Shown here: piece by piece, positions 1 to 64,000 of the stretch
How the letters are laid out: each line of letters starts with the position of its first letter
Numbering within the stretch: position 1 is the first letter of the stretch
Assembly: GCA_009839485.1 (NCBI GenBank)
Contig: VXPQ01000032.1
Span: forward strand, 26,982 to 90,981
Reading direction: 5' to 3'
Source of the DNA: Bacteroidetes bacterium SB0662_bin_6
Lineage (GTDB): Bacteria; Bacteroidota; Rhodothermia; Rhodothermales; VXPQ01
Length of the DNA: 64,000 nt
Notes under the pieces: generated by a model
Seen by the model: only the letters and a program-made list of their open reading frames with translations
What the model was told of the DNA's origin: nothing
Databases searched by the model: none
Position numbers and translations under genes: made by a program

Positions 1-150
1 GGCCACCGTAAAGCCCAGCCAGAATTCGTCCAGTCCGAACACCGATTCGAGCGCCTCGGTCGTGCCGGAAATCACGGCCGTATCGAAGCCGAAAAGAAGG
101 CCGCCGAGGGCGGCCACGATGGTGCTGAAAAAGACGGTGCGACGGTTCAT
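1..150 (-). CDS. MFS sugar porter, N-terminal 50 codons (partial; runs off the window)
   Basis: The reverse complement of 148-150 is ATG. Translation is MNRRTVFFSTIVAALGGLLFGFDTAVISGTTEALESVFGLDEFWLGFTVA. The GGLLFGFDTAVISG stretch is the typical TM1 signature of the sugar-porter family. Not in the ORF track because it is under 60 aa and truncated. Confidence 0.75.
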   Translation of the reverse strand, partial: MNRRTVFFSTIVAALGGLLFGFDTAVISGTTEALESVFGLDEFWLGFTVA

Positions 151-231
151 AATGGTCAGAACTCTATGGCTCGTTGATCGAAATACCGTTAAAGGGAGAT
201 GAAGCGGATAAAACCCGGCGGGGCCAGTCGA

Positions 232-1812
232 TTACCAGACGGAAGCCAGTGTCCACATGTCGAGCGACACGAGGCGGGCGGCGCCGCCTTCCGCATAGAT
301 ACTCACCCCCTCACTGTCCGGAGACGGAAACACCTGGCTGGTGAACACAATGGCGCCGTCATCGGCAAAAACCTCCACGGACGACCAGTCCACGAACACA
401 TGCAGTTTTACGCGCCCCTCCGGCGCTTCCATAGACGCCTCGAAGAGGTCTGCATAGGTCGGGTGAAATTCCTTTTCGCCGGACCGATACCGGTCCACGA
501 ACACCTCCTTGCGAAGCACGTCATACCCGATCACCGTTTCCTCCCCTTCGCCCTGACGCACTTTCAGGCCGACTTCCGCGGCGTCGCCGACCTCCAGTTC
601 CACCACGAGTTCAATCGCCTTGCCGGCGATCCCTTCGCCGGTCAGGTCGTGTTCTCCTTCCGCAATGGCGCGTACGTCGAGGCGGCGATGCGTTTCGCGC
701 AGCGTCTTCAATTCCTCGACAGGCTTCTGGACCAGCCACACATCGCCGAGCGCGTTGGCCCGCAGCGACAGGGCGCGCGGCAGACTCTGCGCACTGCGCC
801 AGGGGTCCGTCGGAATCTCTCCGGCATACAGCCAGTTGTTCAGCCAGCCCACCCACAGGCGGCGGCCGTCTTCTTCCGGTACGTCGGACCAGGAAATGGC
901 GGCGTAAAAATCCTTTGCGTAATCTACCCAGCGGGTATCCGCGTGCTCGGCAACAAAGGTGGTTCCGTCAAAATGCCCCACGAAGTACTGCCCGCCCGAG
1001 CCGCCCGCGACGGCGCCCCCTCCATTATCCACGTCCAGCACCCAGCGTGTCTCCCCGGGCCGGTTCTCGATGGGCAGTTCGAACAGATCGGGACATTCCC
1101 AGATGCCGGTCACGTTCCCCGCAGGGCCGAACTCGCTCAGAAACGTCCAGGATTTCAGGTCCTTCGAGGAATAAAAATGCACCTTCCGGTCCACGGACAG
1201 CGCCACGACCATCACCCATTTCTCTTCCGGCGCATACCAGAACACTTTGGGATCGCGAAAATCCGTAAGACCGAAATCGAGCACGGGATTGCCCTCGTAA
1301 GGCGTCCAGGTGCGCCCCCGGTCGGTACTCCATGCGATATACTGCGCCTGCAGGCGCCGCTCCCGGTAGTGCCCCGTATAAATGGCGATCATCGGGGGGT
1401 TCTCATCGGTTCCGAACCCGCTCGTGTTGTTCCAGTCCACCACCGCGCTCCCGGAGAACGCCATGACGCTGTCCGTCTCAGGAATAGCGACGGACAAGTG
1501 CTCCCAGTGAAGCAAATCGGGGCTCACCGCATGCCCCCAGCTCATGTGGCCCCAGCGCGTACCGAAGGGGTTGTACTGGTAGAACAAGTGGTACTCGTCG
1601 TCGAACCAGACCAGCCCGTTCGGATCGTTCATCCAGTTGACGGCGGGCGTAAAGTGGTATTGCGGGCGGTAGCGCTCCGTGTAGGTGGGTTCGGGCTGCG
1701 CACTGGCGCGGTGCGCCGGGACGGTGGCCAGCAGCACGGCAAGGAGAACCGGCGCGGTCCATACAGCGCAGCGCAAACGCAGGGAAGAAAAAAGCATGGG
1801 TTTATCCGACAT
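232..1812 (-). CDS. Glycoside hydrolase family 32 (secreted beta-fructofuranosidase/levanase-type)
   Basis: WMNDPNGLVWFDDEYHLFYQYNP catalytic N-terminal motif, plus the RDPKV and ECPD motifs. I moved the start to the internal ATG at 1812 (MSDKPMLFSS...), which gives a signal peptide ending in AHRASAQ. The track ORF extends to 2034. Confidence 0.9.
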   Translation of the reverse strand: MSDKPMLFSSLRLRCAVWTAPVLLAVLLATVPAHRASAQPEPTYTERYRPQYHFTPAVNWMNDPNGLVWFDDEYHLFYQYNPFGTRWGHMSWGHAVSPDLLHWEHLSVAIPETDSVMAFSGSAVVDWNNTSGFGTDENPPMIAIYTGHYRERRLQAQYIAWSTDRGRTWTPYEGNPVLDFGLTDFRDPKVFWYAPEEKWVMVVALSVDRKVHFYSSKDLKSWTFLSEFGPAGNVTGIWECPDLFELPIENRPGETRWVLDVDNGGGAVAGGSGGQYFVGHFDGTTFVAEHADTRWVDYAKDFYAAISWSDVPEEDGRRLWVGWLNNWLYAGEIPTDPWRSAQSLPRALSLRANALGDVWLVQKPVEELKTLRETHRRLDVRAIAEGEHDLTGEGIAGKAIELVVELEVGDAAEVGLKVRQGEGEETVIGYDVLRKEVFVDRYRSGEKEFHPTYADLFEASMEAPEGRVKLHVFVDWSSVEVFADDGAIVFTSQVFPSPDSEGVSIYAEGGAARLVSLDMWTLASVW

Positions 1813-2036
1813 GATCACAGGGCTGGTTTGGAACGCATGAAATATAGGATATTCGAAGAAATACGATATCGCTCGATACCCATCCCGGTACAGGGTAAAG
1901 GGATCATGCCCCTTGCCGATACGTAGCATGCTGGTTCCATGACAAATGTCGCTCTGAGAGAAAGTATGCGGCATCTTCCACGCCATTCGCAAACCGGCAC
2001 GCCACGGCGCTCCGTTCCCCACCCTCTTCCGCAACG

Positions 2037-2531
2037 ATGAATACAGGACGCATAAGGCGAATCCTTTTGCTTGTTGTCCTTGCCTGCATCGCGGGCGGTT
2101 GCGATACCGGCATCAACGAAGAACCGCCCCCGGTGCTCGTTCTGCTGCCGCGCGAGGTAGAAGAAGACGAATACATAACGACCGGGAGCGGTTTGCAATA
2201 TCACGATTTCGTGATTGGCGACGGCGAAGAAGCCGATTCCACCCACCGCGTCATAGTACATTATGCCGGATGGCTTACGGACCAAAGACTGATAGGAACT
2301 TCGTACCTTACGAATGCGCCGATCACTGTCACTCTTGGTTCCGATACGATCATCGACGGATGGAGCGAAGGGATTCCGGGCATGCGCGAAGGAGGCGAAC
2401 GCCAGTTGGTTGTTCCCCCGGAACTCGGTTATGGAGAGGACGGATTCGACGGAGCAGGCATTCCTTCGAACGCCACGCTTATCTACGAAATCGAACTCCT
2501 CAGTATAGAATCCGAAGAATCCGATCAGTAG
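2037..2531 (+). CDS. FKBP-type peptidyl-prolyl cis-trans isomerase, lipoprotein
   Basis: Lipobox LACIAGGC. FKBP core VIVHYAGWL...GWSEGIPGMREGGERQLVVPPELGYG...ATLIYEIELL. Confidence 0.9.
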   Translation: MNTGRIRRILLLVVLACIAGGCDTGINEEPPPVLVLLPREVEEDEYITTGSGLQYHDFVIGDGEEADSTHRVIVHYAGWLTDQRLIGTSYLTNAPITVTLGSDTIIDGWSEGIPGMREGGERQLVVPPELGYGEDGFDGAGIPSNATLIYEIELLSIESEESDQ

Positions 2532-2577
2532 CCGACCGGTTCGTCATCCGGAGCCCTGACCTCTGTCCCCTCCCTTC

Positions 2578-3594
2578 ATGATCGAAACAAGCATCATCGG
2601 CAGTTACGCCTGGCCATCCTGGTTTTTTACCAGCCTGGAGGCCATGAAAGAGGGCAGGTACGGCGTCCGGGATATCGAAGAAACACTGGATGACGCCGTC
2701 GATCTGGCGATCCGGGACCAGGAGGATGCCGGCGTAGACGTGATTTCCGATGGCGAAATGCGCCGTATCGGCTTCTTCACCGCCGGTTTCTACGGGCGGC
2801 TGAAAGGGCTGGGAAATATCGAACCCAGCCCCCGGCGCATCGGCCCGGCGGGACACGACCAGCGGGAACGGTACGAAGCGCTGGAACCGATTACGGCGCC
2901 GGACGGCTTGGGCCTCGTCGCCGAATACCGGTATGTCCGCAAACGCACGCAACGGCGGATCAAAATGCCCTGTCCCGGCCCGTATACGCTGGCCGGACGC
3001 ATCAAAACCCCCGGAAAACACTATCGGGACCGCATGGAAGTGGCCCACGCGTTTTCCGATCTCATCCGGGCCGAATTACAGGAATTGGTCAAGGAAGGCG
3101 TGGATTTCATCCAGTTGGACGAACCCTCCTATGCGGTCCATCCCGACGCGCCGACCGAATTCGTCGACCTCTTCAACCGGACCGTCGAGGGCGTCGACGC
3201 CCGCATAGGCATTCACCTGTGTTTCGGAAATTTCGTGGGGCGGCCTGTGGCGCACCGTACATACGCTCCGTTGTTTCCCCATATTCTGGATATGCATGCG
3301 GACGAATTCGCCATGGAATTCGCAAACCGCGAGCTTGCCGAAATCGAACTGACTGCACGCCTTGTGGAAGCCGGAAAAGATGTGGCGGCGGGCCTCGTGG
3401 ACGTGAAGAACTACTTCGTCGAACCGCCGGAACTGGTGGCGGAACGCATCCGGGCGCTTCTTGCATACGTTCCCCCGGAGCGTCTTTCCATCACGCCGGA
3501 TTGCGGATTCAGTCAGACGGCGCGCTGGGCGGCCCGCGCCAAACTGCACACCATGGTGAAGGGGGCGCATATCGTGCGGGCGGAACTGGGGTAA
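2578..3594 (+). CDS. Cobalamin-independent methionine synthase family protein (short MetE C-terminal-domain type)
   Basis: About 338 aa. Zn-ligand contexts IHLCFGN and ITPDCGF. Overall MetE catalytic-domain pattern. Confidence 0.8.
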   Translation: MIETSIIGSYAWPSWFFTSLEAMKEGRYGVRDIEETLDDAVDLAIRDQEDAGVDVISDGEMRRIGFFTAGFYGRLKGLGNIEPSPRRIGPAGHDQRERYEALEPITAPDGLGLVAEYRYVRKRTQRRIKMPCPGPYTLAGRIKTPGKHYRDRMEVAHAFSDLIRAELQELVKEGVDFIQLDEPSYAVHPDAPTEFVDLFNRTVEGVDARIGIHLCFGNFVGRPVAHRTYAPLFPHILDMHADEFAMEFANRELAEIELTARLVEAGKDVAAGLVDVKNYFVEPPELVAERIRALLAYVPPERLSITPDCGFSQTARWAARAKLHTMVKGAHIVRAELG

Positions 3595-3601
3595 CGAACC
3601 G

Positions 3602-4450
3602 CTACCCCATCAGATCGCAACTCCACCGCCCCCCGGCGGCAAGCTGCACTGTGCGCAGCCCAAGGCGCGCCGCCTCCTCGAAAAACGGCTCCGGTGAAGC
3701 CGTATTGAAAGCAAACATCTCGTAGTGGCACGGGATGGCTGCCCGCGCCCCGATATCGTGCGCCAGATGCGCCGCTTCCTCGCCGGTAAGGTTGCCGGGC
3801 ACGCCGCGCGCCGGATCCCGCCCGTTGACGGGCAGCATGCAAACATCGATATGGAACGGACGCAAAAGATCGGCCATGCCCTCGTACCGGATCGTATCGC
3901 CGCTGTGATACACGGTCCACGGCCCGAATTGCACCACATACCCGAGGTGCGTATGACGCCCCGCTCCGTCCGTTGCGAGCGTCTCGTGCGCTGCCGGCAC
4001 GGCCATGAACCGGAACGGCCCGACTGTATTTTCCGCCCCGACCGTCATGCCGACGGGCCATGAAGGATCGCACCGAAGACGATCCGCCACAAAGGACCGG
4101 TTCGCCTCCGGAATGACCAGTTGCAGCGCATCGTTCGCCTGCATCAGCGGCAGAAGGGTTTCCGCATCCAGATGATCCGTGTGGTTGTGGGTGGAGGTCG
4201 CCGCATCTATGAAATCAAGGCGCTCCGGCGCGATGACGCGTTCCGTGATCCGTACATGCGGCTTGGAGGTGCCGTCATATTTCTTCGTCAGCGAGTCGGA
4301 CAGGTACGGGTCGAACAACAAGTGAGCGCCCTGCCATTGCAGCAAAAAACCGCTTTGCCCCAGCCACCAGAGGTGGAAGGGTTCGGAACGGCGATGCGCT
4401 GCGCGCACATCCGCAAGAAAGTCGTCGCCGGATCGTTCGGGTTGGATCAT
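3602..4450 (-). CDS. MBL-fold metallo-hydrolase
   Basis: HxHxDH motif (THNHTDHLD). Start moved to the ATG at 4450 (MIQPERS...). The track ORF begins at 4507. Confidence 0.8.
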   Translation of the reverse strand: MIQPERSGDDFLADVRAAHRRSEPFHLWWLGQSGFLLQWQGAHLLFDPYLSDSLTKKYDGTSKPHVRITERVIAPERLDFIDAATSTHNHTDHLDAETLLPLMQANDALQLVIPEANRSFVADRLRCDPSWPVGMTVGAENTVGPFRFMAVPAAHETLATDGAGRHTHLGYVVQFGPWTVYHSGDTIRYEGMADLLRPFHIDVCMLPVNGRDPARGVPGNLTGEEAAHLAHDIGARAAIPCHYEMFAFNTASPEPFFEEAARLGLRTVQLAAGGRWSCDLMG

Positions 4451-4673
4451 GGAATACGTACTACAGAATGACACGGATCGGGAATGGCAGGCCATGCCCG
4501 ACAGCAAAAATAAGCCGCCTGTATTGTCGGCACATCGACTGGCGTATCTTTCCAGGCGGATACGCCCCCAAAGGTACGAAAAGACGTTTTCCCGCTGCGA
4601 AATTTCCTACATTGGCAACCTTCTCGCAGTACATAGTAACCGCAGCGGTTTTGCCAACCCCCATCCCCTCCTC

Positions 4674-5822
4674 ATGCGACGACGCACAATCTTCCCGATG
4701 CTTTCCCTCCTGCTCATGGCTTCCTGTACCGGCGCGCCGGATGAGGCGGAAGCGCCGGAACCTGTTCCCGGCGTACAGGTCGCCCCGTTCGGCGAGGTGG
4801 ACGGCATACCCGTAGAGCTCTTCACGCTGGCGAATGCCCACGGCATGGAAATCCGCCTCACGAACTATGGAGGCATCGTGACCCATCTGTTCGTGCCGGA
4901 CGCAGAGGATACGCCCGGCGACATCGCGCTTGGTTACGACACGCTTGAAGGGTATCTGGAGCAGTCCCCATACTTCGGCTCCCTCATCGGGCGGTACGGA
5001 AACCGGATCGGCGGAGCCGCCTTCACCCTCGACGGGGAAACCTGGACGCTTGCCGCCAACAACGGCCCCAATCACCTGCACGGAGGCGAACGGGGATTCG
5101 ACAAGGTGGTCTGGGCAGCGGAACCCTTTGAGGAAGCCGGCCGGCGCGGCGTGCGGCTCGCCTACACCAGTCCGGACGGAGAGGAAGGCTACCCGGGCAC
5201 GCTCGATATGGAAGTGACGTATACGCTCACCGACGAAAACGCCTTCGAAATCGACTACCACGCCACGACGGACAAGGCAACCCCCGTCAACCTGACGCAG
5301 CACACCTATTTCAATCTGGCCGGAGTGGGCAGCGGAGACATCCTCGGTCACGAACTCACGCTCCATGCGGACCGGTTCACGCCCGCTGACGAAACGCTGA
5401 TCCCCACCGGAGAACTGCGACCGGTCGCAGGAACCCCCTTCGACTTCACGGAACCGACCGCCATAGGCGCGCGCATCGACGCGGATAATCTCCAGATCGA
5501 GTACGGGGGCGGCTACGACCACAACTTCGTACTGAACGGAGAGCCCGGTGTCCTGAGACTCGCGGCCCGGGTCGCGGATCCTGTCACCGGGCGCGTCATG
5601 GAAGTGCATACCACCGAGCCGGGCATACAATTCTACACGGGGAATTTCCTGGACGGATCCATTACCGGCAAGGGCGTATCCTATGAGAGGCGCAGCGGCT
5701 TCTGTCTCGAAACGCAGCATTTTCCGGATTCGCCGAATCAGGACGCGTTCCCGTCGACGATTCTGCGACCGGGCGAAACGTATACTTCCCGCACCATCTA
5801 TTCCTTCGACGTATTACCATGA
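4674..5822 (+). CDS. galM: Aldose 1-epimerase (galactose mutarotase), lipoprotein
   Basis: NGPNHLHGGERGFDKVVW and the ETQHFPDSPN region are typical of the mutarotase family. Start moved to 4674 (MRRRTIFPMLSLLLMASC lipobox). The stop overlaps the msrA start (ATGA). Confidence 0.85.
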   Translation: MRRRTIFPMLSLLLMASCTGAPDEAEAPEPVPGVQVAPFGEVDGIPVELFTLANAHGMEIRLTNYGGIVTHLFVPDAEDTPGDIALGYDTLEGYLEQSPYFGSLIGRYGNRIGGAAFTLDGETWTLAANNGPNHLHGGERGFDKVVWAAEPFEEAGRRGVRLAYTSPDGEEGYPGTLDMEVTYTLTDENAFEIDYHATTDKATPVNLTQHTYFNLAGVGSGDILGHELTLHADRFTPADETLIPTGELRPVAGTPFDFTEPTAIGARIDADNLQIEYGGGYDHNFVLNGEPGVLRLAARVADPVTGRVMEVHTTEPGIQFYTGNFLDGSITGKGVSYERRSGFCLETQHFPDSPNQDAFPSTILRPGETYTSRTIYSFDVLP

Positions 5823-6349
5823 TGGAACAGGCTACGCTCGGAGGAGGCTGCTTCTGGTGTCTTGAAGCCGTCTTTGAGCCGCTTCGAGGGATACGCAAAA
5901 TCGTCCCGGGCTATGCCGGCGGCCATGTCCCCGACCCGACCTACCGGCAGGTATGCACCGGACGTACGGGGCATGCTGAAGTCGTGCAAATCGACTTCGA
6001 TCCTTCCGAAATCTCCTACCGGGATGTTCTTAATATTTTTTTCACAATGCACGATCCGACGACACCGGACCGGCAGGGTGGAGATGTCGGACCGCAATAC
6101 CGCTCCATCATCCTGCACCATGACGAAGCCCAAGCAACCGCGGCGCAAAGCGTGCTGGCCGAGTTCGACGGCAAGGGTATCTGGCACAACCCCATCGTGA
6201 CCGAAATAGAGCCGCTGGACACCTTCTATCCTGCGGAAGAGGAACACCATGCGTACTACCGGGACAATACCCGGCAACCTTATTGCCGCATCGTCATTGC
6301 TCCCAAGGTCGCCAAGCTGCGCAAGGAATACGCGGCTCGCCTGAAGTAA
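5819..6349 (+). CDS. msrA: Peptide-methionine (S)-S-oxide reductase
   Basis: GGGCFWC active-site motif. GHAEVVQIDFDP and the HDPTT...RQGGDVGPQYRS region. Confidence 0.95.
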   Translation: MMEQATLGGGCFWCLEAVFEPLRGIRKIVPGYAGGHVPDPTYRQVCTGRTGHAEVVQIDFDPSEISYRDVLNIFFTMHDPTTPDRQGGDVGPQYRSIILHHDEAQATAAQSVLAEFDGKGIWHNPIVTEIEPLDTFYPAEEEHHAYYRDNTRQPYCRIVIAPKVAKLRKEYAARLK

Positions 6350-6360
6350 CCCGTATGAAG

Positions 6361-6379
6361 TAGGACCTGTTAACACTAT
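6361..6379 (+). repeat. Intergenic motif copy a (TAGGACCTGTTAACACTAT)
   Basis: Lies in the 28 nt msrA-AKR spacer. Its 3' end overlaps the AKR ATG. Confidence 0.6.
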
Positions 6380-7361
6380 GTCTCTCGATACACGCCCCCT
6401 CGGATATACCGGAGAACAACTTACCGGCGTCGGCCTCGGCACCTGGGCCATCGGCGGCGGCGACTGGCAATACGGATGGGGGCGCCAGGATGACCGGGAC
6501 TCCATCGCCGCCATCCGCCGTGCGCTCGATGTGGGCATCAACTGGATAGACACAGCCCGCATCTACGGCCTCGGACATTCCGAAAAGATCGTGGGGGAGG
6601 CCATTGCAGGCCGCCGGGACGAGGTTTTTCTGGCCACGAAATGTGGACGCCTATGGAACGACGACGGCGCCATCTACGGAAGCCTGAAGGCCGCCGATGT
6701 ACGCATGGAATGCGAATCGAGCCTGAAACGCCTCAAAACGGACGTGATCGACCTGTACCAGATTCACTGGCCCGATCCTCTCGGAGAAATCGAGGAAGGA
6801 TGGACCGAAATCGCAAAATTGGTCGAGGAGGGCAAGATCCGCTATGCCGGCGTATCCAACTTCACGGTGGAACACCTGCGGGCCGTGCAGACCATTCACC
6901 CGGTGGCGTCACTCCAGCCGCCCTACAGTATGTTGCGGCGCGGCGTCGAGGATGCCCTGTTGCCGTATTGCGCCGAAAACAACATCGGCGTGATTGTCTA
7001 CAGCCCCATGGTATGCGGTCTTCTGACCGGTAAATTCTCCAAAGCCCACCTTGCCGGGCTGCCTGCAAACGACTGGCGGCACGGGAATGTCGAGTTCCGG
7101 GCGCCGGCCTTCGAGGCGAATCTTACCCTGGTCGATGGCCTGAAACCGATCGCCGAGCGCAACGATCTGACGCTTTCTCAACTGGCCATCGCATGGGTGC
7201 TCCGGCGACCCGAGGTGACCTCCGCAATCGTGGGCGCCCGGAAACCGGACCAGATCGAGGAAACCGCCCGGGCAGGCAACGCAGCGCTTTCAGAAAACGA
7301 CGTGCACGCCATAGAAAACCTGCTGGCGCAACGGCAGGAAACGATCGCAGCGGCGGCCTGA
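6378..7361 (+). CDS. Aldo/keto reductase
   Basis: GLGTWAIGG...LDVGINWIDTARIYG...LYQIHWPD pattern of AKR family proteins. Confidence 0.9.
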   Translation: MSLDTRPLGYTGEQLTGVGLGTWAIGGGDWQYGWGRQDDRDSIAAIRRALDVGINWIDTARIYGLGHSEKIVGEAIAGRRDEVFLATKCGRLWNDDGAIYGSLKAADVRMECESSLKRLKTDVIDLYQIHWPDPLGEIEEGWTEIAKLVEEGKIRYAGVSNFTVEHLRAVQTIHPVASLQPPYSMLRRGVEDALLPYCAENNIGVIVYSPMVCGLLTGKFSKAHLAGLPANDWRHGNVEFRAPAFEANLTLVDGLKPIAERNDLTLSQLAIAWVLRRPEVTSAIVGARKPDQIEETARAGNAALSENDVHAIENLLAQRQETIAAAA

Positions 7362-7415
7362 TTCCAGGCGGATCGCGACTCCATCCGCCCGAGGTCTGCG
7401 CGCCGACCGGACAGG

Positions 7416-8846
7416 CTACCCTTCTTGCGGAACCGGCAATCCCAACTGGTCGGCAGCATCGAGAATCAGCGCATGAGCGCGTTCCGGCGTTTCCGCTTCG
7501 GCATAGACGCGGAGCAACGGCTCTGTCCCCGAAGGCCGTACCAGCAGCCAGCCCCCTTCGACATGGTGCTTGAACCCGTCGAAAGGATCCACCCGCAGCA
7601 CGGCAGAGCCTGCAATCGCTTCCGGCCCGTCGCCCTTCCGGAGCCGCTCCAATATGCCTGCCTTTTTCGCATCGGTGGTGCGAAAATCAATGCGGCGGTA
7701 GGCTTGTGCGCCGAACTCGTCGTGTAACTCCGCTACAAGTTCCGACAGTTGTTTGCCCCGTTGCGCCATCATCTGCATCACAAGCAGACCAATGTACAGA
7801 CCGTCCCGATCCGGAATATGCCCCTGTGCGGCAATGCCCCCTGATTCCTCACCTCCCAGAAGCACATCCCCCTTCACGATATGCCCGGCAATGTACTTGA
7901 AACCGATCCGGGTCGTCTCGACGGGAAGCCCGTATGCTTCCGCCATGCGATCGATGATCGAGGTGCTTGAAAAGGCTTTGACAACCCGGCCCGACATCCC
8001 AAGATCCTTGTGAAGATATCTGACGAGCAACGCCAGGAGGGTATGCGAATCCACAAACCTTCCCCGTTCGTCAAAGAGGGCCACCCGGTCCGCATCTCCG
8101 TCGTTGGCAATGCCCGCAGCGCATCCCTCGGCGACAACAGCCTCGGAAAGCATTTCCAGATTGCACTCGATCGGTTCCGGCGGCTGCCCTCCGAACCCCG
8201 GATTGTGTGTACTCCGCAACGCCGCCACCTGCCCGGCGCCGAGCAATTCGGTGAAAACGCCCTGCCCGGCGCCGAACATGGCGTCGTGTGCGACACGCAG
8301 ACCGGAAGCGCGGATCGCCTTGATATCAAGGCGGCTCCTGAGGCAATCCAGATAGCCTGTCGTGAAATCCTGCGCTATAATTCCTCCGCTTCTCCGCAAC
8401 ATATCCAACGGCTTCGGAGCAGGCAGAATATCATCGTCGGCAGGTATCCGGGCCTCTACCTCAGCGATGCCGTCCGGCAGCAGGGGTCCGCCGAAATCCG
8501 CCTTCAATTTGAACCCGTTATATTCGGGCGGATTATGACTGGCCGTAATGACGATACCGGCCGCACACCCGAATTCCCGTGTAGCCCAGCTTACGGCGGG
8601 AGTAGGTACGAACGATTCCGGCAACAGCACCTCGATGCCCGCCGAGGCCAGTACGCGGGCGGCGTATTCCGCGAAGGAACGTCCGAGAAACCGCGTATCG
8701 TACCCGACCACGACCTTTGGGGCTGCAGGGGATTGTGCAAGAACCCATTCGGCAGTCGCATGGGCCACTCTGTGCAGATTGCGGAACGTGAAGTCCTCTC
8801 CGATCACGGCGCGCCAGCCGTCTGTTCCGAAACGAATATCCGCCAT
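7416..8846 (-). CDS. Alpha-D-phosphohexomutase (phosphoglucomutase/phosphomannomutase family)
   Basis: The real start MADIRFGTDGWRA is at 8846. Active-site loop TASHNPPEYNGFK. The track ORF (to 9416) is an Arg/Gly-rich artefactual extension that overlaps recN. Confidence 0.9.
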   Translation of the reverse strand: MADIRFGTDGWRAVIGEDFTFRNLHRVAHATAEWVLAQSPAAPKVVVGYDTRFLGRSFAEYAARVLASAGIEVLLPESFVPTPAVSWATREFGCAAGIVITASHNPPEYNGFKLKADFGGPLLPDGIAEVEARIPADDDILPAPKPLDMLRRSGGIIAQDFTTGYLDCLRSRLDIKAIRASGLRVAHDAMFGAGQGVFTELLGAGQVAALRSTHNPGFGGQPPEPIECNLEMLSEAVVAEGCAAGIANDGDADRVALFDERGRFVDSHTLLALLVRYLHKDLGMSGRVVKAFSSTSIIDRMAEAYGLPVETTRIGFKYIAGHIVKGDVLLGGEESGGIAAQGHIPDRDGLYIGLLVMQMMAQRGKQLSELVAELHDEFGAQAYRRIDFRTTDAKKAGILERLRKGDGPEAIAGSAVLRVDPFDGFKHHVEGGWLLVRPSGTEPLLRVYAEAETPERAHALILDAADQLGLPVPQEG

Positions 8847-10555
8847 TATGCCCCTCCCTTGCGGCTGGCTTCCATTAAATCCTGTGCGCTTTGCAGCGCC
8901 GCATCCGTAACATCGGCCCCGGCCATCAGTCCGGCCAGATGTTCTGCCCGCTGATTTTCGACCAGTCGCCGTATGCGCGTTTTCGTACGATCCCCTTCTA
9001 CATATTTCTCGACCACAAAGTGCGTATCCCCTTGCACCGCAATCTGGGGCAAATGGGTAATCGCGACAATCTGATGGTTTGCGGCCAGCACGTGCAGGCT
9101 TTGCCCTACCTTGCTGGCTACCGCTCCTGAAATGCCTGTGTCGATCTCGTCGAACACCAGAATCGGGAACGCCTCGCTTCGCGCCAGTACGGTCTTCAAA
9201 GCCAGCATGATGCGGCTGATTTCCCCGCCGGAAGCCACACGGGCAAGCGGCCGCAACGCTTCCCCCCTGTTCGTCGAGATGTAAAACTCGACGCGATCCA
9301 TGCCCGAGGCATGCGCCGCCATGCGCCGATCCCCGGCAAGAATCCAGCCCTCGGGGTCCTCGTCCACCGAAAACCGGACCTCGAACCGGCAATCGACCAT
9401 GCCGAGTTTGCTGCACTCCTCCTCCACTGCTTCCCGGATAGCATCGGCCACCTCCTGGCGCCGGGCGCTCAGGCGTACGGCGGCTCCCGACAAAGCCTCC
9501 TGTGTCGTCGTTATACGATTCGCCAGGGCATCGAGCGCTTCGTCGAAACGCTCTGCCTCGTCTCGGGCCTCACCGATCCTGCGCCGGTGTTCAAGAACCG
9601 CTTCCAGCGTACCTCCGTATTTCCGGGCCAGTCCCCGTATATCGACGAGCCGGGTTCTGATTTCTTCGAGCCGCTCCGGGTCGAACGCCGCCTGCTCACC
9701 ATACTGCTTCAGAAACGAAGACGTCTCCGCCGTGACGATACAGGCGGAATCGATCTCGCCAAGTATTTCCTCGAAACGGAGATCGATCTCCGCCAGTTCG
9801 CGCAGTTCGTCGCGTACGGCAACCAGTTGGTCGTGGATGGAATCCCCGCCTTCATACAAGGCGGAACTCAGCCGGACGGATGCCTCGTGCAGACGTTCCG
9901 CATGCTCCAGCACCCGCCGCTCGTTTTCGAGAAGTTCTTCTTCCCCTTCCCGGGGCGATATCCGATCGATCTCCTCGATCTGAAACGCATGGAGCGCCCG
10001 CTTTTCCTCCATATCGCGCTGCCGGGCCGTCAGCACGTCCCGTTCGGCAAGCAGCGCCGAGAAACTTCGGAAATGATCCGTGTATGATTCGCACGCCTCT
10101 CCGAGCCGTCCAAAATCATCCAGCAGACCGATATGCGTGGAAACATTCAGCAGCGACTGATGCTCATGCTGCCCATGCAAATCGATGAGGCGGGAGGCAA
10201 CGGCTCGCATTGCCTGTAGCGTAGCGGGGGAGTCATTGATGAAGCCGCGGCTATACGACGGCGTGATTTCACGGCGCAGGATAATCACCGGGGCCGGATC
10301 CACCGCATATTCCTGAAGCAAAGACGCCACGGACGGATCGTCCGCCTGGTCGAACATCCCCTCTATTACCGCCTTTGCAGCCCCGGATCGGATGGCGGAA
10401 GGCGATGTCCGCTCTCCCAGAATCGCCTGCAGCGCCCCGATCAGAATGGATTTGCCGGCGCCCGTCTCACCCGTAATGACCGTAAGCCCCGCATCGAACT
10501 CGACACGGAGCTCCTCGATGAGTGCGTAATCGCGGACGTAAAGAGACTTCAGCAA
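8846..10555 (-). CDS. recN: DNA repair protein RecN
   Basis: N-terminus MLKSLYVRDYALIEEL...GETGAGKS (Walker A), long coiled-coil middle, C-terminal SGGEISRIMLALK signature. The stop shares 1 nt with the downstream ATG (TAATG). Confidence 0.95.
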   Translation of the reverse strand: MLKSLYVRDYALIEELRVEFDAGLTVITGETGAGKSILIGALQAILGERTSPSAIRSGAAKAVIEGMFDQADDPSVASLLQEYAVDPAPVIILRREITPSYSRGFINDSPATLQAMRAVASRLIDLHGQHEHQSLLNVSTHIGLLDDFGRLGEACESYTDHFRSFSALLAERDVLTARQRDMEEKRALHAFQIEEIDRISPREGEEELLENERRVLEHAERLHEASVRLSSALYEGGDSIHDQLVAVRDELRELAEIDLRFEEILGEIDSACIVTAETSSFLKQYGEQAAFDPERLEEIRTRLVDIRGLARKYGGTLEAVLEHRRRIGEARDEAERFDEALDALANRITTTQEALSGAAVRLSARRQEVADAIREAVEEECSKLGMVDCRFEVRFSVDEDPEGWILAGDRRMAAHASGMDRVEFYISTNRGEALRPLARVASGGEISRIMLALKTVLARSEAFPILVFDEIDTGISGAVASKVGQSLHVLAANHQIVAITHLPQIAVQGDTHFVVEKYVEGDRTKTRIRRLVENQRAEHLAGLMAGADVTDAALQSAQDLMEASRKGGA

Positions 10556-10627
10556 GGGAGCGCGAAATGCTTAAACGAGGATCTCCGCAGAAACAGACAA
10601 GAAAACACCCCAGAACATAACCCCGGT

Positions 10628-13600
10628 TCAGGAAACCAGCACCCATCCCTCTGCAATTTTTCGCTCCGCAAGTTTGTACTTGAGCGTTTGCGTTTGCCCG
10701 GTAGACGGATTCTGGATGGTCACTTTCTCATTGCGTCCGATTTTATGATCCACTACGACGGTTTCCTTTCGGGCGGTCGGGTCCCGGTCGGCAGATGCTG
10801 TCTGCCCCCCACCCGACTTGACGCCGTAGGTGGGCTCCATGGAATCGTGGCGCGCCCGCGCCCGCTTCGGATCGAGACGGCGACGTGCAGGAGCGGAACG
10901 GGCAGACCGGGCGGATTGCTCAGCGACAAGCGGCCCCGCCTTGAACACGAAAGAAACAACCTCTTCGTTGATCGTCTCCATCATCTCCGCGAAAAGCTTG
11001 AACGCTTCCATCTTGTACTCGACGAGCGGATCCCGCTGTCCGTACGCGCGAAGCCCGATCCCCTCCTTTATTTCATCGAGTTCCCGCAGGTGCCCCATCC
11101 ACTTCTCGTCGATGATATTGAGCATGGCGGTCCGCTCGAGGGTATTGTTGATGATACGCCCTTCCGTACCTACCGCCTCCTCCACCTTCACCACCGCCCG
11201 CAGCAAACGGCGCCCGTCCGTGAAATCCACGAATACGCGGGCCGGGCGGCGCTCTTCATCCTGCTCCATCACCTGTTGCATGCCCTTGTGGAACGGGCGC
11301 GACAAGGCATCCTGTTTGCGCCGGTAAAACGAGATGGCCTCATCGTAGATCAGCTGCCCCACGCCGTCTTCCCCAAGTTGCACGAATCTTTCCCGTTCGA
11401 GCTCGAATTCGAACGCCAGTTTGCGCAGGATTTCCTCATGCAGTTCATCCAGCGTGCCTTCCCCATAGTGCCTTTCCACCACCTTCGAGATGACATCCTG
11501 AAGCATTTCCAGAATCTCCCCGTGAAACCGCTCCCCCTTGAGCGCATGCAGGCGGCGGTCGTAGATCACCTGCCGCTGCGAATTGAGCACATCGTCGTAT
11601 TCGAGCTGGCGCTTGCGAATGGAGAAATTGTTTTGCTCGACTTTCTTTTGCGCCCGGGTGATACTCTTGTTCACCCACGGATGCGTAATGACGGCGCCCT
11701 CTTCCATGTTCAGGCGGTCCATCACCCTGGCAGCGCGATCCGAACCGAACAGGCGCATCAGATCGTCTTCGAGGGATACGTAAAACTGGCTTTCGCCCGG
11801 ATCCCCCTGCCGGCCCGATCGGCCCCGCAATTGCAAGTCGATCCGCCGACTCTCGTGCCGCTCGGTACCGAGAATGGCGAGTCCTCCAGCCTCGAGCACG
11901 CCGGGCCCCAGTTTGATGTCCGTACCGCGTCCGGCCATATTCGTGGCGATCGTCACAGCCCCGCGCTGCCCGGCTTCGGCCACAATATCGGCCTCTGCTT
12001 TCGCCCGGTCGCGGCGCGCATTCAACACATTATGGCCAATGCCCGACCGCTTGAGCATCCGGGACAGGGTTTCCGACACATCCACGGAGGTGGTTCCCAC
12101 CAGGACAGGCCTGCCTGCCTGATTGTACTCGGAAATTTTTTCGATGGCGGCGCGGTACTTCTCACGCTTCGTTCTGAACACCAGATCGTCGAGATCGTCT
12201 CGCGTGATAGGCCGGTTCGTCGGGACGACCACCACATCCATCTCGTAGATTTTCCAGAACTCCTCGGCTTCCGTTTCGGCGGTGCCGGTCATGCCGGAGA
12301 GCTTGTCGTACATCCGGAAATAATTCTGAAGCGTGATGGTGGCGTACGTCTGCGTCGCCGCCTGCACCTGCACCTTTTCCTTGGCTTCGATCGCCTGGTG
12401 CAACCCGTCGGAATACCGCCGACCGGAAAGCACCCGGCCGGTATGTTCGTCCACGATCTGAACCCGTCCTTCCTGTACGATGTATTCCACGTCTTTCTCG
12501 TACAGGGTATAGGCCTTGAGCAACTGCTCGATGGCGTGCAGGCGCTCCGCCCTTTCCGAATACAGCGTGTAGAGCGTGCGTTTCTCCTCCTCCTCTTCCT
12601 TGGCGAGAAGACGCACATCGTTCATGCGTTTGTTTTCCTTCTTCTCCTCATCCAGTGAATCGTCCGCCTCGATGTGCTCCTCTACCTTCCGCCGCCGTTC
12701 CGCGTAGCGGCCTTCTATGGAAGCAATCTTGTCGCCCATGTCCGGGAGCACGAACAGATCGGTATCTTCCCCGGCTGTCCGCGCCGCAAACTCGCGCCCC
12801 TGCTCCGTCATTTCGATAGCATGCTGCTTCTCCTCCAGGGCAAAGAACAACGGCTCATCCACAAGCGGCATATGCTTGGCATTATCCTGCAAGTAGAAGA
12901 ACTCCGTCTTGCGCAGCAACTGCGCCACGCCCGTTTCCTGAAGCAGCTTCTGGAGCTTCTTGTTGCGGGGAAACCCGCGGTTGGCGCGCAGGAGAGCAAG
13001 GCCGGCTTCGTTCTCGATCTCCGAGGCCGTCTTGCGGTCGCCGGCCTCTTCGGCCCGGTCCCGTTCGCGTAACCGCCGCTCCGCTTCGGACGCAAATCCG
13101 GCTACAGCCTTCTGCTGGGCATAGACCAGCTTTTCGATGACGGGCTGCAGCTCCATAAAACGGCTGTCGTTCGCCTGCGGTACGGGACCGGAAATAATGA
13201 GCGGCGTGCGCGCCTCGTCGATCAGCACGGAATCCACCTCGTCCACGATCGCAAAATGGTGGCCGCGCTGCACCAGTTGCTCCTGCTCGGATACAAACGA
13301 ATTATCCCTCAGATAGTCGAAGCCGAACTCGTTGTTCGTGCCGTACGTGATGTCGGCGCGGTATGCCTTGCGGCGGCCTTCCGAGTGCGATTCGTACTTG
13401 TCGATGACATCCACGGTCAGACCGTGAAACTCGAAGACCGGGCCCATCCATTCCGCATCGCGCTGCGCCAGATACGGGTTGACCGTCACCACATGCACGC
13501 CGCGGCCCGCCAGCGCGTTGAGATAGACCGGCAGAACGGCCACGAGCGTTTTCCCCTCGCCCGTTTTCATCTCGGCAATACGCCCCTGGTGCAGCACCAC

Positions 13601-14131
13601 GCCCCCCAGCAACTGGGCGTCGTACGGGACCATATCCCAGGAAATGCGGGTGCCTCCGGCTTCCCATTCCTTGCCTAACAGGCGGCGGCACGTTTCCTTG
13701 ATGACGGCAAACGCTTCCGCAACCATACTGTCGAGCACTTCCTCGACAATCTCCAGCCATTCTTCTTCCAGCCCATCGAGTTCGTCGAAGAGCACCCGAT
13801 GTTCCTGCGGTGAAAGTTCCTCGCTTTCATCGGTCCCGACCCCGTTTCCCGAAAATGCAGGAAGCGTCGTTTCGTCTGCAGCGGATGGATCCTGCTCCGG
13901 CACGGGTACGGCGCCCCCCAGACGGGCGCGCAGCGCTTCCTGGCTTGCTTCGTTGTCTGCTACGGCTTCCCGGATGCGTTGCCGGAAATCGTCCGTTCTG
14001 GCCCGCAGTTTCTCGTCCGAAAGGTCGGACAGATCCTCACAGGCATCGTTGATGCGCTCGACAACCGGCCAGAGCCGCTTCAGCTCCCGTTCGTTCTTGT
14101 CGCCGAACAGCGATTTGAAGAAATCTATCAT
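10628..14131 (-). CDS. secA: Preprotein translocase ATPase SecA (long, 1167 aa form)
   Basis: MKTGEGKTLVA Walker A, DEVDSVLIDEARTPLIISG, TNMAGRGTDIKLG. Confidence 0.97.
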   Translation of the reverse strand: MIDFFKSLFGDKNERELKRLWPVVERINDACEDLSDLSDEKLRARTDDFRQRIREAVADNEASQEALRARLGGAVPVPEQDPSAADETTLPAFSGNGVGTDESEELSPQEHRVLFDELDGLEEEWLEIVEEVLDSMVAEAFAVIKETCRRLLGKEWEAGGTRISWDMVPYDAQLLGGVVLHQGRIAEMKTGEGKTLVAVLPVYLNALAGRGVHVVTVNPYLAQRDAEWMGPVFEFHGLTVDVIDKYESHSEGRRKAYRADITYGTNNEFGFDYLRDNSFVSEQEQLVQRGHHFAIVDEVDSVLIDEARTPLIISGPVPQANDSRFMELQPVIEKLVYAQQKAVAGFASEAERRLRERDRAEEAGDRKTASEIENEAGLALLRANRGFPRNKKLQKLLQETGVAQLLRKTEFFYLQDNAKHMPLVDEPLFFALEEKQHAIEMTEQGREFAARTAGEDTDLFVLPDMGDKIASIEGRYAERRRKVEEHIEADDSLDEEKKENKRMNDVRLLAKEEEEEKRTLYTLYSERAERLHAIEQLLKAYTLYEKDVEYIVQEGRVQIVDEHTGRVLSGRRYSDGLHQAIEAKEKVQVQAATQTYATITLQNYFRMYDKLSGMTGTAETEAEEFWKIYEMDVVVVPTNRPITRDDLDDLVFRTKREKYRAAIEKISEYNQAGRPVLVGTTSVDVSETLSRMLKRSGIGHNVLNARRDRAKAEADIVAEAGQRGAVTIATNMAGRGTDIKLGPGVLEAGGLAILGTERHESRRIDLQLRGRSGRQGDPGESQFYVSLEDDLMRLFGSDRAARVMDRLNMEEGAVITHPWVNKSITRAQKKVEQNNFSIRKRQLEYDDVLNSQRQVIYDRRLHALKGERFHGEILEMLQDVISKVVERHYGEGTLDELHEEILRKLAFEFELERERFVQLGEDGVGQLIYDEAISFYRRKQDALSRPFHKGMQQVMEQDEERRPARVFVDFTDGRRLLRAVVKVEEAVGTEGRIINNTLERTAMLNIIDEKWMGHLRELDEIKEGIGLRAYGQRDPLVEYKMEAFKLFAEMMETINEEVVSFVFKAGPLVAEQSARSARSAPARRRLDPKRARARHDSMEPTYGVKSGGGQTASADRDPTARKETVVVDHKIGRNEKVTIQNPSTGQTQTLKYKLAERKIAEGWVLVS

Positions 14132-14312
14132 GGTGCGCAGGGCGCGGAAATAAAGGGAATAATCGGTTTGCCGGAAGAAATGTCCGACAGACTGGCAGGG
14201 AACAGAATATCACGCCGAACTGCAAAAACCGTTCCTTGCCAAGATGATGACAAAAGCCCCTGCTTTCGTATCTCCAAAGGCAACATCAGACCGCAATCTC
14301 CGTTCATGTAGT

Positions 14313-15299
14313 ATGCGTACTCCTTATGTCCGCCCCTTCCTCCTTGCGGCAATCCTTGTCCTGACCGGGACGGGCGCCCTTCCGGCGGCGGCCCAGTCCG
14401 GATCGGCCACCACCTTCTCATTCCTGCGGCTTGCCCCTTCCGCACGGGCCGCCTCGCTGGCCGGCGCATTCTCCGCCGTATACGATGAAGACGTCAACGC
14501 CCTCTTCTATAACCCGGCCCTGCTCAATCCGGACATGCACCGCACGCTCTCCGTCACCTACCTCAACCATCTGGGGGGTATCCATGCGGGATTCGTATCG
14601 CATGCCCGGCATTGGGAAGGCATCGGCACACTTGGCGCGGGACTGCGCTACGTAACCTGGGGCAACATCGATGGATACGATGCGACCGGCAACGCTACGG
14701 AAAGCTTCGGAGCAAACGACGCGGCGCTCACCGCATCCTGGGCCCGCGCCCACGACGAACGCTTGCGGTACGGCGCAAACCTCCATGCCGCGTTCTCCAG
14801 GATTGAAACAGCCAGCGCCTCGGCCTTCGCCGCAGACGCCGGCGTGCTCTACCATTTCTCCGAACAGCAACTGGCCCTGAGCGCCTCCGTGCATAACATA
14901 GGTATTGTGGTGGATGCGCTCGGCTCGTCCAGGGATACGCTGCCGCTCGATCTGCGCATAGGGGTCTCGAAACGCTTGCGGCATCTGCCGCTACTCATCG
15001 CCTTGTCGGGCTATAACCTGAACCGGATAGGCGAAGAAAGCGAAGGCCGAAACGCGGTGTCGGGCGTGCTCCGGCACGTAGCCCTCGGGTGGGAATTCTT
15101 TTTCAGCGATGCGTTCCGGCTCCGCCTGGGATACAACCACCGGCAGCATCAGGACCTGAAAATGAAAAACAGGCTGGATCTGGCCGGTGTGGGCGTGGGA
15201 TGCGGAATCAGGGTGGCAAGCTTCCGCTTCGACTATGCCTTCAACTCCTGGTCAACTCTCGGAGGCCTGCATCAGATCACCGTACGCACGAGTATCTGA
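14313..15299 (+). CDS. PorV/PorQ-family outer-membrane beta-barrel protein (T9SS-associated family); subfamily uncertain
   Basis: Signal peptide ending in AAAQS. FSFLRLAPSARAASLAGAFSAV...NPALL N-terminal motif and alternating beta-strand pattern. Start moved to the ATG at 14313. Confidence 0.55.
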   Translation: MRTPYVRPFLLAAILVLTGTGALPAAAQSGSATTFSFLRLAPSARAASLAGAFSAVYDEDVNALFYNPALLNPDMHRTLSVTYLNHLGGIHAGFVSHARHWEGIGTLGAGLRYVTWGNIDGYDATGNATESFGANDAALTASWARAHDERLRYGANLHAAFSRIETASASAFAADAGVLYHFSEQQLALSASVHNIGIVVDALGSSRDTLPLDLRIGVSKRLRHLPLLIALSGYNLNRIGEESEGRNAVSGVLRHVALGWEFFFSDAFRLRLGYNHRQHQDLKMKNRLDLAGVGVGCGIRVASFRFDYAFNSWSTLGGLHQITVRTSI

Positions 15300-15319
15300 T
15301 TCTATACGATCTCCTTTCC

Positions 15320-16240
15320 CTATTCAGGATTCTCCTGTAGCAGGCTTTGCTTCCTGGAGTAAATCAGGGTCGTGTCGCGCGTACCGTGCCGCATGCGCTT
15401 CATGACCTCTTCGATACCCATGCCCTTGTTCAGCCAGATGAGAGGCGCCGTGTGCGTGAGGCTGTGCGGACTGACGCCGCTTCGTTTCAGGTTGGCCGCC
15501 GCCAGACACCGGTTGATCCGGCTTCGGACGGAACGCGTATTCAGGCGTTGCCCGTTCGATCGATGGCCGTGTGACACGAATAACGGATGTTCGGGCAGCA
15601 CGGAATCGCGCGCTTCGAGATAGCGCTCTATTTTTTCGATCACCGGAGGATCCAGTGGCGCCTGCCGATCCTTGCCGGCACGCCCCTTGCCCTGCACCCG
15701 CAGGAAGGTTCCGTCCAACATGCGGTCGATGTCCCGTACATCGGCCCGTACGACCTCGATCTCGCTGAGCCCTGCGTACAGCATCAGGTACACCATGGCC
15801 TGATCCCGTTTCCCAAGCAGGGTCGTATCGTCGAGCACACGCAATAACTGCCGGATGTCCGCTTCCGTAAGCACCGCGCGGGAGTGCGACAACGGACGGC
15901 GGTTCCCCTTGACTGCCAGAGCCGGGTTCTTGTCCATCAGCCCGATGACGACAAGATATTGACAGAACTGCCGGAAAGCGGTGAGATAGGTGGATACGGA
16001 CGCTTCGCTCAGCGAGCGCGTCTCCATCAGATAGGTTTTATACGCCCGGACCCCGTCCTCCGAGAAACGAAATGTGTCCGCCTGTTCGGCAAACCACCGT
16101 TCGAATTCGCGGAGCGCCCTGCTATAGGTCCCCACCGTATCGGCGCTCTTTTCCCTGAGGTACTCCCGCTGAAAATCCTGCAACCGCTTTGCAAGCTCAC
16201 CGGTTGTCAGTTTGAGGGGTTCGATGTGTGACAAAGCCAT
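15320..16240 (-). CDS. Tyrosine-recombinase (XerC/D-like) homologue with both catalytic Arg positions substituted
   Basis: SAM-like N-terminal domain plus catalytic-domain landmarks GKGRAGKDR, SPHSLTHT, MRHGTRDTTLIYSR. The expected GLR..E reads GLSEIE and the expected HxLRH reads HSLTH. Confidence 0.8.
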   Translation of the reverse strand: MALSHIEPLKLTTGELAKRLQDFQREYLREKSADTVGTYSRALREFERWFAEQADTFRFSEDGVRAYKTYLMETRSLSEASVSTYLTAFRQFCQYLVVIGLMDKNPALAVKGNRRPLSHSRAVLTEADIRQLLRVLDDTTLLGKRDQAMVYLMLYAGLSEIEVVRADVRDIDRMLDGTFLRVQGKGRAGKDRQAPLDPPVIEKIERYLEARDSVLPEHPLFVSHGHRSNGQRLNTRSVRSRINRCLAAANLKRSGVSPHSLTHTAPLIWLNKGMGIEEVMKRMRHGTRDTTLIYSRKQSLLQENPE

Positions 16241-16323
16241 TATTGCCCATGATGAAGTATCCTGCGATACACCACAGAATAGCCTCCCGGAAGATTAAAT
16301 GCAATAACGGAATTATAGAGATT

Positions 16324-17649
16324 TCAGGAACCGGAACCCATCGATTCCACAATGCGGACAAAACTGGTCAGAAATGAAGAGGCCATGGCCCCGTCGATAA
16401 TGCGGTGGTCGTAGGAAAGAGACAACCAGGCCATCTGCCGCACGGCGATCACGTCGCCGAGCCTGGGATCTTCGATCACCACCGGACGCTTCTGAATTCG
16501 CCCCACGGCAAGAATAGCCACCTGGGGCTGGTTGATGATGGGTGTCCCCTTGATCCCCCCGATCGGGCCGATGTTCGTGATGGTGAACGTGCCCCCTTGC
16601 AGATCGTCGGGTTGCAGCCGTTTGTTGCGCGCCCGGTCGGCAACATCCGCCACCGACCGCGCCAGATCGGCGAAAGACTGACGCCCTGCATTGCGAACGA
16701 CGGGAGCGACCAGCCCGGTCTTGCCGATAGCTACCGCCACATTGATATGGAAATCGTCCCGCAGCACGATCTCGTCTCCATCCACGGACGCATTCAGAAC
16801 CGGATGCTCCCGGAGCGCTTCTATCGCCGCATGGACAAAAAACGGGGTGTAGGTCAATTTGGCGCCTTCCCGCTCCAGAAACGCCTCTTTTTCCTGCTGG
16901 ATGAAGGCGACAAGGTCCGTCATATCCACCTCCGCAAAAGAGGTCACATGCGGAGAAGTCGCCTTCGAGCGCACCATGTGCTCCGCAATGATCTTCCGGG
17001 TGCGATCCATTTTAACAACCCGCGTCTCAGGCCCTTCGGCAGGTTCGACAGGTTGCAGTTCCGGAAATCCGGGTTCGTCCACTGACCGGTTGGCCACATA
17101 ATCGAGCACATCTTTCTTCGTGACTCGCCCATCCCGGCCCGATCCCGTAATAGATTCGAGTTCGGCAGTGCTTACCCCTTCCTGTTCGGCGATGGAGCGC
17201 ACCAGCGGGGAGAAAAACGAGTCGCTTGTTCCCTCCTTCGGAGCGGCAGCGCCCCTCGGTGCAAACGCCGCAGCCTCTGAGGCATGGTCGGACGACGGAT
17301 CCGGCGGATCGGGCGCCACCGGAGCAGGAGGTTCGGGTGCCGGTTCCGGCTCGGGCTCCGGCTCCGGCGCCTCGCTGACCGGTTCAGGGGTATCGGGGGC
17401 TTCCTCGTTTTCGTCGGTAATTACGGCAAGCAGCGTGCCCACATCCACCGTCTCGCCCTCCGCCACCAGAATCTCAGCCACAACGCCCCCGACAGGCGAC
17501 GGCACATCGGTGTCCACCTTGTCGGTCCCTATCTCAAGCAGCGTTTCGTCCTGCTCAATGCGCTCGCCGGGCTTCTTGTGCCATTCGACCACCGTGCCCT
17601 CGGTGATACTTTCGCCCATTTGGGGCATGGTAATTTCAACCCTGGCCAT
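16324..17649 (-). CDS. 2-oxo acid dehydrogenase complex E2 (dihydrolipoyllysine-residue acyltransferase)
   Basis: Lipoyl domain MPQMGESITEGTV...EIGTDKV, Pro/Glu-rich linker, E3-binding domain, catalytic DHRIIDG motif. Confidence 0.9.
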   Translation of the reverse strand: MARVEITMPQMGESITEGTVVEWHKKPGERIEQDETLLEIGTDKVDTDVPSPVGGVVAEILVAEGETVDVGTLLAVITDENEEAPDTPEPVSEAPEPEPEPEPAPEPPAPVAPDPPDPSSDHASEAAAFAPRGAAAPKEGTSDSFFSPLVRSIAEQEGVSTAELESITGSGRDGRVTKKDVLDYVANRSVDEPGFPELQPVEPAEGPETRVVKMDRTRKIIAEHMVRSKATSPHVTSFAEVDMTDLVAFIQQEKEAFLEREGAKLTYTPFFVHAAIEALREHPVLNASVDGDEIVLRDDFHINVAVAIGKTGLVAPVVRNAGRQSFADLARSVADVADRARNKRLQPDDLQGGTFTITNIGPIGGIKGTPIINQPQVAILAVGRIQKRPVVIEDPRLGDVIAVRQMAWLSLSYDHRIIDGAMASSFLTSFVRIVESMGSGS

Positions 17650-17691
17650 ATCCGCTTTGCGATGATTGCTTTCGGGAACCGCAACCGTATT

Positions 17692-19770
17692 TTATGCGAT
17701 GAGCGGCGCAATTACCAGTGCCACTACCGCAATCAATTTAATCAGAATATTCAAACTGGGCCCACTCGTATCCTTAAGCGGATCGCCGACCGTATCTCCT
17801 ACTACCGAAGCCTTGTGGGCGTCGCTGCCCTTTCCGTACATGGTCCCACTGATAGAAATGTTCCCTTCGATCAACTTCTTGGCGTTATCCCAGGCGCCGC
17901 CCGCATTGGCCTGAAAAATAGCGAAAAGCACGCCGGAAACCAGTACGCCGGCCAGCAGCCCGCCCAGCATGCTTTTGTCGATGAACCCCACAATGACCGG
18001 CGCCGCGATAGCCAACAGACCCGGCGCAATCATTTCGCGAATGGCCGCCTTCGTGGAAATATCGACGCACCGGGTGTGGTCGGCCGGAACCGTACCTTCG
18101 CGCAGCCCGGCAATCTCCCGGAATTGTCGTCCTACCTCGACAATCATGTGACCGGCTGCACGGCCCACGGCACCCATCGCCATGGCGCTGAACACGTACG
18201 GTAACATGGCCCCGAGCAGCAATCCGGACAGGATGCGCGGATTGGCCACATCGATGTTGGGTACTTCCGCCTGCTGCAGGTACGCCGCGAAAAGAGCCAG
18301 CGCCGTCAGCGCAGCAGAACCGATAGCGAACCCCTTCCCGATCGCGGCCGTCGTGTTCCCGACCGCGTCGAGTTTATCGGTGCGCGCCCGGACCTCTTCC
18401 GGCAACCCCGCCATCTCCGCAATGCCGCCTGCATTGTCAGAGATAGGCCCGTATGCGTCGACCGCAAGCTGAATGCCGGTCACCGACAACATGCCCACCG
18501 CCGCAATGGCGATACCGTACAGCCCGGCAAAATGGTATGCCCCCAGGATCGCCATAGCCAGAATGACTGCCGGAAGACCCGTGGAAAACATACCCACTCC
18601 GAGACCGGCAATGATATTCGTGGCGGATCCGGTTACGCTTTGCCTGGCGATGCCACGCGCCGGGCGCCCCTGCGTGGATGTGTAGTACTCCGTGACAAGA
18701 CCGATGGAAACCCCTGTAAACAATCCGATCAATACGGTCCAGAACACGCCCAGCGAGGTGTATTCCACGCCCGCAGCCTCCCATTGCGCCGGCAACATAC
18801 CCCGGATAATAAAATACGCCAGTACGGCCATAAGGCCTGCTGCCCCGAATCCACCGGTGTTGAGCGCTTTCTGAGGATTCCCTCCTTCTTTCACTTTGAC
18901 CGCCAGCGAGGCGAGGATCGAAACGACCACGCCGACGCCCGCAAGCGCCAACGGCAGCGTAACGCCGCTGAGTTCCGCCACGCCGGCCTCTGCAAAGGGG
19001 CCGACGAACATGGCTCCCAGCACCATTGCCGCGATAATGGAGCCGACGAACGACTCGAAAAGATCGGCCCCCATACCGGCCACATCCCCTACATTATCTC
19101 CCACATTGTCCGCGATCGTGGCGGGATTGCGGGGGTCGTCCTCAGGGATGCCCTCGTACACCTTACCTGCCAGATCGGCGCCCACATCGGCGGCCTTCGT
19201 ATAGACTCCGCCGCCCACGCGCGCAAACAGTGCAATGGAAGAAGCCCCCAGTGAAAAGCCGGAAATGACCTGGATAATCTTCGCAGCATCCCATCCAACG
19301 CCACTGTACACAAGAAAAAGCCCGCCCAGTCCCAGCACACCCAATCCCACCACGCACAAACCCATGACCAGGCCGCCCGAAAAAGCCACGTTGAGCGCAG
19401 GGGCCAGACCGGTCCGCGCCGCATTGGCCGTGCGGACGTTGGCGCGCGTCGCGACGGTCATCCCGATAAATCCGGCCAGGCCGGAAGCCAGCGCACCCGT
19501 CACGAACGAAACGGCAATGAGCCAGGATGTATCCGGCGCAGCCATGTTCACCACAGCCAGAAATACGGCCACCACTACTACAAAAACCGAAAGCACGCGG
19601 TACTCCCGGCGCAGAAACGCCCGGGCGCCATCCGCGATATACCCGGCGATCTCCACCATCTTCTCCGTACCCGTGCTCTGGCGACCGATCCAGCGTGTCC
19701 GCAGAAAAGCATAGGCCAGCGCCAGGAAGCCGGAGGCAAGCACAAGAAAAACAATCGTTTCGGCAGTCAT
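17692..19770 (-). CDS. hppA: Membrane-bound ion-translocating pyrophosphatase
   Basis: [17 protein letters not shown] and [22 protein letters not shown] signatures. Start set to [10 protein letters not shown] at 19770 (TGATG overlap with the pth stop). Confidence 0.95.
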
Positions 19771-20351
19771 CAGGTTACGTCTCTGTTGAATCGGTTCATG
19801 GCGATCGAAATGCCCTCGCACACGAACGCCTCTACAGCATCCCGAGCCCGGATCACGGCCTCGTCCATGGATAATCGCTCTCGGGGAGAAAACGGGGACA
19901 GTACATGTTGCACTTGTCCGCCTCGAGAAAAGTCGTTGCCGACGCCGATGCGAAGCCGTGGAAAATCGTGGTGGCCCAGGCGATCGACAATATCCTGCAC
20001 CCCATTGTGTCCGCCGGCGCTTCCCGAAGCGCGCAGACGCAACCGGCCCGGCGCAAGGTTGATGTCGTCCACGATCACGAGCATTTGCCGGGGGGCCATG
20101 CGCCAGATACCAAGCAATGTACTAATGGCTTTGCCGCTGCGGTTCATGAAGGTCAGCGGCTTGGCGATTCCGACGGGATAGCTGCGAATACGCCCCCACC
20201 CCAGCAACACATTTCCGCGCCCATGCTCGAAGACCGCTCCGGCACGTTCCGCCACCGCATCGGCCACCTCGAACCCGATATTGTGCCGCGTCGCTTCATA
20301 TTCCGCGCCCGGATTCCCAAGCCCGACGATGAGGCGCTTCGATTTTGACAT
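19770..20351 (-). CDS. pth: Peptidyl-tRNA hydrolase
   Basis: [22 protein letters not shown]-terminus and the GHNG region. Confidence 0.95.
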
Positions 20352-20366
20352 GGCCGGCTACGACGA

Positions 20367-21008
20367 TTAGGCATCGCCCTCTTCCGTCTCCTCTGCGGAA
20401 TCGACCGCCTCATCTGCATCGGTCTCTTCCGCTTCCTCTTCAACCTCCTCAACTTCTTCTACCACGACGCGCGGCTGTACCACGGTAACGACGGTCTGTT
20501 CGGGACGCCCCTGAAAGGTAAGACCTTCCCATTCCAGATCACGGATATGAATAGCGTCTCCGATGGACAACTCCGAAATGTCCACCTCAATGTGCGAGGG
20601 GATGTCTCTGGGAAGACAGCGTACTTCCAATTCATGCGTAATGACCTGCACGTTGCCGCCTTCGCGCTGCCCGATGGGTGTCCCCTCGAAATGGACAGGG
20701 ACCACGAGCGTCAACATTTCGCCCGTCTTGAGCGCCATGAAATCGGCATGAAGGGGACGATCCGTAACCGGATGCAATGCCGCATCCTTCAGAATGCATC
20801 GAAACGTTTTCCCGTCCAGCCGCACTTCCACAATGTGCGTCTCCGCCGTATAAACAAGCTTTTTCAGGTGCTCCTCAGCCAGCTGGAAAATCACGGGCTC
20901 CATATGATGCCCATACAACACGCACGGTACATTGCCCGCGCGGCGAACGGCGCGAGCCGCCGACTTGCCGACTGCGCGCTTTTCAACGTCAAACGTAAGA
21001 GTATCCAT
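20367..21008 (-). CDS. rplY: 50S ribosomal protein L25/Ctc with acidic C-terminal tail
   Basis: Two-domain L25/Ctc pattern (GNVPCVLYG..., HPVTDRPLHADF). Located between prs and pth, as in many bacteria. Confidence 0.9.
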   Translation of the reverse strand: MDTLTFDVEKRAVGKSAARAVRRAGNVPCVLYGHHMEPVIFQLAEEHLKKLVYTAETHIVEVRLDGKTFRCILKDAALHPVTDRPLHADFMALKTGEMLTLVVPVHFEGTPIGQREGGNVQVITHELEVRCLPRDIPSHIEVDISELSIGDAIHIRDLEWEGLTFQGRPEQTVVTVVQPRVVVEEVEEVEEEAEETDADEAVDSAEETEEGDA

Positions 21009-21056
21009 GATCTATGGAATACGATGAATCGTACAATGAATGCGAAAACCGCCCGC

Positions 21057-22004
21057 CTAATCCGCGAACAGCGTCGAAATGGAATCTTCCGTGTAAATGC
21101 GGCGAATAGCATCCGAAAACAACTCGGCGACACTGACGACATCGATGCGCTCCGAGGAACGCTTCAAGGGTATTGTATCCGTCACAACCACCTTGGATAT
21201 TTCCGAGTTTTCTATCCGCTCATAGGCCGGTCCCGACAGCAGCGCATGCGTACAGGCCGCAACGATTTCCTTGCATCCCGCTTTGCGGAGCGCCCCGGCT
21301 GCCCTGGTCAGGGTCCCCGCCGTATCGCACATATCGTCAATAAGAATCACGTTTCGCCCGGCTACTTCACCGATAATGTTCACCACTTCGGCTTCGTTCT
21401 GTCGGGGACGCCGCTTGTCAATAACCGCAAGTTCGGCGTCGAGCCGCCTGGCGTACGACCGCGCCACCTTGATTGCGCCCACATCAGGAGCTACGACTAC
21501 GACATTGTCGAGTTGCAATTTCCTGAAATAGCTGGTTAGAACACCGGATCCATATAAATGATCCACTGGCACATCGAAGAAACCCTGAATCTGCGGAGCA
21601 TGCAAATCCATCGTAAGAATGCGATGAACACCGGCCGTTGCCAGCATATCCGCCATCAGCTTCGCGGCAATGGAAACACGGGGCTGATCCTTCCGATCCT
21701 GCCGCGCATAGCCGAAATAGGGCATGACTGCCGTGACCCGCTCCGCGGACGCCCGCTTTGCCGCGTCGATAAGCAGAAGCAACTCGAGCCAATGGTCCGC
21801 ACCGGGCTGCGTGCTCTGGATAATGAAGAGATCCGAACCCCGTATGGATTCGCCATACCGCACGTAGATTTCCCCGTCTGCAAAATCCTTGATCGTCAGC
21901 TCGCCGAGTTGTTGTCCGTACGCGGCGGCGATTTTCTCCGCCAGCGGCGGATTCGAACGCCCGGAAAAAATGGAAATAGGGGTATCCCTGACAGATTTGT
22001 TCAT
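21057..22004 (-). CDS. prs: Ribose-phosphate pyrophosphokinase
   Basis: YFGYARQDRK, DLHAPQIQGFF and VLIDDMCDTAGT motifs. Confidence 0.95.
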   Translation of the reverse strand: MNKSVRDTPISIFSGRSNPPLAEKIAAAYGQQLGELTIKDFADGEIYVRYGESIRGSDLFIIQSTQPGADHWLELLLLIDAAKRASAERVTAVMPYFGYARQDRKDQPRVSIAAKLMADMLATAGVHRILTMDLHAPQIQGFFDVPVDHLYGSGVLTSYFRKLQLDNVVVVAPDVGAIKVARSYARRLDAELAVIDKRRPRQNEAEVVNIIGEVAGRNVILIDDMCDTAGTLTRAAGALRKAGCKEIVAACTHALLSGPAYERIENSEISKVVVTDTIPLKRSSERIDVVSVAELFSDAIRRIYTEDSISTLFAD

Positions 22005-22059
22005 AGTTAACGAATCAGCTTCAACCGGAAATGTTGTTCATTGTCTGCCGGATGCATCG

Positions 22060-22130
22060 TTGCCCGGGGAGGACTCGAACCTCCACATACGGCTCCAAAG
22101 GCCGCTGTCCTGCCATTAGACGACCGGGCA
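22060..22130 (-). tRNA. tRNA-Gln (anticodon UUG)
   Basis: Manual cloverleaf. Acceptor UGCCCGG/CCGGGCA with the U1-A72 pair. D-stem GUCU/GGAC. Anticodon stem GCGGC/GCCGU with loop CUUUGGA. T-arm GGAGG-UUCGAGU-CCUCC. No encoded CCA. Confidence 0.9.
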
Positions 22131-22294
22131 AGAAGTCGGAAACAAGGGAATGAAAATTATCGCGCACATGCGGCCTAATCAACGACCGCTGCCCACAGTG
22201 GTTTCTGCAACAGATGGACGAATTGGATCATATAACGGAATATGGGGTTCAGCAGTCGTGTTTTCGTCCTGTTTCTTCATTCCCACGGCATTGC

Positions 22295-22960
22295 ATGCTC
22301 AGTCAGGCCGTTGAAGATTACATCAAGGCCATTTACCGGATCCGGCAAAGCGGGCAACCGGCGTCCACCAGTGACATTGCCCGGGCCCTGAACGTCTCCG
22401 CCGCATCCGTCACGAACATGGCCAAACGGCTGGCGCAACTCGGTCTGGCAGAGTACGAATCGTACCAAGGCGTCCGGCTCACGGAGACGGGAAACAAGGT
22501 CGCTCTTGAAATCATCCGCCACCACCGCTTGCTCGAACTGTATCTGCGCAATGTGATGGGTTATCCCTGGGACAAGGTGCACGAAGAGGCGGAGTTGCTC
22601 GAACATCATATTTCCGAAGAATTCGAGCGCAAGATCGATGAAATGCTGGGGCATCCGACCCACGATCCGCATGGAGATCCCATTCCAACGCGCGAAGGCG
22701 AAATAGCCGAACGCAACACGAATCCCCTCGCCGCTGTGGAGCCCGGAACCCATGTCACGATCGAACGCGTGTCCGACGAAGATCCCAAATTACTGGATCA
22801 CCTCGAAAGCCTGGGGCTGTTGCCCGGCGCTGCGCTCGAAGTCATCGGGAAAGAGCCTTTCGAGGGACCCCTGAAGATCCGCCTATGCGATCGGGAGCAT
22901 ATTCTCGGATACCAGCTCGCCAACCATATTTTTGTGGACGTTTCGACCGAAAAGACCTGA
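22295..22960 (+). CDS. DtxR/MntR-family metal-dependent transcriptional repressor
   Basis: MLSQAVEDYIKAIYRI start. wHTH region DIARALNVSAASVTNMAKRL. Metal-binding region HHRLLELYL...HEEAE..EH. C-terminal SH3/FeoA-like domain. Start moved to 22295. Confidence 0.85.
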   Translation: MLSQAVEDYIKAIYRIRQSGQPASTSDIARALNVSAASVTNMAKRLAQLGLAEYESYQGVRLTETGNKVALEIIRHHRLLELYLRNVMGYPWDKVHEEAELLEHHISEEFERKIDEMLGHPTHDPHGDPIPTREGEIAERNTNPLAAVEPGTHVTIERVSDEDPKLLDHLESLGLLPGAALEVIGKEPFEGPLKIRLCDREHILGYQLANHIFVDVSTEKT

Positions 22961-22965
22961 AACGT

Positions 22966-23952
22966 TCATCCCGTCGCGTCTGCAAGCGCCTCCAGCACCA
23001 CATCGTGCAAAAGCCCGTTCGTGGCCACAATACCCATGTTCCGCTCGAGTTGTGCACCGCACCGGAAATCAAGCGGGCGGCCTGCCATGTCCGTAACCAT
23101 GCCGCCTGCCTCCTCCACAATGAGCGCGCCCGCAGCATGATCCCATATATTCTCGATATATCCCGAACGGGCAGTCAGACGGAGGTAAATATCCGCGTCC
23201 CCGCGGGCCAGTACGCCATATTTCGCCTGACTGTCTATACGGAGCGAGGCGGCTTCTACGCCCAAATGCGTCGCCACGGCAGCCACATCCCGGCGGGAGC
23301 CGTGATTTGATTCGAAAGGCTCGCAAAGCCGGGCTTGCGCGCCGGTGGCTACGGTACGCACCCGGATGGACTGCCAGACCGTATCCCCGGTGTCGTGAAG
23401 GGGAGCCTGAAACGCCCCTTCCCCCCGGTGCGCCGCAAACACGGCCCCCTTCTCATTACCCCCTTGCGCATCGCAGGGTAAATCGGGACAAGCCATGGCC
23501 GCCACGGTGATCCGCCCATCCATGATCAACGCCAGGGCCACAACATACTGATCGCACCGCAGAAATCCCTTCGTACCATCGATCGGATCCAGGGTCCAGA
23601 AACGTTCGGTGTATCCGGTCGCAGTGCCCCTGTCGATCCAGGCGCATACCGACTCGTGTGTTGCGCCGGGAAGCACCTGCGCCACCTCGGTGGTCACCTT
23701 GTCAAGCACGCTCTTGTTTTCCGGCAGGCGCAAGACAGCCGAATCCTCCTCGCCAATTACAGGGTCATGCGGAAACGCTTCCTGCAGCGCATGGCATACG
23801 ACCGCCTGACTTCCAAAATCCGCAACCGTAACCGGAGAACGATCTTCTTTCCTGAGCGCGGATTGTCCCAGCGTTTTCTGAACGGACATGCAGACACGCG
23901 CCGCCCTGCGCACCGCATGGACGGCGACATCGAACTCTGCCTGGTATTTCAT
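22966..23952 (-). CDS. 3'(2'),5'-bisphosphate nucleotidase (HAL2/CysQ, inositol monophosphatase superfamily)
   Basis: SPVTVADF, WTLDPIDGTKGF and IWDHAAG motifs. Start at 23952 (MKYQAEFDVAV). ATGA overlap with the upstream gene. Confidence 0.8.
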   Translation of the reverse strand: MKYQAEFDVAVHAVRRAARVCMSVQKTLGQSALRKEDRSPVTVADFGSQAVVCHALQEAFPHDPVIGEEDSAVLRLPENKSVLDKVTTEVAQVLPGATHESVCAWIDRGTATGYTERFWTLDPIDGTKGFLRCDQYVVALALIMDGRITVAAMACPDLPCDAQGGNEKGAVFAAHRGEGAFQAPLHDTGDTVWQSIRVRTVATGAQARLCEPFESNHGSRRDVAAVATHLGVEAASLRIDSQAKYGVLARGDADIYLRLTARSGYIENIWDHAAGALIVEEAGGMVTDMAGRPLDFRCGAQLERNMGIVATNGLLHDVVLEALADATG

Positions 23953-24452
23953 AGGGTTGGCTGGGTATCGCTTGCAGGATCCCCTGCAGAAACTGCTTCG
24001 AAAGGCGGAATGCAATCCATAAAATCGTCCGGGCGATCAGACGGCCAGCAGTAATGGCGCAATCCGTTGGTTACGGCAAGATAACGCGCCCCGACGACTC
24101 TGTTATATTTCGCGATCTGCTCAAACGCCGCGGATCCTATGCGAACCTCCGGCGCCTTGCATTCCACCATCAGGGACGGGATGCCCTGCCGATCATGCGC
24201 GACAATGTCGGCGCGACGGGACATGCCCTGGTATTCGAAGTGCATCTCAACGGCAATAAGAGCCGGCGGATAGCCGCAATCCCGGATGAGAAAATGCAAA
24301 AAATGCACGCGCACCCATTCCTCAGGAACAAGGCGCACATACTTTTGGCGTACGGGATCGAATACGTATCGGGAATCTTTTTCCGCCCCCGATCGGATGC
24401 GAAGAGGGCAGGCCGGCAGATTCAGCCGCGGAAAGCCATCTGCTCCGGTCAA
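23949..24452 (-). CDS. HsdR N-terminal-domain (HSDR_N_2, PD-(D/E)xK fold) protein
   Basis: PEEWVRVHFLHFLI...RADIVAHD...SLMVECKAP...YLAVTNG matches the conserved core of the small standalone HsdR_N_2 family. The D...ECK nuclease-like motif is present. Confidence 0.8.
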   Translation of the reverse strand: MTGADGFPRLNLPACPLRIRSGAEKDSRYVFDPVRQKYVRLVPEEWVRVHFLHFLIRDCGYPPALIAVEMHFEYQGMSRRADIVAHDRQGIPSLMVECKAPEVRIGSAAFEQIAKYNRVVGARYLAVTNGLRHYCWPSDRPDDFMDCIPPFEAVSAGDPASDTQPTL

Positions 24453-24670
24453 TCTTTCTGAATAACCGTTATGTCCGGCATGGTCTTGGGCCGGCGATAG
24501 AGCGACCCCTTCGAACCGTTGATGGAAACGTTTTGCTGAACCATATCCCAGTTTTTCTCAATCTCGGCTTCGTCCCCGTTGAACGGGGCCGAGCCGGTTC
24601 CGGACCGGCCAAAATCGAAAACGTAGAGGTTATTGGGAATTCCCAGAAGGACTTGTGTCGGCATCTGCAT
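24449..24670 (-). CDS. Small hypothetical protein (73 aa) translationally coupled to the HsdR_N gene
   Basis: ORF MQMPTQVLLGIPNNLYVFDFGRSG...ITVIQKD. Its stop overlaps the next start (ATGA). I chose the start at 24670 because the longer version (24745) would run through a strong hairpin. No recognisable family. Confidence 0.35.
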   Translation of the reverse strand: MQMPTQVLLGIPNNLYVFDFGRSGTGSAPFNGDEAEIEKNWDMVQQNVSINGSKGSLYRRPKTMPDITVIQKD

Positions 24671-24700
24671 AACGCAACAGGAAAAACTTGTTGAGGCAAA

Positions 24701-24740
24701 ACCGGAAAATGCACGGGGTGGACATAACACATTTTCCGGT
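24701..24740 (-). terminator. Perfect 11 bp-stem hairpin followed by a T-run on the minus strand (terminator or attenuator-like)
   Basis: ACCGGAAAATG (24701-11) pairs with CATTTTCCGGT (24730-40) across an 18 nt loop. On the minus strand the stem is followed by TTTGCC. Confidence 0.35.
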
Positions 24741-25088
24741 AACAAACTAATGGTAGACCGCCTTTCCTGTAAAGTTTCCTTGAAGATGCGTTTTTTCGGA
24801 GATTATGTACGTACGGGGGCTATATCCGCCCAGGCCATTCATGTCGTCTCGCGCTCCACCCCCCTTATACCTGGTCGTGTTAGGGCCTGTTAGCACTATA
24901 CAGCGATGCTCTGTTCCGTCAGGCACGGGGTCAATCAAGGCGTGAGGAGTGAAGTTTGGTGGTTCCAAATGAGCGACGAGCAACGAAGAGTGACCCCGTG
25001 ACCGGCGGAACCCGAAGGGCGGGGCCTATTTTCCCGCCATGCGGCGTTGCCGCTCGCTTATGTGGCTGGCCACACTGCGCTTGCGCGC
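24741..25088 (-). other. About 350 nt non-coding, strongly self-complementary region downstream of the P450 gene (candidate 3'UTR or ncRNA)
   Basis: No credible ORF. Perfect inverted repeats: CACGGGGTCA 24924-33 / TGACCCCGTG 24991-25000; GGCGGG 25018-23 / CCCGCC 25033-38; GCGGC 25041-45 / GCCGC 25049-53. Contains a copy of the intergenic motif at 24880-99. Confidence 0.25.
24880..24899 (+). repeat. Intergenic motif copy b (TTAGGGCCTGTTAGCACTAT)
   Basis: Lies inside the 24741-25088 non-coding region. Similarity to the reconstructed copy d extends about 15 nt further (CACTATaCAGCGatGCT). Confidence 0.6.
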
Positions 25089-27131
25089 TCAGATCGGGTT
25101 CCTGATTTGAGCAACCCGGAATTTCAACTTTTTGTTGGGGGCAGATGTCGGAAACGGATTGATTCCGAGCTTGTAGTCTGCGGGCGCCACTTCCAGTTTC
25201 AGGTGGTACGCGATGAGCAGGACATTGACCGCCATCTGAAGTTCCACCCAGCGGCTTCCAAGACACATGTGCGTGCCGAGGCCATAGGGAGCGTAGGCGC
25301 CCGGCGTCGTATGCTCGGATCGCTCCGGCAGATAACGGTCTATGTCGAATTCCAGGGGGTCCTTGAACAATTCTTCGGAGTAGTGCGGCGCCGTCTGGCA
25401 AATCAATAACACCGTCTTGGCCGGTATCTGGTAGCCGTTCACGATGCACTCGTTCATAACCATTCTCAACTGCCAGGGAATCACCGGATGCACACGCAAG
25501 GACTCCATGTAGAGGCGGGCCGTGGCGTCGATGGCGTCGTGAGTGAAATCCTCCGGACCCGGCTCGCGCCCGTTCCCGAAAAGCGCCTCGGCTTCTTTAC
25601 GGATCTTCTCGTGCAAATCCGGGTCGCGAATCATGGAGTAAACCGTAAAAGCAAGCCCGCTTCCGAGATATATACTGGCGACCATCGACGCAACGAACGG
25701 AAAAGTGAGGTCCGTTTCCGGCAGGAACTGCGGATCGCTCTTGTGCAGTCCGAGGATTGCATCCGCAAGATCCGGTGGCTTGCCCTTCCTCTGTCCCGGC
25801 GTGTGCGATGTGGTGATCGATTCCTGGAACTCCCGGACGCGCTTGCTGTACCGTTTCATTTTCGGTGTCCGCAACATGAATTTCGGCAAGGCGCCCTGCA
25901 CCTGCGTCACCAGCGCCCGATGTTCATATTCAAGCAATTCGTCGACGTAATGGCTGCAATCCACCCCCATCGTGAGGTGCGAGATTTGACTGCTGATGTG
26001 ATTCTGGAACTCCTTGGTGGCGCGGAGCACGTCGCCTTCGCTCCACCGACTCAGCGATTGCCGGCAGCGGTGGACCAACTCAGGTAACCGTCGTGCAAGC
26101 GCGGAACGGGAATAGGCGCTCTTCAACTCCTTACGCATCCTGTAGTGTTCAGCCCCATCCATCCCCGGCAGCGTTCGGGATGCGCCGAACGCGCTCTCCA
26201 GATCCTTGATGTAATCCTTCGAGCGAAGATAGAACCGCCCGTGTTTGTTCACCCACTGATTGGTATCCGGGCCCATCAGGGCGATTATGCGTGACTTACG
26301 CATCTTGAAGGGCAATTCGAGGACCGGCCCGTGGTTCCGGAAAATGCCGTACATCGCCTTGGGAATATTGCCCGAGCGAAAGTCACGCTGCCGCAGGATA
26401 TCAATGTACCGGAGCTTCGGGATGGGTTTGGCCTGAATAACGCGGCGGGTCCTCGGTGTGGCGGTGCTGTCTCTCACCGCAGTCGCAACCGTCCGCCCTA
26501 TCAGATCCAGCTTGGCGACAAGCTCGATGCGCTCGAGCCTGTCCTCGTAGTCTTCCGGCTCGAGCAACAGCTTGAAACCGTCGCACGTATGCATCAAGGC
26601 TATAAGAATGGCATCGCGCGGATCCGGAATGCTGTCGTCGTTCAGGATGACGCTCAAAATTCTCGCTTTGGCCTCCTGGCGAACCTTCAGATCCGAAGCA
26701 GGATAGGTGCCCGACCGGGAAACGGAGCGCGAAAGCCCCCAGAATCCCCCGCTCTCGTAGTCGAGAATTTTCCTCTCCACCAGACGATCGAGCGTGGCCG
26801 TAACGATTTCGTCGGAACGACCCGTGTTTCGCTCGATCCAGTACTGCGTGTCCTGGGTCTCCCCGGATTCGGCGATTTCCTTGAGCGTCGGGTCGAGCAG
26901 GTTGTCTCCCGTGGGGTGGGAATCAACCAGATACAGCGCCTTCAGGTCGGTGTCGATCCGATCCTCCAGTGCAAGATCGGCAAGTACGGCTCCCGCCATA
27001 ACACAGGAGAAGTTCCAGCCTGGAACCATTTCCAGATACCCGCTCTGTTCGTCGAGCATCAGAAGAATCAGTTCTTCCGCAAGACGTATCGGAAACTGTA
27101 CCGACGTACTCTCCATGCCAAACCTTGTCAA
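25089..27131 (-). CDS. Fusion protein: N-terminal GOLPH3/GPP34-like domain plus C-terminal cytochrome P450
   Basis: aa ~14-220 (IRLAEELILLMLDEQSGYL...AGAVLADLALEDRI...LDRLVERKIL...DPRDAILIALMHTCDG) fits the GPP34 family pattern. The C-terminal part has ExxR (ESLR), a PERF-like DRYLPER, and the Cys-heme loop YGLGTHMCLG. Confidence 0.85.
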   Translation of the reverse strand: MTRFGMESTSVQFPIRLAEELILLMLDEQSGYLEMVPGWNFSCVMAGAVLADLALEDRIDTDLKALYLVDSHPTGDNLLDPTLKEIAESGETQDTQYWIERNTGRSDEIVTATLDRLVERKILDYESGGFWGLSRSVSRSGTYPASDLKVRQEAKARILSVILNDDSIPDPRDAILIALMHTCDGFKLLLEPEDYEDRLERIELVAKLDLIGRTVATAVRDSTATPRTRRVIQAKPIPKLRYIDILRQRDFRSGNIPKAMYGIFRNHGPVLELPFKMRKSRIIALMGPDTNQWVNKHGRFYLRSKDYIKDLESAFGASRTLPGMDGAEHYRMRKELKSAYSRSALARRLPELVHRCRQSLSRWSEGDVLRATKEFQNHISSQISHLTMGVDCSHYVDELLEYEHRALVTQVQGALPKFMLRTPKMKRYSKRVREFQESITTSHTPGQRKGKPPDLADAILGLHKSDPQFLPETDLTFPFVASMVASIYLGSGLAFTVYSMIRDPDLHEKIRKEAEALFGNGREPGPEDFTHDAIDATARLYMESLRVHPVIPWQLRMVMNECIVNGYQIPAKTVLLICQTAPHYSEELFKDPLEFDIDRYLPERSEHTTPGAYAPYGLGTHMCLGSRWVELQMAVNVLLIAYHLKLEVAPADYKLGINPFPTSAPNKKLKFRVAQIRNPI

Positions 27132-27254
27132 ATGCCGGGTCGATAGGGACAGGACCAGAACTGCACAACGACCTGATGTCGCATCCGGAATGTAACCTAT
27201 CGGTCATCGCATCGGTTTCAGCCTCCGTCTCATCACACCGGGAAACAGCCGCAT

Positions 27255-28664
27255 TTACGCCTTCCTGAGACGCCAACCGTACATCAGGCGCCCGTAAAAA
27301 TTGAACCACTTCCTCGCTTCCGCATCCTGAAACGGGTAATCCGCCCCGATCTGTCTCGCCGTAACCAGGCCGGACACGAAACAGGTCTCCTGACTGTTGA
27401 TCAGCGTGTGCGCGCCGCAGTGCCACGTTCGCCTCCTGCCCTGAACATGGCGAAACAAATGGACCAGAAAGGCCACATGGCGCACATCGTGTACTATGTG
27501 CTGAAACCACCACTTCCTGATGATCTTGCCTTCGTCGATGCGGCTGATCGGATTGTAGGTCACCAGGCACGGCTTATCCGAGCGGCCCACCCAGGGCTGC
27601 TGATTGTGCATGATGTAGGTGATTTCGTAGTTGTCGGGTCGTACGCCGTACTGCGCGATGTGATTGCTCCGGGTGGAAAGTGCCCTGACGTCGTTGTCCG
27701 GTAGAATCGAGGCGTCCGAATGGACGACCGTATGGTTGTGCAGTTCGCTTTCGTAACGTATCGAAGACAGCAGGTAGCTCTCAAGAAACGTCGGTTCATC
27801 CAGCATCATCAGCGTTTGATTCGCATTGCACGCGAACACCACGTCATCGAACGTTTCCCGCTTACCGTCCCGGTCCTCTACGACGACCTCGGATTGGCGA
27901 CGGTACACCTTCCGCACCGGCCGGTTAAGGTATATCTTGTCCTGAAAGGCGGCCGCCATCTTCTCATAGATGCGCCGCGTGCCCTGATCCCATGTTTGCA
28001 TCGGCGTCGCGGTTTCGATATCGAAGAATTCCAGATACCGGCAAAACAGCGATGCAGGCATATCGAACACGTTCGTGGCCATCAGGAAGTTGACGAACAT
28101 GGGCTTCAGGATCTTGTACCTGAAATCTCCGGAAAACCTGCCCAGGTTGAGCACCGCACCCATACTGACGTAATTGAGCGGGTTAAGCGCATTGAGTAAT
28201 CTGGACCTGGTACGGTTCAGCCGCCCAAACCACTGTGCACGTCTCAGAAGCTTCTGGAATTTCTTGATCTCCGGTTGCAACTGCTTCCTGATATCGGAAT
28301 CAAAATCGTGCGCATAGATGCCGCCGCGATACTTCACGCTGTAGCTGAATCGGGTATCGATCAACTCGATGCCGTGTTGCTGCATGAAGAGAAGGATATG
28401 ATGGTATACCGAGGGAATGCACGCGGTGACGGAAATGTCGAATGGAATCGACGTGCCATCGTCCTGCGGCATATCGGCCGTAATGGCGTTGCCTCCGACC
28501 TGAGCCTGCGCTTCGAACACGCGGAAATCGAATCGATCGGGCTGCTTGTGCAATGCCCAGGCCGTCCCCAATCCCGACACGCCTGCGCCGATAATAGCAA
28601 CCCTTCTGGGCGACGCGCCTCGCTCCGCTGACCGATCCTCTTCGGGTGGTCCGGATATGTTCAT
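27255..28664 (-). CDS. FAD-dependent oxidoreductase, COG2907-like (amine-oxidase/desaturase fold)
   Basis: Rossmann motif VAIIGAGVSGLGTAWAL...FEAQAQVGGN. C-terminal QGRRRTWHCGAH...SGL resembles the COG2907 family C-terminus. Confidence 0.8.
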   Translation of the reverse strand: MNISGPPEEDRSAERGASPRRVAIIGAGVSGLGTAWALHKQPDRFDFRVFEAQAQVGGNAITADMPQDDGTSIPFDISVTACIPSVYHHILLFMQQHGIELIDTRFSYSVKYRGGIYAHDFDSDIRKQLQPEIKKFQKLLRRAQWFGRLNRTRSRLLNALNPLNYVSMGAVLNLGRFSGDFRYKILKPMFVNFLMATNVFDMPASLFCRYLEFFDIETATPMQTWDQGTRRIYEKMAAAFQDKIYLNRPVRKVYRRQSEVVVEDRDGKRETFDDVVFACNANQTLMMLDEPTFLESYLLSSIRYESELHNHTVVHSDASILPDNDVRALSTRSNHIAQYGVRPDNYEITYIMHNQQPWVGRSDKPCLVTYNPISRIDEGKIIRKWWFQHIVHDVRHVAFLVHLFRHVQGRRRTWHCGAHTLINSQETCFVSGLVTARQIGADYPFQDAEARKWFNFYGRLMYGWRLRKA

Positions 28665-28689
28665 GTGATACCGTCCCGAAAGTTGTTAC

Positions 28690-29793
28690 TCATGAGGATG
28701 TCCGCGCCTCATTTTGCTCCGCGCGCTCAGCGCTACGATCGGGTTGCCCGTCTTTACCGGAAGCCCGAGAATCCGGATAGAACTGTTTGCAATAGCGCCG
28801 ATACCTGCCGATATCGCCGTCAGCCCGACACAGTCTGGGATAGGGTACGTACCGTTTTCGCCCCCAGATAATCACATCCTGCAACACATCGTGCTTTTGA
28901 TAAGACAGAATGATGCTGTTCATTACCCTGGTGCGAAGACCCGGTGGAAGAAATCCCAGACCGACGATCGGACGTTTCGGTTTACGGATCTCGCGTATCT
29001 GACTGGCCAGGACCAGTTCGATATGCTTGCCGTCGACAGGAGTTGCGAGCACCCACAAACGCCCATGCATTTCAATGGATCGCTCGTGAATTTCCACGTA
29101 CGAATATCCCAATCCGAAGATGCGCGCGACAGCGGAGACATCCAGAACGATATCCCTTATCCCCATAACATTCTGGGTGCGTCTGAATTCAAACTTGCTC
29201 GTCAGACAAGCGCCGTCGATGCTTACCGGTTCAACCATGCGCGTATTGCCATAACCATGCACGTACTGCAGATGCAGGAAGTCCACAGAGTTCTCGGTGG
29301 TTTCCTGGGGGTGTCCCGGAAATCGAAGGGTCCGAAACCCCACTTCGCCCCAGTCTGCCCCGGCCACAGGCTCCTCGGGAAGGCTCCATTGCGGCGGCCG
29401 GCCGTCTATTCCCCACCACCCGAATACCATGCCGAGGATTTCCCGCGTTTCGAATACCTTCAGCCGCGCGGCCCTGGGCGGCGGGGCAAAAGGAGTGGCG
29501 ACACACTGGCCGCTTACATCGAACTCGAAGCCGTGAAACGGACAAACGAGACAACCGTCCCGTACCCGGCCACCGGCTTCGGGTCCCAGGTCGGACCCGA
29601 GGTGCGGACACACCGCCAGAGCCACGCAGATGCGGCCTGCGTCGTCGCACCACGCGACAATCTGTTCACCCAACCAGGTTTTTTCAATCAGTTTCGCTTT
29701 CAGTACGGATTGCCGGCTGGCAACGAAGTACCAACCCTCCGGAAACGGGGGAGGCGACGGGAGATTTTCTAACTCGACGCGTCTTGCTGGCAT
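28690..29793 (-). CDS. Rieske [2Fe-2S] non-heme-iron oxygenase, KshA/Neverland-like (alpha subunit only)
   Basis: Rieske motif CPHLGSDL...(x17)...CPFHGFEF. Mononuclear iron motif ENSVDFLHLQYVH (ExxxDxxHxxxxH). Start moved to 29793 (MPARRVELENL). Confidence 0.85.
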   Translation of the reverse strand: MPARRVELENLPSPPPFPEGWYFVASRQSVLKAKLIEKTWLGEQIVAWCDDAGRICVALAVCPHLGSDLGPEAGGRVRDGCLVCPFHGFEFDVSGQCVATPFAPPPRAARLKVFETREILGMVFGWWGIDGRPPQWSLPEEPVAGADWGEVGFRTLRFPGHPQETTENSVDFLHLQYVHGYGNTRMVEPVSIDGACLTSKFEFRRTQNVMGIRDIVLDVSAVARIFGLGYSYVEIHERSIEMHGRLWVLATPVDGKHIELVLASQIREIRKPKRPIVGLGFLPPGLRTRVMNSIILSYQKHDVLQDVIIWGRKRYVPYPRLCRADGDIGRYRRYCKQFYPDSRASGKDGQPDRSAERAEQNEARTSS

Positions 29794-29865
29794 CTTAACG
29801 GTGATATTGCGAATTGGCGCGCAGATAGATGTCCATAATAGTCCGGATTTGCGCAAAAGGGAGGC

Positions 29866-30840
29866 TCAGGACGCGGGCTCCGCCCCCCGGCCGGCCAGGA
29901 GATACAACACGGCCATACGTACGGCAACGCCGTTGGTCACCTGATCCAGAATGACGGCCCGTTCGTGATCCACCACATCGCCCGCCAACTCCACACCCCG
30001 GTTCACAGGCCCCGGGTGCATGATGCGAAGATCGGGATGACGTTCCATATGTTCGAGGGTGATGCCGAACCGCTCATGGTATTCCCGCACCCCGGGGAAA
30101 AGCATCGCTCCCTGTCGTTCAAGTTGTACGCGCAGCGCCATCGCCACGTCGCAACCCTCCAGCGCTTCGTCCAGACGGTCCGTCACCCGCACACCCATTT
30201 CCTCGACACCCACCGGAGTCATCGTGGCGGGTGCGCACAGCGTTACGTGGGCGCCCAGCGCCCGCAATCCGTATATATTGGAACGGGCCACGCGGCTGTG
30301 CGCAATATCCCCGATAATAGAAACGTTTCGTCCTTCAAGAGACGGGTGGATATCCGTCAGCGTAAGCAGATCCAGCAAAGCCTGGGTAGGATGTTCATGG
30401 GCGCCGTCTCCGGCATTGATTACCACGGCGTCCACGCAGCGCGTCAGAAAAACAGGCGCGCCCGGCGACCGGTGCCGAATCACGACCATGTCCACCTTCA
30501 TCGCCTCGATATTGCGGGCAGTGTCCTTGAGGGTTTCTCCCTTGGAGACCGACGAGCCGGAAACAGAGAAGTTGACCGTCTCCGCCGACAACCGTTTTTC
30601 GGCCAGTTCGAAGGAAATGCGCGTTCGCGTGGAAGGCTCGAAAAAAAGATTCACGACAGCCACGTCGCGCAATGTAGGGACGCGCCGAATAGGCCGATCC
30701 AGCACCGAGCGAAACTCCCGCGCCGTACGAAGAATAAGTTGTATTTCGTCTGCGTCGTACGTCGAAAGGCCAAGCAGATGCCGGTGTCTCAACGACTCCG
30801 GGGCAGACCGATCCTCCCGTGCTTCTTCGCGTGCGTGCAT
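29866..30840 (-). CDS. pyrB: Aspartate carbamoyltransferase catalytic subunit
   Basis: [21 protein letters not shown] and HPGPVNRG motifs. Confidence 0.95.
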
Positions 30841-31409
30841 CAGTTATTCAAGGTTTCCACCAGCCATACTCCTTCCCGGTCGTCTATCTCGTTCAACCGT
30901 ACACGTACCTCTTCCCCGGGTAAAGTGGGCACCTGCCGGCCCACAATGTCCGCGCATACGGGAAGCTCCCGAAGACCGCGGTCAACGATCACAAGAAACT
31001 GTACGGTGGCCGGACGCCCGATATCCATAAGCGCATCAAACGCCGCCCGGGCCGTTCGCCCGGTATACAATACATCATCCACCAGTACGATGCGGCGCTC
31101 CGTGATGTCGAACGGAATGTCCGTGGCGCGCACCACGGGCTGCTTGAGACGAAGTCGGAAATCGTCCCGATACATGGTGGCGTCGAGTACGCCGATCGGG
31201 ACGGTCAGGGATTCGAAGTCCAAAATCTTGTCGCGGAGCCGCCGGGCCAGATACACACCGCGCGTCTGCATGCCTATCAAGCCGAAATGGCGGGAGGCGT
31301 CCTCCTCAGGATGCATCATCTCCACAATCTGGCGCGCCATCCGGTTCAGTGTCCGGTCCAGATCGTGTGCATCCATCAATTGTGCCTTGATGCGATCTCT
31401 TACCCCCAT
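30840..31409 (-). CDS. pyrR: Bifunctional pyrimidine regulatory protein/uracil phosphoribosyltransferase PyrR
   Basis: PRTase motif [12 protein letters not shown]. Typical PyrR N-terminus after moving the start to 31409. 1-nt stop/start overlap with pyrB. Confidence 0.9.
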
Positions 31410-31499
31410 ACCATATAAATTACGAGAAACGACACCTGTTTCCAATCCGTCTGACGTACCTTCGGTATAACGGCTGGTAAACCCACCCACTCATTCCAT

Positions 31500-32447
31500 T
31501 TGTTTCCCACGATGCCCACCGTACAGGATACTACCCTGAAATACCTCGATCCGGTAGTCGTATCCCGCCTGAAGAACATGGAGCTCCGGGCGCGAATGAT
31601 CGTCGAAGGATTTATTACGGGCATGCACAAGAGCCCGTATCATGGGTTCTCTGTAGAGTTCGCCGAACACCGGCCCTACATCGCCGGCGACGAGCCGCGA
31701 TACGTGGACTGGAAGGTCTATGGGAAGACGGACCGGCACTACGTCAAACGGTTCGAAGAGGAAACCAACCTGCGGCACTATGTGGCGCTCGATACCTCCG
31801 CATCGATGCGCTACCGGGCGCAGGCGCCTCTTTCCAAAATGGAATACGGCGCATACCTCGCGGCCGCACTGCACTATATCATGGTCAAGCAGCGCGATGC
31901 CACCGGACTGATTACGTTTGACGAGGAGATCCGCACCATCATGTCCCCGAGAAGCACAACATCCTGGCTGCGACGACTCCTTGTCAGACTGCAACATACC
32001 GTGGACAATCCGGCGCCGGAAAAGCGCACAGGCGCCGCCGATGCACTCAGCAAGATCGCCGAACGCATCGCGCGGCGTTCCCTCGTCGTGGTCATCACCG
32101 ATCTCTTCGAAAACATCGGGCGCCACGAAGACCTGCTCAAAGCGTTGCGTCACCTGCGTTACCGCGGACACGAAGCGCTCGTTTTTCATGTGCTCGAATC
32201 CGCTACCGAGCGCACGTTCGACTTTCCCGACGTGCCCATGATCTTTCGCGATATGGAAACCGGGGAGGAAATCTCCCTGCAACCGGCGCACATCCGCGAA
32301 AACTATCGGGAGGCTGCACAGTTCTTCGGAGACCGGTTTCGACGCCAGTGCCTCGAATACGACATCGATTTCGTGGAACTGAATACGGAACAATCGTACG
32401 ATACAGCTCTGCTGGCCTATCTGAACAAGCGAAAGAAGCTCGTCTGA
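31500..32447 (+). CDS. DUF58 (vWA-like, MoxR-associated family) protein
   Basis: GMHKSPYHGFSVEFAEHRPYIAGDEPRYVDWKVYGKTDR is the DUF58 hallmark region. Confidence 0.8.
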   Translation: MFPTMPTVQDTTLKYLDPVVVSRLKNMELRARMIVEGFITGMHKSPYHGFSVEFAEHRPYIAGDEPRYVDWKVYGKTDRHYVKRFEEETNLRHYVALDTSASMRYRAQAPLSKMEYGAYLAAALHYIMVKQRDATGLITFDEEIRTIMSPRSTTSWLRRLLVRLQHTVDNPAPEKRTGAADALSKIAERIARRSLVVVITDLFENIGRHEDLLKALRHLRYRGHEALVFHVLESATERTFDFPDVPMIFRDMETGEEISLQPAHIRENYREAAQFFGDRFRRQCLEYDIDFVELNTEQSYDTALLAYLNKRKKLV

Positions 32448-32457
32448 GCCATCTCCC

Positions 32458-33660
32458 ATGCGCGAACGTATACAAAAATTAAATGACGAACTGTTCGAGA
32501 AGATTGTAGATATCCGGCGTACGCTGCACCGGAACCCGGAATTGGCATACTCGGAGCGGGAAACCGCGAAACTGATAGCGAACACCCTTGAGCCGCTCGG
32601 TTTCGAAGTACAAACCGGCGTGGCGCGCACCGGCATCGTCGCCACGCTGCATGGCGGGCGATCCGGTCCGGCTCTTGCGCTGCGGGCCGACATGGACGCC
32701 CTGCCCATCCAGGAAGAGAACACCTTCGAGTTTGCCTCCGGGAACGACGGGGTCATGCACGCCTGCGGCCACGATGCACACACAGCCTCGCTGCTTGGCA
32801 CGGCAACCATCCTGCACAGACTGCGCGAGGAGCTTCCCGGCAGCATCCGCTTCCTGTTCCAGCCAAGCGAAGAAAAACTCCCGGGAGGCGCCCTTCCCAT
32901 GATCGAGGAAGGCGTACTTGGCGATGCGTTCGGCCCGGCGCCCGGGGCAATATTCGGACAACATGTGCACCCCGGCCTCGACGCCGGCAAAATCGGAGTT
33001 CGATCCGGGAGGTATATGGCCTCAGCGGACGAAATGCATATCAGAGTCGAGGGAAAAGGCGGTCATGCCGCTACGCCCCACCTTCTGGATACCGACCCTA
33101 CTCTTGTTGCCGCACACATCCTTGTGGCCCTGCAATCTGTCGTGAGCCGGTATTGTCCTCCTGATGTACCGAGTGTACTGACCATCGGACGATTCATAGC
33201 CGACGGCGCCACAAATGTGATTCCCTCCCAAGCCGTTCTCGAGGGTTCTTTCCGCTCGCTCGATGAAGATTGGCGTTTCGAGGCGCACGAACATATCCGC
33301 CGCATTGCGGAAACGACCGCGGAAGCACACGGCGCGCAGGTCAGCCTGGACATTTCCACAGGCTACCCGGTACTGCACAATGATCCCGAATCGGCGGAGT
33401 TTGTCCGGGATGCAGCGATCAGGTATGTGGGCGAGGACAACGTGGTCGATCTGGACGTGTGGTACGCCTCGGAGGATTTCGCCTGGTTTCTGCGGGAAGC
33501 GCCCGGGGCTTTTTACCGGTTCGGCACGCGGAACGAAGAAGAGAACATTGTGCATGGCCTCCATACGCCCCGGTTTACGATCGACGAAGAGGCCCTGCGC
33601 ATGGCCCCGGGTTTTATGGCGTATCTGGCCACGGAATACCTGACAGCACAGGCAGCATAG
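32458..33660 (+). CDS. M20D-family amidohydrolase (N-acyl-amino-acid amidohydrolase/hippuricase type)
   Basis: LHRNPELAYSERETA...LRADMDALP...MHACGHDAHT...FQPSEE pattern. Confidence 0.9.
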   Translation: MRERIQKLNDELFEKIVDIRRTLHRNPELAYSERETAKLIANTLEPLGFEVQTGVARTGIVATLHGGRSGPALALRADMDALPIQEENTFEFASGNDGVMHACGHDAHTASLLGTATILHRLREELPGSIRFLFQPSEEKLPGGALPMIEEGVLGDAFGPAPGAIFGQHVHPGLDAGKIGVRSGRYMASADEMHIRVEGKGGHAATPHLLDTDPTLVAAHILVALQSVVSRYCPPDVPSVLTIGRFIADGATNVIPSQAVLEGSFRSLDEDWRFEAHEHIRRIAETTAEAHGAQVSLDISTGYPVLHNDPESAEFVRDAAIRYVGEDNVVDLDVWYASEDFAWFLREAPGAFYRFGTRNEEENIVHGLHTPRFTIDEEALRMAPGFMAYLATEYLTAQAA

Positions 33661-33758
33661 AAAGCTCGCGCCCGGGGCGCGGGACCATGCGGAAAAGAAG
33701 CGAGGCCACAGTGGGGACGGCAGACCATCCGGTGGTGCAAACCGGAAAGTCGGACGGA

Positions 33759-34058
33759 TCAGTAGGCCGCAGGAGCGTTTACGGCCTCGACGCGCGAGAT
33801 TTGCGGTACGGAACGCTGAAGGGCCTGTTCAATACCGGCGCGCAGCGTCATGGCGCTCATGGGGCAGGTGCCGCAAGCACCGAGCAATTCCAGCTCCACC
33901 ACCATATCCGACGTCACGTTCAGGAGACGCACGGACCCCCCGTCCGCCATCAGATAGGGCCGGATCATATCCAGCGCCTCTTCTATCCGGCCGCGGAGTT
34001 CATCGTCCGCGTCTCCAGCAGACTCATGCTGCCCCATGGGTTCGTTTTCTCCGGACAT
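33759..34058 (-). CDS. NifU-like (Nfu C-terminal domain) Fe-S cluster protein
   Basis: IRPYLMADGGSV...GACGTCPMS motif. Confidence 0.85.
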   Translation of the reverse strand: MSGENEPMGQHESAGDADDELRGRIEEALDMIRPYLMADGGSVRLLNVTSDMVVELELLGACGTCPMSAMTLRAGIEQALQRSVPQISRVEAVNAPAAY

Positions 34059-34078
34059 GTACGTTCCCCTGTGATCGA

Positions 34079-34097
34079 TTAGGGCCTGTTAACACTA
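34079..34097 (+). repeat. Intergenic motif copy c (TTAGGGCCTGTTAACACTA)
   Basis: Lies in the 61 nt spacer between the mrp stop and the nfu-like start. Confidence 0.6.
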
Positions 34098-34119
34098 GGC
34101 TGATGTATTGCAAACTACG

Positions 34120-35241
34120 CTAAGCCGGTGCGGATCCCTTGTGCAGGATTTCCACTTTTTGCGTGGCGGCTTGCGTAGCGTTACGCAGGGTGACCTGGTG
34201 TACAACCCGGTCCGCAAGCGCTCCAAACAGTTTCGCAGGCACACTATCCGGCTCGGCAAATACGATGGGGGTCCCCTCATCGCCGGACTCCCGCAGCCGC
34301 TCCCGAATCGGTAGTTCGGCCAGTAAAGGTATGTCCAATTCCCTGCTGAGCGCTACGGCGCCTCCGCGCCCGAAAAGATAATATTTTTTGTCGGGCAATT
34401 CGGGCGGGGTGAACCAGGCCATATTCTCGACAAGGCCCAGCACGGGGACCTGCACGTTCTCGAACATGGCCACGCCTTTTCGGGCATCGGCGAGGGCAAC
34501 AGGCTGCGGCGTCGATACAATCACCGCACCGGTGAGCGCAAGGCTTTGGACGATGGTAAGCTGAATATCTCCGGTACCCGGCGGCAGGTCCAGAATCATA
34601 TAGTCCAGGTCTCCCCATGCACATTCTCCGAGAAACTGCCGTATGGCGTTCGTAACCATGGGACCTCGCCAGATAACGGCTTTTTCGGGATCCACCATCA
34701 TGCCCATCGAAAGCAGTTTCACGCCGTGGCGCTCCACGGGCATGATCTTACGGTGCGCATTGACGCGAGGCTTTTCATCCCCGGCGCCGAACATAAGCGG
34801 TACGGAAGGCCCGTATATATCGGCATCCACGAGCCCTACCTCGTACCCTTTTTTACGGAGCGCGCCCGCCAGATTCACGGCGACCGTGCTCTTGCCCACA
34901 CCCCCTTTTCCCGATGCTACAGCGATAAAATTGACCACCCCTTCGGGCTGTACGCTTTTTGCAGGTCCGCCGTCGTGCATATCGAGGGAAATCATCTCGA
35001 AATCGACGGTGATATCCACGGCGACCTCTTCGCGCGTTTCCTTGCGAATGGCTTCACGGCACAGAGAAGCCACGTTTTCAGCAAACGAAGCCGGCGGATC
35101 CTTCAGCAGAATCGTAAAAACCACCCGGTCATCCTTTACCACAAGGCCTTTCACCAGATTCAGGCGCAGGATATCCTTGCCGCGATCCGGTACCACGACA
35201 GTAGACAGGGCGCGCAATACCGCTTCAGGAGAGACAGGCAT
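34120..35241 (-). CDS. Mrp/NBP35/ApbC-family Fe-S cluster carrier ATPase
   Basis: N-terminal DUF59-like domain, deviant Walker A SGKGGVGKST, and the DLPPGTGD motif. Confidence 0.9.
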   Translation of the reverse strand: MPVSPEAVLRALSTVVVPDRGKDILRLNLVKGLVVKDDRVVFTILLKDPPASFAENVASLCREAIRKETREEVAVDITVDFEMISLDMHDGGPAKSVQPEGVVNFIAVASGKGGVGKSTVAVNLAGALRKKGYEVGLVDADIYGPSVPLMFGAGDEKPRVNAHRKIMPVERHGVKLLSMGMMVDPEKAVIWRGPMVTNAIRQFLGECAWGDLDYMILDLPPGTGDIQLTIVQSLALTGAVIVSTPQPVALADARKGVAMFENVQVPVLGLVENMAWFTPPELPDKKYYLFGRGGAVALSRELDIPLLAELPIRERLRESGDEGTPIVFAEPDSVPAKLFGALADRVVHQVTLRNATQAATQKVEILHKGSAPA

Positions 35242-35403
35242 AAAGGCAATAAACAGGGATGGCCAACGTTTCTGTAACGCGGCGCCGAGATAGCGCCATA
35301 CCGTGCGCTAATATCCGTCCGATTCGGCTGAGGTGCAACGCCTCTTCAGGCCACTGTTGCTCCCTCAACGCACCGGAAATGCTTTTCAGGCAACCCCCCC
35401 GGT

Positions 35404-35439
35404 AAACCCAAAGGATGCGGTTGCAACCTGACTGCATCC
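35404..35439 (-). terminator. Hairpin plus T-rich tail immediately after the repeat-protein stop
   Basis: Minus strand reads GGATGC-(15 nt containing the palindrome GGTTGCAACC)-GCATCC, followed by TTTGGGTTT. It starts 6 nt after the stop codon. Confidence 0.35.
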
Positions 35440-35444
35440 GCCCG

Positions 35445-37400
35445 CTACTCTGTCTCCTCCGGCGTACGCGATGCGAACACCCGGATCCCCCAGGCTTCAG
35501 GGTCATTGGGCGGACTGTCCTCGAAATCTCCGTAGGCATGCGAAAAATCGGTCATGAAATAGACCGTGTAGTCGCCCGGAGCCAGCGAAAGGGTCCCGAC
35601 AAACATCCGGTTGCGATCATCGCCGCCGGCAGGAATCGTATTCTGCCAGGTCATTTCCCAAACGGTCTCCCCGGTCTCCGTGTTTTCGATCCAGCCGTAA
35701 TCGTACTGCCCGCTCAGGGACACCTCGCCCACAGCCCGAATACGCAAGAACCCTTCCCCTTCGAAGGTAAACGGAGCCGAAAGGTGCTCCCTGTTACCAA
35801 GCCCGGTAAGATCGACAAGAGGAACGCCTGGCGCTCCCTCGCCGGGAAATGGCGCACGGCCCGCGGGCCGCGCGGGCGCCGCCAACGCAAAGACCGAATC
35901 TCCCTCCGAGTCCGGGACTTCAATGAATCCCTCCCTGTCCACCGTAAGCACCTCGATAGCGGATGAATTCATGTCCTCATCTACCTGGAACAGTGTGACG
36001 CCCCATCGTTCCGGATGGTCGGGTTCTCCATGCGACCACCCGTCGTACGAATGCGAATCGTCCGTTTGATAGGTCGCCGTGTATATGCCGGGCGGCAGAT
36101 CCAGAAAAGCCAACTCGCGCCGGTTGTTGCGGCCGCCCGCAGGCAAAGAGCGCTCCGGCGTCATTTCCCATACGACCCGCTCGGAGGGTCCGGCGGTAAT
36201 CGTTGCATAATCGTACCGGTCTTCGTCCCCCATTTCCCCCAGCGCATAGACGGCGATCCGGGCTGGCGCCCGTACGCGAAACCGCGCAATATGGCGTTCA
36301 CTGTCCCCCACGCGATCGATCCGGATGAACGGTTCCTGTTCCTCCCAGGGATCGACCGGCTGCACGGCTTCCGGCATAGTGGTGAACAACGAAACACCCC
36401 ACCCTGCCGGATCAAACGGGGGATTCCGCACCCAGTCCCCATAGTCCTGCCGCGGATCCGTCCGGAAAACCGCCCGGTACAGACCGGGCGACAGGGAAAC
36501 GGTCCCGTCGAACAGGCGGTTGACCTCCCATCCCCCGGCGGGTACGGTATTCTCGCGACGCATGTCCCACACCCGTTCCCCACTGGACACATCTTCGATC
36601 CAGCCATAATCCATCCGCTCCTCGCCTATTTCGCCCACCGCATACACATGCACCTCCGCCGTCCGGGTCACCCCAAACAGGTGCTCGGCGGTTTCCCGCC
36701 CCTCCATGGGCGCCGAAGTCCAAAGCAGTTCTTTCTCCCCGGGAAGAAACAGAGGGGAAGCCGAATCGAGAAGCACAGGAGCGGCGAGCGCATCTCCCAA
36801 TGGGCGCACAACCATCCGCCACTCGTCGGCGTCGTCGCGCCAGACATATCCATCGCCCACGGACAGATCGAACAGGCCATCCAGCAAGGATAATTCGAAA
36901 GAAGAACCATCCTCATTTCCGTACGAAGCGAAATACACGTCGTAGACGCCCGGCTGGAACGCTACGGTATCGGTAACGAGAGCCAGGGTGTTATCCCCTT
37001 TCCGCAAGGGCGCCGAATACATGCTCCAGACCACTGCACGGTCTTCCCGGCGCAAGACCCACCCATACGCAGCAAGGGAAATGCTGTCCGCCTGCTCTTC
37101 CGACTCGAACGACCCTGTGGCGTCGATCACAACGCGCACCGGCTGCTCGACGCGGAATGTTTCCTCCAGCAACAGACCGGGTTCAATGCCTGAATATACG
37201 ACCAGACCATCCGGGGGAGGGGCAGGCTGCATGACACGCCACAGCACAAGCAGTGTCAACACTGCGAGCAACAGCAACTCAAACCGTATAATACCGGGTC
37301 GTTTCACGAGGCCTGGGCGCCTGGCGCAAATGAATGAGGAAATACTTTTGAAGGAAATGTACGCAATGGACGTAACGAACCGTTTATGTCTACGTATCAA
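35445..37400 (-). CDS. Membrane-anchored hypothetical protein built of four tandem ~105-120 aa repeats
   Basis: N-terminal hydrophobic segment ELLLLAVLTLLVLW. Repeats share (V/A)GE...YDYGWIE..(T/S)GE.VWEM....(L/I/V)PAGG..NR......L.PG.Y.....TD.SH.YG.......P.DP..WG(V/I). No family recognised. Confidence 0.7.
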   Translation of the reverse strand: MIRRHKRFVTSIAYISFKSISSFICARRPGLVKRPGIIRFELLLLAVLTLLVLWRVMQPAPPPDGLVVYSGIEPGLLLEETFRVEQPVRVVIDATGSFESEEQADSISLAAYGWVLRREDRAVVWSMYSAPLRKGDNTLALVTDTVAFQPGVYDVYFASYGNEDGSSFELSLLDGLFDLSVGDGYVWRDDADEWRMVVRPLGDALAAPVLLDSASPLFLPGEKELLWTSAPMEGRETAEHLFGVTRTAEVHVYAVGEIGEERMDYGWIEDVSSGERVWDMRRENTVPAGGWEVNRLFDGTVSLSPGLYRAVFRTDPRQDYGDWVRNPPFDPAGWGVSLFTTMPEAVQPVDPWEEQEPFIRIDRVGDSERHIARFRVRAPARIAVYALGEMGDEDRYDYATITAGPSERVVWEMTPERSLPAGGRNNRRELAFLDLPPGIYTATYQTDDSHSYDGWSHGEPDHPERWGVTLFQVDEDMNSSAIEVLTVDREGFIEVPDSEGDSVFALAAPARPAGRAPFPGEGAPGVPLVDLTGLGNREHLSAPFTFEGEGFLRIRAVGEVSLSGQYDYGWIENTETGETVWEMTWQNTIPAGGDDRNRMFVGTLSLAPGDYTVYFMTDFSHAYGDFEDSPPNDPEAWGIRVFASRTPEETE

Positions 37401-37471
37401 TTCATAACAAAGTTACCGGCTCCGGGGAAAGGGTATACCGCAGGACAAGAACCGTATGACGTATTTCCCGT

Positions 37472-39694
37472 ATGAAAGGCGCCCTCTCACCCGGCATACC
37501 GCCTGTGGCCAATCATTTCGCAAATAGAATTCTCCAAAGCGGGCCGGGGTATATCGAAACCGCGCTGCGCAACCGGGGCCAACGGGTGGCGTGCATCGTC
37601 GCCGCGCTGATATGTTTCTTCCTGAGCGTAGCGTTCAATGCATTCGAGTGGTTGTCCGGCACACCCTGGCATGCCGCGGTCAATTTTTCCTATCAACTCG
37701 TCGTCATCGCGGGATTCATACTGGTCTGGTTTCTGCTGTCGTACTACCTGAAACAGCAACCGATCGGCCCCCTGAAAACGCTCTGGACCACCTTGCTGCT
37801 CGCGCTCGTCACGGCAGCTGCTATCTTGTTGATGGTGGGCATTACCGCCGCGGAAAATGTGGAAGGCAACCCTGCCGTGCTCGGCTTCGAATACGACACC
37901 GGCGTCCCGCTCACATTCGCCACGGTGGTCAAGATGCACGTAATCACTTCCCTGCGTGCGCTGCTTGCCTTTTATCTGCTACTTCGCTTTCAGGACCTGG
38001 TCCTGTTCAAGCGAACGAAGCAAAGCCAGCGGAACTGGTATCTGATGCTCATCTCCATGGGCATCTTTTCTCTCCTGTTCGTCCTGCAGGATCCTGCCGA
38101 AGATCCCGGGATAGTGCAGTACATCGCCCTCACGCTGGTCATAATCCTTATGCTCCTCAACGCGTTCCGTGTGTCGTGGATCGTGTTTCTGTCCTTCCGG
38201 GCCAAGGCGGCCGGCGTAGGGTTCTCGATCCTGCTCATTCTGTTATTGTTCGCCTCCTTGTCCTCAGGCGGGATTCTGCCGGCGCATTTCATGTACATAC
38301 GCCATGCCAGCTACCCGCTGGATCAGTTCACGCTGGCCGCATTGACCTTTGGCCTGTTGTACTGTGTGACTTCATTTCTTTTCCTCATTTTCCACCTTCC
38401 CACGACAGGTGATTTCCGGCGCAAAGCCGGGGAAATCACTGCCATGTACTCACTGACGAATCTCGTCAATCAGGCATTCGATCCCGACAAACTACACCTC
38501 ACTATTACAAAAACGCCTGTGGATACAGGCACGGCGCAGATGTCCTGGCTGGCCATTGCGGACGAGCGCAGCGGCTCGCTCCGCCCGCAAGTCGTGGCGG
38601 CATGGAAAACCACGACCGAGGATGTCGAAACCATGGTGGATGTGGCCGCGCTGTACGAAGAACTCGCTGCCCGGCGCGAGCCGGTGGTCCTCGACGAAGC
38701 CCCCACGGACCGTCGCATCCGGGGAAAACCGGGCGATCCGATCGGCACCATGCTTATGACGCCGCTGATTACGCGGGACAAGTTGCTGGGCGGTCTCTTC
38801 GTGGCGAAAGATGTCGTCCAGGGATTCGAGCAGGACGATGTCGAATCAATCAGCGTCTATGCCGCCCAGGCCGCGATTGCCCTGGACAATGCGCGCCTCT
38901 TCGAGGAACAACTTGAAAGGGAACGTCTCTCCCGCGAATTGGATATCGCCCGGGAGGTACAACAACGACTCCTGCCGCATGACCTGCCGAAAATGCAGGG
39001 ACTGGCGGTGGCGGCTTCCAGTATTCCTGCGTATGAGGTGGGAGGTGATTACTACGACTTTCTGGAACTGGACGAAGCACGCCTTGCGTTCATCATTGCG
39101 GACGTGTCCGGGAAAGGCACTTCGGCGGCGTTCTATATGGCCGAATTACAGGGCATTTTCCGTTCCACCACGCGCATGGCGCCTTCACCGGCAGACTTTC
39201 TCGAACAGGCCAACCTTGCGCTTTCTTCCGCGCTCGAGCGCCACGTCTTCGTATCCGTGATCTATGGTGTAATCGATGTCCGTAAAGGAGAGTTGACACT
39301 GGCCCGCGCCGGGCATTGCCCCGCCATTCTTATTTCCCGGGAGGGTACGGAACGCCTGATTCGTCCGCAAGGACTCGGTCTTGGTCTGGACCGGGGCCGG
39401 CGTTTCCGGGATGTGCTCGAAGAAGAGCATATTTCACTCCAGCCCGGCGATATCATTACGGTATACACGGACGGCGTCGTCGAAAGCAGGAATAACCAGG
39501 GGACCGAATACGGGTACGAGCGGCTGCTCGAAGCCCTGAAAGTCCACCGGAAGAAAGAGGCATCGGCGCTGCATGAAGCACTCCTCGCGGACCTTCACGA
39601 TTACCTCGGTCGTACCGAATACGATGACGACATGACTCTCGTGGTCCTGAAATGGGACGGCGCTAAAAACCACACGAAACGATCGGCAACATGA
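37472..39694 (+). CDS. SpoIIE/RsbU-type PP2C serine phosphatase with polytopic membrane N-domain and GAF-like domain
   Basis: About 8-10 hydrophobic helices in the first ~330 aa. C-terminal PP2C/SpoIIE pattern VGGDYYDF...IADVSGKG...DGVVES...DDMTLVV. Confidence 0.85.
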   Translation: MKGALSPGIPPVANHFANRILQSGPGYIETALRNRGQRVACIVAALICFFLSVAFNAFEWLSGTPWHAAVNFSYQLVVIAGFILVWFLLSYYLKQQPIGPLKTLWTTLLLALVTAAAILLMVGITAAENVEGNPAVLGFEYDTGVPLTFATVVKMHVITSLRALLAFYLLLRFQDLVLFKRTKQSQRNWYLMLISMGIFSLLFVLQDPAEDPGIVQYIALTLVIILMLLNAFRVSWIVFLSFRAKAAGVGFSILLILLLFASLSSGGILPAHFMYIRHASYPLDQFTLAALTFGLLYCVTSFLFLIFHLPTTGDFRRKAGEITAMYSLTNLVNQAFDPDKLHLTITKTPVDTGTAQMSWLAIADERSGSLRPQVVAAWKTTTEDVETMVDVAALYEELAARREPVVLDEAPTDRRIRGKPGDPIGTMLMTPLITRDKLLGGLFVAKDVVQGFEQDDVESISVYAAQAAIALDNARLFEEQLERERLSRELDIAREVQQRLLPHDLPKMQGLAVAASSIPAYEVGGDYYDFLELDEARLAFIIADVSGKGTSAAFYMAELQGIFRSTTRMAPSPADFLEQANLALSSALERHVFVSVIYGVIDVRKGELTLARAGHCPAILISREGTERLIRPQGLGLGLDRGRRFRDVLEEEHISLQPGDIITVYTDGVVESRNNQGTEYGYERLLEALKVHRKKEASALHEALLADLHDYLGRTEYDDDMTLVVLKWDGAKNHTKRSAT

Positions 39695-40062
39695 GCAATT
39701 TTTCGGTTGGATTCCGGGCAGAAGCACACATCCGCATCCTCGATCTGAAAGGCGAGCTGGATGCACATACCGTATCCGAACTGGAGGCGGCGCTGCAAAG
39801 GTGCCGGGAGGATAAAAACCACCATATCATCGTCAACGGCGAACACTTGCAGTATATCTCAAGTGCCGGCCTGGGCGTATTCATGGCCTATATCGAGGAA
39901 ATGCGGGAGGCCGGCGGCGATATCAAAATTGCGGGGCTTCAAGCCAATGTCTTCAACATATTCGACCTGCTGGGCTTCCCCCTGCTGTTCGACATTGTCA
40001 AAGCAGAGGAAGAAGCTATCCGGAAATTCGATGCAGACCGCAAAGACGAGAACGATTCCTGA
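39691..40062 (+). CDS. STAS-domain anti-sigma-factor antagonist (RsbV/SpoIIAA-like)
   Basis: LQYISSAGLGVF contains the conserved phosphorylatable Ser context. ATGA overlap with the phosphatase gene. Confidence 0.85.
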   Translation: MSNFSVGFRAEAHIRILDLKGELDAHTVSELEAALQRCREDKNHHIIVNGEHLQYISSAGLGVFMAYIEEMREAGGDIKIAGLQANVFNIFDLLGFPLLFDIVKAEEEAIRKFDADRKDENDS

Positions 40063-40097
40063 CACGCGCTTGCATTGCGACGGCGGCAATTTTGCTT

Positions 40098-40547
40098 ATG
40101 CCTGAATCCGCACATAGCCTCAGTATCCCCAGCGCCACGCAGCACCTCACCAAGGTACGCCGGTTTGTGGAGAAGCATGCCCACGAAGCGCACCTTGGAG
40201 AAGAAGCGATTGCGCATATAAAAATGGCTGTGGACGAGGCGTGCGCCAATATCATCGAACATGCCTACGACGACGCCCGGGAAAAAATTTCTGTGCTCGT
40301 GATGGTCGACAGCGAGCAATTTACGGTGTGCATCCGGGATCAGGGCCGATCCTTCCACCCGGAATCATGGTCGGAACCCAATCTTTTCCGGATTGCGGAG
40401 AGCAGACGCGGAGGCGGACTGGGCGTCCAGATCATGCGCAGCCTGATGGATCAGGTGGAATACACGACCTATGGAGACACGAACGAAGTGCGGTTGACGA
40501 AATTCCGAAGCAGGCAACCCGGCCGGAACGCCGGAAAAACAGCCTGA
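40098..40547 (+). CDS. Anti-sigma regulatory factor serine kinase (RsbW/SpoIIAB-like, HATPase_c)
   Basis: N-box VDEACANIIEHAY and G-box GGGLGVQIM. ATG at 40098 is preferred over the TTG at 40092 used in the track. Confidence 0.85.
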   Translation: MPESAHSLSIPSATQHLTKVRRFVEKHAHEAHLGEEAIAHIKMAVDEACANIIEHAYDDAREKISVLVMVDSEQFTVCIRDQGRSFHPESWSEPNLFRIAESRRGGGLGVQIMRSLMDQVEYTTYGDTNEVRLTKFRSRQPGRNAGKTA

Positions 40548-40611
40548 TCGGTACAGAACGAGCCCCTGAAGCCTCTTTCACAATGTGCGAGTCCGTACGG
40601 AAAAAGACCCG

Positions 40612-41337
40612 ATGACTTCGAAATGCGGACATATTGAAGCAGGGCATCGAGCGGGGATAATGTGCCTGATTATCCTGTGCGTTTCCTTTTGGGGACTGGC
40701 GTCCGGCCCTGTTCAGAACGCCCGGGGACAAACCCCCGAAATTATCGAACCTCTTGTAACAAGCGCATCTTCAGGTAAAGCCTTTGCGCTCAGTATGATC
40801 GCTCCCGGACTGGGCCACCGCTACATCCGCGGCGGAGATTGGGGCCGCTGGGGAACGGCTTTCGCGTTAACGGATGCCGGGTTGTGGGTAGGACTCCTGG
40901 GCACAAGCCGCCGGCGCAGCCACCTCGTCGAAAGTTATCGAACCCTGGCCACCCGCCACGCCGGCGTCGATCCGAGCGGAAAAGACCGAACGTTTTACCT
41001 GAACGCCGCGACGTACCGATCCTCGCAGGCGTTCACCGACGCACAGTTCCGAAACGGCGCCCTGGATCAGGTAACGTATGCCGCCGACCCCTCGTCTCAA
41101 TGGCAATGGGATACGGAAGAGCACTTTCTCCGCTTCCGTGAACTTCGCGAGGACGCCGAATCGTTGCGGCGACGGCGCAGCGTGCTCATTGCCTCGCTGG
41201 CAGCCAACCGGTTGATCGCCGGCGTGGCTGCCTTGCGTGCTGCCGGACGGACCGGAAGATCCAACTTGCGCATTTCGCTGGGCCCTCCGCCCATCGAAGC
41301 CGATGCCCCTCTCGTGCGGCTGGGATACACATTCTGA
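40612..41337 (+). CDS. Hypothetical membrane/secreted protein
   Basis: Hydrophobic N-terminus IMCLIILCVSFWGLA. The APGLGHRYI motif resembles small Bacteroidota membrane proteins. Start uncertain (GTG 40585, ATG 40612 or ATG 40660). Confidence 0.5.
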   Translation: MTSKCGHIEAGHRAGIMCLIILCVSFWGLASGPVQNARGQTPEIIEPLVTSASSGKAFALSMIAPGLGHRYIRGGDWGRWGTAFALTDAGLWVGLLGTSRRRSHLVESYRTLATRHAGVDPSGKDRTFYLNAATYRSSQAFTDAQFRNGALDQVTYAADPSSQWQWDTEEHFLRFRELREDAESLRRRRSVLIASLAANRLIAGVAALRAAGRTGRSNLRISLGPPPIEADAPLVRLGYTF

Positions 41338-41395
41338 TCCGTTGCCGGAAGCGTGTCGTGTCCCGCACTTTTGCGAGACCCATATTCCGGGACGC

Positions 41396-41971
41396 TCAGG
41401 GGCGCCGGCGTAAAATATCCCGGACGGGTTTGCGTTGTATGCACGGTACTTCCGCAGCAAAACCGTACCATACCAACCCGACCAGCATCTCCTGCTCCGG
41501 GTCGATCCCGGCAATCTCAAAAAATTGCTCCGTCCGGGTGACCGGGCCAGTCGTCCACTTGACCCCGATGCCACGGGTCCAGAGATACAGTTGCACGTTT
41601 TGAAGAGCACAGCAACACGCTGCATAATCCTCGCGCTGCCGGATTTCATCGTCGGAACGCAGGCAGGTTACAATCACCCATCCCGGAATGCCAAGCCACC
41701 GTGCATACTTTGCGGCGCCGGCCTGCTCGCCCCGTGACTGTCCATACATATCCGCATTCAGGCGGGAAATTTTCCGGGCGGTTTCCGGGCCGATCAGATA
41801 GAACCGCCACGGCTCGGTAAGATGATGATTAGGCGCCCACCGCGCAAGATCGATCGCCGCCAGCATCTCCTCTTCCGGAGGCGCAGGAACCGGTTCGAAA
41901 TGATGTATGGTGCGGCGATTCCGGATAGCGCCGGCCACCGCATCCGACTGTGCAACCGTGAATGTCATCAT
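41396..41971 (-). CDS. Nitroreductase-family protein
   Basis: RRTIHHFEP...ARWAPNHHLTEPWRF pattern of NAD(P)H-flavin nitroreductases. Confidence 0.85.
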   Translation of the reverse strand: MMTFTVAQSDAVAGAIRNRRTIHHFEPVPAPPEEEMLAAIDLARWAPNHHLTEPWRFYLIGPETARKISRLNADMYGQSRGEQAGAAKYARWLGIPGWVIVTCLRSDDEIRQREDYAACCCALQNVQLYLWTRGIGVKWTTGPVTRTEQFFEIAGIDPEQEMLVGLVWYGFAAEVPCIQRKPVRDILRRRP

Positions 41972-42104
41972 GTCAGAAAGCAGAAATTTTTAAAGAGGGC
42001 ATAAAAACGCCCCCTGATCGAAACCGATCCGGCGGGAAACGGTAATCGGAACCGGGCGGCTTCCGGGGTGTAGCCTTCGCGCCGCCCGGCGGAGAAACGT
42101 TCGC

Positions 42105-42178
42105 GGGTCCTTAGCTCAGTTGGTTAGAGCGCTACGTTGACATCGTAGAGGTCGATGGTTCGAATCCGTCAGGACCCA
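42105..42178 (+). tRNA. tRNA-Val (anticodon GAC)
   Basis: Manual cloverleaf. GGGUCCU acceptor, GCUC/GAGC D-stem, CUACG-UUGACAU-CGUAG anticodon arm, GAUGG-UUCGAAU-CCGUC T-arm, discriminator A. Confidence 0.95.
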
Positions 42179-42218
42179 CAGTCAAAGCCTGTCGCCATAC
42201 GGCGAATTACCCTGAATC

Positions 42219-44174
42219 ATGCCCGCCGACCACATCGCCATCACGCTCCCCGACGGTTCCGTCCATGACCGCGAAACCGGGGTCACGGGATACGAACTCG
42301 CCGGCAGCATCTCGGCAGGCCTCGCCAGACAGGCACTGGCTGTACGAGTCAATGGAGAAGTATGGGATCTGACCCGGCCCATTGACCGGGATGCAGGCAT
42401 CGAGATTCTGACCTGGAACGACCCGGAGGGTCAGTTGACCTTCCGGCATTCCACGGCGCACCTTATGGCCGAAGCACTCGAAAGCCTGTTCCCGGGGGTG
42501 AAATTCGGCATCGGACCGCCTATCGAACAGGGCTTCTACTATGATGTGGATACCGGCGACCACAAAATCGGCACGGAAGATCTGGAACGCATCGAGGAGC
42601 GGATGCGGGAATTGGCCGCACGCGACGCAGCGTACGAACGAAGGGACATCTCGAAGAAAGACGCGATCCAGTATTTCCGGGACAAGGGCGACGAATACAA
42701 GCTGGAACTGCTCGAAGACCTGGAGGACGGCACCATCACATTCTACCGGCAGGGCGACTTCGTCGATCTGTGCAGGGGGCCCCATATTCCCTCCACGGGC
42801 CGTATCAAATATGTCAAGCTGCTCCACATCGCCGGGGCCTACTGGCGCGGGGACGAACGACGCCCTCAACTGACGCGCATCTACGGCGTCAGCTTCCCGA
42901 AAAAGAGTATGCTCGACGAGCATCTCGAACGGCTTGCCCTTGCGGCGCAGCGTGACCACCGCAAGCTGGGCAGGGAACTGGGGCTTTTTACCTTCGACAG
43001 GCAGGTGGGCTCCGGGTTGCCGATGTGGCTGCCCCGAGGCGCGGTGCTGCGGGAAACGCTCATCGATTTTCTGAAAAAAGAGCAGCTCGCACGAGGGTAT
43101 GAACCTGTGGTTACGCCGCACATCGGACGCCTCGAACTGTACAAAACGAGCGGGCATTATCCCTACTACCGGGAAAGTCAATTCCCGCCGATGCTGGACG
43201 AAAACGACACCGAAGAGGGGTTCCTGCTGAAACCCATGAACTGTCCGCATCACATCCGTATCTACGCAAACCGGCTGCACTCCTACCGGGATCTGCCGGT
43301 GCGCTATGCAGAGTTCGGCACCGTCTACCGGTACGAACAATCCGGTGAACTGGGTGGATTGACCCGTGTGCGCGGGTTCACACAGGACGATGCCCACATC
43401 TTCTGCACCGACGAACAGGTGAAGGACGAGTTCAAGAACGTGATCGACCTGACGCTGACCATATTGGGAGCACTGGAGTTCACCGATTTCACTGTGCAGA
43501 TTTCCCTGCACGACCCGGCGGACCGCGAAAAATACCAGGGCGATGCCGCGCGTTGGGAAGAAGCCGAACGGGCTATACGCGAGGCGGTCCGGGAAACGGG
43601 GCTGGATGCGGTCGAAAAAGTCGGGGAGGCCGCCTTCTACGGCCCCAAGCTCGATTTCATGGTTCAGGACGCGCTGGGACGCGAATGGCAATTGGGCACG
43701 GTACAACTGGACTACAACCTGCCGGAACGGTTCGACCTTTCCTATATCGGGGCGGACGACAAAAAACACCGGCCGGCGATGATCCACCGGGCGCCGTTCG
43801 GTTCGCTGGAGCGATTCATCGGGGTGCTGATAGAACACTGCGGCGGTAACTTCCCGCTGTGGCTGGCGCCCGTGCAGGTCATGGTCATTCCGATTTCCGA
43901 AAATCAGCGCGAATACGCCGAGGAAGTCGCTGCACGACTGCGTGAACACGATATCCGCGTGGAGGTGGACCACCGCAACGAGAAAGCGGGGTACAAGATA
44001 CGCAGCGCCGAGGTGAACAAAACACCCGTCATGCTCATCACCGGCGCACGCGAACAGGAAAAGGGCACGGTCTCGGTACGGCGGCATGGCCAGGGAGAAC
44101 AGGATACCATATCCGTCGAGGATTGCGTAACGCGGATGGCGAACGAAATCGCCGAGGGGAAAAAGCGTTTATAG
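42219..44174 (+). CDS. thrS: Threonine--tRNA ligase
   Basis: TGS domain N-terminus, editing domain with HSTAH, class II core (FRDLPVRYAEFGTVYRYE, GFTQDDAHIF), and an anticodon-binding domain. Confidence 0.97.
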   Translation: MPADHIAITLPDGSVHDRETGVTGYELAGSISAGLARQALAVRVNGEVWDLTRPIDRDAGIEILTWNDPEGQLTFRHSTAHLMAEALESLFPGVKFGIGPPIEQGFYYDVDTGDHKIGTEDLERIEERMRELAARDAAYERRDISKKDAIQYFRDKGDEYKLELLEDLEDGTITFYRQGDFVDLCRGPHIPSTGRIKYVKLLHIAGAYWRGDERRPQLTRIYGVSFPKKSMLDEHLERLALAAQRDHRKLGRELGLFTFDRQVGSGLPMWLPRGAVLRETLIDFLKKEQLARGYEPVVTPHIGRLELYKTSGHYPYYRESQFPPMLDENDTEEGFLLKPMNCPHHIRIYANRLHSYRDLPVRYAEFGTVYRYEQSGELGGLTRVRGFTQDDAHIFCTDEQVKDEFKNVIDLTLTILGALEFTDFTVQISLHDPADREKYQGDAARWEEAERAIREAVRETGLDAVEKVGEAAFYGPKLDFMVQDALGREWQLGTVQLDYNLPERFDLSYIGADDKKHRPAMIHRAPFGSLERFIGVLIEHCGGNFPLWLAPVQVMVIPISENQREYAEEVAARLREHDIRVEVDHRNEKAGYKIRSAEVNKTPVMLITGAREQEKGTVSVRRHGQGEQDTISVEDCVTRMANEIAEGKKRL

Positions 44175-44337
44175 CAGCGCTTTTCCTGGCTCCTCTGCAC
44201 AACCTTGTTACATTTCGCGTGAAACCAAATTATCCCGGCTCGCGTGAAACGGATCTCAGGGGCATGTATACGCACCCCTGTCTTCCTCCAGGAAGTGCGC
44301 CTGACTCACCAGATTATCCCCCGGATTAAACCCCTTC

Positions 44338-44874
44338 ATTCATCCACAAAAAAGACACAGAACCATCGCTCGTAAAGTACGCATCAACGAAGATATCCAG
44401 GCCAATAGGGTTCGGGTTGTAGATCCCGGCGGAGAACACCATGTAGTCTATATCGACGAGGCCTTAGAGCGGGCCCGCGCACACAGAATGGACCTGGTCG
44501 AGATTGCGCCATCGGCCGATCCTCCGGTTTGCAAGATTGTCGACTACGGAAAATTCCGTTATGAACAACAGAAAAAAGGGAAGGAGCAGCGCAAAAAATC
44601 GCAAACTATCCAGTTGAAAGAGGTCCGTTTCCGCCCCCACACCGACACGCACGACTTTGAATTCAAAACGCGCCATGCCCGCAGCTTTCTGCAAAGCGGG
44701 AACAAGGTCAAGGCATGGGTACAGTTTCGCGGCCGGGATATCATCTACAAGGAGCAGGGCATGGCTCTGTTGCAACGATTTATCGAGGATTTGCAGGATG
44801 TGGCGCGGATCGATCAGCCGCCCCGCATGGAAGGACGCCGTATGACCACGATTCTGACTCCGGACAAAAAGTAG
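44338..44874 (+). CDS. infC: Translation initiation factor IF-3, with a predicted non-AUG (AUU) start
   Basis: The track ORF (from 44488) lacks the IF-3 N-domain. The same frame is open from 44305 and encodes IHPQKRHRTIARKVRINEDIQANRVRVVDPGGEHHVVYIDEALERARAHR, with no ATG. ATT at 44338 is the best start. Confidence 0.8.
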   Translation: MHPQKRHRTIARKVRINEDIQANRVRVVDPGGEHHVVYIDEALERARAHRMDLVEIAPSADPPVCKIVDYGKFRYEQQKKGKEQRKKSQTIQLKEVRFRPHTDTHDFEFKTRHARSFLQSGNKVKAWVQFRGRDIIYKEQGMALLQRFIEDLQDVARIDQPPRMEGRRMTTILTPDKK

Positions 44875-44880
44875 GATATT

Positions 44881-44920
44881 CTGATCAAAACCATTTCGCT
44901 CAGCGCTTCACGTTCGTGCG
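44881..44920 (+). repeat. Copy 1 of a ~40 nt intergenic repeat
   Basis: CTGATCAAAACCATTTCGCTCAGCGCTTCACGTTCGTGCG. It matches 52673-52712 at 32/40 positions without gaps. Confidence 0.6.
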
Positions 44921-45067
44921 TGAAGCGCCCTTCGGGAGGCTGAGAGAAGTGCAGAAGGCGTGCAAGAAAACCGGAACCTGACAGCTATCCGCACTGTATT
45001 TACAGTTTGGGCCTTTTGCACAAAACAAGCGTGCCGTGCTCCGTGCAGCACAGTCATGCGCATTGCT

Positions 45068-45155
45068 AAAAATGGCCAAAAAAGAGCCCAAAACGGTTGA
45101 AAACAAGCCAAAAATGGCTTAAAACGACTAAAAATTGCCCAAAACGGCCCGAAAA
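45068..45155 (+). promoter_or_regulatory. Array of nine helically phased A-tracts (predicted intrinsically curved DNA / A-rich leader) upstream of rpmI
   Basis: A4-A6 tracts start at 45068, 45078, 45090, 45100, 45110, 45121, 45130, 45141 and 45152. Spacings are 10, 12, 10, 10, 11, 9, 11, 11 (mean 10.5 bp). Confidence 0.6.
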
Positions 45156-45201
45156 CGCGTACCCTCGCGATGCCCCAAACGCGCCCGGCGCCAGAATGCT
45201 T

Positions 45202-45396
45202 ATGCCCAAGATGAAATCAAATAGCGGCGCCCGGAAACGTTTCAAGGTGACCGCAAGCGGGAAGCTGGCTCGGAAAAAGGCCTATAAAAGCCACATCCTG
45301 ACCAAGAAATCGGCCAAACGCAAGCGCGGCCTGCGTGAAAGTACGCTCGTCGACAAAACCGACACGCCACGGATGCAACGGCTTATTCAATCCTGA
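45202..45396 (+). CDS. rpmI: 50S ribosomal protein L35
   Basis: [21 protein letters not shown]... The start is moved to 45202. The upstream part of the track ORF runs through the A-tract array. Confidence 0.95.
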
Positions 45397-45412
45397 TTGT
45401 CCCTTTATTCTT

Positions 45413-45763
45413 ATGCCACGTACCGCTCACAGCGTAGCGTCGAGACGGCGCCGCAAAAAAATACTCCGGATGGCCAAAGGCTATCGCGGCGCGCGTTCGA
45501 AAATTTATACCGTTGCAAAGCATTCCGTCGAGAAAGCTTTGACGTATGCCTATCGGGATCGCCGGCAGCGCAAGCGCGTGTTTCGGCGCCTCTGGATTGC
45601 GCGCATCAATGCCGCGGCGCGCCTGAACGATACCACCTATTCCCGTCTCATGGGAGGACTGCGGAAAGCAGGCATTGATCTGAACAGAAAGGTGCTCGCG
45701 GATATGGCCGTCCACGATCCGGAAACGTTCCAGCGTATTACGCAGCATATCGCCGGCAAATAA
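45413..45763 (+). CDS. rplT: 50S ribosomal protein L20
   Basis: [30 protein letters not shown]...[11 protein letters not shown]. Confidence 0.95.
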
Positions 45764-45777
45764 GCGGGCCTGGCAAG

Positions 45778-46770
45778 ATGCCCGACGACATCCTGAAAGA
45801 TATCGAGTCGGAGATCATTGACTCGAAGGAGGCTGCCGAGGCGTTCCGGGTCAAATACCTGGGAAGGAAAAGCGGAAAAATCACCGGAATGCTCAAGCGG
45901 ATTCCGGAGGCTCCCCCGCAGGAACGCAGAGAACTCGGCCGGCGCATCAACGAAATCAAAAAACGGGCGGAAGAGCGTCTGGCGTCCTTCGAGGCCGATC
46001 TGCATAAGCCAGGGGCCACTGGATCGCAAACAAGCATTGACCTCACGCTTCCAGGGCGATTCCCGGCACCTCCGGGTTCTGTTCATCCGCTGACGCACAC
46101 GCTGAACGAAATCGCGCGCGTCTTTGAAGGATTCGGGTTTTCGATCGCCACCGGACCCGAAATCGAAACGGAATGGCATAACTTCACGGCACTGAATTTC
46201 CCGTCGAACCACCCCGCGCGGGACATGCAGGATACCTTCTACCTGGAGCCGGACCGGGTTCTGCTGCGCACGCACACATCGCCCGTGCAAATACGCACCC
46301 TGCTGACCGGACAACCACCCGTGCGCGTCATCGTGCCTGGACGGGTGTACCGTAACGAGGCCGTTTCCTACAAATCGTACTGCCTGTTCCATCAGGTAGA
46401 AGGGCTGTACGTGGATGAAGGAGTCACCTTTGCCGACCTGAAGCAGGTGCTGCGCCTGTTTGTCCAAGCACTTTTCGGCGCCGATGCCCGGATGCGCTTC
46501 CGCCCCAGTTTCTTCCCGTTCACCGAGCCCAGTGCCGAGGTGGACATCTGGTGGGCCGACGAAGCCTCGCCGGAGAATGGGCGCTGGCTTGAAATCCTCG
46601 GATGCGGCATGGTGGACCCCAATGTATTCGATGCCGTCGATCTGGACCCGGAACGATGGACCGGGTATGCATTCGGGATGGGCATCGAGCGTATTGCCAT
46701 GCTGCGGTATGGAATCCGCGACATCCGCAGGTTCTATGAAAACGACATCCGCTTCCTGGAACAGTTTTAA
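45778..46770 (+). CDS. pheS: Phenylalanine--tRNA ligase alpha subunit
   Basis: HPLT...[10 protein letters not shown]...[16 protein letters not shown]...GRVYRNE...FFPFTEPS...[13 protein letters not shown]. Confidence 0.97.
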
Positions 46771-46776
46771 GACCTG

Positions 46777-46919
46777 TTAAGGAACCTTGGGACACGCCTT
46801 CTCTCAAAACATAAACGTGCGGTTGGCCGCGAGTTTGCAGGATATCCCGGGCCCGATGTTTTGTTCAAATGCGCGCCCCAAGGTCCTCGCCCATGCGGAT
46901 TTAATCAGAGATTCCTTAA
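46777..46919. mobile_element. Possible miniature insertion (135 bp) flanked by a TTAA direct repeat, interrupting a copy of the intergenic motif
   Basis: Left: ...TTAAGACCTGTTAA|GGAACCTTGGG. Right: ...AGAGATTCC|TTAACACTAT. Removing 46781-46919 restores TTAAGACCTGTTAACACTAT, the motif seen intact elsewhere. Short imperfect terminal inverted repeat GGAAC/GATTCC. No other copy in the window. Confidence 0.3.
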
Positions 46920-46965
46920 CACTATTCAGCGGCGCTTCCGGCCCGGAGCGACGACACGGCAAACC

Positions 46966-49470
46966 ATGAACATCTCGTACAATTGGTTACGGGAATACGC
47001 ACCCGTCCAGGAAAGCCCGGAGGAGCTTGCAGATATCCTCACGATGGGCGGTCTGGAAGTAGAAAGCATTGACGAGACCGGCTTGTCGATGGATGGGGTG
47101 ATCATAGGACGCGTGGAGCGCGTACGACCCCATCCGAATGCCAATCGCCTCTCCTGTTGCGAGGTCGATCTGGGCGGCCCGGAGCCCGCCCGCATCGTGT
47201 GCGGCGCATCGAATGTCGCCGAGGGGCAACTTGTACCCGTAGCTACGCCGGGCGCAACGCTCATGCTGCCCGACCGGGAAGACCCCGATAAACACACCCC
47301 TGTCGCCATCCGCAAGACAAAACTTCGGGGGGAGCCTTCGGAAGGCATGATCTGCGCGGAAGACGAACTGGGGCTTTCCAATAACCATGACGAAATCATG
47401 GTGCTGACAGGCGCGGCCGGCGCCGAGCCCCGCATCGGACAACCTTTTTCGGAATACCTCGAGGCCCTTGGCATCGCATACCGGGACGCCGTGCTGGACA
47501 TCAGCGTCACGCCCAACCGCCCGGATGCAACCAGCCATCTGGGCGTAGCCCGCGATGCGGCGGCGCTCACGAATATCCCGCTTCGCCTCCCCGAGGCGCC
47601 CGCACCGGAACCCGGCGGCGAAGCAGCCGACCTCGTTACTGTCGACATACAGGCGCCCGAGGCGTGTCCGCGGTATGTGGCGATGATCGTGCGTGACGTA
47701 ACCGTCCGCGAATCTCCCGCCTGGCTCCAGGCAAAGTTGAAAGCGATCGGATTGCGGCCCCACAACCACATCGTGGACGTCACGAACTACCTTCTCCATG
47801 ATGTGGGGCAACCGCTGCACGCTTTTGATCTCGACGCCATTGCGGGGAAGCACATTCGCGTACACCTCACGCACGAGCCCACACCCTTTACCACCCTCGA
47901 CGATAAGGAGCACACCATCCCTCCCGGCGCCATCATGATTGCAGACGCCGAACGCGACGTAGCCATCGGCGGGGTGATGGGCGGGCAAAATTCGGAGGTC
48001 CGCGAAACCACAAGGAACGTACTCATCGAGTCCGCCTTCTTCGACCCCTCGCATGTCCGCAGGGCCGCGAAGACGCTTGGCATCCAGAGCGATGCCTCCT
48101 GGCGCTTCGAGCGGGGCGTCGATCCCACCGGACAGGTACGCGCTGCTGCCCGGGCCGCCGCTCTGATAGCAGAACTGGGCGGTGGAACCGTCGTCCCCGG
48201 TATGGTGGACGCACATCCGGCGCCTTCTCCGCTCAGGCATATCACCGTGCGCGCAGAGCGGATAGACCGCTTGCTTGGCGTGCATATCCCCCTCGAAACC
48301 ACTGAACGCCTGCTGCAAAGCATCGGATTCGACATAAAGCGGGAAGGAAAGGCAGGGGCATTCCGACTTCGCTGCACCGTTCCTCCTTTCCGGCCCGATA
48401 TCGAGCGCGAAGTAGATGTCATCGAGGAGATTGTACGTCTCTACGGGTATGACAACATACCTGAGGCAGCCCAGACGGCCTCCTTCTCGAGTGGAGCATT
48501 GCACGAAAGCCCCGAAAGACGGCTGCGGCGGACAGTCCGCACCCTGCTTGCCTGTACCGGACACCGGGAAATCTACACGAACAGCATGCTGCGGTCGGAA
48601 ACGGCCGAGCAGTTTGCAAGATCAGGTGGAGGCGCACCCGACAGTGTCGTCAGGACCCTCAACCCGATCTCCAGTGAAATGGCGGCTTTGCGCCCCAGCC
48701 TGTTGCCCGGCGCCCTGCAGGTCGTTGCATTTAACCGCAATCATGGACAGCGCTCGATGCGGTTTTTCGAATTCGGTCATGTGTTCCGGCGTACAGACGG
48801 TCAGGATGAGCACGAAACCGTCGTCGAAAACTATGCGGAGTATGAATCCTTCCTGCTGACGTTGTCGGGCCAGGCCACGGACACCGGTTGGAATACGTCC
48901 GCCCGGGCTTTCGACCTGTTCGATGCGAAGGGAACGATGGAGATGCTGCTCCAGCATGTGCGGCTGCCCGATGTCCGTATGGCGCCCATCCATACCCCCG
49001 CACCGGGCACATCCTGCGGGCTTGACATCTTCTCAGGCGATACCCGCATTGGAAGCATCCTGGAGATGGCTACGGACCTTTCCGGTGGGAACACCCCGGA
49101 AGAAATCGTCTATACGGCGGAATTGAATTGGACCGAAGTGGTGCGGCTGGCAACACCGTTCCTTGCCAGCACGTATCGACCTGTAGCACGCCATCCCGCA
49201 GTGGACCGCGACATTGCTTTGGTCGTGGGCCATGAGGAACCGGCGGGAACTATATTACAAACGATCCGACGCGCCGGCGGGCGCCTGTTGCAACAGGTGC
49301 GTCTCTTTGACCTCTATGAAGGCGAACATGTAGACCCGGGCAAAAAAAGTGTGGCCTTTGCCTTGCGCTTCGGCGCCAATCGCACACTCACAGATCGGGA
49401 AGTGAACAAAAGGATGGCTCGTATCGTCCACGCGCTGGAAAAAGAACACGGCGCTTCTTTGCGAAGTTAA
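46966..49470 (+). CDS. pheT: Phenylalanine--tRNA ligase beta subunit
   Basis: MNISYNWLREYAP start, tRNA-binding domain (VERVRPHPNANRL), B3/4, B5 and FDX-ACB domains. Start moved from 46861 to 46966. Confidence 0.95.
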   Translation: MNISYNWLREYAPVQESPEELADILTMGGLEVESIDETGLSMDGVIIGRVERVRPHPNANRLSCCEVDLGGPEPARIVCGASNVAEGQLVPVATPGATLMLPDREDPDKHTPVAIRKTKLRGEPSEGMICAEDELGLSNNHDEIMVLTGAAGAEPRIGQPFSEYLEALGIAYRDAVLDISVTPNRPDATSHLGVARDAAALTNIPLRLPEAPAPEPGGEAADLVTVDIQAPEACPRYVAMIVRDVTVRESPAWLQAKLKAIGLRPHNHIVDVTNYLLHDVGQPLHAFDLDAIAGKHIRVHLTHEPTPFTTLDDKEHTIPPGAIMIADAERDVAIGGVMGGQNSEVRETTRNVLIESAFFDPSHVRRAAKTLGIQSDASWRFERGVDPTGQVRAAARAAALIAELGGGTVVPGMVDAHPAPSPLRHITVRAERIDRLLGVHIPLETTERLLQSIGFDIKREGKAGAFRLRCTVPPFRPDIEREVDVIEEIVRLYGYDNIPEAAQTASFSSGALHESPERRLRRTVRTLLACTGHREIYTNSMLRSETAEQFARSGGGAPDSVVRTLNPISSEMAALRPSLLPGALQVVAFNRNHGQRSMRFFEFGHVFRRTDGQDEHETVVENYAEYESFLLTLSGQATDTGWNTSARAFDLFDAKGTMEMLLQHVRLPDVRMAPIHTPAPGTSCGLDIFSGDTRIGSILEMATDLSGGNTPEEIVYTAELNWTEVVRLATPFLASTYRPVARHPAVDRDIALVVGHEEPAGTILQTIRRAGGRLLQQVRLFDLYEGEHVDPGKKSVAFALRFGANRTLTDREVNKRMARIVHALEKEHGASLRS

Positions 49471-49483
49471 CAGGCCCTTAGTG
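49466..49483 (-). repeat. Intergenic motif copy e, inverted orientation (reverse complement CACTAAGGGCCTGTTAAC)
   Basis: Overlaps the pheT stop codon (TAA within GTTAAC). Confidence 0.5.
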
Positions 49484-49538
49484 AACCTCTTTGCACGCGT
49501 TGCGCATATATAAATAAGTATCCTCTTGACGCCCTGAC

Positions 49539-49901
49539 ATGTCGATGACCGAGAAAACGAGCGCTTCCATGCCAGAACCCGATACCGATGGGCCGAATGC
49601 GGATCCCGGGGTCGAGCAGGGTATGCAAGAATCTGCCGAAAAAGAGACGCCGGCGCCGGAACCTGTCTCGCTGGATGCCTTACGCCGCCGTGTCGAGGAG
49701 GCCGTCAGGGTCATTGAAGCGTTGCGCGCAACCAACGCCGCGCTCCTGAAAAAAATGAGCGAGCTGGAAAAACGCCCTGCCATCCACCGGGACCATGCAT
49801 TCTTCTCGCTGCCCCGCAACCCGGATGCGCTAAAGGACGACTTGCGTTCCTTCATTGAAACACTCGACGAGTATATGGAACGGGAGCGCGACGACGCATA
49901 A
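49539..49901 (+). CDS. Hypothetical acidic coiled-coil protein upstream of zapA
   Basis: Acidic N-terminus followed by heptad-like LDALRRRVEEAVRVIEALRATNAALLKKMSELEK. Its position next to zapA suggests a role in division, but no family assignment was possible. Confidence 0.5.
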   Translation: MSMTEKTSASMPEPDTDGPNADPGVEQGMQESAEKETPAPEPVSLDALRRRVEEAVRVIEALRATNAALLKKMSELEKRPAIHRDHAFFSLPRNPDALKDDLRSFIETLDEYMERERDDA

Positions 49902-49940
49902 CGTACCCGCTATCCGATCCCGCATAAACCGATACCCATC

Positions 49941-50252
49941 GTGCCCCAGTCCATCCGCGTCCGCATTCTTAACCGCGACTATTCCTTGCAGGTAGAGAGG
50001 CAGGACGAGCAACGCGTACGCAGCATTGCACGATACGTCGATACGAAGATCAGGCAGTTCCAGCGGGATCATCCCGATCAGGCGGACATAACGGGCCCGG
50101 TTATCGTGGCGCTGGGCATTGCCGAGGAACTCTTTGCAGAACGCGAGAAAAAGACCGACGCAGAAACCGACCTGCATGCGGATATCGGACAACTCATTGC
50201 CTCCCTGGACGCCGTGCTGGGGGACGGTGAATCCTCGCCTTCCGGGGAATAA
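49941..50252 (+). CDS. zapA: Cell division protein ZapA
   Basis: GTG start. IRVRILNRDYSLQVERQDEQRVRSIARYVDTKI...ALGIAEEL matches the ZapA pattern. The pheT-zapA linkage is common. Confidence 0.8.
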   Translation: MPQSIRVRILNRDYSLQVERQDEQRVRSIARYVDTKIRQFQRDHPDQADITGPVIVALGIAEELFAEREKKTDAETDLHADIGQLIASLDAVLGDGESSPSGE

Positions 50253-50285
50253 GGGAGTGGGCCGGAAAAACAAATCGTCGCGTTT

Positions 50286-51029
50286 TCAATCGCCCGGGTT
50301 GCGTCCCCTGTACAGCGAAACCACCCCGAACGTCAGCGGCTTGCACAAGAGATCTACATATCCGGCCTGCCGCAACTCGTCCAGAAAGCGCTCTCCCGAC
50401 GGAAACACCTTCACAGAAGCCGGCAGATACTTATAGGCTCCCGAATTGCCCGACAGAAGACGACCGACAAAGGGCAATACGACATCCGAGTAGACCTCGT
50501 ACAACTTCCGGATCAACAATACGCCGGGCCGACTGAACTCAAGGATCACCAGCACCCCTCCTGGACGGAGCACGCGCCGCATCTCCCGGATACCGTCCTG
50601 AAGGTGCTCGAAATTTCGTACGCCAAACCCTACCAGGACCGCATCGAATGAGGCATCCGGGAATGACAAACGAGCCGCATCCCCACGCTCCAGCGTGATG
50701 GTCCCACCAAGACCCAGACGCTGAACCTTTATCCGGCCACGCGCCAGCATCTGCTCGGAAAGATCAACGCCTACGATCCGCTCCGGACCAAGCGCGGCAG
50801 CGGCAATAGCCAGATCGGCGGTGCCGGTCGCTATGTCCAGAATCCGGGCTGGCGCTTCCGCGCGCAGCAGGCGGATCGCCGCACGGCGCCACATGCGGTC
50901 GATCCCGAAACTCAGCAGGCGATTGAGCAGGTCGTACCGGGGCGCCACATCGTCGAACATGGCTTCGACGGCTTCTCTCTTGCCGGGAGCCTGTCCCGGC
51001 GGCGGGATACGGTGTGGAGATGTGGACAA
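50286..51029 (-). CDS. ubiE: Demethylmenaquinone/ubiquinone C-methyltransferase
   Basis: MFDDVAPRYDLLNRLLSFGIDRMWRR and the SAM motif ILDIATGTADLA. Confidence 0.9.
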   Translation of the reverse strand: MSTSPHRIPPPGQAPGKREAVEAMFDDVAPRYDLLNRLLSFGIDRMWRRAAIRLLRAEAPARILDIATGTADLAIAAAALGPERIVGVDLSEQMLARGRIKVQRLGLGGTITLERGDAARLSFPDASFDAVLVGFGVRNFEHLQDGIREMRRVLRPGGVLVILEFSRPGVLLIRKLYEVYSDVVLPFVGRLLSGNSGAYKYLPASVKVFPSGERFLDELRQAGYVDLLCKPLTFGVVSLYRGRNPGD

Positions 51030-51134
51030 AACGCAATGAAATATCCGTCATTCGCCCGCAACATACGCACGACCCGATGTATGGGGTCCACCCTGGTCGG
51101 AAACCCCGCGGATGCCAAAACCCGTCCCCCTGCC

Positions 51135-52112
51135 TCACAGGGCATCGGCGATGCGCCGCACCGTTTCCTCAAAGGGCCGGGGGCGCCACCCCAGTTTTTC
51201 ACAGGCAAACGTGTTGTCGTACCGGTTCACTGCGGACATGAACCGGGCATTGGCGCGGGGAAGAAGGGGTTCCGTACGTGTCAGAAAAGCGACTGCTTCC
51301 GAAGAATATGCGACGAGTATAGCGGCTGCCGGCGCCAGACGGATGGTCGGGGGCGCTGCGCCGCATGCCTGGGCCAGTTGACGGAAAAGTTCTTCCCAGG
51401 ACAGGTTATGCGCCGCCAGCACAAACCGTTCACCGGCTTCACCGTACTGCATGGCCCGCACCATGCCGTCCGCCACATCCAGTACATCGACGACACTCGT
51501 AACCCCTGCCGGAAACATAACTATCCGCTTGCGGCGAATCTGATCCACGATACGTCGGGTGTTCTCCCCTTTACGACCCAGGCCAAAAATAAGGGAGGGA
51601 TTGACCATCACCGCATCCAGACCTTCCGCAATACCTCGTTTCACCTCCAGTTCCGCAAGGTACTTCGAGTAGCCGTAGGTGCTGTTTGATTTTGACCGTT
51701 GCCATTGCGCGTTCTCGTCCAGGACGTCGTCGGGGCGGTTGGAGCGACCGAGAGCCGCCACGGACGAAGCATGAACAAGGCGGCGTACGCCCCCGGCGAG
51801 CGCCGCATTGACGACCGCTGCGGTTCCATCCACATTGACAGACATGAGCCGATTCCGCACACGAGAAGACCCGAAACCGATATTTCCGGCCACATGATAG
51901 ACGTACTCCACACCCTGCATGGCCTTTTGGAGCGCCAGATCGTCTGTGATATCCCCAAGGGCGTGCTCGACCTTCTGCGCCGTCTCGCCGAGCAAATCGA
52001 GTTTTGAGCCGGCGCGTCGGAAAACACGGACGGGAACGCCATCCAGCACAAGGCGCCGGGTCAGCACGGCCCCCACGAATCCCGTGGCCCCCGTGACAAG
52101 GGTCATCGACAT
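51135..52112 (-). CDS. NAD-dependent epimerase/dehydratase-family (extended SDR) oxidoreductase
   Basis: TGATGFVG Rossmann motif and the YxxxK context YGYSKYLAE. Confidence 0.85.
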   Translation of the reverse strand: MSMTLVTGATGFVGAVLTRRLVLDGVPVRVFRRAGSKLDLLGETAQKVEHALGDITDDLALQKAMQGVEYVYHVAGNIGFGSSRVRNRLMSVNVDGTAAVVNAALAGGVRRLVHASSVAALGRSNRPDDVLDENAQWQRSKSNSTYGYSKYLAELEVKRGIAEGLDAVMVNPSLIFGLGRKGENTRRIVDQIRRKRIVMFPAGVTSVVDVLDVADGMVRAMQYGEAGERFVLAAHNLSWEELFRQLAQACGAAPPTIRLAPAAAILVAYSSEAVAFLTRTEPLLPRANARFMSAVNRYDNTFACEKLGWRPRPFEETVRRIADAL

Positions 52113-52117
52113 GGCAA

Positions 52118-52633
52118 CTACTCTATTTCGAGAAGGAGATCGTTCTTGCCGACCGCATCGCCGGGCGCTACATGCACTGCTCGAACGGTACCCCCTCTTT
52201 CAAGACGCAATTCGTTTTCCATTTTCATGGCCTCGAGGACCAGGGCGCCGGTTCCCGCCTCGACATGTTGCCCCGGTTCCACGGCCACGGACAGGACCAT
52301 ACCAGGCATAGGCGCATGCACTTTCAGCATGTCGCTTTCAGCTCCCCCGGATAACCCGAAACGTTCAAGCAGCAGCGCCCGTTCGTCTTTCAAAGACACA
52401 TCGAACGTAGAACCGCCGACCCCTATGCGCCGACGATCCCCGGATTCTTCCAGGACCACCGCCACATAACTCTTGCCATCTATCAGCAAGGCCATGCGTT
52501 CTTCGTCAAGGCGTTCGTAGGAAAACGGGACGGTGCGGCCATTACACGTCAACTGATCCGCACGCACGGAAACATCCATAACCCGACCGGCGCATGCTAT
52601 CTGAAAATGTTCTGAGGCCTGTTTTGTCGCCAT
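52118..52633 (-). CDS. Biotin/lipoyl attachment domain protein (BCCP-like)
   Basis: C-terminal LEAMKMENEL biotinylation motif. Confidence 0.8.
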   Translation of the reverse strand: MATKQASEHFQIACAGRVMDVSVRADQLTCNGRTVPFSYERLDEERMALLIDGKSYVAVVLEESGDRRRIGVGGSTFDVSLKDERALLLERFGLSGGAESDMLKVHAPMPGMVLSVAVEPGQHVEAGTGALVLEAMKMENELRLERGGTVRAVHVAPGDAVGKNDLLLEIE

Positions 52634-52672
52634 GGTCCGGATCGGGAGCGCTTTTATGTAATATAATATACT

Positions 52673-52712
52673 CTGATTAAGTCCACTTCGCTCAGTACTT
52701 CACGTTCGCGAG
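52673..52712 (+). repeat. Copy 2 of the ~40 nt intergenic repeat
   Basis: CTGATTAAGTCCACTTCGCTCAGTACTTCACGTTCGCGAG (32/40 to 44881-44920). It ends 11 nt before the ATG at 52724 and follows an AT-rich TATAAT-containing stretch. Confidence 0.6.
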
Positions 52713-52723
52713 GATAGGTCATC

Positions 52724-53002
52724 ATGAATGCTTCCATGGACAGCGCTCCAGGTCACGCACGTACGAAGAAAATGTGGAAGTGGGTGATCCTGATCATAGG
52801 CGCCCTCTTTTTTCTTACCGTCCTGCGCGAAGCCATCGACCCGTACGGTGACCAGCCGTACATAGAGATCACGCATGGAGACCATGTCCACTATGTACCG
52901 CACGATCGGGACCCGAAGGTTTCCATCAGCAAGTTTCCCACGGTTCCACCCGGACCGGATGAAATCATTACGCCGGAAGGACGCATCGTGCCCAAGGAAT
53001 AG
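52724..53002 (+). CDS. Small membrane-anchored protein with a single histidine-triad-like motif (HGDHVHYVPH)
   Basis: One TM segment (WKWVILIIGALFFLTVL), then YIEITHGDHVHYVPHDRD. This resembles the HxxHxH (HGDH[FY]HY[IV]P) Zn-binding motif of streptococcal Pht proteins. Confidence 0.55.
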   Translation: MNASMDSAPGHARTKKMWKWVILIIGALFFLTVLREAIDPYGDQPYIEITHGDHVHYVPHDRDPKVSISKFPTVPPGPDEIITPEGRIVPKE

Positions 53003-53139
53003 CGAGTCCGACGCGGCGAGGCGCTGGCGAACATACGTACGCGCTGCGGGGCGAAGTTTTTGCCTGCGCAGCGCTCGTCCTGATTTACAATCGAGCTGTT
53101 CCCTCGGACGACGACGGGACCGCCGCGCGAAACCGCCCC

Positions 53140-55371
53140 CTACCAGAGCGCTTTGATCAATATTTTAACGTTGCGCCCCTGTTGCGGCATGATGCTCTTT
53201 ACCTTCGAAAGATGGTCCCGGTATTCGGCATTCGTGGCATTCTCCACCCCGATATCGAAGGTGTACAAAATACGACCCAGGGAAAGGTGGTACTGCGCAT
53301 GCGCCCCGAACACGACATACCCATCGGTCGGTTCCTCGAATTCCCCCAGACGATCCTGCCGCCGCGCCGCCTCCGCGGAACCGGACAGCCTGATCTTCCC
53401 GCGGGCGTACGCTGCTTCCAGCCGCCCCCGCAAGGGAGGAATGAAGGACATCGGCTCGTCGTCGTCGATTAGCGTACCCCGGACATACGCGCCCGACCCG
53501 GAAAGCGTGACGGAAGGCGCCGCCCGCAGCGAAAAGGAAGCTTCCGACCCCGTCATGCGGGCCGACGAACCGGTTTGCTGATATTCCGTCAGCAGGGTGC
53601 GCACGTTGAGCCGGCCCGTATTTCTGGGGTAAATGTAGTCCCGGATATGGTTTCGATACGCATTCAGTGATCCGGAAAAACGCGCGCTGCGGTATTCCGC
53701 GAACGCCTCGAAGCCCAACCCCTTTTCGACGCCAAGGTCCGCATTACCTATTTCGAAGGCGTAGGCCGCCAGGTGAGGCCCTGTCGAAAAAAGTTCTTCG
53801 ATCCCCGGCATGCGAATGGAGCGCACGCCACCCAGGCCCGCAGAGAAACGGTCGCCGAATCGACGCAAGACCCGCAAAGAACCGGAAACGCCCCCGGTCG
53901 TTCGGTTCCGAATCAGTCCGGCGCGCGTTACCTCGCCCACAGCGAAACGCCCGCTGGTGCGGGGACGCACGGCGCGTATATCGTACCGAAGCGCCCCCTG
54001 AAGCGACAGGTTCCTCAGATTGATATCCTGATACCGGAACGCCGCGGCCGTCCATTCCCGGGAGTTCGGCGTGAACGTAAATCCGCCGGAAGCAAAATCC
54101 CGGTGTCCGGCCCAGATACTCGTCAGACTGTTGCTTCTGCGGCCATGGACGCGGGAAAGAATCCGGCCGTAATACGACAGGAGTCCGAACTCGATGCCCA
54201 GCGTCCCGCTTGCTTCGTACTCCTGATGAAAATACCTCGAAAGCGACGCCTCGAATTCCAGATGCGGGAACCGGGGAATCGCGTCCAGCAACATGCCCTT
54301 CGCTTTCAGATAGCGGCGGGATAATTCAATGTCCACGCCCTTCGGGTGCGCCCCGACGAATCCGCCCGGTATGCCGTACCGGGAGGCGTAATAACTGCCC
54401 GAAGCGCCTGCATATCCCCACGAGCCGATGCGGCTCGCGCCGAAAGAACCGTTTCCGGTCCTCAAGTCGGTGTTGGCCAGGACGCCGACCGGCGTGGATA
54501 CGTCCCCCGCATTGCGCATGCTGCCGTCGGCGCGCCATGCAAAAGCGCCCGCGGGCGCTTCGACGCTGAACCCGCCCGAAATCCCGTCATTGGCGGATTG
54601 CCCTTGCAGCACGGCCGTGGCATGCGTCTCCGGCGGCCTGGTCGCGGGCACATATCCGCGGACCGCGTTTATCATGCCGCCCAGCGCATTCGGCCCGTAC
54701 AGCAGCGCTGCCGGACCACGCACCACCTCAATCCGTTCCGTCATTAGCGGATCTACCGCGACCGCGTGATCGGCGGACGTAGCGGACAGGTCTCCGGTGC
54801 GCCCGCCATCCTCCAGGACCAGTAGCCGCTCGCCGCCCAAACCGCGCAACACCGGGCGGGCGGGAGCGGGCCCCATGGATCGCATGGAAATGCCGGGTTC
54901 GTTGTCGAGCGTTTCGGCGATCGTCGTTCCGAGATGCTGCCGAAGCCGCTTGCCCTCCATATCCATATCGGCCTCGCGGAGCGCGACGGACTCGCGTTGC
55001 CCGTCCACGAAGACTTCCCCCAATTCAATCGGAGAAGCCGACATGCGCAGCACGACGCGAGACGTATCCGAGGCGCCGCCCACCGCAATCTGGCTCGTCA
55101 GCGACTCATAGCCTATGCGCCAGGCGGTAAGCGTGTAGACCCCCGGCTCCAGAAACCGCATCTCGAAACGGCCTTGCCGATCCGTTCTGGAACTGCGGTT
55201 GGCGTCTTCCGCCAGCACCTGGGCATGGCGCACGGGTTCTCCGGTTTCCGCATCCTCTACGGAGCCCGAGATCACCGCCGTATGCTGGGCTTGCAGCGTC
55301 CCGGCGACCGCCATCGCGCAACACGCTGCAAGCCCGGCCCGGCAAAGAAACGAAACATTGCAACAACGCAT
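53140..55371 (-). CDS. TonB-dependent receptor with N-terminal CarboxypepD_reg-like domain
   Basis: Signal peptide. ISGSVEDAETGEPV...GVYTLTAWRIGY (CarboxypepD_reg-like), a plug domain, and a 22-strand barrel pattern ending ...NVKILIKALW. Confidence 0.9.
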   Translation of the reverse strand: MRCCNVSFLCRAGLAACCAMAVAGTLQAQHTAVISGSVEDAETGEPVRHAQVLAEDANRSSRTDRQGRFEMRFLEPGVYTLTAWRIGYESLTSQIAVGGASDTSRVVLRMSASPIELGEVFVDGQRESVALREADMDMEGKRLRQHLGTTIAETLDNEPGISMRSMGPAPARPVLRGLGGERLLVLEDGGRTGDLSATSADHAVAVDPLMTERIEVVRGPAALLYGPNALGGMINAVRGYVPATRPPETHATAVLQGQSANDGISGGFSVEAPAGAFAWRADGSMRNAGDVSTPVGVLANTDLRTGNGSFGASRIGSWGYAGASGSYYASRYGIPGGFVGAHPKGVDIELSRRYLKAKGMLLDAIPRFPHLEFEASLSRYFHQEYEASGTLGIEFGLLSYYGRILSRVHGRRSNSLTSIWAGHRDFASGGFTFTPNSREWTAAAFRYQDINLRNLSLQGALRYDIRAVRPRTSGRFAVGEVTRAGLIRNRTTGGVSGSLRVLRRFGDRFSAGLGGVRSIRMPGIEELFSTGPHLAAYAFEIGNADLGVEKGLGFEAFAEYRSARFSGSLNAYRNHIRDYIYPRNTGRLNVRTLLTEYQQTGSSARMTGSEASFSLRAAPSVTLSGSGAYVRGTLIDDDEPMSFIPPLRGRLEAAYARGKIRLSGSAEAARRQDRLGEFEEPTDGYVVFGAHAQYHLSLGRILYTFDIGVENATNAEYRDHLSKVKSIMPQQGRNVKILIKALW

Positions 55372-55380
55372 GGCTCCGGG

Positions 55381-55845
55381 CTATTCTACTGTAACGGGAA
55401 TATCGGGGGTCGTGAAATCTGAATGCCCTTCGTGCAAAAGCATCACCCGTATCGCGGTGTCCCCCGCCTCGTCTCCTCCATGCAGCGCAAAGCTCCACCG
55501 ACCTTCCTCATGGACATCAACGAGGGCGGCTCCCTGCACCACGACGCCAAGGGAAAATTCATCGTCCAGTTCGTCGGCGTGCACTTCCTCGCCGTCGTGG
55601 CCCTCAAACTCCACGGTGATCTCGTCGGTTTCGTCGTCTACCGGGACGGTCAGCGACCCCTCGACCTCGCCCTCATGGACATGAACGACTTCTTCGCCGC
55701 CAATAAAAAGCAAAAGGCCTTCTACTTCGGCGTGCTCGTCATGATCATGGTCGTCCTCGGCGGGATTGTCGCAGGCGGCCAGCCCGCCCGCAAAAACGAA
55801 TATGAATACAATCACGGCTATGCCGCGCAATCGGGTTGAAAACAT
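55381..55845 (-). CDS. His/Asp/Glu-rich lipoprotein (putative metal-binding)
   Basis: Lipobox GGLAAC, then DDHDHDEHAE, VHVHEGE, EGHDGEEVH and LLHEGH. It sits 9 nt upstream of the TonB receptor start. Start moved to 55845. Confidence 0.6.
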   Translation of the reverse strand: MFSTRLRGIAVIVFIFVFAGGLAACDNPAEDDHDHDEHAEVEGLLLFIGGEEVVHVHEGEVEGSLTVPVDDETDEITVEFEGHDGEEVHADELDDEFSLGVVVQGAALVDVHEEGRWSFALHGGDEAGDTAIRVMLLHEGHSDFTTPDIPVTVE

Positions 55846-56194
55846 GGTTTTCCTCTGTTTTTGGGTTTTGGGGTGTGTTTTGCTAAATGCGCCGCCGAAA
55901 CAGCGCACGGTATCGAGTCCAGGGAGACGCTGATTACATCCGTGCGAACCAGCGTCTTAACGGGGAGAGGGGGATGCGCAGACAAGAAATGGCGACGCAG
56001 CGCGGCGGCTCCGCGCAATGAGAAAGGCCGCCGGCAGACGCGCTCCTTGCCGCCTCTCCCGTGCTGCCTCTTAAAGAGCGCTTGGCGCCTGCGAAGCCGT
56101 CGTGTTTACCGCTGATTTCAGCGATGGAGACAGGACAGCTTGCATGCGCGAACGCAAGGCGCAGATCGACGCGGATTGGATCGGCGTATCCTTA

Positions 56195-56572
56195 CTACGC
56201 CGCCGGAGGCGCGCGTATCGAGCGGTGGGAAAGGCTGCGGGCGAAGCGAACGAACCGGAGCGTCTGCCCGGTCACATGCACAGGAAGCGCCGGGGCCTGG
56301 ATTTGCTCGATAACCGAGGCAGCCAGCGAACGAAGCGCGCACAGATCGCACTCAAAATGATCCGAAGGCGCTTGTTCTTCCGAAAGAAAATCTTCCGATG
56401 CGCCGTGCGGGCACGGCAATTCGCTGCCCGCCTCCTCGGCAGGGTCCTGCGCATGCTCCAGCGAGCGGATATGCGACACGTCGTGCCCGAAAGGGGCCGC
56501 CACCATCCCGCAGAACAGCACGGCAAGCAGGAAAACCCCTGAGCGTTCGATATGTGCGCGCTTCGAAAGCAT
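56195..56572 (-). CDS. Small single-TM protein with His/Cys motifs (hypothetical)
   Basis: TM segment GVFLLAVLFCGMVAA, then FGHDVSH, CPHG and HFECDLC. The overlapping plus-strand ORF is Arg-rich and looks antisense-like. Family not recognised with confidence. Confidence 0.4.
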   Translation of the reverse strand: MLSKRAHIERSGVFLLAVLFCGMVAAPFGHDVSHIRSLEHAQDPAEEAGSELPCPHGASEDFLSEEQAPSDHFECDLCALRSLAASVIEQIQAPALPVHVTGQTLRFVRFARSLSHRSIRAPPAA

Positions 56573-56749
56573 CTATTTCGGATTTCGCAGGGGCAAGGGA
56601 AGGCGAAGGGACGGTCTCAGGGGCAAACTACAGGCGCTCCGACGATGCGCCCTGCCACACTACGCAGTAGAGGAGTACTGCAAGGGGATTGCAAAGATCC
56701 TGAAAAAGCAACGTCCGGCAAATATATTCCCCATATCCTCATCCTTCGC

Positions 56750-57313
56750 TCATTTGGTCCCCGCATACAGAGGATAATCGGCCTCGGCCTTGCCGCTGGC
56801 GACATCCCGAAGCTTACGACGAAGAAGACGCCTGCGAAATGCGCTTATGCGATCCACAAAGAAGATGCCCTCAAGATGATCCACCTCATGCTGAATCACA
56901 CGCGCCGGCAACTCCCCCACCTCCAGTTCCTGCGGCTGGAAATGGCGATCCAGATACGTCAGCCGGATTCGCTCAGAGCGCTTGACCGCCTCGGTTATAT
57001 CCGGAATGGACAAGCACCCCTCCTCAAATTCGCCTTCTTCTTCACTCTCCCAGATAATCTCGGGATTGATGAATGCCATCGGCTGTGACGCCTCCTCCGG
57101 CACAGGCTCAAACTGTATTTCCGCTGCCAGATCAGCCACGAAGATGCGCTCTGTGCGGCCCACCTGAGGAGCAGCCAGACCAATGCCCGATGCGCCCCGC
57201 ATGGTCTCGATCATATCGTCGATAAGTTGCTGGACACTGGCACTGTCCCCGGCGACATCTTCAGCGCCGTTCCTGAGCACGGGATCGCCATATAAACGAA
57301 TAGGAAGAATCAT
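56750..57313 (-). CDS. def: Peptide deformylase
   Basis: GIGLAAPQVG, EGCLS and HEVDHLEG motifs. Start moved to 57313 (MILPIRLYGDPVL). Confidence 0.95.
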   Translation of the reverse strand: MILPIRLYGDPVLRNGAEDVAGDSASVQQLIDDMIETMRGASGIGLAAPQVGRTERIFVADLAAEIQFEPVPEEASQPMAFINPEIIWESEEEGEFEEGCLSIPDITEAVKRSERIRLTYLDRHFQPQELEVGELPARVIQHEVDHLEGIFFVDRISAFRRRLLRRKLRDVASGKAEADYPLYAGTK

Positions 57314-57323
57314 AAGAACCGGA

Positions 57324-57758
57324 TCAGGATGTTTGCTCCTGTGTCTCGTCAATATAATCCTGAAGAATGACTGCGGCAGCGGCGGCATCTATTCTTTCCT
57401 TCCGCCGGCGGGCTTTCTTCCGAACGCCCGATCGGACCAGCAAATTCCTTGCCCGGACCGAGGAATACCGTTCATCCTGCATAACGACTTTCTTGCCGGG
57501 AAACCGCCTGGAAAGAAGGCGAATGAAAGGCTGTACAACATCCGTAGCCGGTCCCTCCTCTCCCGACAGGGTCAAAGGCCACCCCACAACGATCGTGTCA
57601 AATCCGGGATCGGTATTCAGGGACGCAAGCTGCCGTATTGCCTCGTCACTGGAGTACGCCCCAAGGGATTGCGCATACAGCCGAAGCGGGTCGGACATGG
57701 CCAGGCCGATTCGCTGCGTGCCGTAGTCGATACCGATGATGCGAGGCAATGCGTCCAT
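57324..57758 (-). CDS. ruvX: Holliday-junction resolvase-like RuvX/YqgF
   Basis: IIGIDYGTQRIGLAMSD N-terminus and DERYSS motif. Start moved to 57758. Confidence 0.9.
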   Translation of the reverse strand: MDALPRIIGIDYGTQRIGLAMSDPLRLYAQSLGAYSSDEAIRQLASLNTDPGFDTIVVGWPLTLSGEEGPATDVVQPFIRLLSRRFPGKKVVMQDERYSSVRARNLLVRSGVRKKARRRKERIDAAAAAVILQDYIDETQEQTS

Positions 57759-57771
57759 ACAATCTGATAGC

Positions 57772-58164
57772 CTACGATGCTTCGGCAGCATCAGGGGTTT
57801 GCATGGAATCGCCGGCTATATGCTCATCCGGAATCCGATGCGTCGATTCAGGCAAGGGCTCCTGCAAAACCTTCTTTAGCCGCTTGCCCGGTCTGAAATG
57901 TGTCTTGCGCCGGCCGGGTACAAAGATCGTCTCGTTCGTTCTCGGGTTGCGGGCCTTTGGCCTGGCTTTGGTCTTTTTGACCTCGAATACGCCAAAATCG
58001 CGCAACTCGATGCGCACCTCCGGATCGGCATCGATCATGATATCACGGATGGCATGGATAACCGCTCGAACCCAGGGTTCCACCTTGTAAACCGGCTCAC
58101 CCATGGATTCTGCAACCCGACGAGCCACATCTTTCCGGGTCTGCGTACCGGATGCATCGGACAT
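57772..58164 (-). CDS. HU/IHF-family DNA-binding protein with C-terminal extension
   Basis: RIELRDFGVFEVKKTKARPKARNPRTNETIFVPGRRKTHFRPGKRL is the beta-arm region of the HU/IHF family. Confidence 0.85.
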   Translation of the reverse strand: MSDASGTQTRKDVARRVAESMGEPVYKVEPWVRAVIHAIRDIMIDADPEVRIELRDFGVFEVKKTKARPKARNPRTNETIFVPGRRKTHFRPGKRLKKVLQEPLPESTHRIPDEHIAGDSMQTPDAAEAS

Positions 58165-58278
58165 GGTGTTAGTCCCTCCTATAACCCTTTGGGATAAATG
58201 AACTTATCGAAAAAAAACGAGCAATAGTTTACGGAAAAAAGAAGACGACTTACAAGCTTCACAGGCAAAAAAGCCCCA

Positions 58279-60522
58279 TCACTCCTCAAACCGGTACACT
58301 CCGTGAATCCCGTCGATGCGCTTCAGTCGCTCAATAAGGCGGCGAAGATGCGACAAATCCGTCACCGAGCACACGATCGTGCCCTCAAAAACGCCATCCT
58401 CGGAATCCACCGTGATGGAACGAATATTTGTTTTCAGGTTTTTGGAAATAACGGTCGTAATATCGCTTACCATCCCCACGCGATCCTCTCCCATCACGCG
58501 CAGGCCGGACAGGAATTGCACGTCTTTCTGCCTGCTCCATTCCACCGATACAATACGGTCAGGATGGTTTACGAGCAGGCTGGGAGCATTCCGGCAATTA
58601 ATGCGATGAATCTTTATACCGTCGCTGCGGCTTATGTAGCCGAACACATCGTCGCCGGGGATCGGATTGCAGCAAGGGGCATACCGCGTAACGATGTCGG
58701 TATGTAATTCACCGTCGATTTCGAGCGCCGGACGGGCCGCCACCTGAGCCGAATCCAGAAAATTTTCGTACCGTAACCGAAGGCCTTCCTCCTCGGCAAC
58801 TTCTTCTTCCTCTTCCTTTCGCCCACGGGACTCGTTCCTGATGAACTCCACAAAGTCCTTCGGATCGAAAAGTCCCGTCCCGATCTCATAGAACATTTGC
58901 TGGGCGTTCGGAAACTTGAGTCGGTTAGCTGCTCTGCGCAACTTTTGTTCTTCCACATTCAGACCGGCTTTATCCAGCTTTTTCTCGAGCATTTCCCGGC
59001 CCAGATCCATGCTGCGGCGGCGCTTTTCATTGATTGAATGCCGAATTCTGCTGCGCGCCTTGTGCGTAACGACAAACTTCATCCAGTCGGGATTCGGCGT
59101 TTGCTTCTTCGATGAAATGATCTCCACCTGATCGCCACTCTGAAGTTTATACGAAAGCGGCACCATCCTGCCGTTCACTTTCGCACCGATGCAATGCATG
59201 CCTATTTCCGTATGGACCTGAAATGCAAAATCGACAGGGGTTGCATTACGAGGCAGTGTCATCAAATCCCCTTTGGGGGTGAAGATATATATTTCTTCGT
59301 CGTACAGATTGAGTCGAAACTCCTTGACAAACTCCGTGGCATGTTCGGGATTGGGGTTTTCAAGAATATCCCGCACCCACGCAAGGAATTGCTCCATTCC
59401 CCGGTCCTTATCACTCACGGCCTCCTTGTACTTCCAGTGCGCCGCCACGCCGCGCTCGGCGATGGCATGCATTTCCTCCGTGCGGATCTGTACTTCCACC
59501 CGGCGCCCTGTTGGACCAAGAACCGTCGTGTGGAGACTCTGGTAGCCGTTGGACTTGGGCACCGAAATAAAATCCCGGAAGCGCTCCGGCAACGGTTTGT
59601 ATAAATCCGTAATGATCGAATACACTCTCCAGCAATCTTCTTTTCCTTTTTTTCCGGTGCTTTTCAGGACAATACGAATGGCAAGCAGGTCGTAAATCTC
59701 TTCGATCGGCTTATCCGTCCGCTTCATCTTCCGCCAGATCGAATAGAGATTCTTCGACCGGCCGGCCATCTCGAAATCGAAGCCGTCACTCTCGAGGCGC
59801 TCCCGCAACGGCTCGATAAAACGGCGCACATAGCCGTCCCGCTCAACTTTGGACGCCTGCAAACTTCGCACAATATCGCGGTATTCTTCCGGGTGGAGGA
59901 TTTTCAGGGAAATATCTTCCAACTCGGCCTTGATGACGTGCAACCCGAAACGATGGGCAAGCGGCGCAAAGAGATCCAGGGTCTCACTCGCAATCTTGAG
60001 TTGCTTTTGTTTTTGAAGCGACTCGATGGTGCGCAGATTGTGCAAACGATCTGCAAACTTTATGAGAATGACGCGAATGTCCGTCGCCATGGAAAGCATG
60101 AGCTTCCGGACATTTTCCGCCTGACCCAGTTCGCGATTCCAGGAAACCCCCCGGATCTTGGTCAATCCGTCGACGATGTTCGACACCGTGTCGCCGAATT
60201 CTTCTCGTATGAGGTCCAGGGAAAACTCAGTGTCTTCCACGGTATCGTGCAATAGGGCCGAGACGACACTTATGTCATCAAAGCCGATATCCCTTGCCAC
60301 GATCACCGCCACCTCGATCGGGTGCGTGATGAATCGTTCCCCCGAGGCTCGCCGATCGTTGCGATGCGCCCAGTAACCCAGCATGAAGGCGCGGCGAATC
60401 ATATCCTCATCCACCGACCACAGAGATTGCCGGCACGCATCGAGCAATTCGTCGAGCCCGGCCTCGAATTCCGGTTCGACCTGCAAATCGGTATTGCTCA
60501 GGATGGAAGAAGCTCGCAACAT
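58279..60522 (-). CDS. Bifunctional (p)ppGpp synthetase/hydrolase (RelA/SpoT homologue)
   Basis: HD domain (HPIEVA...LHDTVEDT), a synthetase domain (RSKNLYSIWRKM...DLLAIRIV...YQSLHTTV), and TGS and ACT domains. Confidence 0.95.
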   Translation of the reverse strand: MLRASSILSNTDLQVEPEFEAGLDELLDACRQSLWSVDEDMIRRAFMLGYWAHRNDRRASGERFITHPIEVAVIVARDIGFDDISVVSALLHDTVEDTEFSLDLIREEFGDTVSNIVDGLTKIRGVSWNRELGQAENVRKLMLSMATDIRVILIKFADRLHNLRTIESLQKQKQLKIASETLDLFAPLAHRFGLHVIKAELEDISLKILHPEEYRDIVRSLQASKVERDGYVRRFIEPLRERLESDGFDFEMAGRSKNLYSIWRKMKRTDKPIEEIYDLLAIRIVLKSTGKKGKEDCWRVYSIITDLYKPLPERFRDFISVPKSNGYQSLHTTVLGPTGRRVEVQIRTEEMHAIAERGVAAHWKYKEAVSDKDRGMEQFLAWVRDILENPNPEHATEFVKEFRLNLYDEEIYIFTPKGDLMTLPRNATPVDFAFQVHTEIGMHCIGAKVNGRMVPLSYKLQSGDQVEIISSKKQTPNPDWMKFVVTHKARSRIRHSINEKRRRSMDLGREMLEKKLDKAGLNVEEQKLRRAANRLKFPNAQQMFYEIGTGLFDPKDFVEFIRNESRGRKEEEEEVAEEEGLRLRYENFLDSAQVAARPALEIDGELHTDIVTRYAPCCNPIPGDDVFGYISRSDGIKIHRINCRNAPSLLVNHPDRIVSVEWSRQKDVQFLSGLRVMGEDRVGMVSDITTVISKNLKTNIRSITVDSEDGVFEGTIVCSVTDLSHLRRLIERLKRIDGIHGVYRFEE

Positions 60523-60764
60523 GGAATGGTGGGCTAAACCATCGGGATAGCGTGCGACTATATACGACAGTCGTAAATAACAACCTCTAAAAGATTAAAT
60601 CTCGCTCCCTGCGCGCGGTTTCCCCACAGCGCTTTCGAGACAAAGACCGTTACTCGGGACGTACCTGCTTCTGCGCGAATAATACCCCGTGCAGGAAACG
60701 GAAAGATGTTATGAAACGATCAGGTTGCGGCGATGTGTAAACCGCCCGTCATCCCCTGATCCTT

Positions 60765-62249
60765 TCATTGCGCTATAAAGCGCTCCACCTCGCCGTGAAC
60801 ACGCGCAACGGTTTCGCCGGAGGGCGGCGGCGTCATACAGGAGACCCCCACAGCAACCGCTGCGTTCACGAGAAGGGCCCACAGCCCGCCGTGTATGCCT
60901 AACGGATGAGGAAATGCGACCAGCGTAAGCCAGAGAATAATCATTCCGACGACCAATCCGGCCAGCACACCCGCCCGGCTGAGCGAGCGGCCGCCGGGAA
61001 AGCATATACCAATAATGGCAGGCATGAGCTGGAGGGCGCCTGCGCCGGACAGCGTAATGATGTGCACGAGTAAATCGCTCTTCGTCAGCGAAAGGATGCA
61101 GGCCACCACAAGAAGCGCAAGCACAATGATGCGCCCAACGAAAACGTAATGCGCCTGACTTTTCCCCCGTGCCACATAGCGCTGGTATACATCGCGCGTG
61201 AGCACTGTCATGTTCGCGTGCAGGATGGAATCCAGCGTGGACATGGCAGCAGCCGCGGCCCCGGCAAGAATGACGCCGGTAAGCCACGCCGGGGCATGTG
61301 CGAAAAGCAATTCGGGGAAAATGCGGTCAGCCGCTTCCAGTTCCGGCATGACCAGCGCTCCACCCAGTCCTACGAGTGCTGCAGGAATATAAAGCGTCAT
61401 CAAGTAGATGGGCGTGGTTGCGCCGAGCAGTTTGAGGGTCTTGCCGTCTACCGCCGTGTAATAGCGAATCATCATGTGCGGCTGAAAAACAATCCCGAAG
61501 GAAAGCGTGATCACCATCCCGATCCACATGCCGGGCGTGAAAAAGCCCGAAGGGCCCGGAAGCGTGAGCAAATCGGGCCGCTCCACGGCAACACGGCGCC
61601 ATAATTCGAACGGTCCGCCGAAAAGTTCGAAGGAAAGCAAAAGAGCCCCCGCCCAGATAGCGATATACATCCAGACGCCTTGCAGCACATCGGTCCAGTA
61701 GACCGCACGCAATCCCCCGATCATAAGGTGCACTACGGCCACGACAAGCATGACAATAACGCCGATCTCGAAAGAAATGCGGCCACCGGAGGCCACATCC
61801 ATGATGTAGCCGAGCGCAATGGCTTGCACCTGAATGTAGAGAATGGTGAACACCACGGAGACAATAGCGACCGCTATACGCACTGCCTCCGACTCGTAAA
61901 AGTCGGCGAGCATGTCCGCCGGTGTAACGTACCCGAACGCTTTGCCGAGCGCCCAGATACGGGAACCGAGTACGTACGTGATGGCGCCCACAAGCACAGT
62001 CCACGCTCCTGCAGCCCAGAACCCGATCCCGTGCGTAAAGAAAAAGCCTCCCGAGCCAAGAAAAGCAAACGCCGAATGGAAGGTGGCAACGACCGTAAGA
62101 TAGAGAACTACAAAGCCGGCCCGGCGTCCATAGAGAAAGAAATCCTCCATATCGACCGTCAAACGACGGCCTGCCACGACGGCTAACCCGAGCGTGACCA
62201 GCAGATAAATACCAATCAGGCCGGTAGCGACAACCCAGGTTTCCATCAT
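60765..62249 (-). CDS. Sodium:solute symporter family transporter
   Basis: About 13 TM helices with an SSF-type pattern. Preceded by a DUF3311-like small subunit gene. Confidence 0.9.
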   Translation of the reverse strand: MMETWVVATGLIGIYLLVTLGLAVVAGRRLTVDMEDFFLYGRRAGFVVLYLTVVATFHSAFAFLGSGGFFFTHGIGFWAAGAWTVLVGAITYVLGSRIWALGKAFGYVTPADMLADFYESEAVRIAVAIVSVVFTILYIQVQAIALGYIMDVASGGRISFEIGVIVMLVVAVVHLMIGGLRAVYWTDVLQGVWMYIAIWAGALLLSFELFGGPFELWRRVAVERPDLLTLPGPSGFFTPGMWIGMVITLSFGIVFQPHMMIRYYTAVDGKTLKLLGATTPIYLMTLYIPAALVGLGGALVMPELEAADRIFPELLFAHAPAWLTGVILAGAAAAAMSTLDSILHANMTVLTRDVYQRYVARGKSQAHYVFVGRIIVLALLVVACILSLTKSDLLVHIITLSGAGALQLMPAIIGICFPGGRSLSRAGVLAGLVVGMIILWLTLVAFPHPLGIHGGLWALLVNAAVAVGVSCMTPPPSGETVARVHGEVERFIAQ

Positions 62250-62285
62250 GCGGCCCTGATAAGGTAAAGGGAATTTCTCCGATGA

Positions 62286-62519
62286 CTACAGGCCCCGACG
62301 ATACGCCAGAATCAGCACGGCGATGAGGGCCGCATAGACAACGAACAGCGCCGCATACAAAAAAGGCACTCCAAAGAAAGACGGCTCTATCCGATTCAGA
62401 AAAGCATGGGTAACCGGCGGCATCGCAAGCATAAACAGCGCCGCGAAGATAAAGGTTACGATGCGCCCGTCACGGGTGCGGGGAAGAAATCGCCGGCGGA
62501 GAGGAGATGAGGAAGGCAT
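62286..62519 (-). CDS. DUF3311-like small membrane protein
   Basis: 77 aa with two TM segments. Its position directly upstream of an SSF transporter is typical for this family. Confidence 0.6.
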   Translation of the reverse strand: MPSSSPLRRRFLPRTRDGRIVTFIFAALFMLAMPPVTHAFLNRIEPSFFGVPFLYAALFVVYAALIAVLILAYRRGL

Positions 62520-62590
62520 AGGGGAAAATACGAAGGGCGCTACAGCGATGCATCAGGCCCCATCACACTCCCGATCGGGTCGCCAGCTAT

Positions 62591-63349
62591 CTACGAGGAT
62601 GTTTCCGAAGCCTTACCGGTCGGCTTCTTCTTTGTATCCGCGGCTTCGGATGCCTCCGCCTTTGTGTCCTCGGATGCTTTCGCCTTCGCGGGCTTGGATG
62701 TCTTCGCTTTCGCAGCCTTGGGCGCTTCCGTCTTTGTATCCTCGGATGCTTCCGGAACAGGCGCCTCTGCCTCTTTCACCTCTTCAGCCGGTTCCTCGGG
62801 AGCTTCCTCCTGCTCGTTAGCATCCTCGGGCATGGCTTCCTGGTCGTCGGAATCCTCGTGCGCTTCCACCACAGAGGTCTCGTCCGTCTCTGGTGGGGTC
62901 GCAGGCGTTACCTGCCTGGTGCTGCGACGACGGCCGCGCCGTGTCCGTTTACCGCTTTTCTGTGAGCCGGCTCCGCTCGCTCCGTCCGTCTCGTTGTAAT
63001 CAACAAGTTCGATAATAGCCATGGGGGCAGCATCCCCTGTGCGGCGGCCAATCCTGACCACACGCGTATACCCGCCCGGGCGCTCTCCAATCTTTTCGGC
63101 CACTTCGGTGAACAGGGTGGTGACGGCCTGCTTGTCCCGCAAATGCCGAAATACCTGCCGCCGGTTATGCTGCGAATCGTCTTTGGCCCGGGTAATAATG
63201 GGCTCGATGAAGGTGCGCAGGGCCTTGGCCCGCGGCACCGTCGTCGTCACGCGCTTGTGCGTGATCAACGCATTGCCCAGCGCTGCAAGCGTGGCCTTGC
63301 GATGGGATGCAGTACGTCCCAGTTTGTGCCGTTTTTTCTGGTGTCTCAT
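62591..63349 (-). CDS. rplQ: 50S ribosomal protein L17 with a ~130 aa charged low-complexity C-terminal extension
   Basis: [43 protein letters not shown]...[25 protein letters not shown]. This is followed by an E/D/K/A/T-rich tail to residue 252. Confidence 0.9.
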
Positions 63350-63358
63350 AATATCCGG

Positions 63359-64000
63359 CTACGCCTTTTCCTCGTACTTTTCCTCGGTCATGCCAAAATG
63401 CAGGCCGCGGTCATTAAGCACGTGAATCAGTTCCTGCAACGATTTGCGCCCGAAATTCCGGAATTTCAGCATTTCCGATTCCTCCCGGCTGACCAGATCA
63501 CCGATATTCGTGATATTGGCGGCTTTCAGACAATTCTGTGCACGTACGGACAGGTCCAGTTCGTCCACGGGTTGTACAAGCAATTCGCGAATACGCTGCG
63601 TTTCCGTATCGACGACCTCTGCCTTCTCGGCAGGATCAGGTATGCTATCCATCGAAATAAACAGGTCCACATGATTCCGCAGAATGGTCGCGGCCTGCAT
63701 CAGCGCGTCCTCTGCCGAAAGAGAACCGTCCGTATCGATCTCCATCGTCAGGTACTCGTAGTCTATCTTTTGCCCGACACGCGTCGGCTTGACCGAATAC
63801 TTGACATTTCGGATGGGGGTAAAGATCGCATCAATGGCGATCACACCTATCGGATCGTCGGCGCGCTTGTTTTCATCGGCAGGGATGTACCCTCTCCCCC
63901 GCTCAATGCGCAACTCAATGCTCAGCGCCGCATTCTCATCCAGTGTAGCAATGTGATGATCCGGATTGAGCACCTCGAAATCATTCGTTGCGTCCCCGAT
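63359..64000 (-). CDS. rpoA: DNA-directed RNA polymerase alpha subunit (C-terminal ~213 aa; N-terminus lies beyond the window)
   Basis: IELRIERGRGY...PIRNVKY...CTD with VDELDLSVRAQNCLKAANI. The frame stays open to position 64000 (IGDATNDFEVLNPDHH...). Confidence 0.95.
   Translation of the reverse strand: MGDATNDFEVLNPDHHIATLDENAALSIELRIERGRGYIPADENKRADDPIGVIAIDAIFTPIRNVKYSVKPTRVGQKIDYEYLTMEIDTDGSLSAEDALMQAATILRNHVDLFISMDSIPDPAEKAEVVDTETQRIRELLVQPVDELDLSVRAQNCLKAANITNIGDLVSREESEMLKFRNFGRKSLQELIHVLNDRGLHFGMTEEKYEEKA

Follow-up and report, generated by a model that had tools for sequence, protein, structure and literature searches.

A two-domain protein in which a GOLPH3-like GPP34 domain is joined to a cytochrome P450 has been published under the name GPP34_L by Ferreira et al. 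(Microbiome 2025, PMC11706023), who reported it to be exclusive to sponge symbionts and expressed in situ, found it in many phyla and in 96% of sponge-associated Rhodothermia, and proposed that it is a phosphatidylinositol-4-phosphate (PI4P)-binding anti-phagocytosis effector; GPP34 was there also found fused to Rieske (rarely) and to ABC-ATPase domains. In GOLPH3, residues R90, R171 and R174 are required for PI4P binding. Sponge symbionts, Rhodothermia included, also commonly carry de novo sterol clusters, and Holert et al. 2018 described a cluster of homologues of the Rieske oxygenase KshA that occurs only in sponge MAGs, classified as Bacteroidetes or Actinobacteria. We describe here a GPP34::P450 gene and its two upstream neighbours (the trio) in a 64,000-nt stretch of DNA (the window) from the sponge-symbiont Rhodothermales MAG SB0662_bin_6.

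Gene layout in the window

A first-pass annotation had read the trio as three consecutive, co-directional minus-strand genes, and this was confirmed, coordinates included, by their intact open reading frames and by independent gene calls on the public contig with the identical flavoprotein gene (an NCBI protein record from Bacteroidetes bacterium SB0662_bin_6 matches the flavoprotein at 100% identity). These calls give the same three genes at the sizes in Table 1, with starts at 29793 (ATG), 28664 and 27116 (ATG). The longest open reading frame of the fusion begins at a TTG at 27131, and only with that start is its gap to the flavoprotein gene the 123 nt given earlier; with the ATG it is 138 nt. 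The 25-nt gap between the Rieske and flavoprotein genes stands as annotated, and 72 nt separate pyrB from the Rieske gene. The trio is bounded by pyrB on one side and an inositol-phosphatase gene on the other, and relatives L001-L004 have the same pyrB flank. Loci L002, L004 and L080 have an RND pump gene interposed between pyrB and the Rieske gene, and in the closest relatives only 1 nt separates the end of the pump gene from the Rieske start.

Table 1. Features of the locus in window coordinates.
Feature	Position	Strand	Basis
KshA-type Rieske non-haem-iron oxygenase, alpha subunit only, 367 aa	28690..29793	-	Pfam, PDB relative, gene call
Rieske [2Fe-2S] ligand motif CPH...CPFH, aa 62-87	29533..29610	-	motif search; aligns with KshA cluster motif
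Mononuclear-iron motif NSVDFLHLQYVH, aa 168-179	29257..29292	-	motif search
Rieske carboxylate candidate in LQDV, aa 304-307	28873-28884	-	alignment with KshA
FAD-dependent amine-oxidase-fold flavoprotein, UfaD/LkcE/PAI-like, 469 aa	27255..28664	-	Pfam, PDB relatives, homologue operons
GPP34::cytochrome P450 fusion (GPP34_L), 675 aa	25089..27116	-	Pfam GPP34 1e-33 and p450 2e-31; gene call
GPP34 (GOLPH3-like) domain, aa 12-215	26472..27083	-	Pfam 1e-33; hhalign
Cytochrome P450 domain, aa 248-655	25152..26375	-	Pfam 2e-31
P450 I-helix, aa 471-496, atypical motif A-S-I-Y-L-G-S-G	25629..25706	-	alignment; model predicts helix 471-496
EXXR motif ESLR of P450	25494-25505	-	motif search
Haem-thiolate loop YGLGTHMCLG, Cys618	25257..25286	-	motif search
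pyrB, upstream housekeeping flank of insertion	29866..30840	-	NCBIfam aspartate carbamoyltransferase 2.8e-115
Variable spacer, downstream edge of insertion, 418 nt	24671..25088	-	fold z-score, Rfam, L003 alignment

The long structured non-coding region that had been described beyond the fusion, ending in a terminator-like hairpin, is not supported. The spacer there shows no unusual structure (z = -1.0; 17 of 100 shuffles fold as well) and has no Rfam match, and ~265 nt of it (roughly 24810-25076) cannot be aligned to the 98%-identical relative L003, which has ~92 nt there. The eight terminator-like elements found in the region compare with 7.8 expected by chance, and no promoter or terminator pattern in the region was above chance.

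No ferredoxin, reductase, regulator or transporter is present at the window locus in the stretch covered by the independent gene calls, as had been noted, and the pump and methyltransferase proteins of the larger cassette (below) are absent from the whole window by tblastn; the earlier statement that there is no transporter does not extend to that cassette in other genomes. Neither oxidosqualene cyclase nor other sterol genes were found among the scanned window ORFs of at least ~250 aa or in the independently annotated stretch. The window carries a reduced form, Rieske-flavoprotein-P450, without pump or methyltransferase, inserted between pyrB and the inositol-phosphatase gene.

The three proteins

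Catalytic motifs are intact in all three proteins, and a Pfam check confirmed every domain call (Rieske, KshA_C, Amino_oxidase, GPP34 and p450), with pyrB upstream. The Rieske protein matches the Rieske and KshA_C families at 1e-14 and 5e-24, and its best solved relative is KshA (PDB 4qdc), matched at 6e-23 across residues 7-343, a full-length match that upholds its earlier placement in the KshA branch. Both motifs that had been quoted for it are in place, and its NSVDFLHLQYVH and LQDV align to NVVDMAHFFYIH and EQDVEIW of KshA. No curated NCBIfam model comes near its cut-off with this protein (the SdmA model gives 24 bits, against a cut-off of 600).

The flavoprotein (Pfam Amino_oxidase, 7e-16) carries the motifs GAGVSG (aa 26-31) and HCGAH (aa 415-419), and its solved relatives are LkcE, which it matches from end to end (4e-22), and 2b9w, a fatty-acid isomerase from P. 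acnes (8e-9). Its nearest annotated non-sponge homologues, 27-30% identical across ~92% of the length, are FAD oxidoreductases that precede DUF1365/CFA-synthase genes and adjoin rpoE-chrR, the arrangement of the ufaD-ufaO operon type of Lemke 2020; the likeness to COG2907 and UfaD given in the first-pass annotation holds at the superfamily level. The CFA-synthase gene in such a FAD-oxidoreductase/DUF1365 operon was seen in a Pseudoalteromonas record.

The fusion of a P450 to a GPP34-like domain is confirmed, and full-length homologues of it, 70-92% identical, form at least 120 clusters. The best PDB sequence matches of the P450 domain are CYP51 of M. capsulatus (3e-20 across part of the domain, with ~20% identity in fold alignments), CYP170A1 and CYP46A1; a Foldseek search with the P450 model returned CYP184A1, P450DA, CYP51, BM3 and CYP46A1, the fatty-acid P450s CYP184A1 and BM3 being as near as the sterol P450s. 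All of 72 homologues compared keep C618, E538 and R541. In the I-helix, ASIYLGSG aligns to AGHHTSSG of CYP51, the usual site of the acid-alcohol pair, and across the 72 homologues Y483 is invariant and L484 nearly so; since the Thr/acid pair is missing, ordinary O2 activation by this P450 is uncertain.

The GPP34 domain matches GOLPH3 with an hhalign probability of 96% and begins at about residue 8 of the fusion, which leaves no room for a signal peptide. It has lost the PI4P pocket, three of whose four residues are replaced: W81 of GOLPH3 is kept as W34 and is invariant among the homologues, but R90 corresponds to A41, R171 to D102 and R174 to V105, with Ala41 and Val105 shared by at least 90% of the 72 homologues. 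A 10-residue segment ahead of the pocket helix is also deleted. The reference to a phosphoinositide-binding fold in the first-pass annotation needs correcting in this respect.

A wider cassette in sponge symbionts

Our survey took the fusion as its anchor in 79 genome loci; full flanks of ±8 kb were present for 54 of them, from Rhodothermales, Acidobacteriota and Gammaproteobacteria. Within 8 kb of the fusion these 54 loci hold an RND adaptor (48 loci), an RND pump (45), the Rieske gene (38), an outer-membrane channel (36), a sterol-methyltransferase homologue (28) and the flavoprotein (16); one locus has none of these six partner families. The flavoprotein, at 30% of loci, is the least constant member and often lies on the opposite strand; it was also seen alone, amid toxin-antitoxin and transposase genes. 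The full cassette comprises outer-membrane channel, periplasmic adaptor, Rieske protein, in some cases flavoprotein, GPP34::P450, RND pump and sterol-methyltransferase homologue, and the same composition was found in independent sponge metagenome contigs. The trio that had been proposed as a unit is a cut-down version of this larger cassette, in which the RND efflux system and the sterol-methyltransferase homologue are the partners that vary least. Lack of synteny had been named as a first ground for rejecting the trio; the genes are syntenic well beyond close relatives, in several phyla, so this ground falls away.

Gene composition and orientation differ from locus to locus, and the fusion and its partners occur in three phyla in unrelated genomic contexts. 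Every cassette component is 50-90% identical across phyla, and the pump, adaptor, channel and methyltransferase are 51-65% identical between phyla, so the whole cassette travels together. Its pump belongs to the AcrB-like multidrug tripartite type and falls under all curated subfamily cut-offs (388 bits, against 1250); the adaptor is HlyD-type and the channel NodT-type. The methyltransferase has a Sterol_MT_C domain above the Pfam cut-off and also matches the CMAS family at 3e-17, and the representative from locus L019 matches CFA synthases at ~1e-13. One surveyed cassette (L066) lies on a 117,771-bp Theonella-symbiont contig from which Brown et al. matched an SMT to ERG6 at 4e-67 and tested it; that SMT is very probably the cassette methyltransferase. 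None of the 79 loci encodes a redox partner, and neither a DUF1365/UfaO gene nor a cyclase or reductase is among the recurrent neighbours. We found no characterised pathway that uses this gene set, as the first-pass annotation had said of the trio, and no paper describing the fusion's gene neighbourhood.

For each trio protein the homologues, at 62-92% identity, fall into at least 120 clusters; where a source is named, it is one of the Acidobacteriota, Gamma- and Alphaproteobacteria, Gemmatimonadota and Bacteroidota MAGs. All high-identity matches among 241 million metagenome records belong to the contig series LXNJ, LXNI, JGIcombinedJ30088, Ga0209021 and MKWU, and all of these but MKWU are sponge metagenomes according to Brown et al. 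The matches are restricted to sponge-derived sequence, with four of the five series assigned to sponges and MKWU the fifth, and the cassette is specific to sponge (and coral) symbionts and is spreading between bacterial phyla by horizontal transfer.

What the cassette may do

We hold, with belief and doubt about evenly balanced, that the trio is the oxidoreductase core of a cassette that tailors a predicted sterol-like lipid in the cytoplasm and is coupled to export in most genomes. The enzymes would work in the cytoplasm or at the inner membrane face, and a sterol is the likeliest candidate for their substrate, a hydrophobic lipid bearing an olefin. In one conceivable order of reactions, the KshA-type enzyme would hydroxylate or desaturate the substrate, the UfaD-like flavoprotein would place a double bond beside a (methyl-branched) olefin, and the P450 would carry out one more oxidation, with electrons drawn from a generic cellular ferredoxin and reductase. 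The GPP34 domain would dock the enzyme to lipid or membrane rather than read PI4P. In most genomes the methyltransferase would alkylate the substrate, and either the substrate or the product would be exported through the envelope by the tripartite RND pump; both the direction of this transport and its purpose are conjectural. Lipid modification with export is probable because the cassette elsewhere bears an efflux pump and a sterol-methyltransferase-like gene; the window has neither, so for the window this link rests on other genomes. The sterol pointers are KshA_C and KshA as the best solved Rieske relative, Sterol_MT_C, the ERG6-matching SMT on the contig of the L066 cassette, CYP51 and cholesterol 24-hydroxylase as P450 matches, and the frequency of de novo sterol clusters among sponge symbionts. 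Counting against a sterol are the flavoprotein's characterised relatives, which act on fatty acyl chains or polyketides, the CMAS match of the methyltransferase, the fatty-acid P450 fold neighbours and the lack of a cyclase or other sterol gene among the scanned window ORFs and in the annotated stretch; the flavoprotein's presence in only 30% of loci, often on the opposite strand, and its solitary occurrences, the lack of a redox partner in 79 loci and the missing Thr/acid pair of the P450 count against the reading as a whole. The earlier proposal of oxidative tailoring of a hydrophobic membrane substrate is partly borne out, by the domain calls and synteny, but carotenoid as the substrate finds no support.

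The cassette could instead be a resistance island, in which the oxygenases modify and the pump expels toxic hydrophobics of sponge tissue, for detoxification and not product-making; candidate toxins are terpenoids, steroidal saponins and halogenated aromatics, from the host or neighbouring microbes. Steroids and bile salts are among the compounds that RND pumps are known to export in host-associated bacteria. Points in favour of detoxification are the AcrB-like multidrug pump with its NodT-type channel as the fusion's most constant partner, the well-known action of Rieske and P450 enzymes as oxygenases of xenobiotics, and a flavoprotein that turns up by itself in variable, mobile regions. However, detoxification leaves no evident role for the sterol-type C-methyltransferase found at 28 of 54 loci, the window genome retains the oxygenases with no pump at the locus, and identity reaches 85-90% between phyla despite sponge genera of very different chemistry, which argues for one universal substrate; we consider a resistance island rather unlikely. 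An analogue of the furan-fatty-acid pathway that acts on phospholipid acyl chains, not sterols, and would yield methyl-branched, conjugated or oxygenated fatty acids, is suggested by the flavoprotein's nearest annotated relatives, which hold the UfaD position in rpoE-chrR/DUF1365/CFA-synthase operons, by the isomerase among its solved relatives, by P450 fold matches that include BM3 and CYP184A1 (with oleic acid bound), and by the methyltransferase's CMAS match. It is unlikely in view of the above-threshold Sterol_MT_C domain and the ERG6 match of the L066-contig SMT, the KshA C-terminal domain of a Rieske protein in the KshA branch, and the lack of a DUF1365/UfaO gene among recurrent neighbours. 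Tripartite RND exporters, moreover, are not known to take phospholipid acyl chains as a usual substrate.

The published view, that GPP34 proteins including the P450 fusion are secreted, bind host PI4P and block phagosome maturation, with the neighbours irrelevant (Ferreira et al. 2025), draws on a GPP34 fold that is real, an invariant pocket Trp, and in situ expression of a family exclusive to sponge symbionts. It appears improbable for the fusion, given the replaced pocket arginines and the deletion before the pocket helix, the exclusion of an N-terminal signal peptide, GPP34 fusions to Rieske and ABC-ATPase domains, and conserved partners that are metabolic enzymes and a small-molecule efflux pump; the published account also gives the 430-aa haem enzyme no role (PMC11706023). 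A role for the Rieske protein as a genuine KshA in 9,10-seco degradation, with the P450 as side-chain hydroxylase, would fit its best solved relative and the sponge-only KshA cluster proposed for degradation by Holert et al. 2018, but it is very improbable: KstD, KshB, Hsa and beta-oxidation genes are absent from the scanned and annotated ORFs of the window and from the recurrent neighbours, no curated NCBIfam model is near its cut-off for the Rieske protein, and modification fits better than mineralisation because the partners are a methyltransferase and an exporter. We give equally little credence to three separately mobile "sponge-niche" genes piling up at shared insertion hot spots with no functional link. 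Variable composition and orientation, the sometimes solitary flavoprotein and the chance-level promoter/terminator pattern would be expected of such genes, but at least one of the six partner families is found in 53 of 54 full-flank loci, the pump-Rieske spacing is 1 nt in some genomes, the fusion has the same partners in three phyla in unrelated contexts, and a rare GPP34::Rieske fusion exists.

Comparison with known systems

KshA, the oxygenase of 3-ketosteroid 9-alpha-hydroxylase (PDB 4qdc, 2zyl), shares with the window Rieske protein the alpha-only architecture with a KshA C-terminal domain and both the Rieske and mononuclear-iron motifs; the relationship is distant (6e-23), no NCBIfam equivalog comes near its cut-off, and KshB reductase and catabolic neighbours are lacking. 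The window protein may fall in "cluster IV" of Holert 2018, whose KshA homologues are sponge-only. The flavoprotein's likeness to UfaD (RSP1091), the fatty-acyl desaturase of the furan-fatty-acid pathway, rests on operon position, through FAD oxidoreductases in the UfaD position with full-length homology at 27-30% identity, and its relatives LkcE and the P. acnes isomerase share the amine-oxidase fold and long hydrophobic chain substrates. With its methylase, oxygenases and desaturase-like flavoprotein the cassette parallels UfaM/UfaD/UfaO (methylase, desaturase, oxygenase), but it has no DUF1365 partner, no ChrR/sigma-E control and a sterol-type methyltransferase.

RND systems of the AcrAB-TolC type export steroids and bile salts, and BstA and HpnN are bacterial sterol and hopanoid transporters. 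The cassette likewise has an AcrB-family pump with an HlyD-type adaptor and a NodT-type channel; its pump differs in falling below subfamily cut-offs, in its genetic coupling to oxygenases and in being absent from the window. The de novo sterol clusters (OSC-CYP51-ERG24-SMT-SdmAB; Kelly 2022, Brown 2023) occupy the same niche, show the same horizontal spread and purifying selection, and, like the cassette, pair a P450 and a Rieske oxygenase with an SMT homologue. The genes are nonetheless different: the CYP51 match is distant, the SdmA model scores 24 bits against 600, and the cassette's recurrent neighbours include an RND pump in place of cyclase and reductase.

GPP34_L has the same two-domain architecture and niche, and the window protein is a member, so in this respect the cluster, first annotated as a candidate undescribed system, has been described. 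The main text of that paper (PMC11706023) is silent on efflux, sterol, methyltransferase and amine-oxidase neighbours, and flanks were analysed there only for the short GPP34 form in Actinobacteriota. Its view is of a PI4P-binding effector, whereas here the PI4P pocket is lost and a metabolic/efflux neighbourhood is conserved; the fusion itself was already published, and what the present analysis adds is this neighbourhood and the pocket loss.

Results

The locus and its boundaries

The three genes of the trio, which encode a KshA-type Rieske oxygenase, a UfaD/LkcE-like flavoprotein and a GPP34::P450 fusion protein, are consecutive minus-strand open reading frames, as the first-pass annotation had them. 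Their starts were taken from the gene calls of a public contig that carries an identical flavoprotein gene, and the spacers are thus 72 nt between pyrB and the Rieske gene, 25 nt between the Rieske and flavoprotein genes and 138 nt between the flavoprotein and fusion genes. The domain identities proposed earlier agree with Pfam, which gives Rieske plus KshA_C, Amino_oxidase, and GPP34 plus p450, with pyrB upstream, and a motif search places the motifs that had been quoted where they are expected. The housekeeping genes pyrR and pyrB flank the block on one side; on the other lie genes for a small HSDR_N_2 protein, an inositol monophosphatase, a DtxR-type repressor, prs, L25 and pth. Coordinates are collected in the table.

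Positions of the features discussed, in the window and in loci of other genomes
Sequence	Feature	Position	Strand	Detail
Window	SecA homologue	10628-14131	-	1167 aa
Window	ORF beside recombinase	14244-15299	+	351 aa
Window	Phage-integrase-family tyrosine recombinase	15320-16240	-
Window	tRNA gene	22060-22130	-
Window	HSDR_N_2 protein	23949-24314	-
Window	ORF next to HSDR_N_2 gene	24449-24670	-	73 aa
Window	Spacer below the fusion stop codon	24810-25076
Window	GPP34::P450 fusion	25089-27131	-	ATG 27116; 675 aa (ORF 680 aa)
Window	Flavoprotein	27255-28664	-	469 aa
Window	Rieske oxygenase	28690-29856	-	ATG 29793; 367 aa
Window	tRNA gene	42105-42178	+
Window	UbiE/COQ5-type methyltransferase and epimerase	50286-52112	-
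L003 (relative)	Counterpart of the spacer	10060-10152
L002 (relative)	RND pump	2090-5278
L004 (relative)	RND pump	1872-5060
L080 (relative)	RND pump	4084-7263
L019 (Acidobacteria)	Gamma-glutamyltranspeptidase	824-2533
L022 (Acidobacteria MAG)	Fusion, flavoprotein, fusion	7989-13633
L081 (MAG chromosome)	Lone flavoprotein	10001-11359
L082 (MAG chromosome)	Lone flavoprotein	10001-11383

A long structured non-coding region ending in a terminator-like hairpin had been described below the fusion gene, and neither part of that description held. A structured RNA there was rejected on a fold z-score of -1.0 and the lack of any Rfam match, and promoter- and terminator-like sites in 23900-31600 are no more frequent than chance predicts. 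Two tRNA genes account for all Rfam matches in the window. Straight below the fusion stop codon, ~265 nt fail to align in L003, a 98%-identical relative, where ~92 nt take their place, and conservation resumes from ~24810 leftwards; relative to this closest relative the spacer looks like a variable edge or junction of an inserted block.

An NCBI protein of Bacteroidetes bacterium SB0662_bin_6 is 100% identical to the flavoprotein. The genomes nearest to the window are Rhodothermales MAGs, and bins named in the SB0662 style are given as Ircinia ramosa symbionts by Ferreira et al. (PMC11706023). Three relatives (L002, L004 and L080) have the same flanks plus a fourth gene, an RND pump gene that stops 1 nt short of the start of the Rieske gene, so the block is an insertion whose content differs among close relatives. 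The GC and GC3 of the trio resemble those of neighbouring genes, and composition gives no hint of a recent transfer. No adaptor or channel gene lies within 8 kb of the pump in these three relatives, and it would either need partners encoded elsewhere or be a remnant.

Several other features of the window were recorded. The SecA homologue is unusually long, and the 290-position SecA_DEAD profile is stretched over its residues 6-626, which indicates a large insertion in the motor domain. An ORF without a Pfam match lies beside a tyrosine recombinase, and the relative L080 has a similar integrase after the same housekeeping block. Between the trio and the inositol-phosphatase gene are the HSDR_N_2 (type I restriction R-subunit N-terminal) protein gene and a small ORF without a family match, and no restriction system surrounds these two.

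Distribution of the fusion and composition of the cassette

At least 120 homologue clusters were found for each trio protein, with the fusion matched at 70-92% identity, the flavoprotein at 82-100% and the Rieske protein at 62-91%; the named sources, which are few, are MAGs of Acidobacteriota, Gemmatimonadota and Gamma- and Alphaproteobacteria, and conservation crosses phyla. A scan of 185,579 species, one genome each, found 106 stretches, from which 79 loci were retained. All 79 are from MAGs, and the source is a sponge or coral wherever it is named. A metagenome scan of 241 million records gave 13 close relatives of the fusion, in the series LXNJ, LXNI, JGIcombinedJ30088, Ga0209021 and MKWU, the first four of which are Petrosia, Sarcotragus and Aplysina sponge metagenomes (Brown et al.). 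The Aplysina contig that carries a propylating sterol methyltransferase (SMT), Ga0209021_1000146, is not among the matches for the fusion in that scan. Ferreira et al. (PMC11706023) described the fusion as GPP34_L, monophyletic, restricted to sponge symbionts and present in at least 16 phyla; in agreement with that published exclusivity, the loci with a named source and four of our five metagenome series confine it to sponge (or coral) symbionts.

All ORFs of the 79 loci were clustered, and neighbours within 8 kb of the fusion were counted in the 54 loci with complete 8-kb flanks. An HlyD-type adaptor is present in 48 of these, an AcrB-family RND pump in 45, a Rieske gene of the window's type in 38, a NodT-type outer-membrane channel in 36, a methyltransferase with a Sterol_MT_C domain in 28, a flavoprotein of the window's type in 16 and a gamma-glutamyltranspeptidase in 10; a single locus has none of these neighbours. 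The trio is a sub-variant of this larger, recurrent cassette, of which the Acidobacteria locus L019 is a typical full example (channel, adaptor, Rieske, flavoprotein on the opposite strand, fusion, pump, methyltransferase), and independent sponge metagenome contigs have the same composition. Across Acidobacteriota, Rhodothermales and Gammaproteobacteria, the pump, the methyltransferase, the adaptor and the channel share 51-65% identity, where unrelated RND systems would be expected to be far less alike; this identity across phyla indicates that the cassette moves as a unit. By tblastn, homologues of these four partners are absent from the entire 64-kb window, in accord with the earlier statement that the cluster has no transporter.

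Synteny of the trio itself is upheld, since the window's co-directional Rieske-flavoprotein-fusion order is kept in seven Rhodothermales-type loci (L001-L004, L015, L036 and L037) and in a Petrosia metagenome contig (L087). Two variations in other loci were also seen. One Acidobacteria MAG (L022) has two fusion copies around an oppositely oriented flavoprotein, followed by pump and methyltransferase, and in L019 and nine other full-flank loci the gamma-glutamyltranspeptidase gene is directly upstream of the channel gene, those inspected being Acidobacteria MAGs.

The Rieske protein and the flavoprotein

The best solved relatives of the Rieske protein are KshA enzymes (6e-23, residues 7-343 aligned), and its KshA_C domain scores 85.9 bits against a Pfam cut-off of 23.3. 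Its catalytic motifs are intact: the CXH...CXXH ligands, the two-His mononuclear-iron motif and the Asp in LQDV all align with KshA. It matches no curated NCBIfam model anywhere near cut-off, and identity with SdmA, the bacterial sterol C-4 methyl oxidase, was rejected (NF052579 matches just the Rieske domain, with 24.2 bits where its cut-off is 600). No KshB, KstD or Hsa gene was found among the recurrent neighbours of the 79 loci, the window ORFs of about 250 aa and longer, or the annotated stretch. Holert et al. (2018) reported a KshA cluster exclusive to sponge MAGs, which may or may not be the Rieske family of the window.

Over its full length the flavoprotein resembles LkcE, the lankacidin amine oxidase (4e-22), and it also matches the P. 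acnes fatty-acid isomerase. In annotated plasmids and chromids, tblastn found full-length homologues in 109 records (27-30% identity over ~92% of the length, E down to 5e-37), and gene order was inspected in two of them. In both the homologue adjoins rpoE-chrR directly upstream of DUF1365, and in the Pseudoalteromonas record a CFA-synthase-family gene is next in order. UfaD has this same slot in the furan-fatty-acid operon, next to rpoE-chrR and before DUF1365, so the resemblance to COG2907/UfaD proposed in the first-pass annotation is borne out at the superfamily level, through homologues in that operon position. A carotenoid, which had been listed among the candidate substrates, found no support: the CrtI and HpnE models match the N-terminal FAD motif only, with ~21-23 bits against cut-offs of 238-283. 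The AlphaFold model of the flavoprotein, built with 51 near-identical homologues, is poor (pLDDT 51).

The flavoprotein also occurs alone in other symbiont genomes, amid toxin-antitoxin, transposase and restriction genes. Two such copies, 84-85% identical to the window's, lie in complete MAG chromosomes (L081 and L082), one of which is the Pseudomonadales genome of locus L051, and toxin-antitoxin, transposase, restriction-modification and other variable genes surround them.

The P450 and GPP34 parts of the fusion

Pfam places GPP34 at residues 17-220 and p450 at residues 253-660 of the fusion ORF, an architecture common to all 120 homologues listed. Intact in the fusion, and without variation in 72 homologues, are the haem-thiolate loop YGLGTHMCLG (Cys618; consensus FxxGxxxCxG) and ESLR (538-541), the EXXR motif. 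The I-helix is atypical, reading A-S-I-Y-L-G-S-G where CYP51 reads A-G-H-H-T-S-S-G. It lacks the acid-alcohol pair (D/E-T) and has in its place Y483-L484, aligned to HT of CYP51, with Y483 invariant and L484 kept in at least 90% of the 72 homologues. No dedicated redox partner is encoded at the window locus, as noted previously for ferredoxin and reductase, and the 79 loci have no conserved small Cys-rich/ferredoxin-like ORF or reductase. By sequence, the P450 part matches CYP51 of Methylococcus, CYP170A1 and cholesterol 24-hydroxylase (CYP46A1) best. The AlphaFold model of the fusion (pLDDT 81) has fold matches to lipid P450s generally (CYP184A1, P450DA, CYP51, BM3 and CYP46A1), and this search did not separate sterol from fatty-acid P450s.

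The GPP34 fold is assigned by Pfam (1e-33), by a phmmer match to PDB 3kn1 (2e-6) and by hhalign (probability 96%), but is its ligand site that of GOLPH3? The PI4P pocket of GOLPH3 consists of W81, R90, R171 and R174 (Wood et al. 2009), which were tested as the double mutants W81A/R90A and R171A/R174A. By sequence and profile alignment this pocket is lost in the fusion: W81 alone is kept, as W34, while R90, R171 and R174 are replaced by A41, D102 and V105, and the ten residues ahead of the pocket helix are deleted. At least 90% of 72 homologues share A41 and V105. The invariant R111, together with R115, is near the former PI4P site, and these two arginines could make a differently shaped anion pocket.

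The cassette methyltransferase and other sterol genes

The cassette methyltransferase has Methyltransf_11 and Sterol_MT_C domains, the latter scoring 47.3 bits in L019 and 56.7 bits in L066, which is very probably from a Theonella symbiont, against a cut-off of 21.7. For comparison, no sterol methyltransferase structure is available in the PDB, where the best matches are MitM and other generic methyltransferases. Brown et al. described a 117,771-bp Theonella-symbiont scaffold that carries a tested SMT ("Theonella Chromatiales 2 of 2", ERG6 match 4e-67). L066 is very probably that scaffold, and in it an SMT adjoins the pump, adaptor, channel, fusion and Rieske genes.

A separate, horizontally spread de novo sterol cluster is known from sponge symbionts (Kelly et al. 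2022; Brown et al. 2023), with cyclase, CYP51, C-14 reductase, SMT and SdmAB, in addition to "scattered" SMT genes. Neither oxidosqualene cyclase nor CYP51 nor C-14 reductase was found in the scanned window ORFs of about 250 aa and longer, in the annotated stretch or among the recurrent neighbours. Elsewhere in the window, a UbiE/COQ5-type methyltransferase lies beside an NAD-dependent epimerase with a second match, to the 3-beta-hydroxysteroid dehydrogenase family (8e-26); this pair is probably generic, although the epimerase belongs to the enzyme class of SdmB, the sterol C-4 demethylase partner.

Discussion

We consider that the cassette has about an even chance of being a lipid-tailoring system for which a sterol is the most likely substrate. 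Working together at the inner membrane, the enzymes would modify a single hydrophobic lipid that bears an olefin. The Rieske enzyme would hydroxylate or desaturate this lipid, the UfaD-like flavoprotein would add an unsaturation beside a (methyl-branched) double bond, as UfaD does, and the P450, docked to the lipid or membrane by its GPP34 domain, would oxidise it further; in most genomes a methyltransferase would also alkylate the substrate, and a tripartite pump would carry substrate or product out of the cell. A sterol leads among the candidate lipids because the Rieske protein belongs to the KshA branch, the methyltransferase has a Sterol_MT_C domain, the P450 matches CYP51 and CYP46A1, and the niche is rich in sterols and sterol genes. 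The sterol assignment taken by itself, within the lipid-tailoring reading, is tentative.

The multidrug-type pump would also fit an island for detoxification and efflux, a reading that we regard as unlikely, since it leaves unexplained both the methyltransferase and the extreme conservation across chemically different sponges. The relatives of the flavoprotein and some of the P450 fold matches would instead fit a pathway that acts on fatty acyl chains in the manner of furan-fatty-acid synthesis. A methyltransferase of the sterol type, a Rieske protein of the KshA type and the lack of DUF1365 all speak against it, and we think it decidedly unlikely. Steroid catabolism, to which a KshA-type enzyme could belong, is extremely improbable with the remaining 9,10-seco genes missing from the scanned window ORFs and the recurrent neighbours, and we give just as little credence to a pure coincidence of genes, which is hard to reconcile with the same partner families in 53 of 54 loci.

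Ferreira et al. (PMC11706023) proposed that GPP34_L is a secreted, PI4P-binding effector that stops phagosome maturation. For the fusion studied here this role appears very improbable: the pocket residues contradict it, with only the Trp surviving, and the GPP34 domain begins so near the N-terminus, at about residue 8, that no signal peptide precedes it. The same authors noted rare GPP34::Rieske and GPP34::ABC-ATPase fusions; their flank analysis was limited to the short GPP34 form in Actinobacteriota, and efflux, sterol, methyltransferase and amine-oxidase neighbours go unmentioned in their main text. A mobile cassette with an RND exporter offers a specific reading that can be tested against the PI4P-effector hypothesis for one of the most widespread marker genes of sponge symbiosis.

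The lipid-tailoring reading can be extended to a sterol tailoring-and-export module common to at least five bacterial phyla in sponge tissue, in which host or self-made sterols would be methylated, desaturated and oxygenated (on the side chain or nucleus), GPP34 would be re-purposed as a sterol/lipid hand-off module for an atypical P450, and the products would be pumped to the host. This full version is doubtful. If it were true, bacteria would feed directly into the unconventional sterols of sponges and thus into the disputed sponge sterane biomarkers, and the published role of GPP34_L in evading phagocytosis would be wrong. The cassette supplies candidate enzymes for unusual sponge sterol chemistry and so bears on the use of 24-isopropylcholestane and related steranes as animal biomarkers; it is, in addition, a whole metabolic module swapped among at least five phyla in one host niche, with 50-90% protein identity.

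The suggestion that the system was undescribed stands in part. The fusion gene is already known, as GPP34_L; no earlier description seems to exist of the cassette, of the window's reduced form of it, of the lost PI4P pocket or of the atypical I-helix, and we found no paper that unites the sponge KshA-like cluster (2018), the bacterial SMTs (2022, 2023) and the GPP34::P450 protein (2025). All component families of the cassette are of known kinds. KshA 9-alpha-hydroxylates 3-ketosteroids with KshB in a 9,10-seco gene set, whereas the Rieske protein here has a gene context without that set. UfaD operons have DUF1365 (UfaO) and a CFA-synthase-type methylase adjacent, neither of which is in the window or among the recurrent neighbours, and the cassette has a sterol-type methylase instead. 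The P450 is chemically odd, in that it is without the O2-activating Thr/acid pair and is joined to a domain of a lipid-binding type.

Follow-up and report, generated by a model that had tools for sequence, protein, structure and literature searches.

In this work, we show that a gene coding for a GPP34 domain fused to a cytochrome P450 travels with genes for a steroid-type oxygenase, a sterol-methyltransferase-family enzyme and an RND pump. This association is new. The architecture itself is already known, having been published under the name GPP34_L as a hallmark of sponge symbiosis (Ferreira et al. 2025, Microbiome, PMC11706023). Our alignments also show that the GOLPH3-type PI4P pocket is lost in the GPP34 domain of the clade studied here, and the results do not fit well with the PI4P-effector function that the same authors proposed. 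The protein may rather be a membrane-associated enzyme of lipid tailoring.

The Fusion Gene and Its Family

The gene lies on the minus strand at 25089..27131 of the 64,000-nucleotide stretch of DNA that we analyzed (hereafter the window). It encodes 680 aa from a TTG start, with the start of other family members aligning at about residues 6–15 of the window protein. An initial annotation, made from the sequence alone, had placed a GPP34-like domain at 26472-27092, followed by a complete P450, and both domains were recovered. The interval corresponds exactly to residues 14–220 of the minus-strand ORF, PF05719 matches at residues 17–220 and PF00067 at 253–660. All the peptides quoted in support of the two domains were located, namely LAEELILLMLDEQSGYL (residues 17–33), AGAVLADLALEDRI (46–59), LDRLVERKILDYE (114–126) and DPRDAILIALMHTCDG (170–185) in the first domain and ESLR (543–546), DRYLPER (598–604) and GLGTHMCLG (617–625) in the second. 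No signal peptide or TM segment was found in the fusion protein.

The covalent fusion is real. Both Pfam domains occur in 120 of 120 listed 90%-identity clusters, at a length of ~673 aa, and a collinear protein is encoded at 40 genome loci, many of them on single-contig chromosomes of 2.7–6.3 Mb. A set of about 45 full-length sequences, each representing a 50%-identity cluster, extends down to roughly 25% identity, and tandem GPP34-GPP34 and GPP34-GPP34-P450 variants exist. The two domains are conserved to the same degree (N-domain 73% and P450 71% within the clade; 37% and 36% in the deep family). That two genes were merged by a frameshift or by mis-assembly is practically inconceivable: we found nothing in favor of it, the poor modeling of the linker aside. 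Against it stand the uninterrupted reading frame, the conserved linker residues, the collinear homologues in well over 100 sequence clusters, with genes on complete MAG chromosomes and on many complete long-read ones, and the independent report of the same fusion (PMC11706023).

The initial annotation had called the architecture unusual, which holds only in that it is absent from free-living relatives; it is otherwise common and already described. Ferreira et al. (2025, PMC11706023) counted 656 GPP34_L proteins, found them in 96% of sponge Rhodothermia genomes, reported them only in sponge (and coral) symbionts, and showed that they are expressed in situ. With GPP34 and P450 in one polypeptide and relatives that come from sponge MAG series (APA, SB066x, RHO and COS bins), the window protein belongs to this family; the prefixes APA and SB0661 have been tied to A. 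aerophoba and I. ramosa (PMC11706023). In public records its homologues are labeled only "cytochrome P450," and a search of the literature on bacterial GPP34 function and on this gene cluster returned nothing beyond Ferreira et al. (2025). The same paper reports GPP34 fused to ABC-transporter domains, GPP34–Rieske fusions, and unfused GPP34 genes adjoining P450 genes (PMC11706023). The last two amount to Rosetta-stone-type evidence that these modules work together.

The GPP34 Domain

The N-domain (26472..27092, minus strand, residues 14–220) has the GOLPH3 fold. PF05719 matches it with E = 1.1e-33 and 117 bits against a cut-off of 29.1, covering profile positions 1–199 of 201. By sequence, the domain alone matches human GOLPH3 (3KN1, E = 1.7e-6) and yeast Vps74, and the family profile matches GOLPH3 at E = 4.5e-16. 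An AlphaFold2 model of residues 1–235, built from a deeper alignment, reached a pLDDT of 91.7 and a pTM of 0.89 and displays the helical core and projecting β-hairpin of GOLPH3/Vps74. The only significant Foldseek matches of this model are GOLPH3/Vps74 structures (9QPQ, 3KN1, 2ZIH, 2ZII and 4TU3; TM 0.59–0.69, probability 1.0), the next match having E = 0.4.

The β-hairpin is predicted at 26733..26765 (minus strand, residues 123–133), with DSSP strands at 123–126 and 130–133. Its residues are nearly invariant among the 42 clade members (G128, F130 and L133 in 42, G129 in 41, W131 in 40), and its position is that of the β3/β4 hairpin by which GOLPH3 inserts into membranes (PMC2806290, PMC13408441). 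Downstream of the domain, a basic, proline-rich linker (26412..26471, minus strand, residues 221–240) was delimited from column counts and from the low pLDDT at 224–232; P226, R229, R230, K235, P236, I237, P238 and K239 are conserved in it. A full-length AlphaFold2 model from a shallow alignment had a pLDDT of only 27–65 in the N-domain and yielded no usable inter-domain geometry.

In GOLPH3, PI4P is bound by W81, R90, R171 and R174, and the variants W81A/R90A and R171A/R174A abolish binding (PMC2806290). Within the clade of the window protein only the tryptophan is retained (W39, 42/42). The equivalent of R90 is Ala in 41/42 members, that of R171 is Asp or Glu in 42/42 and that of R174 is Val or Ile in 41/42. 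In the deep family, Arg at the R90 equivalent was seen in none of 50 sequences, and Arg or Lys at the R174-equivalent position is kept in about two-thirds of the deep-branching fusion members. With three of the four residues replaced, the PI4P pocket of the GOLPH3/Vps74 effector class has been lost in this clade. The N-domain is also strongly acidic, with a median pI of 4.46 and a net charge of −16 (range −23 to −9), against a pI of 8.4 and a charge of +2 for GOLPH3 residues 57–268. These values are whole-domain charges and not a surface map, and judged from them the domain has no electropositive membrane-binding surface. The lipid-headgroup targeting that had been suggested for it is not supported, since only the pocket Trp is kept, the three arginines are replaced and the domain charge is about −16. 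A built-in membrane-targeting or presenting module is nevertheless plausible from the sequence features, because the hairpin is conserved, the domain sits at the position of the anchor of microsomal P450s and the partner genes act on lipids.

The P450 Domain

The P450 domain (25152..26375, minus strand, residues 253–660) matches PF00067 with E = 1.7e-31 and 110 bits against a cut-off of 22.8, and has a pI of 9.1. The family hallmarks are in place, namely YGLGTHMCLG, E543-x-x-R546 and the PERF-like DRYLPER. The heme-thiolate loop GLGTHMCLG, with Cys623, lies at 25257..25283 (minus strand), and C623, G617 and H621 are invariant in both the clade and the deep alignments.

The I-helix departs from the canonical pattern. 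By alignment to the AGHHTS segment of CYP51 and by a predicted helix at 476–502, we assigned to it the motif A485-S-I-Y488-L489-G490 (25662..25679, minus strand). The canonical motif A-G-x-[D/E]-T-[T/S] is absent, Y488 is present in 42/42 clade members and L489 in 40/42, and the acid–alcohol pair of canonical O2-activating monooxygenases is missing from the clade. The I-helix Thr is retained by 30 of the 50 sequences of the deep alignment, so its loss in the clade of the window is derived. Because the Asp–Thr pair is replaced by an invariant Tyr and a Leu/Ile, the chemistry of this clade may differ from ordinary hydroxylation.

In sequence, the domain comes closest among PDB entries to CYP51, CYP170A1 and CYP46A1, enzymes with sterol or terpenoid substrates, the best E value being 1.6e-20 (CYP51, over part of the length). 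Foldseek searches with the full-length model returned generic E-class P450s (TMt ~0.75), did not discriminate among them and gave no hint of a substrate; the structural neighbors of the domain include the fatty-acid-binding CYP184A1 and CYP102. An assignment to CYP51 or another named P450 family was rejected, as the similarity to CYP51 is remote and its I-helix signature AG(Q/H)HTS is missing, and the NCBIfam P450 models gave only sub-threshold matches, to unrelated models. Neither Cys-motif scans of small ORFs at 48 loci nor Pfam tables revealed a dedicated ferredoxin or reductase.

Genomic Context

In the window, the fusion gene is the last of a same-strand run made up of a Rieske gene, a flavin oxidase gene and GPP34–P450, inserted between pyrB and housekeeping genes. 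The Rieske gene (28690..29856, minus strand) has a longest ORF of 388 aa, with homologues aligning from about residue 8–22, and codes for a putative KshA-type non-heme iron oxygenase (PF00355, 54.6 bits; PF19298 KshA_C, 85.9 bits). Its nearest solved structure is the 3-ketosteroid 9α-hydroxylase KshA, over nearly the full length (E = 5.8e-23); the C-4 demethylase SdmA was discarded as an identity for it (24 bits against a cut-off of 600). The flavin amine-oxidase-family oxidoreductase (27255..28664, minus strand, 469 aa; PF01593 and NAD_binding_8) has as nearest solved structures LkcE (4e-22) and 2b9w, deposited as "putative aminooxidase," which we take to be the P. acnes polyunsaturated-fatty-acid isomerase. 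The flavin oxidase adjoins the Rieske gene also in five related loci (L001–L004 and L043).

The twenty largest ORFs of the window are housekeeping genes, and the whole is ~92–94% identical in DNA to, and syntenic with, the Rhodothermales MAG OZ220746.1. A terminator-like hairpin at 24992..25012 (minus strand), ~80 nt downstream of the fusion stop codon, is a weak candidate for a terminator, and a promoter/terminator scan of the region gave site counts no higher than in shuffled sequence. Rfam and tRNA scans of the window found only two tRNAs, unrelated to the fusion gene.

We surveyed 43 loci from Rhodothermales, Acidobacteriota, Gamma- and Alphaproteobacteria, counting partner genes within 10 kb of the fusion gene. 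At least one partner was present in 41 of them: MFP in 30, RND in 29, Rieske in 24, OMF in 23, SMT (sterol methyltransferase family) in 16 and flavin oxidase in 6. The pump is thus the most constant partner, a result compatible also with a non-sterol, detoxifying role. The SMT genes often stand between the pump genes, and those of L033, L019 and L037 encode a predicted sterol C-24 methyltransferase, with a methyltransferase domain followed up by Sterol_MT_C (PF08498, 59.6–61.7 bits against a cut-off of 21.7) in the same protein. One locus (L043) gathers all the partners in ~16 kb together with a squalene/oxidosqualene-cyclase remnant, and a triterpene-cyclase remnant was also found in L044. 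In L046 a TetR gene precedes the pump, and in L040 the Rieske gene overlaps the start of the fusion gene by 4 bp. The cargo at one chromosomal site differs among related genomes. From this partner set the window retains only the Rieske gene, the flavin oxidase gene and the fusion gene; tblastn found no SMT, RND, MFP or OMF gene in its 64 kb.

A Proposed Role and Its Alternatives

We tentatively favor, with slightly less than even confidence, the view that the fusion tailors a sterol- or triterpenoid-like lipid as a membrane-associated enzyme of the cytoplasm, in which GPP34 is a non-catalytic tether or adaptor. GPP34_L spreads horizontally among sponge-symbiotic bacteria, and across phyla the gene is carried in a variable island with the Rieske gene, a gene of the sterol-C24-methyltransferase family and a tripartite RND pump under TetR control. 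By inference, the protein acts within the bacterial cell, on the cytoplasmic face of the membrane, where it would carry out one oxidative step in the tailoring of a lipid of either host or symbiont origin; handling of the substrate or product would fall to the pump. The GPP34 module would co-evolve with the P450 at the N-terminal anchor position of eukaryote-type P450s, probably tethering or orienting the enzyme at the membrane or at a partner through the conserved hydrophobic β-hairpin, with no need of a PI4P pocket. Some points count against this view. From a domain this acidic one would not readily expect binding to anionic bacterial membranes, SMT genes were found in only 16/43 loci, no redox partner turned up at any locus and the P450 is only remotely similar to CYP51 and CYP46A1 (E about 1e-20). 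The sterol link comes from the related loci, because neither SMT nor RND genes occur in the window.

Ferreira et al. (2025, PMC11706023) proposed that GPP34 proteins, the long form included, are secreted effectors that bind PI4P on the host's phagosome and keep the phagosome from maturing, leaving the role of the P450 domain undefined. The restriction of the family to sponge (and coral) symbionts, its absence from free-living relatives and its expression in situ agree with this proposal, as do the truly GOLPH3-like fold, the conservation of W39 and of the hairpin in the clade of the window, and the Arg or Lys at the R174 equivalent in about two-thirds of the deep-branching members. However, the idea of a secreted PI4P effector is weakened because the pocket arginines are replaced (R90, R171 and R174 in 41–42 of 42 clade members, with no Arg at the R90 equivalent in 50 deep sequences), the domain is acidic (median pI 4.5 and charge −16 against 8.4 and +2 for the GOLPH3 core) and a signal peptide is lacking. 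Moreover, the neighboring genes encode cytoplasmic SAM-, iron–sulfur- or flavin-dependent enzymes and an efflux pump, not secretion systems, and export as an effector is unlikely for a heme enzyme dependent on electron donors; we find the proposal improbable for this protein. A role in detoxification appears better placed, although still rather unlikely. The P450 and the Rieske protein would oxidize non-sterol lipophilic defense metabolites of the sponge (terpenoids, brominated aromatics or unusual fatty acids), which the RND pump would expel, GPP34 serving as an adaptor near the pump or membrane. The neighbors that recur most are the RND, MFP and OMF genes (RND and MFP at 29–30 of 43 loci), a TetR regulator accompanies them in L046, and variable cargo at a single chromosomal site is what one expects of an accessory island; the flavoenzyme is closest to LkcE and 2b9w, not to sterol enzymes, and CYP184A1 and CYP102 are among the structural neighbors of the P450. 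What speaks for a sterol or triterpenoid instead is the Sterol_MT_C-bearing gene at 16/43 loci, often lodged between the pump genes, the steroid substrate of the best solved homologue of the Rieske protein, and the triterpene-cyclase remnants of L043 and L044.

The GPP34 domain might also be a regulatory or oligomerization module that docks in cis on the basic P450 or linker instead of tethering the enzyme to a membrane, gating access of the substrate or redox partner, or forming multimers through its hairpin as in Vps74 tetramers. The charges are complementary (pI 4.5 for the N-domain, 9.1 for the P450, with a polybasic linker), a negative groove of GOLPH3 binds basic client tails and its hairpin mediates oligomerization (PMC2806290, PMC13408441), and tandem GPP34 variants exist. 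Yet D184, which aligns with the client-site D247 of GOLPH3, falls in a column that is Gly in most family members, the full-length model gave no inter-domain geometry in support, and the fusions of GPP34 to Rieske and ABC-transporter domains would be left unexplained; we regard such a module as improbable.

The sole published functional proposal for GPP34_L requires that the domain bind PI4P. The loss of the pocket, the acidity, the lack of a secretion signal and the island context turn a vague "eukaryote-like effector" into a concrete, testable biochemical hypothesis, one that ties bacterial sterol modification to the most widespread of the gene families specific to sponge symbionts and bears on the interpretation of sponge sterol biomarkers such as 24-isopropylcholestane. 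If membrane-associated lipid tailoring is indeed its function, a bacterial GOLPH3-fold domain would receive its first assigned role, and the fusion would exemplify a P450 in which a peripheral-membrane domain replaces the TM anchor. A wider claim can be framed, in which GPP34_L is the signature enzyme of a mobile lipid-tailoring and export island and not a host-manipulating effector, GPP34 is a PI4P-independent substitute for an anchor, the Tyr–Leu clade has a non-canonical chemistry (e.g., peroxide-dependent or rearrangement), and sterols or triterpenoids are modified through the island by sponge symbionts from many phyla. As a joint claim it is doubtful. If it holds, part of the unusual sterol inventories of demosponges, on which the sponge-biomarker debate turns, would come from symbionts.

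Comparison with Known Systems

The window protein shares with GPP34_L its two-domain architecture, its length (~673 aa) and its taxon (Rhodothermia), and we see no structural difference; it is the same family (PMC11706023). The analysis of Ferreira et al. (2025) did not extend to the genes around the long form, the residues of the PI4P pocket, the charge, the secretion signals or the P450 motifs.

With GOLPH3/Vps74 (3KN1, 2ZIH, 9QPQ) the N-domain has in common the fold (TM about 0.65–0.69), the signature motifs EE..LL, PTGD.LLD, W.IE and DP, the pocket Trp and a hairpin at the equivalent position. It differs in lacking the three pocket arginines and in being strongly acidic rather than basic, and W161 of GOLPH3 lies in a segment without counterpart here. 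In addition, it forms one polypeptide with an enzyme, and it occurs in a bacterium, where no PI4P would be expected.

Among P450s, the best sequence and structure matches are eukaryote-type (class II, E-class) enzymes with an N-terminal anchor (CYP51, CYP46A1) and the bacterial CYP51–ferredoxin fusion of Methylococcus capsulatus (6MCW, 7SNM). CYP51 and CYP46A1 themselves have lipids (sterols) as substrates, and their similarity to the fusion is remote (best E = 1.6e-20). Anchored E-class P450s likewise have a basic, proline-rich segment ahead of the catalytic domain, but the N-terminal module of the fusion is a soluble GOLPH3 fold instead of a TM helix. The fused partner is not a redox domain, unlike that of M. 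capsulatus, and the I-helix reads A-S-I-Y-L-G where CYP51 has A-G-(Q/H)-H-T-S.

Sterol genes acquired by horizontal transfer, and SMTs that are functional, are known from sponge symbionts of the same phyla (Kelly et al. 2022, PMC9531527; Brown et al. 2023, PMC10070321), and neither paper mentions GPP34. The island described here resembles those sterol clusters in its hosts and phyla, in its horizontal spread and in its SMT-family gene, and cyclase remnants adjoin the fusion in L043 and L044. However, the published clusters consist of ERG24–CYP51–LSS, some with sdmA/sdmB, whereas the island has a KshA-type Rieske protein in place of SdmA, GPP34–P450 in place of CYP51, and an RND pump.

The Fusion Protein

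The gene at 25089..27131 (minus strand) encodes a 680-aa protein in which every peptide quoted in the initial annotation was found, and its GPP34 domain (residues 14-220; 26472-27092, minus strand) lies exactly where that annotation had placed it. In Pfam, GPP34 (PF05719) matched residues 17-220 with E = 1.1e-33 and 117 bits against a cut-off of 29. The P450 domain read behind it was also recovered (PF00067, residues 253-660, E = 1.7e-31), with ExxR, DRYLPER and the Cys623 heme loop present and invariant across the family. Among solved structures, the isolated N-domain sequence matched human GOLPH3 and yeast Vps74, and a profile of 42 family sequences matched GOLPH3 with E = 4.5e-16. The comparison with GOLPH3 structures proposed earlier gave the same answer: an AlphaFold2 model of residues 1-235 from a deep alignment (pLDDT 91.7, pTM 0.89) found significant Foldseek matches in the PDB only to GOLPH3 (9QPQ, 3KN1) and Vps74 (TM 0.59-0.69, probability 1.0), the next match being at E = 0.4.

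The fusion is genuine, and it is both conserved and old. Collinear proteins occur in 40 genome loci, many of them on single-contig MAG chromosomes of 2.7-6.3 Mb, and both Pfam domains, in ~673 aa, are present in 120/120 of the 90%-identity clusters among those listed. When the 50%-identity representatives were searched exhaustively, ~45 full-length fused proteins were found, down to ~25% identity. Moreover, the N-domain equals the catalytic domain in conservation, with mean pairwise identities of 73% versus 71% in the window's clade (42 sequences) and 37% versus 36% in the deep family. Because of these collinear homologues, fused representatives and equal conservation, a frameshift or assembly merger of two genes is excluded, the chance of an artefact being negligible.

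Some relatives show other arrangements. Duplicated-module variants were seen (GPP34-GPP34-P450 and tandem GPP34-GPP34; proteins P0127, 872 aa, and P0178, 444 aa), and in P0270 (711 aa), where a relative of the P450 domain stands without GPP34, two cyclic-nucleotide-binding domains (PF00027) follow at the C-terminus, which makes it a further unusual P450 fusion. In an Azotimanducaceae MAG (L041, 3203-4174 and 8061-9169), the match to the query was confined to the GPP34 part, and a Rieske-like ORF there holds a 53-aa stretch that matches the C-terminal end of the P450. The copy may have decayed or been rearranged, in agreement with the secondary loss of P450 domains suggested in PMC11706023.

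The initial annotation was right about the fusion itself and wrong about its novelty, and its interpretation found partial support. The architecture proved common and was named GPP34_L by Ferreira et al. (Microbiome 2025; PMC11706023), and since it was already known, it is not new as a discovery. These authors found 656 such proteins in 780 sponge-symbiont MAGs, including 96% of sponge Rhodothermia, and none in free-living relatives; GPP34_L was monophyletic and expressed in Aplysina aerophoba. They also noted rare GPP34-Rieske and GPP34-ABC fusions, and P450 genes usually no more than five genes from unfused GPP34 genes (PMC11706023). In our data, the relatives came from the sponge MAG series, the window was syntenic with a Rhodothermales MAG at ~92-94% DNA identity, and public records still give these proteins no name beyond "cytochrome P450". 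Pocket residues, secretion signals, P450 motifs and the flanks of the long form, all covered here, were not part of the published analysis. The gene context of the long form is new here.

Departures from GOLPH3 and from Canonical P450s

The PI4P pocket of GOLPH3 is formed by W81, R90, R171 and R174, and binding is abolished by W81A/R90A and by R171A/R174A (Wood et al., PMC2806290). In the window's clade the Trp is the sole survivor (W39, 42/42): R90 is replaced by Ala (41/42), R171 by Asp or Glu (42/42) and R174 by Val or Ile (41/42). In the deep family of 50 sequences, where the alignment is approximate at such distance, Arg never occupies the R90 position, and about two-thirds of the distant members, unlike the window's clade, carry Arg or Lys at that of R174. 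The N-domain is strongly acidic: its median pI is 4.46 and its net charge -16, compared with 8.4 and +2 in the GOLPH3 core. A basic pI (9.1) was obtained for the P450 domain, and the conserved, proline-rich linker is basic as well. The fold's core signature motifs are conserved, and so is a hairpin at residues 123-133 (G128, F130 and L133 in 42/42, G129 in 41/42, W131 in 40/42). The N-domain is a GOLPH3 fold minus the GOLPH3 lipid pocket. No signal peptide or TM segment was detected in the window protein.

The solved sequences nearest to the P450 domain were CYP51 (Methylococcus fusion), CYP170A1 and CYP46A1, at E ~1e-20, and Foldseek could not narrow its position beyond the E-class P450s as a whole. 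The A-G-H-H-T-S motif of CYP51 corresponds to A485-S-I-Y488-L489-G490 in the window protein; Tyr488 occurs in 42/42 and Leu489 in 40/42 clade members. Tyr-Leu/Ile was present in 12/12 sequences that share 59% identity or more with the window protein, and Thr is retained in 30/50 deep-alignment sequences, most of them with the canonical G-x-D/E-T. The window's P450 domain is thus derived and atypical within its own family. Loss of this Thr is characteristic of P450s with substrate-assisted or peroxide-dependent chemistry, or with peroxide rearrangement; what the loss means for the window P450 we can only infer.

Gene Neighborhood

The fusion gene is the last of five same-strand genes, after pyrR, pyrB, a Rieske/KshA_C oxygenase (28690-29856, minus) and a flavin amine-oxidase-family protein (27255-28664, minus; both by Pfam), with gaps of 25 and 123 bp within the cassette. 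The remaining window genes are housekeeping ones (prs, L25, H+-PPase, SecA, tRNA synthetases, RelA), and no SMT (Sterol_MT_C methyltransferase) or pump gene was found in the 64 kb.

Downstream of the fusion gene, the intergenic stretch 24811-25075 does not align with the otherwise syntenic locus L003 (~265 bp versus ~90 bp there). Within it lie a hairpin resembling a terminator (24992-25012) and, at 24895-24922, a weak promoter-like site. Three long ORFs had no Pfam match at E<=1e-5: 499 aa (31491-32990, minus), 651 aa (35445-37400, minus) and 575 aa (199-1926, plus). The first is kept beside pyrR in sister Rhodothermales loci at 60-87% identity. A DtxR-type iron-dependent repressor gene with a C-terminal FeoA domain (22214-22960, plus), adjoined by tRNA-Gln (22059-22130), lies near the cassette with the fusion gene, which encodes heme and iron-sulfur enzymes, probably by coincidence.

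A Recurrent Island across Phyla

We clustered all ORFs of the related loci and, taking representatives for every partner as tblastn queries, searched 10 kb around the fusion gene in 43 loci. One or more recurrent partners were present in 41/43, the other two being contigs that end beside the fusion gene. The RND adaptor was found in 30 loci, the RND permease in 29, the KshA-type Rieske oxygenase in 24, the NodT outer-membrane factor in 23, the SMT in 16 (Sterol_MT_C at 60-62 bits, cut-off 21.7) and the flavin amine-oxidase-family protein in six. The partners are spread over Rhodothermales, Acidobacteriota, Gammaproteobacteria and one alphaproteobacterial MAG. The Rieske protein has steroid 9alpha-hydroxylase KshA as its nearest solved homologue over almost its full length (E = 5.8e-23), and its identity as SdmA was rejected by profile comparison; for the flavoenzyme the closest is LkcE. 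No ferredoxin or reductase gene was encoded in any locus examined.

In a Vicinamibacteraceae MAG (L040), with a fusion protein that shares only 45% identity with that of the window, the Rieske (6913-8004) and fusion (8001-10016) genes overlap by 4 bp at stop and start and may therefore be translationally coupled. In L046, a TetR gene precedes the pump. One Rhodothermales site, with pyrB on one side and an HSDR_N gene on the other, holds cargo that differs between genomes: RND-Rieske-oxidase-fusion in L002 and L004, Rieske-oxidase-fusion in the window, and an RND gene with the fusion gene in L024, where tblastn found no Rieske or oxidase match. The permease gene occupies the pyrB/Rieske interval in L002 (2090-5278) and L004 and the pyrB/fusion interval in L024. 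In the window, only ~10 bp (29856-29866) separate pyrB from the Rieske ORF, and therefore the pump gene is missing from its site.

All partners lie within ~16 kb in locus L043, together with what is left of an RND gene and a squalene/oxidosqualene cyclase. Directly downstream of the fusion gene, L043 (12065-13249) and L044 (5038-6183) contain short fragments left from an ACR_tran permease (199-213 aa) and the cyclase (SQHop_cyclase_C, 163-173 aa), which suggests past recombination of the island with a triterpenoid-cyclase locus. Between the RND permease and Rieske genes, small genes (296, 98 and 117 aa; L046 15375-16571, L043 17965-18318) had no Pfam match and could be unrecognised island components.

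Proposed Function

Our literature search found no published description of a GPP34-P450/Rieske/SMT/RND island. Sponge symbionts of these phyla have horizontally transferred ERG24-CYP51-LSS sterol clusters, flanked by SMT, and functional SMTs (PMC9531527, PMC10070321); neither paper mentions GPP34. GPP34-Rieske fusions, unfused GPP34 beside P450 and the adjacency of Rieske and P450 genes indicate that the three modules function as a unit.

The reading we tentatively prefer, at somewhat less than even chances, is that of a cytoplasmic enzyme at the membrane surface, which would catalyse a single oxidation of a sterol- or triterpenoid-like lipid. Its partners would be the KshA-type oxygenase, the SMT in loci that have one and, in certain lineages, the flavoenzyme; substrate or product would be handled by the RND pump. 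The main weaknesses of the sterol reading are the presence of SMT in only 16/43 loci and the lack of SMT and pump genes in the window. An island for detoxification and efflux of non-sterol compounds, with the RND genes as its most frequent members, is possible, if doubtful. The published proposal, in which secreted GPP34 proteins bind PI4P and block phagosome maturation (PMC11706023), appears unlikely, since the pocket and secretion data undercut it; the bacterial modification of sterols in sponges is a specific, testable alternative. That GPP34 has a cis-regulatory or oligomerisation role seems unlikely as well.

Our confidence is high for the identity and gene context of the fusion and moderate for a sterol- or triterpenoid-like substrate; it is low where the exact part played by GPP34 is concerned. 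In the membrane-surface reading, GPP34 would be a non-catalytic tether or adaptor, at the position of the membrane anchor of eukaryote-type P450s, working probably through its hairpin rather than a phosphoinositide pocket. The equivalent hairpin of GOLPH3 enters the bilayer and also serves in oligomerisation; client enzymes are bound by their basic tails in an acidic groove.

Follow-up and report, generated by a model that had tools for sequence, protein, structure and literature searches.

What does a cluster formed by a TonB-dependent receptor, a His-rich lipoprotein and two small His-containing membrane proteins do, and how might it be controlled? The question is raised by a locus in the window, the whole 64,000-nucleotide stretch of DNA analysed here, whose host is a sponge-symbiont bacterium (Bacteroidetes bacterium SB0662_bin_6). 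An earlier note on this DNA had proposed a metal-acquisition locus made up of four open reading frames (ORFs), and an ORF check of the window recovers all four with the coordinates and motifs described (Table 1). Lack of conservation of the small ORFs had been named there as a possible refutation; all four products are in fact conserved at the protein level among related genomes. Judged from its genes, the locus resembles a unit for acquiring metal ions, in which leader, lipoprotein and receptor probably make up a three-gene system that takes up a free divalent metal ion, most likely Zn2+, across the outer membrane.

Table 1. Features of the locus, with positions counted within the window
Feature	Positions	Strand	Description
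Leader upstream ORF (uORF)	56195..56572	-	125 codons + stop; putative distant CruR/CutF (DUF2946)-like arrest peptide
CDLC	56339..56350	-	presumed metal-sensing CxxC; leader residues 75-78
RAPP arrest-motif codons	56204..56215	-	CGC GCG CCT CCG; leader residues 120-123, two codons before stop
MITE-like dispersed repeat	55921..56194	-	~274 nt; inserted at leader stop codon
Terminator-like GC-rich leader hairpin, remnant	55887..55908	-	GUGCGCUGUUUCGGCGGCGCAU; from alignment with relatives and folds
Shine-Dalgarno-like AGAGGA	55851..55856	-	upstream of lipoprotein ATG
Lipoprotein	55381..55845	-	154 aa from ATG; lipobox LAAC; acidic/His tail DDHDHDEHAE; Ig-like beta-sandwich
TonB-dependent receptor, ZnuD type	53140..55371	-	743 aa; CarboxypepD_reg, Plug and TonB barrel domains
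Single-pass membrane protein	52724..53002	+	92 aa; one histidine-triad-like unit PYIEITHGDHVHYVPHDRD; convergent with receptor

The first gene of the unit had been set down as a small membrane protein without a nameable family, a description that gives way to a full-length, sub-threshold match to DUF2946 (PF11162, the family of CruR and CutF), a CxxC motif and a terminal RAPP. The match has an E-value of 0.014 and covers profile positions 4-117 of 117, with a score of 16.6 bits against a Pfam cut-off of 23.7. DUF2946 is matched by 8/8 clade leaders (best E 4.4e-5), and by only 8 of the 35 leaders sampled across phyla. The product has an N-terminal membrane segment (about residues 12-28), the motifs FGHDVSH, CPHG and HFECDLC, a His cluster APFGHDVSHIRSLEH and the C-terminus IRAPPAA directly before the stop codon; CDLC and IRAPP are invariant across 8 relatives in the leader alignment. 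The distance from CxxC to the Arg of RAPP is 41 residues in all clade members, 41-42 throughout Rhodothermia and 44-45 in Ignavibacteria and Gemmatimonadaceae, while in canonical CruR the Cys motif and RAPP lie 45 +/- 2 residues apart (PMC9426467). In several lineages the CxxC is replaced by a single Cys (CP..), and His clusters are present in such leaders. The C-terminal RAPP of this small ORF had been overlooked in the earlier note.

A leader ORF stands directly upstream of the lipoprotein/receptor pair, on the same strand, in 43/43 informative loci (from Rhodothermales, Balneolaceae, Ignavibacteria, Gemmatimonadota, KSB1 and Zixibacteria), and in each of them it ends in [RK][AGS]PP. By comparison, the window's genome contains 12,983 ORFs with lengths of 60-200 aa; R[AGS]PP followed by 0-5 residues terminates 17 of them, and just 2 of the 17 also carry a membrane segment at the N-terminus and, 41-43 residues before the motif, a CxxC. 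RAPP, RGPP and RSPP are presented as arrest motifs in the literature (PMC10951233, PMC12992588). From these features of its sequence, the most fitting reading of the small His/Cys membrane ORF is a regulatory leader peptide, not a structural component. It is improbable that its product is instead a stable metal-binding protein of the periplasm, anchored in the membrane (a metallochaperone or receptor partner, for instance), and that RAPP is incidental. Such a protein would be in keeping with the membrane anchor, the several His/Cys residues and the conservation at the protein level beyond CxxC and RAPP (e.g., APFGHxxSHIRxLEH and FLxEE), but the terminus alone is preserved in all 43 loci while the remainder diverges to <20% identity, the Cys-to-RAPP distance is fixed, and in relatives the RAPP codons pair with the Shine-Dalgarno sequence of the next gene. 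Furthermore, proteomes strongly avoid RAPP-like termini outside arrest peptides, according to one survey (PMC12992588), and the CruR and CutF peptides are quickly broken down (PMC9426467, PMC9973294).

The receptor, which starts 9 nt past the lipoprotein stop, has ZnuD as its nearest solved relative by far (single-sequence E 5.5e-34), and a family profile search gives 6.9e-84 for ZnuD vs 1e-33 for PhuR and 3e-30 for OprC. Against the NCBI ZnuD model it scores 179 bits, below the cut-off of 950. The zinc ligands of ZnuD are D99, H100, E340 and H499 (PMC4557270), at chain positions 113, 114, 354 and 513; they align with D201, H202, E384 and H533 of the receptor, its putative metal ligands, which do not vary among 25 family members. 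The earlier pointer to ZnuD and the claim of a metal-acquisition locus are both supported by this kinship and by the retention of all four zinc ligands. Import of haem or of a metal chelate (metallophore), with the lipoprotein as a hemophore-like or chelate-binding partner, has very little probability. Haem receptors do rank second in the family matches (TIGR01785, 133 bits, as well as PhuR), the ZnuD site overlaps the haem site of haem receptors (PMC4557270), and chelated copper is imported by CrtA (PMC12914433). However, the four invariant ligands include an Asp and a Glu for which a haem site has no need, biosynthetic or chelate-processing genes are not conserved nearby, and the lipoprotein, a small Ig-like domain, bears the kind of His3-Asp signature that is usual for ion sites.

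That signature, H38 ... H138-x-x-H141-x-D143-F-T-T (H...HxxHxDFTT), defines the lipoprotein family: in a cross-phylum alignment C25, H138, H141 and D143 are invariant in 36/36 lipoproteins, and H38 is present in 35. The AlphaFold2 model of the lipoprotein has a pLDDT of 78, rising above 84 over residues 41-154. Analogies to ZinT and PCuAC had been offered for this protein and find no backing, as it has no Pfam or NCBIfam match and its fold matches only generic Ig-like domains. The family comprises 1,008 representative clusters and is found in 130/251 genomes of the class; in 44 of 44 loci the lipoprotein adjoins the receptor. By its sequence, then, the lipoprotein is a member of a new, unannotated family of Ig-like domains, always encoded beside a ZnuD-type receptor. 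The His/Asp-rich capture loop of ZnuD is absent from the receptor, and capture may instead be the task of the lipoprotein, acting in trans.

Within the uptake unit, zinc has about an even chance of being the metal, and the His2-Asp-Glu or His3-Asp site could also accommodate Cu(II), Ni, Co or Mn. Copper, for which the odds are clearly poorer, would make the same architecture a CruR-type copper-repressed operon feeding cuproenzymes, like bp2923-bfrG/crtA of Bordetella. The sole characterised leaders of the DUF2946 family sense copper via CxxC or CxxxC (PMC9426467, PMC9973294), and the window's leader has a CxxC at a conserved distance from RAPP, but in several leaders a single Cys and His clusters stand in its place. 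Cu(II) binding is possible at His-rich sites, although a conserved Met/Cys-rich motif of the Cu(I) type is absent from both receptor and lipoprotein. While RAPP uORFs before TonB receptors are listed in copper and metal homeostasis contexts in the survey (PMC12992588), genes for PCuAC, Sco, YcnI, CopC or PepSY are adjacent in 0/35 distant loci (L013-L047). The receptor also argues against copper, as it is far nearer to ZnuD than to OprC and reaches only 65 bits against the OprC-type model TIGR01778 (cut-off 472), and CrtA/BfrG form a separate receptor cluster (PMC12914433).

The leader and the lipoprotein gene are separated by a GC-rich gap that had been estimated at ~350 nt and measures 349 nt. 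It owes its length to the insertion of the MITE-like repeat, which has a terminal inverted repeat of the type AAGGATAC...GTATCCTT, is missing in relatives with spacers of 62-72 nt and has copies on many contigs of the window's genome, with 72 blastn matches to one copy. That most of the gap is a dispersed repeat had also escaped the earlier reading. In relatives, the Shine-Dalgarno sequence of the lipoprotein gene is GAGGAGAGC, complementary to the Ala-Pro-Pro codons of the leader, and these codons are paired with it in the minimum free energy (MFE) folds of 10 Rhodothermales relatives, with compensatory changes in L013 and L015. In duplex energy with the Shine-Dalgarno region, the RAPP segment ranks top or in the top 5 of about 364 segments. 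The first Pro codon is CCU in 13/14 clade leaders, and CCU makes up only 12% of Pro codons genome-wide. The pairing was not found by folds or duplex energies in the window's own copy, nor in the AT-rich Balneolaceae and Ignavibacteria, and the anti-SD helix did not emerge from the automatic alignment in RNAalifold. The U-run of the conserved leader hairpin is likewise degraded in the window. The insertion parted the RNA partners and their complementarity decayed; the window's copy is probably deregulated, or controlled solely via polarity over the long untranslated spacer.

In the proposed mechanism, the ion would be captured at the outer membrane by the lipoprotein, handed to the buried site of the receptor and imported in a TonB-driven step. 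No inner-membrane transporter is adjacent, in agreement with the earlier note, and passage of the inner membrane would fall to an ABC system of the AztC/ZnuA type whose genes lie elsewhere in the genome. The window's genome holds one Fur-like regulator and one AztC-like binding protein, with no obvious Zur and no ZIP transporter; a search of the locus for a Zur-type operator gave no match, as inspection by eye had suggested. The ribosome translating the leader would stall at RAPP, and in close relatives it would then cover the Ala-Pro-Pro codons GCUCCUCC that are otherwise paired with the lipoprotein Shine-Dalgarno, so that stalling would switch on translation of the lipoprotein. Metal bound to the Cys/His motif of the nascent peptide would free the stall, as in CruR, and turn uptake off. 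The probable three-gene metal-import unit is found across a whole group of bacterial phyla, under a proposed regulatory principle whose precedent lies in copper systems.

The convergent 92-aa protein is real and conserved, but it is restricted to one clade; its link to the unit is therefore unproven, the synteny of that clade being its sole basis, and its membership is uncertain. It carries HGDHVHYVPH, and its top PDB sequence matches are PhtA (E 0.19) and PhtD (E 0.6); a fold search with its AlphaFold2 model (pLDDT 84) gave no match. Its YIEITHGDHVHYVP resembles, near residue for residue, the zinc-binding unit (A)YIVPHGDHYHYIP of pneumococcal PhtA/PhtD (PF04270; PDB 2CS7, 9P1V). In contrast to those proteins, it has a single unit instead of 5-6, comes from a diderm host and has one transmembrane helix as its anchor, and the likeness is below significance in score and unmatched in fold.

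Like ZnuD of Neisseria meningitidis (PDB 4RDR; PMC4557270, PMC2895646), the window's receptor belongs to the haem-receptor-like branch of TonB transporters. Unlike ZnuD, it lacks the His/Asp-rich clusters of loop 3, carries an N-terminal CarboxypepD_reg domain, has no detectable Zur box at its locus, and in its kind is always accompanied by its own lipoprotein and a presumed stalling leader. [quoted passage not shown] The survey is generic and, so far as read, makes no mention of a ZnuD-type receptor, a lipoprotein partner, a fixed Cys spacing or a codon-level anti-SD.

The closest regulatory likeness is to CruR (Bp2923, DUF2946/PF11162), upstream of bfrG/crtA in Bordetella pertussis (PMC9426467), and to CutF, a leader of Rhodobacter capsulatus (PMC9973294; bioRxiv 10.1101/2025.02.05.636593). 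In both, as here, the first ORF is small and carries an export or membrane signal at its N-terminus; a Cys motif keeps a set distance to a C-terminal RAPP, which lies 2-3 residues short of the stop codon, and an untranslated spacer leads on to a TonB-dependent transporter. As in CutF, an RNA element masks the Shine-Dalgarno of the next gene, in relatives though not in the window. The window's leader differs in that its DUF2946 match lies below the Pfam cut-off and its spacing is 41 residues vs 45 in CruR. In leaders of this type an additional, invariant His cluster also follows the membrane segment, and their hosts (Rhodothermia, Ignavibacteria, Gemmatimonadota, KSB1 and Zixibacteria) fall outside the phyla listed for DUF2946. 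Finally, the receptor downstream is of the ZnuD and not the CrtA/OprC type and comes without a PepSY partner, and the anti-SD consists of the Ala-Pro-Pro codons themselves.

All four open reading frames (ORFs) recognized in the earlier note are present, and their products are kept in related genomes. The source is a Rhodothermales metagenome-assembled genome, and one further locus in the collection (L004) is essentially identical in sequence. Gene order in the clade is kept as relA-HU-ruvX-def-(small ORF)-lipoprotein-receptor-<92 aa-BCCP-epimerase. Since this whole local order is conserved, synteny alone is uninformative on function within the clade. A pattern-plus-tblastn scan built on an alignment of the lipoprotein returned 44 loci spanning Rhodothermales, Balneolaceae, Ignavibacteria, Gemmatimonadota, KSB1, and Zixibacteria. 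A receptor homologue adjoins the lipoprotein in 44/44 loci, mostly downstream but upstream in Gemmatimonadota, and a small same-strand ORF ending in [RK][AGS]PP plus 1-5 residues comes first in all 43 loci that include upstream DNA. Neighboring genes that might name the metal were sought at 35 distant loci (L013-L047), where none is conserved beyond the three-gene core.

Features of the locus, the second leader, and copies of the inserted repeat (C numbers are contigs of the window's genome; L048 is the locus of the second leader)
Feature	Position	Strand	Description
Small ORF / leader	56195-56572	-	125 aa
Lipoprotein	55381-55845	-	154 aa, lipobox LAAC
TonB-dependent receptor	53140-55371	-	743 aa; start 9 nt past lipoprotein stop
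92-aa ORF	52724-53002	+	convergent
Second CruR-like leader	C36:41182-41493 (L048:3183-3494)		103 aa: membrane segment, PPLHTISHFGEEHH, CAPC, RAPPLTG*
MITE-like repeat, window copy	55921-56194
MITE-like repeat, example	C41:35457-35732
MITE-like repeat, example	C36:163-416
MITE-like repeat, example	C33:17768-18023
MITE-like repeat, example	C11:38776-39034

Some relatives depart from this arrangement in detail. In one of them (L001:8737-9255), a 172-aa ORF of (V)HTEVQK(V) repeats, absent from the window, separates the receptor from the 92-aa gene. A tandem second leader and receptor without a lipoprotein occur at L011:1718-1873, at L014:1985-2140 (with receptor L014:2208-4436, 77% identical to the window's receptor), at L020:7902-8234 (with receptor 8286-10439), and in L030.

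The receptor carries the Pfam domains CarboxypepD_reg, Plug, and TonB barrel. Its score against the NCBIfam ZnuD model NF038289 is 179 bits against a cut-off of 950, which is still the best among 25 matching receptor models, and the closest solved structure is also ZnuD (E 5.5e-34). A profile of 25 family members separates the candidates further, with E values of 6.9e-84 for ZnuD, 1e-33 for the heme receptor PhuR, and 3e-30 for the copper receptor OprC. The buried high-affinity zinc of ZnuD is bound by Asp99, His100, Glu340, and His499 (PMC4557270). These residues are numbered 113, 114, 354, and 513 in the PDB chain, an offset of 14 that is consistent at all three sequence sites, and their aligned counterparts in the window receptor are D201, H202, E384, and H533, putative ligands that are invariant in the 25 family members. 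The His/Asp/Glu-rich clusters of ZnuD loop 3 have no counterpart in the window receptor, which has at most 2 His per 15 residues. Against the OprC-type model TIGR01778 the receptor scores 65 bits, below the cut-off of 472. CrtA/BfrG, the copper transporter under CruR control, forms a separate receptor cluster (PMC12914433); CrtA does not appear by name among the PDB matches. The window receptor is classed on its sequence as ZnuD-like, with zinc transport putative.

The lipoprotein matches nothing in Pfam or NCBIfam. Its AlphaFold2 model is a confident beta-sandwich (pLDDT > 84 from residue 41), for which Foldseek against the PDB returned only generic Ig/filamin-like folds, and no PCuAC, CopC, YcnI, or ZinT. 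The analogy to ZinT or PCuAC drawn in the earlier note is therefore not borne out by fold or family. Comparison of 36 sequences drawn from several phyla shows no variation at the lipobox Cys, H138, H141, and D143, while H38 is kept in 35 of them, giving a family signature of H...HxxHxDFTT with no conserved Met or Cys. An acidic/His tail, DDHDHDEHAE, forms the mature N-terminus and resembles the ZnuD loop cluster HDDDNAHAHTH. The family occurs in 130 of the 251 genomes sampled from the class and forms 1,008 representative clusters in a 1.84-billion-protein library, many with 2-5 tandem copies. These multi-copy forms are proteins of 270-695 aa (P0047-P0195; loci L035-L047). In a few of them, weak C-terminal matches to T9SS sorting domains or dockerins hint that the domain may work on the cell surface. 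The lipoprotein is best regarded as a new domain family, and we infer that it would supply ion capture in trans.

The small His/Cys membrane protein is a genuine ORF, as the earlier note held, but the statement there that it matches no family nameable with confidence does not stand, since it has a weak full-length match to DUF2946 (PF11162). The match scores 16.6 bits, below the gathering score of 23.7 (E 0.014), and covers profile positions 4-117 of 117. DUF2946 is matched in 8/8 clade members (best E 4.4e-5) and in only 8/35 of the cross-phylum leaders (best E 2.5e-6). The N-terminus is basic, followed by GVFLLAVLFCGMVAAPF, a predicted membrane segment that is positive in a crude hydrophobic-window test. 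CDLC (residues 75-78), the presumed metal-sensing CxxC, is invariant among 8 relatives, while some distant lineages have only C-P-x-x instead of CxxC. The window leader ends IRAPPAA*, in which IRAPP is invariant and stands two residues short of the stop. RAPP, RGPP, and RSPP are described as established or permissive arrest motifs, otherwise avoided by proteomes (PMC10951233, PMC12992588). CxxC and RAPP stand 41 residues apart in the window and its clade, 42 in Balneolaceae, and 44-45 in Ignavibacteria and Gemmatimonadaceae. At 41, the window leader falls outside the 45 +/- 2 residues of canonical CruR-type leaders (PMC9426467). The distance is fixed per lineage, however, so the spacing principle holds though the number differs. 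Leaders of the window clade also share an extra invariant His cluster, APFGHxxSHIRxLEH. Across phyla, mean column identity is 19%, and the leaders have in common the membrane segment, a His cluster, the Cys motif, the terminus, and little else.

As the first gene of the operon, followed by a spacer, the lipoprotein, and the TonB receptor, the leader has the placement of CruR/CutF-type peptides. Of the 12,983 ORFs of 60-200 aa that the window's genome contains, 17 have RAPP-like ends, and only two of the 17 combine a membrane segment with a CxxC at the right distance: the window leader and a second leader on contig C36. The small membrane protein is predicted to be a stalling leader peptide of the CruR/CutF (DUF2946) kind. 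The operon of the second leader begins after a spacer of ~530 nt, reaches L048:13808, and encodes an ABC ATPase, two ABC-2 permeases with DUF3526, a DUF5916/CBM9 protein, a TonB receptor closest to the myxochelin receptor MxcH, and a DUF4374 protein. With two leaders heading different operons, one genome applies this leader type to at least two uptake systems. Because the receptor of the second operon is siderophore-like, it does not help in deciding the metal of the window locus.

Minimum-free-energy folds of relatives with a 62-159-nt spacer indicate how such a leader could act on the lipoprotein gene. In these folds, the Ala-Pro-Pro codons (GCUCCUCC) pair as an anti-SD with the lipoprotein's Shine-Dalgarno sequence (SD; GAGGAGAGC), which lies 3-6 nt upstream of the ATG. 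The final codons and stop of the leader (GUGUCUUGA) pair with UCAAGACAC. The two pairings enclose a GC-rich hairpin and the U-run that comes after it. The anti-SD pairing is supported by compensatory changes in two relatives (GUCCUG/CAGGAC in L013 and GCUCCCCC/GGGUGGGAGC in L015), by duplex energies with the SD region, for which the RAPP window is best or nearly best of ~364 windows per leader, and by codon choice: 13 of the 14 clade leaders use CCU, a rare codon at 12% of Pro codons genome-wide, for their first Pro. The pairing was not seen in AT-rich Balneolaceae or Ignavibacteria. When eight leaders were aligned automatically, RNAalifold found the outer helix and the inner hairpin again but missed the anti-SD helix, owing to the poor alignment of L013 and L015. 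The case for the pairing is accordingly built on the per-sequence folds and the duplex-energy ranking. A ribosome arrested on RAPP would cover the anti-SD and thereby free the SD. A scan of 50000-60000 against Rfam (E <= 1) gave no match, and the leader-lipoprotein gap therefore holds no known riboswitch. Scans for sigma-70 promoters and terminators gave no more matches than shuffled sequence.

In the window, L004, and L005, the 349-nt "GC-rich gap" consists mostly of a ~274-nt MITE-like repeat placed at the leader's stop. Its terminal inverted repeats are of the type AAGGATAC...GTATCCTT, and a single copy gives 72 blastn matches in the 2.9-Mb genome. Members of the repeat family are ~260 nt long, with termini AAGGATAC(T)CTGAT...ATCAGAGTATCCTT and TA-rich flanks. 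The stretch AGCGTCTCC... to the right of the insertion was considered as a remnant of the native leader tail and rejected, since alignment with other copies identifies it as the right inverted terminus of the repeat. Related elements of other lengths occupy the same site just past the leader stop codon in L007, L008, and L009, and this recurrence suggests a preferred target there. Drift has turned the SD of the window's lipoprotein into AGAGGAAAAC, and the RAPP codons are engaged in local folding. Their duplex with the SD region does not stand out, at -6.1 kcal/mol and with 34 of 367 windows giving better energies. On these grounds, the window's copy has probably lost the translational switch. 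Any control that remains would be polarity across the long untranslated spacer.

The 92-aa gene is real, with 17 clusters in which YIEITHGDHVHYVP...PPGP.E.IT..GRIVP is nearly invariant. The triad motif YIEITHGDHVHYVP is nearly invariant in an alignment of 15 homologues and corresponds to the Pht core HGDH(Y/F)HY(I/V)P, which a beta-strand precedes. The model (pLDDT 84) has one long helix followed by a beta-hairpin (residues 46-59) bearing the triad, and Foldseek returned no fold match for it. With a single unit, the protein scores 14.9 bits against PF04270, short of the cut-off of 27, and so is not a Pht member by Pfam; a profile search of 177,635 PDB sequences placed PhtA and PhtD as the top two, at E 0.19 and 0.6. 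The gene is confined to the window's Rhodothermales clade, always in the same syntenic slot, and is absent from the examined loci of distant lineages having the three-gene unit. In one relative (L050:1544-1783) it is frameshifted just before the triad (protein P0046 reads ...YIEISPRKPCPL...), and it is therefore dispensable in at least one lineage. The 92-aa protein is a plausible candidate member of the uptake system.

Zinc as the imported metal stands at about an even chance. It is favored because of the ZnuD ligand set of the receptor, the His3-Asp signature without Met or Cys and the His/Asp tails of the lipoprotein, the His-rich sensors of the leaders (e.g., HDHEYDGHDHDNCPAH in Zixibacteria), and the Pht-type zinc-binding unit of the neighboring 92-aa protein. 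In Caulobacter, zinc-efflux operons also have DUF2946 genes at their head (PMC4176598), which points the same way, as does the complement of the genome: one Fur-like regulator, no recognizable Zur, an AztC-like protein, and no ZIP transporter. The sole Fur-family regulator (C3:6939-7298; L052) has a ferric uptake regulator as its best match and looks like Fur. The one cluster A-I metal-binding protein (C33:57089-57910; L051) is closest to the zinc protein AztC and is accompanied by its ATPase, and no ZIP-family transporter was found in the window's genome. Against these points, copper is sensed by every DUF2946 leader studied so far, and the leader has the CxxC motif; import of copper is judged clearly less likely than that of zinc, with the remaining probability falling to another ion or a chelate. 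No Zur box had been visible by eye, and a search agrees, as matches of the GTTAT-N3-ATAAC type are not above chance. Inverted repeats upstream of the unit were not found. A weak Zur-box-like match at 52652-52666 (TTTTATGTAATATAA, 3 mismatches) falls between the BCCP gene and the 92-aa gene, in their divergent spacer; shuffles contain at least as many matches of this kind as the window, and this one is not significant.

On the most far-reaching reading, the leader would be a zinc-sensing, not copper-sensing, RAPP arrest peptide whose Cys/His sensor reads envelope zinc co-translationally and whose stall codons are the anti-SD; the switch would replace Zur for the outer-membrane step in these FCB-group bacteria, and the HxxHxDFTT domain would be a new surface zinc-capture module giving in trans the "fishing" of ZnuD loop 3. 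As a whole, this reading is tentative and somewhat improbable. To our knowledge, copper in Proteobacteria is the only case in which nascent-peptide control of metal uptake has been demonstrated. If true, a zinc-type version in Rhodothermia, Ignavibacteria, Gemmatimonadota, and their neighbors would widen the principle to another metal and extend it to phyla about whose Zur/Fur-type control little is known. The unannotated lipoprotein domain family, with its ~1,000 sequence clusters, would also gain a proposed function, and capture by the lipoprotein followed by entry through a ZnuD-like gate would be a testable division of labor. For annotation, small "hypothetical membrane proteins" with a RAPP end before TonB receptor genes would be leaders rather than structural genes. 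RAPP uORFs before TonB receptor genes across Gram-negative phyla have already been reported (PMC12992588). What appears new is the constant three-gene combination, across the FCB group, of such a leader with a ZnuD-type receptor and a dedicated lipoprotein of an unannotated domain family; a Cys-RAPP spacing that is lineage-specific yet fixed; and a switch that a mobile repeat has naturally disrupted in the window's genome.

Two characterized leaders offer the closest comparison. For CruR of Bordetella, copper lifts the stall at the C-terminal RAPP, after which Rho ends transcription ahead of the TonB transporter gene (PMC9426467). For CutF of Rhodobacter, copper induces the stalling, which opens a stem-loop that covers the ribosome-binding site of the next gene (PMC9973294; bioRxiv 10.1101/2025.02.05.636593). 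The window leader resembles both in its basic N-terminus and hydrophobic segment, CxxC, and near-terminal RAPP, and differs in its shorter CxxC-RAPP distance (41 vs. 45 +/- 2 residues) and its additional His cluster. The receptor differs from ZnuD in one respect: whereas ZnuD carries two His/Asp-rich "fishing net" clusters in loop 3, the comparable cluster here is the N-terminus of the adjacent lipoprotein.
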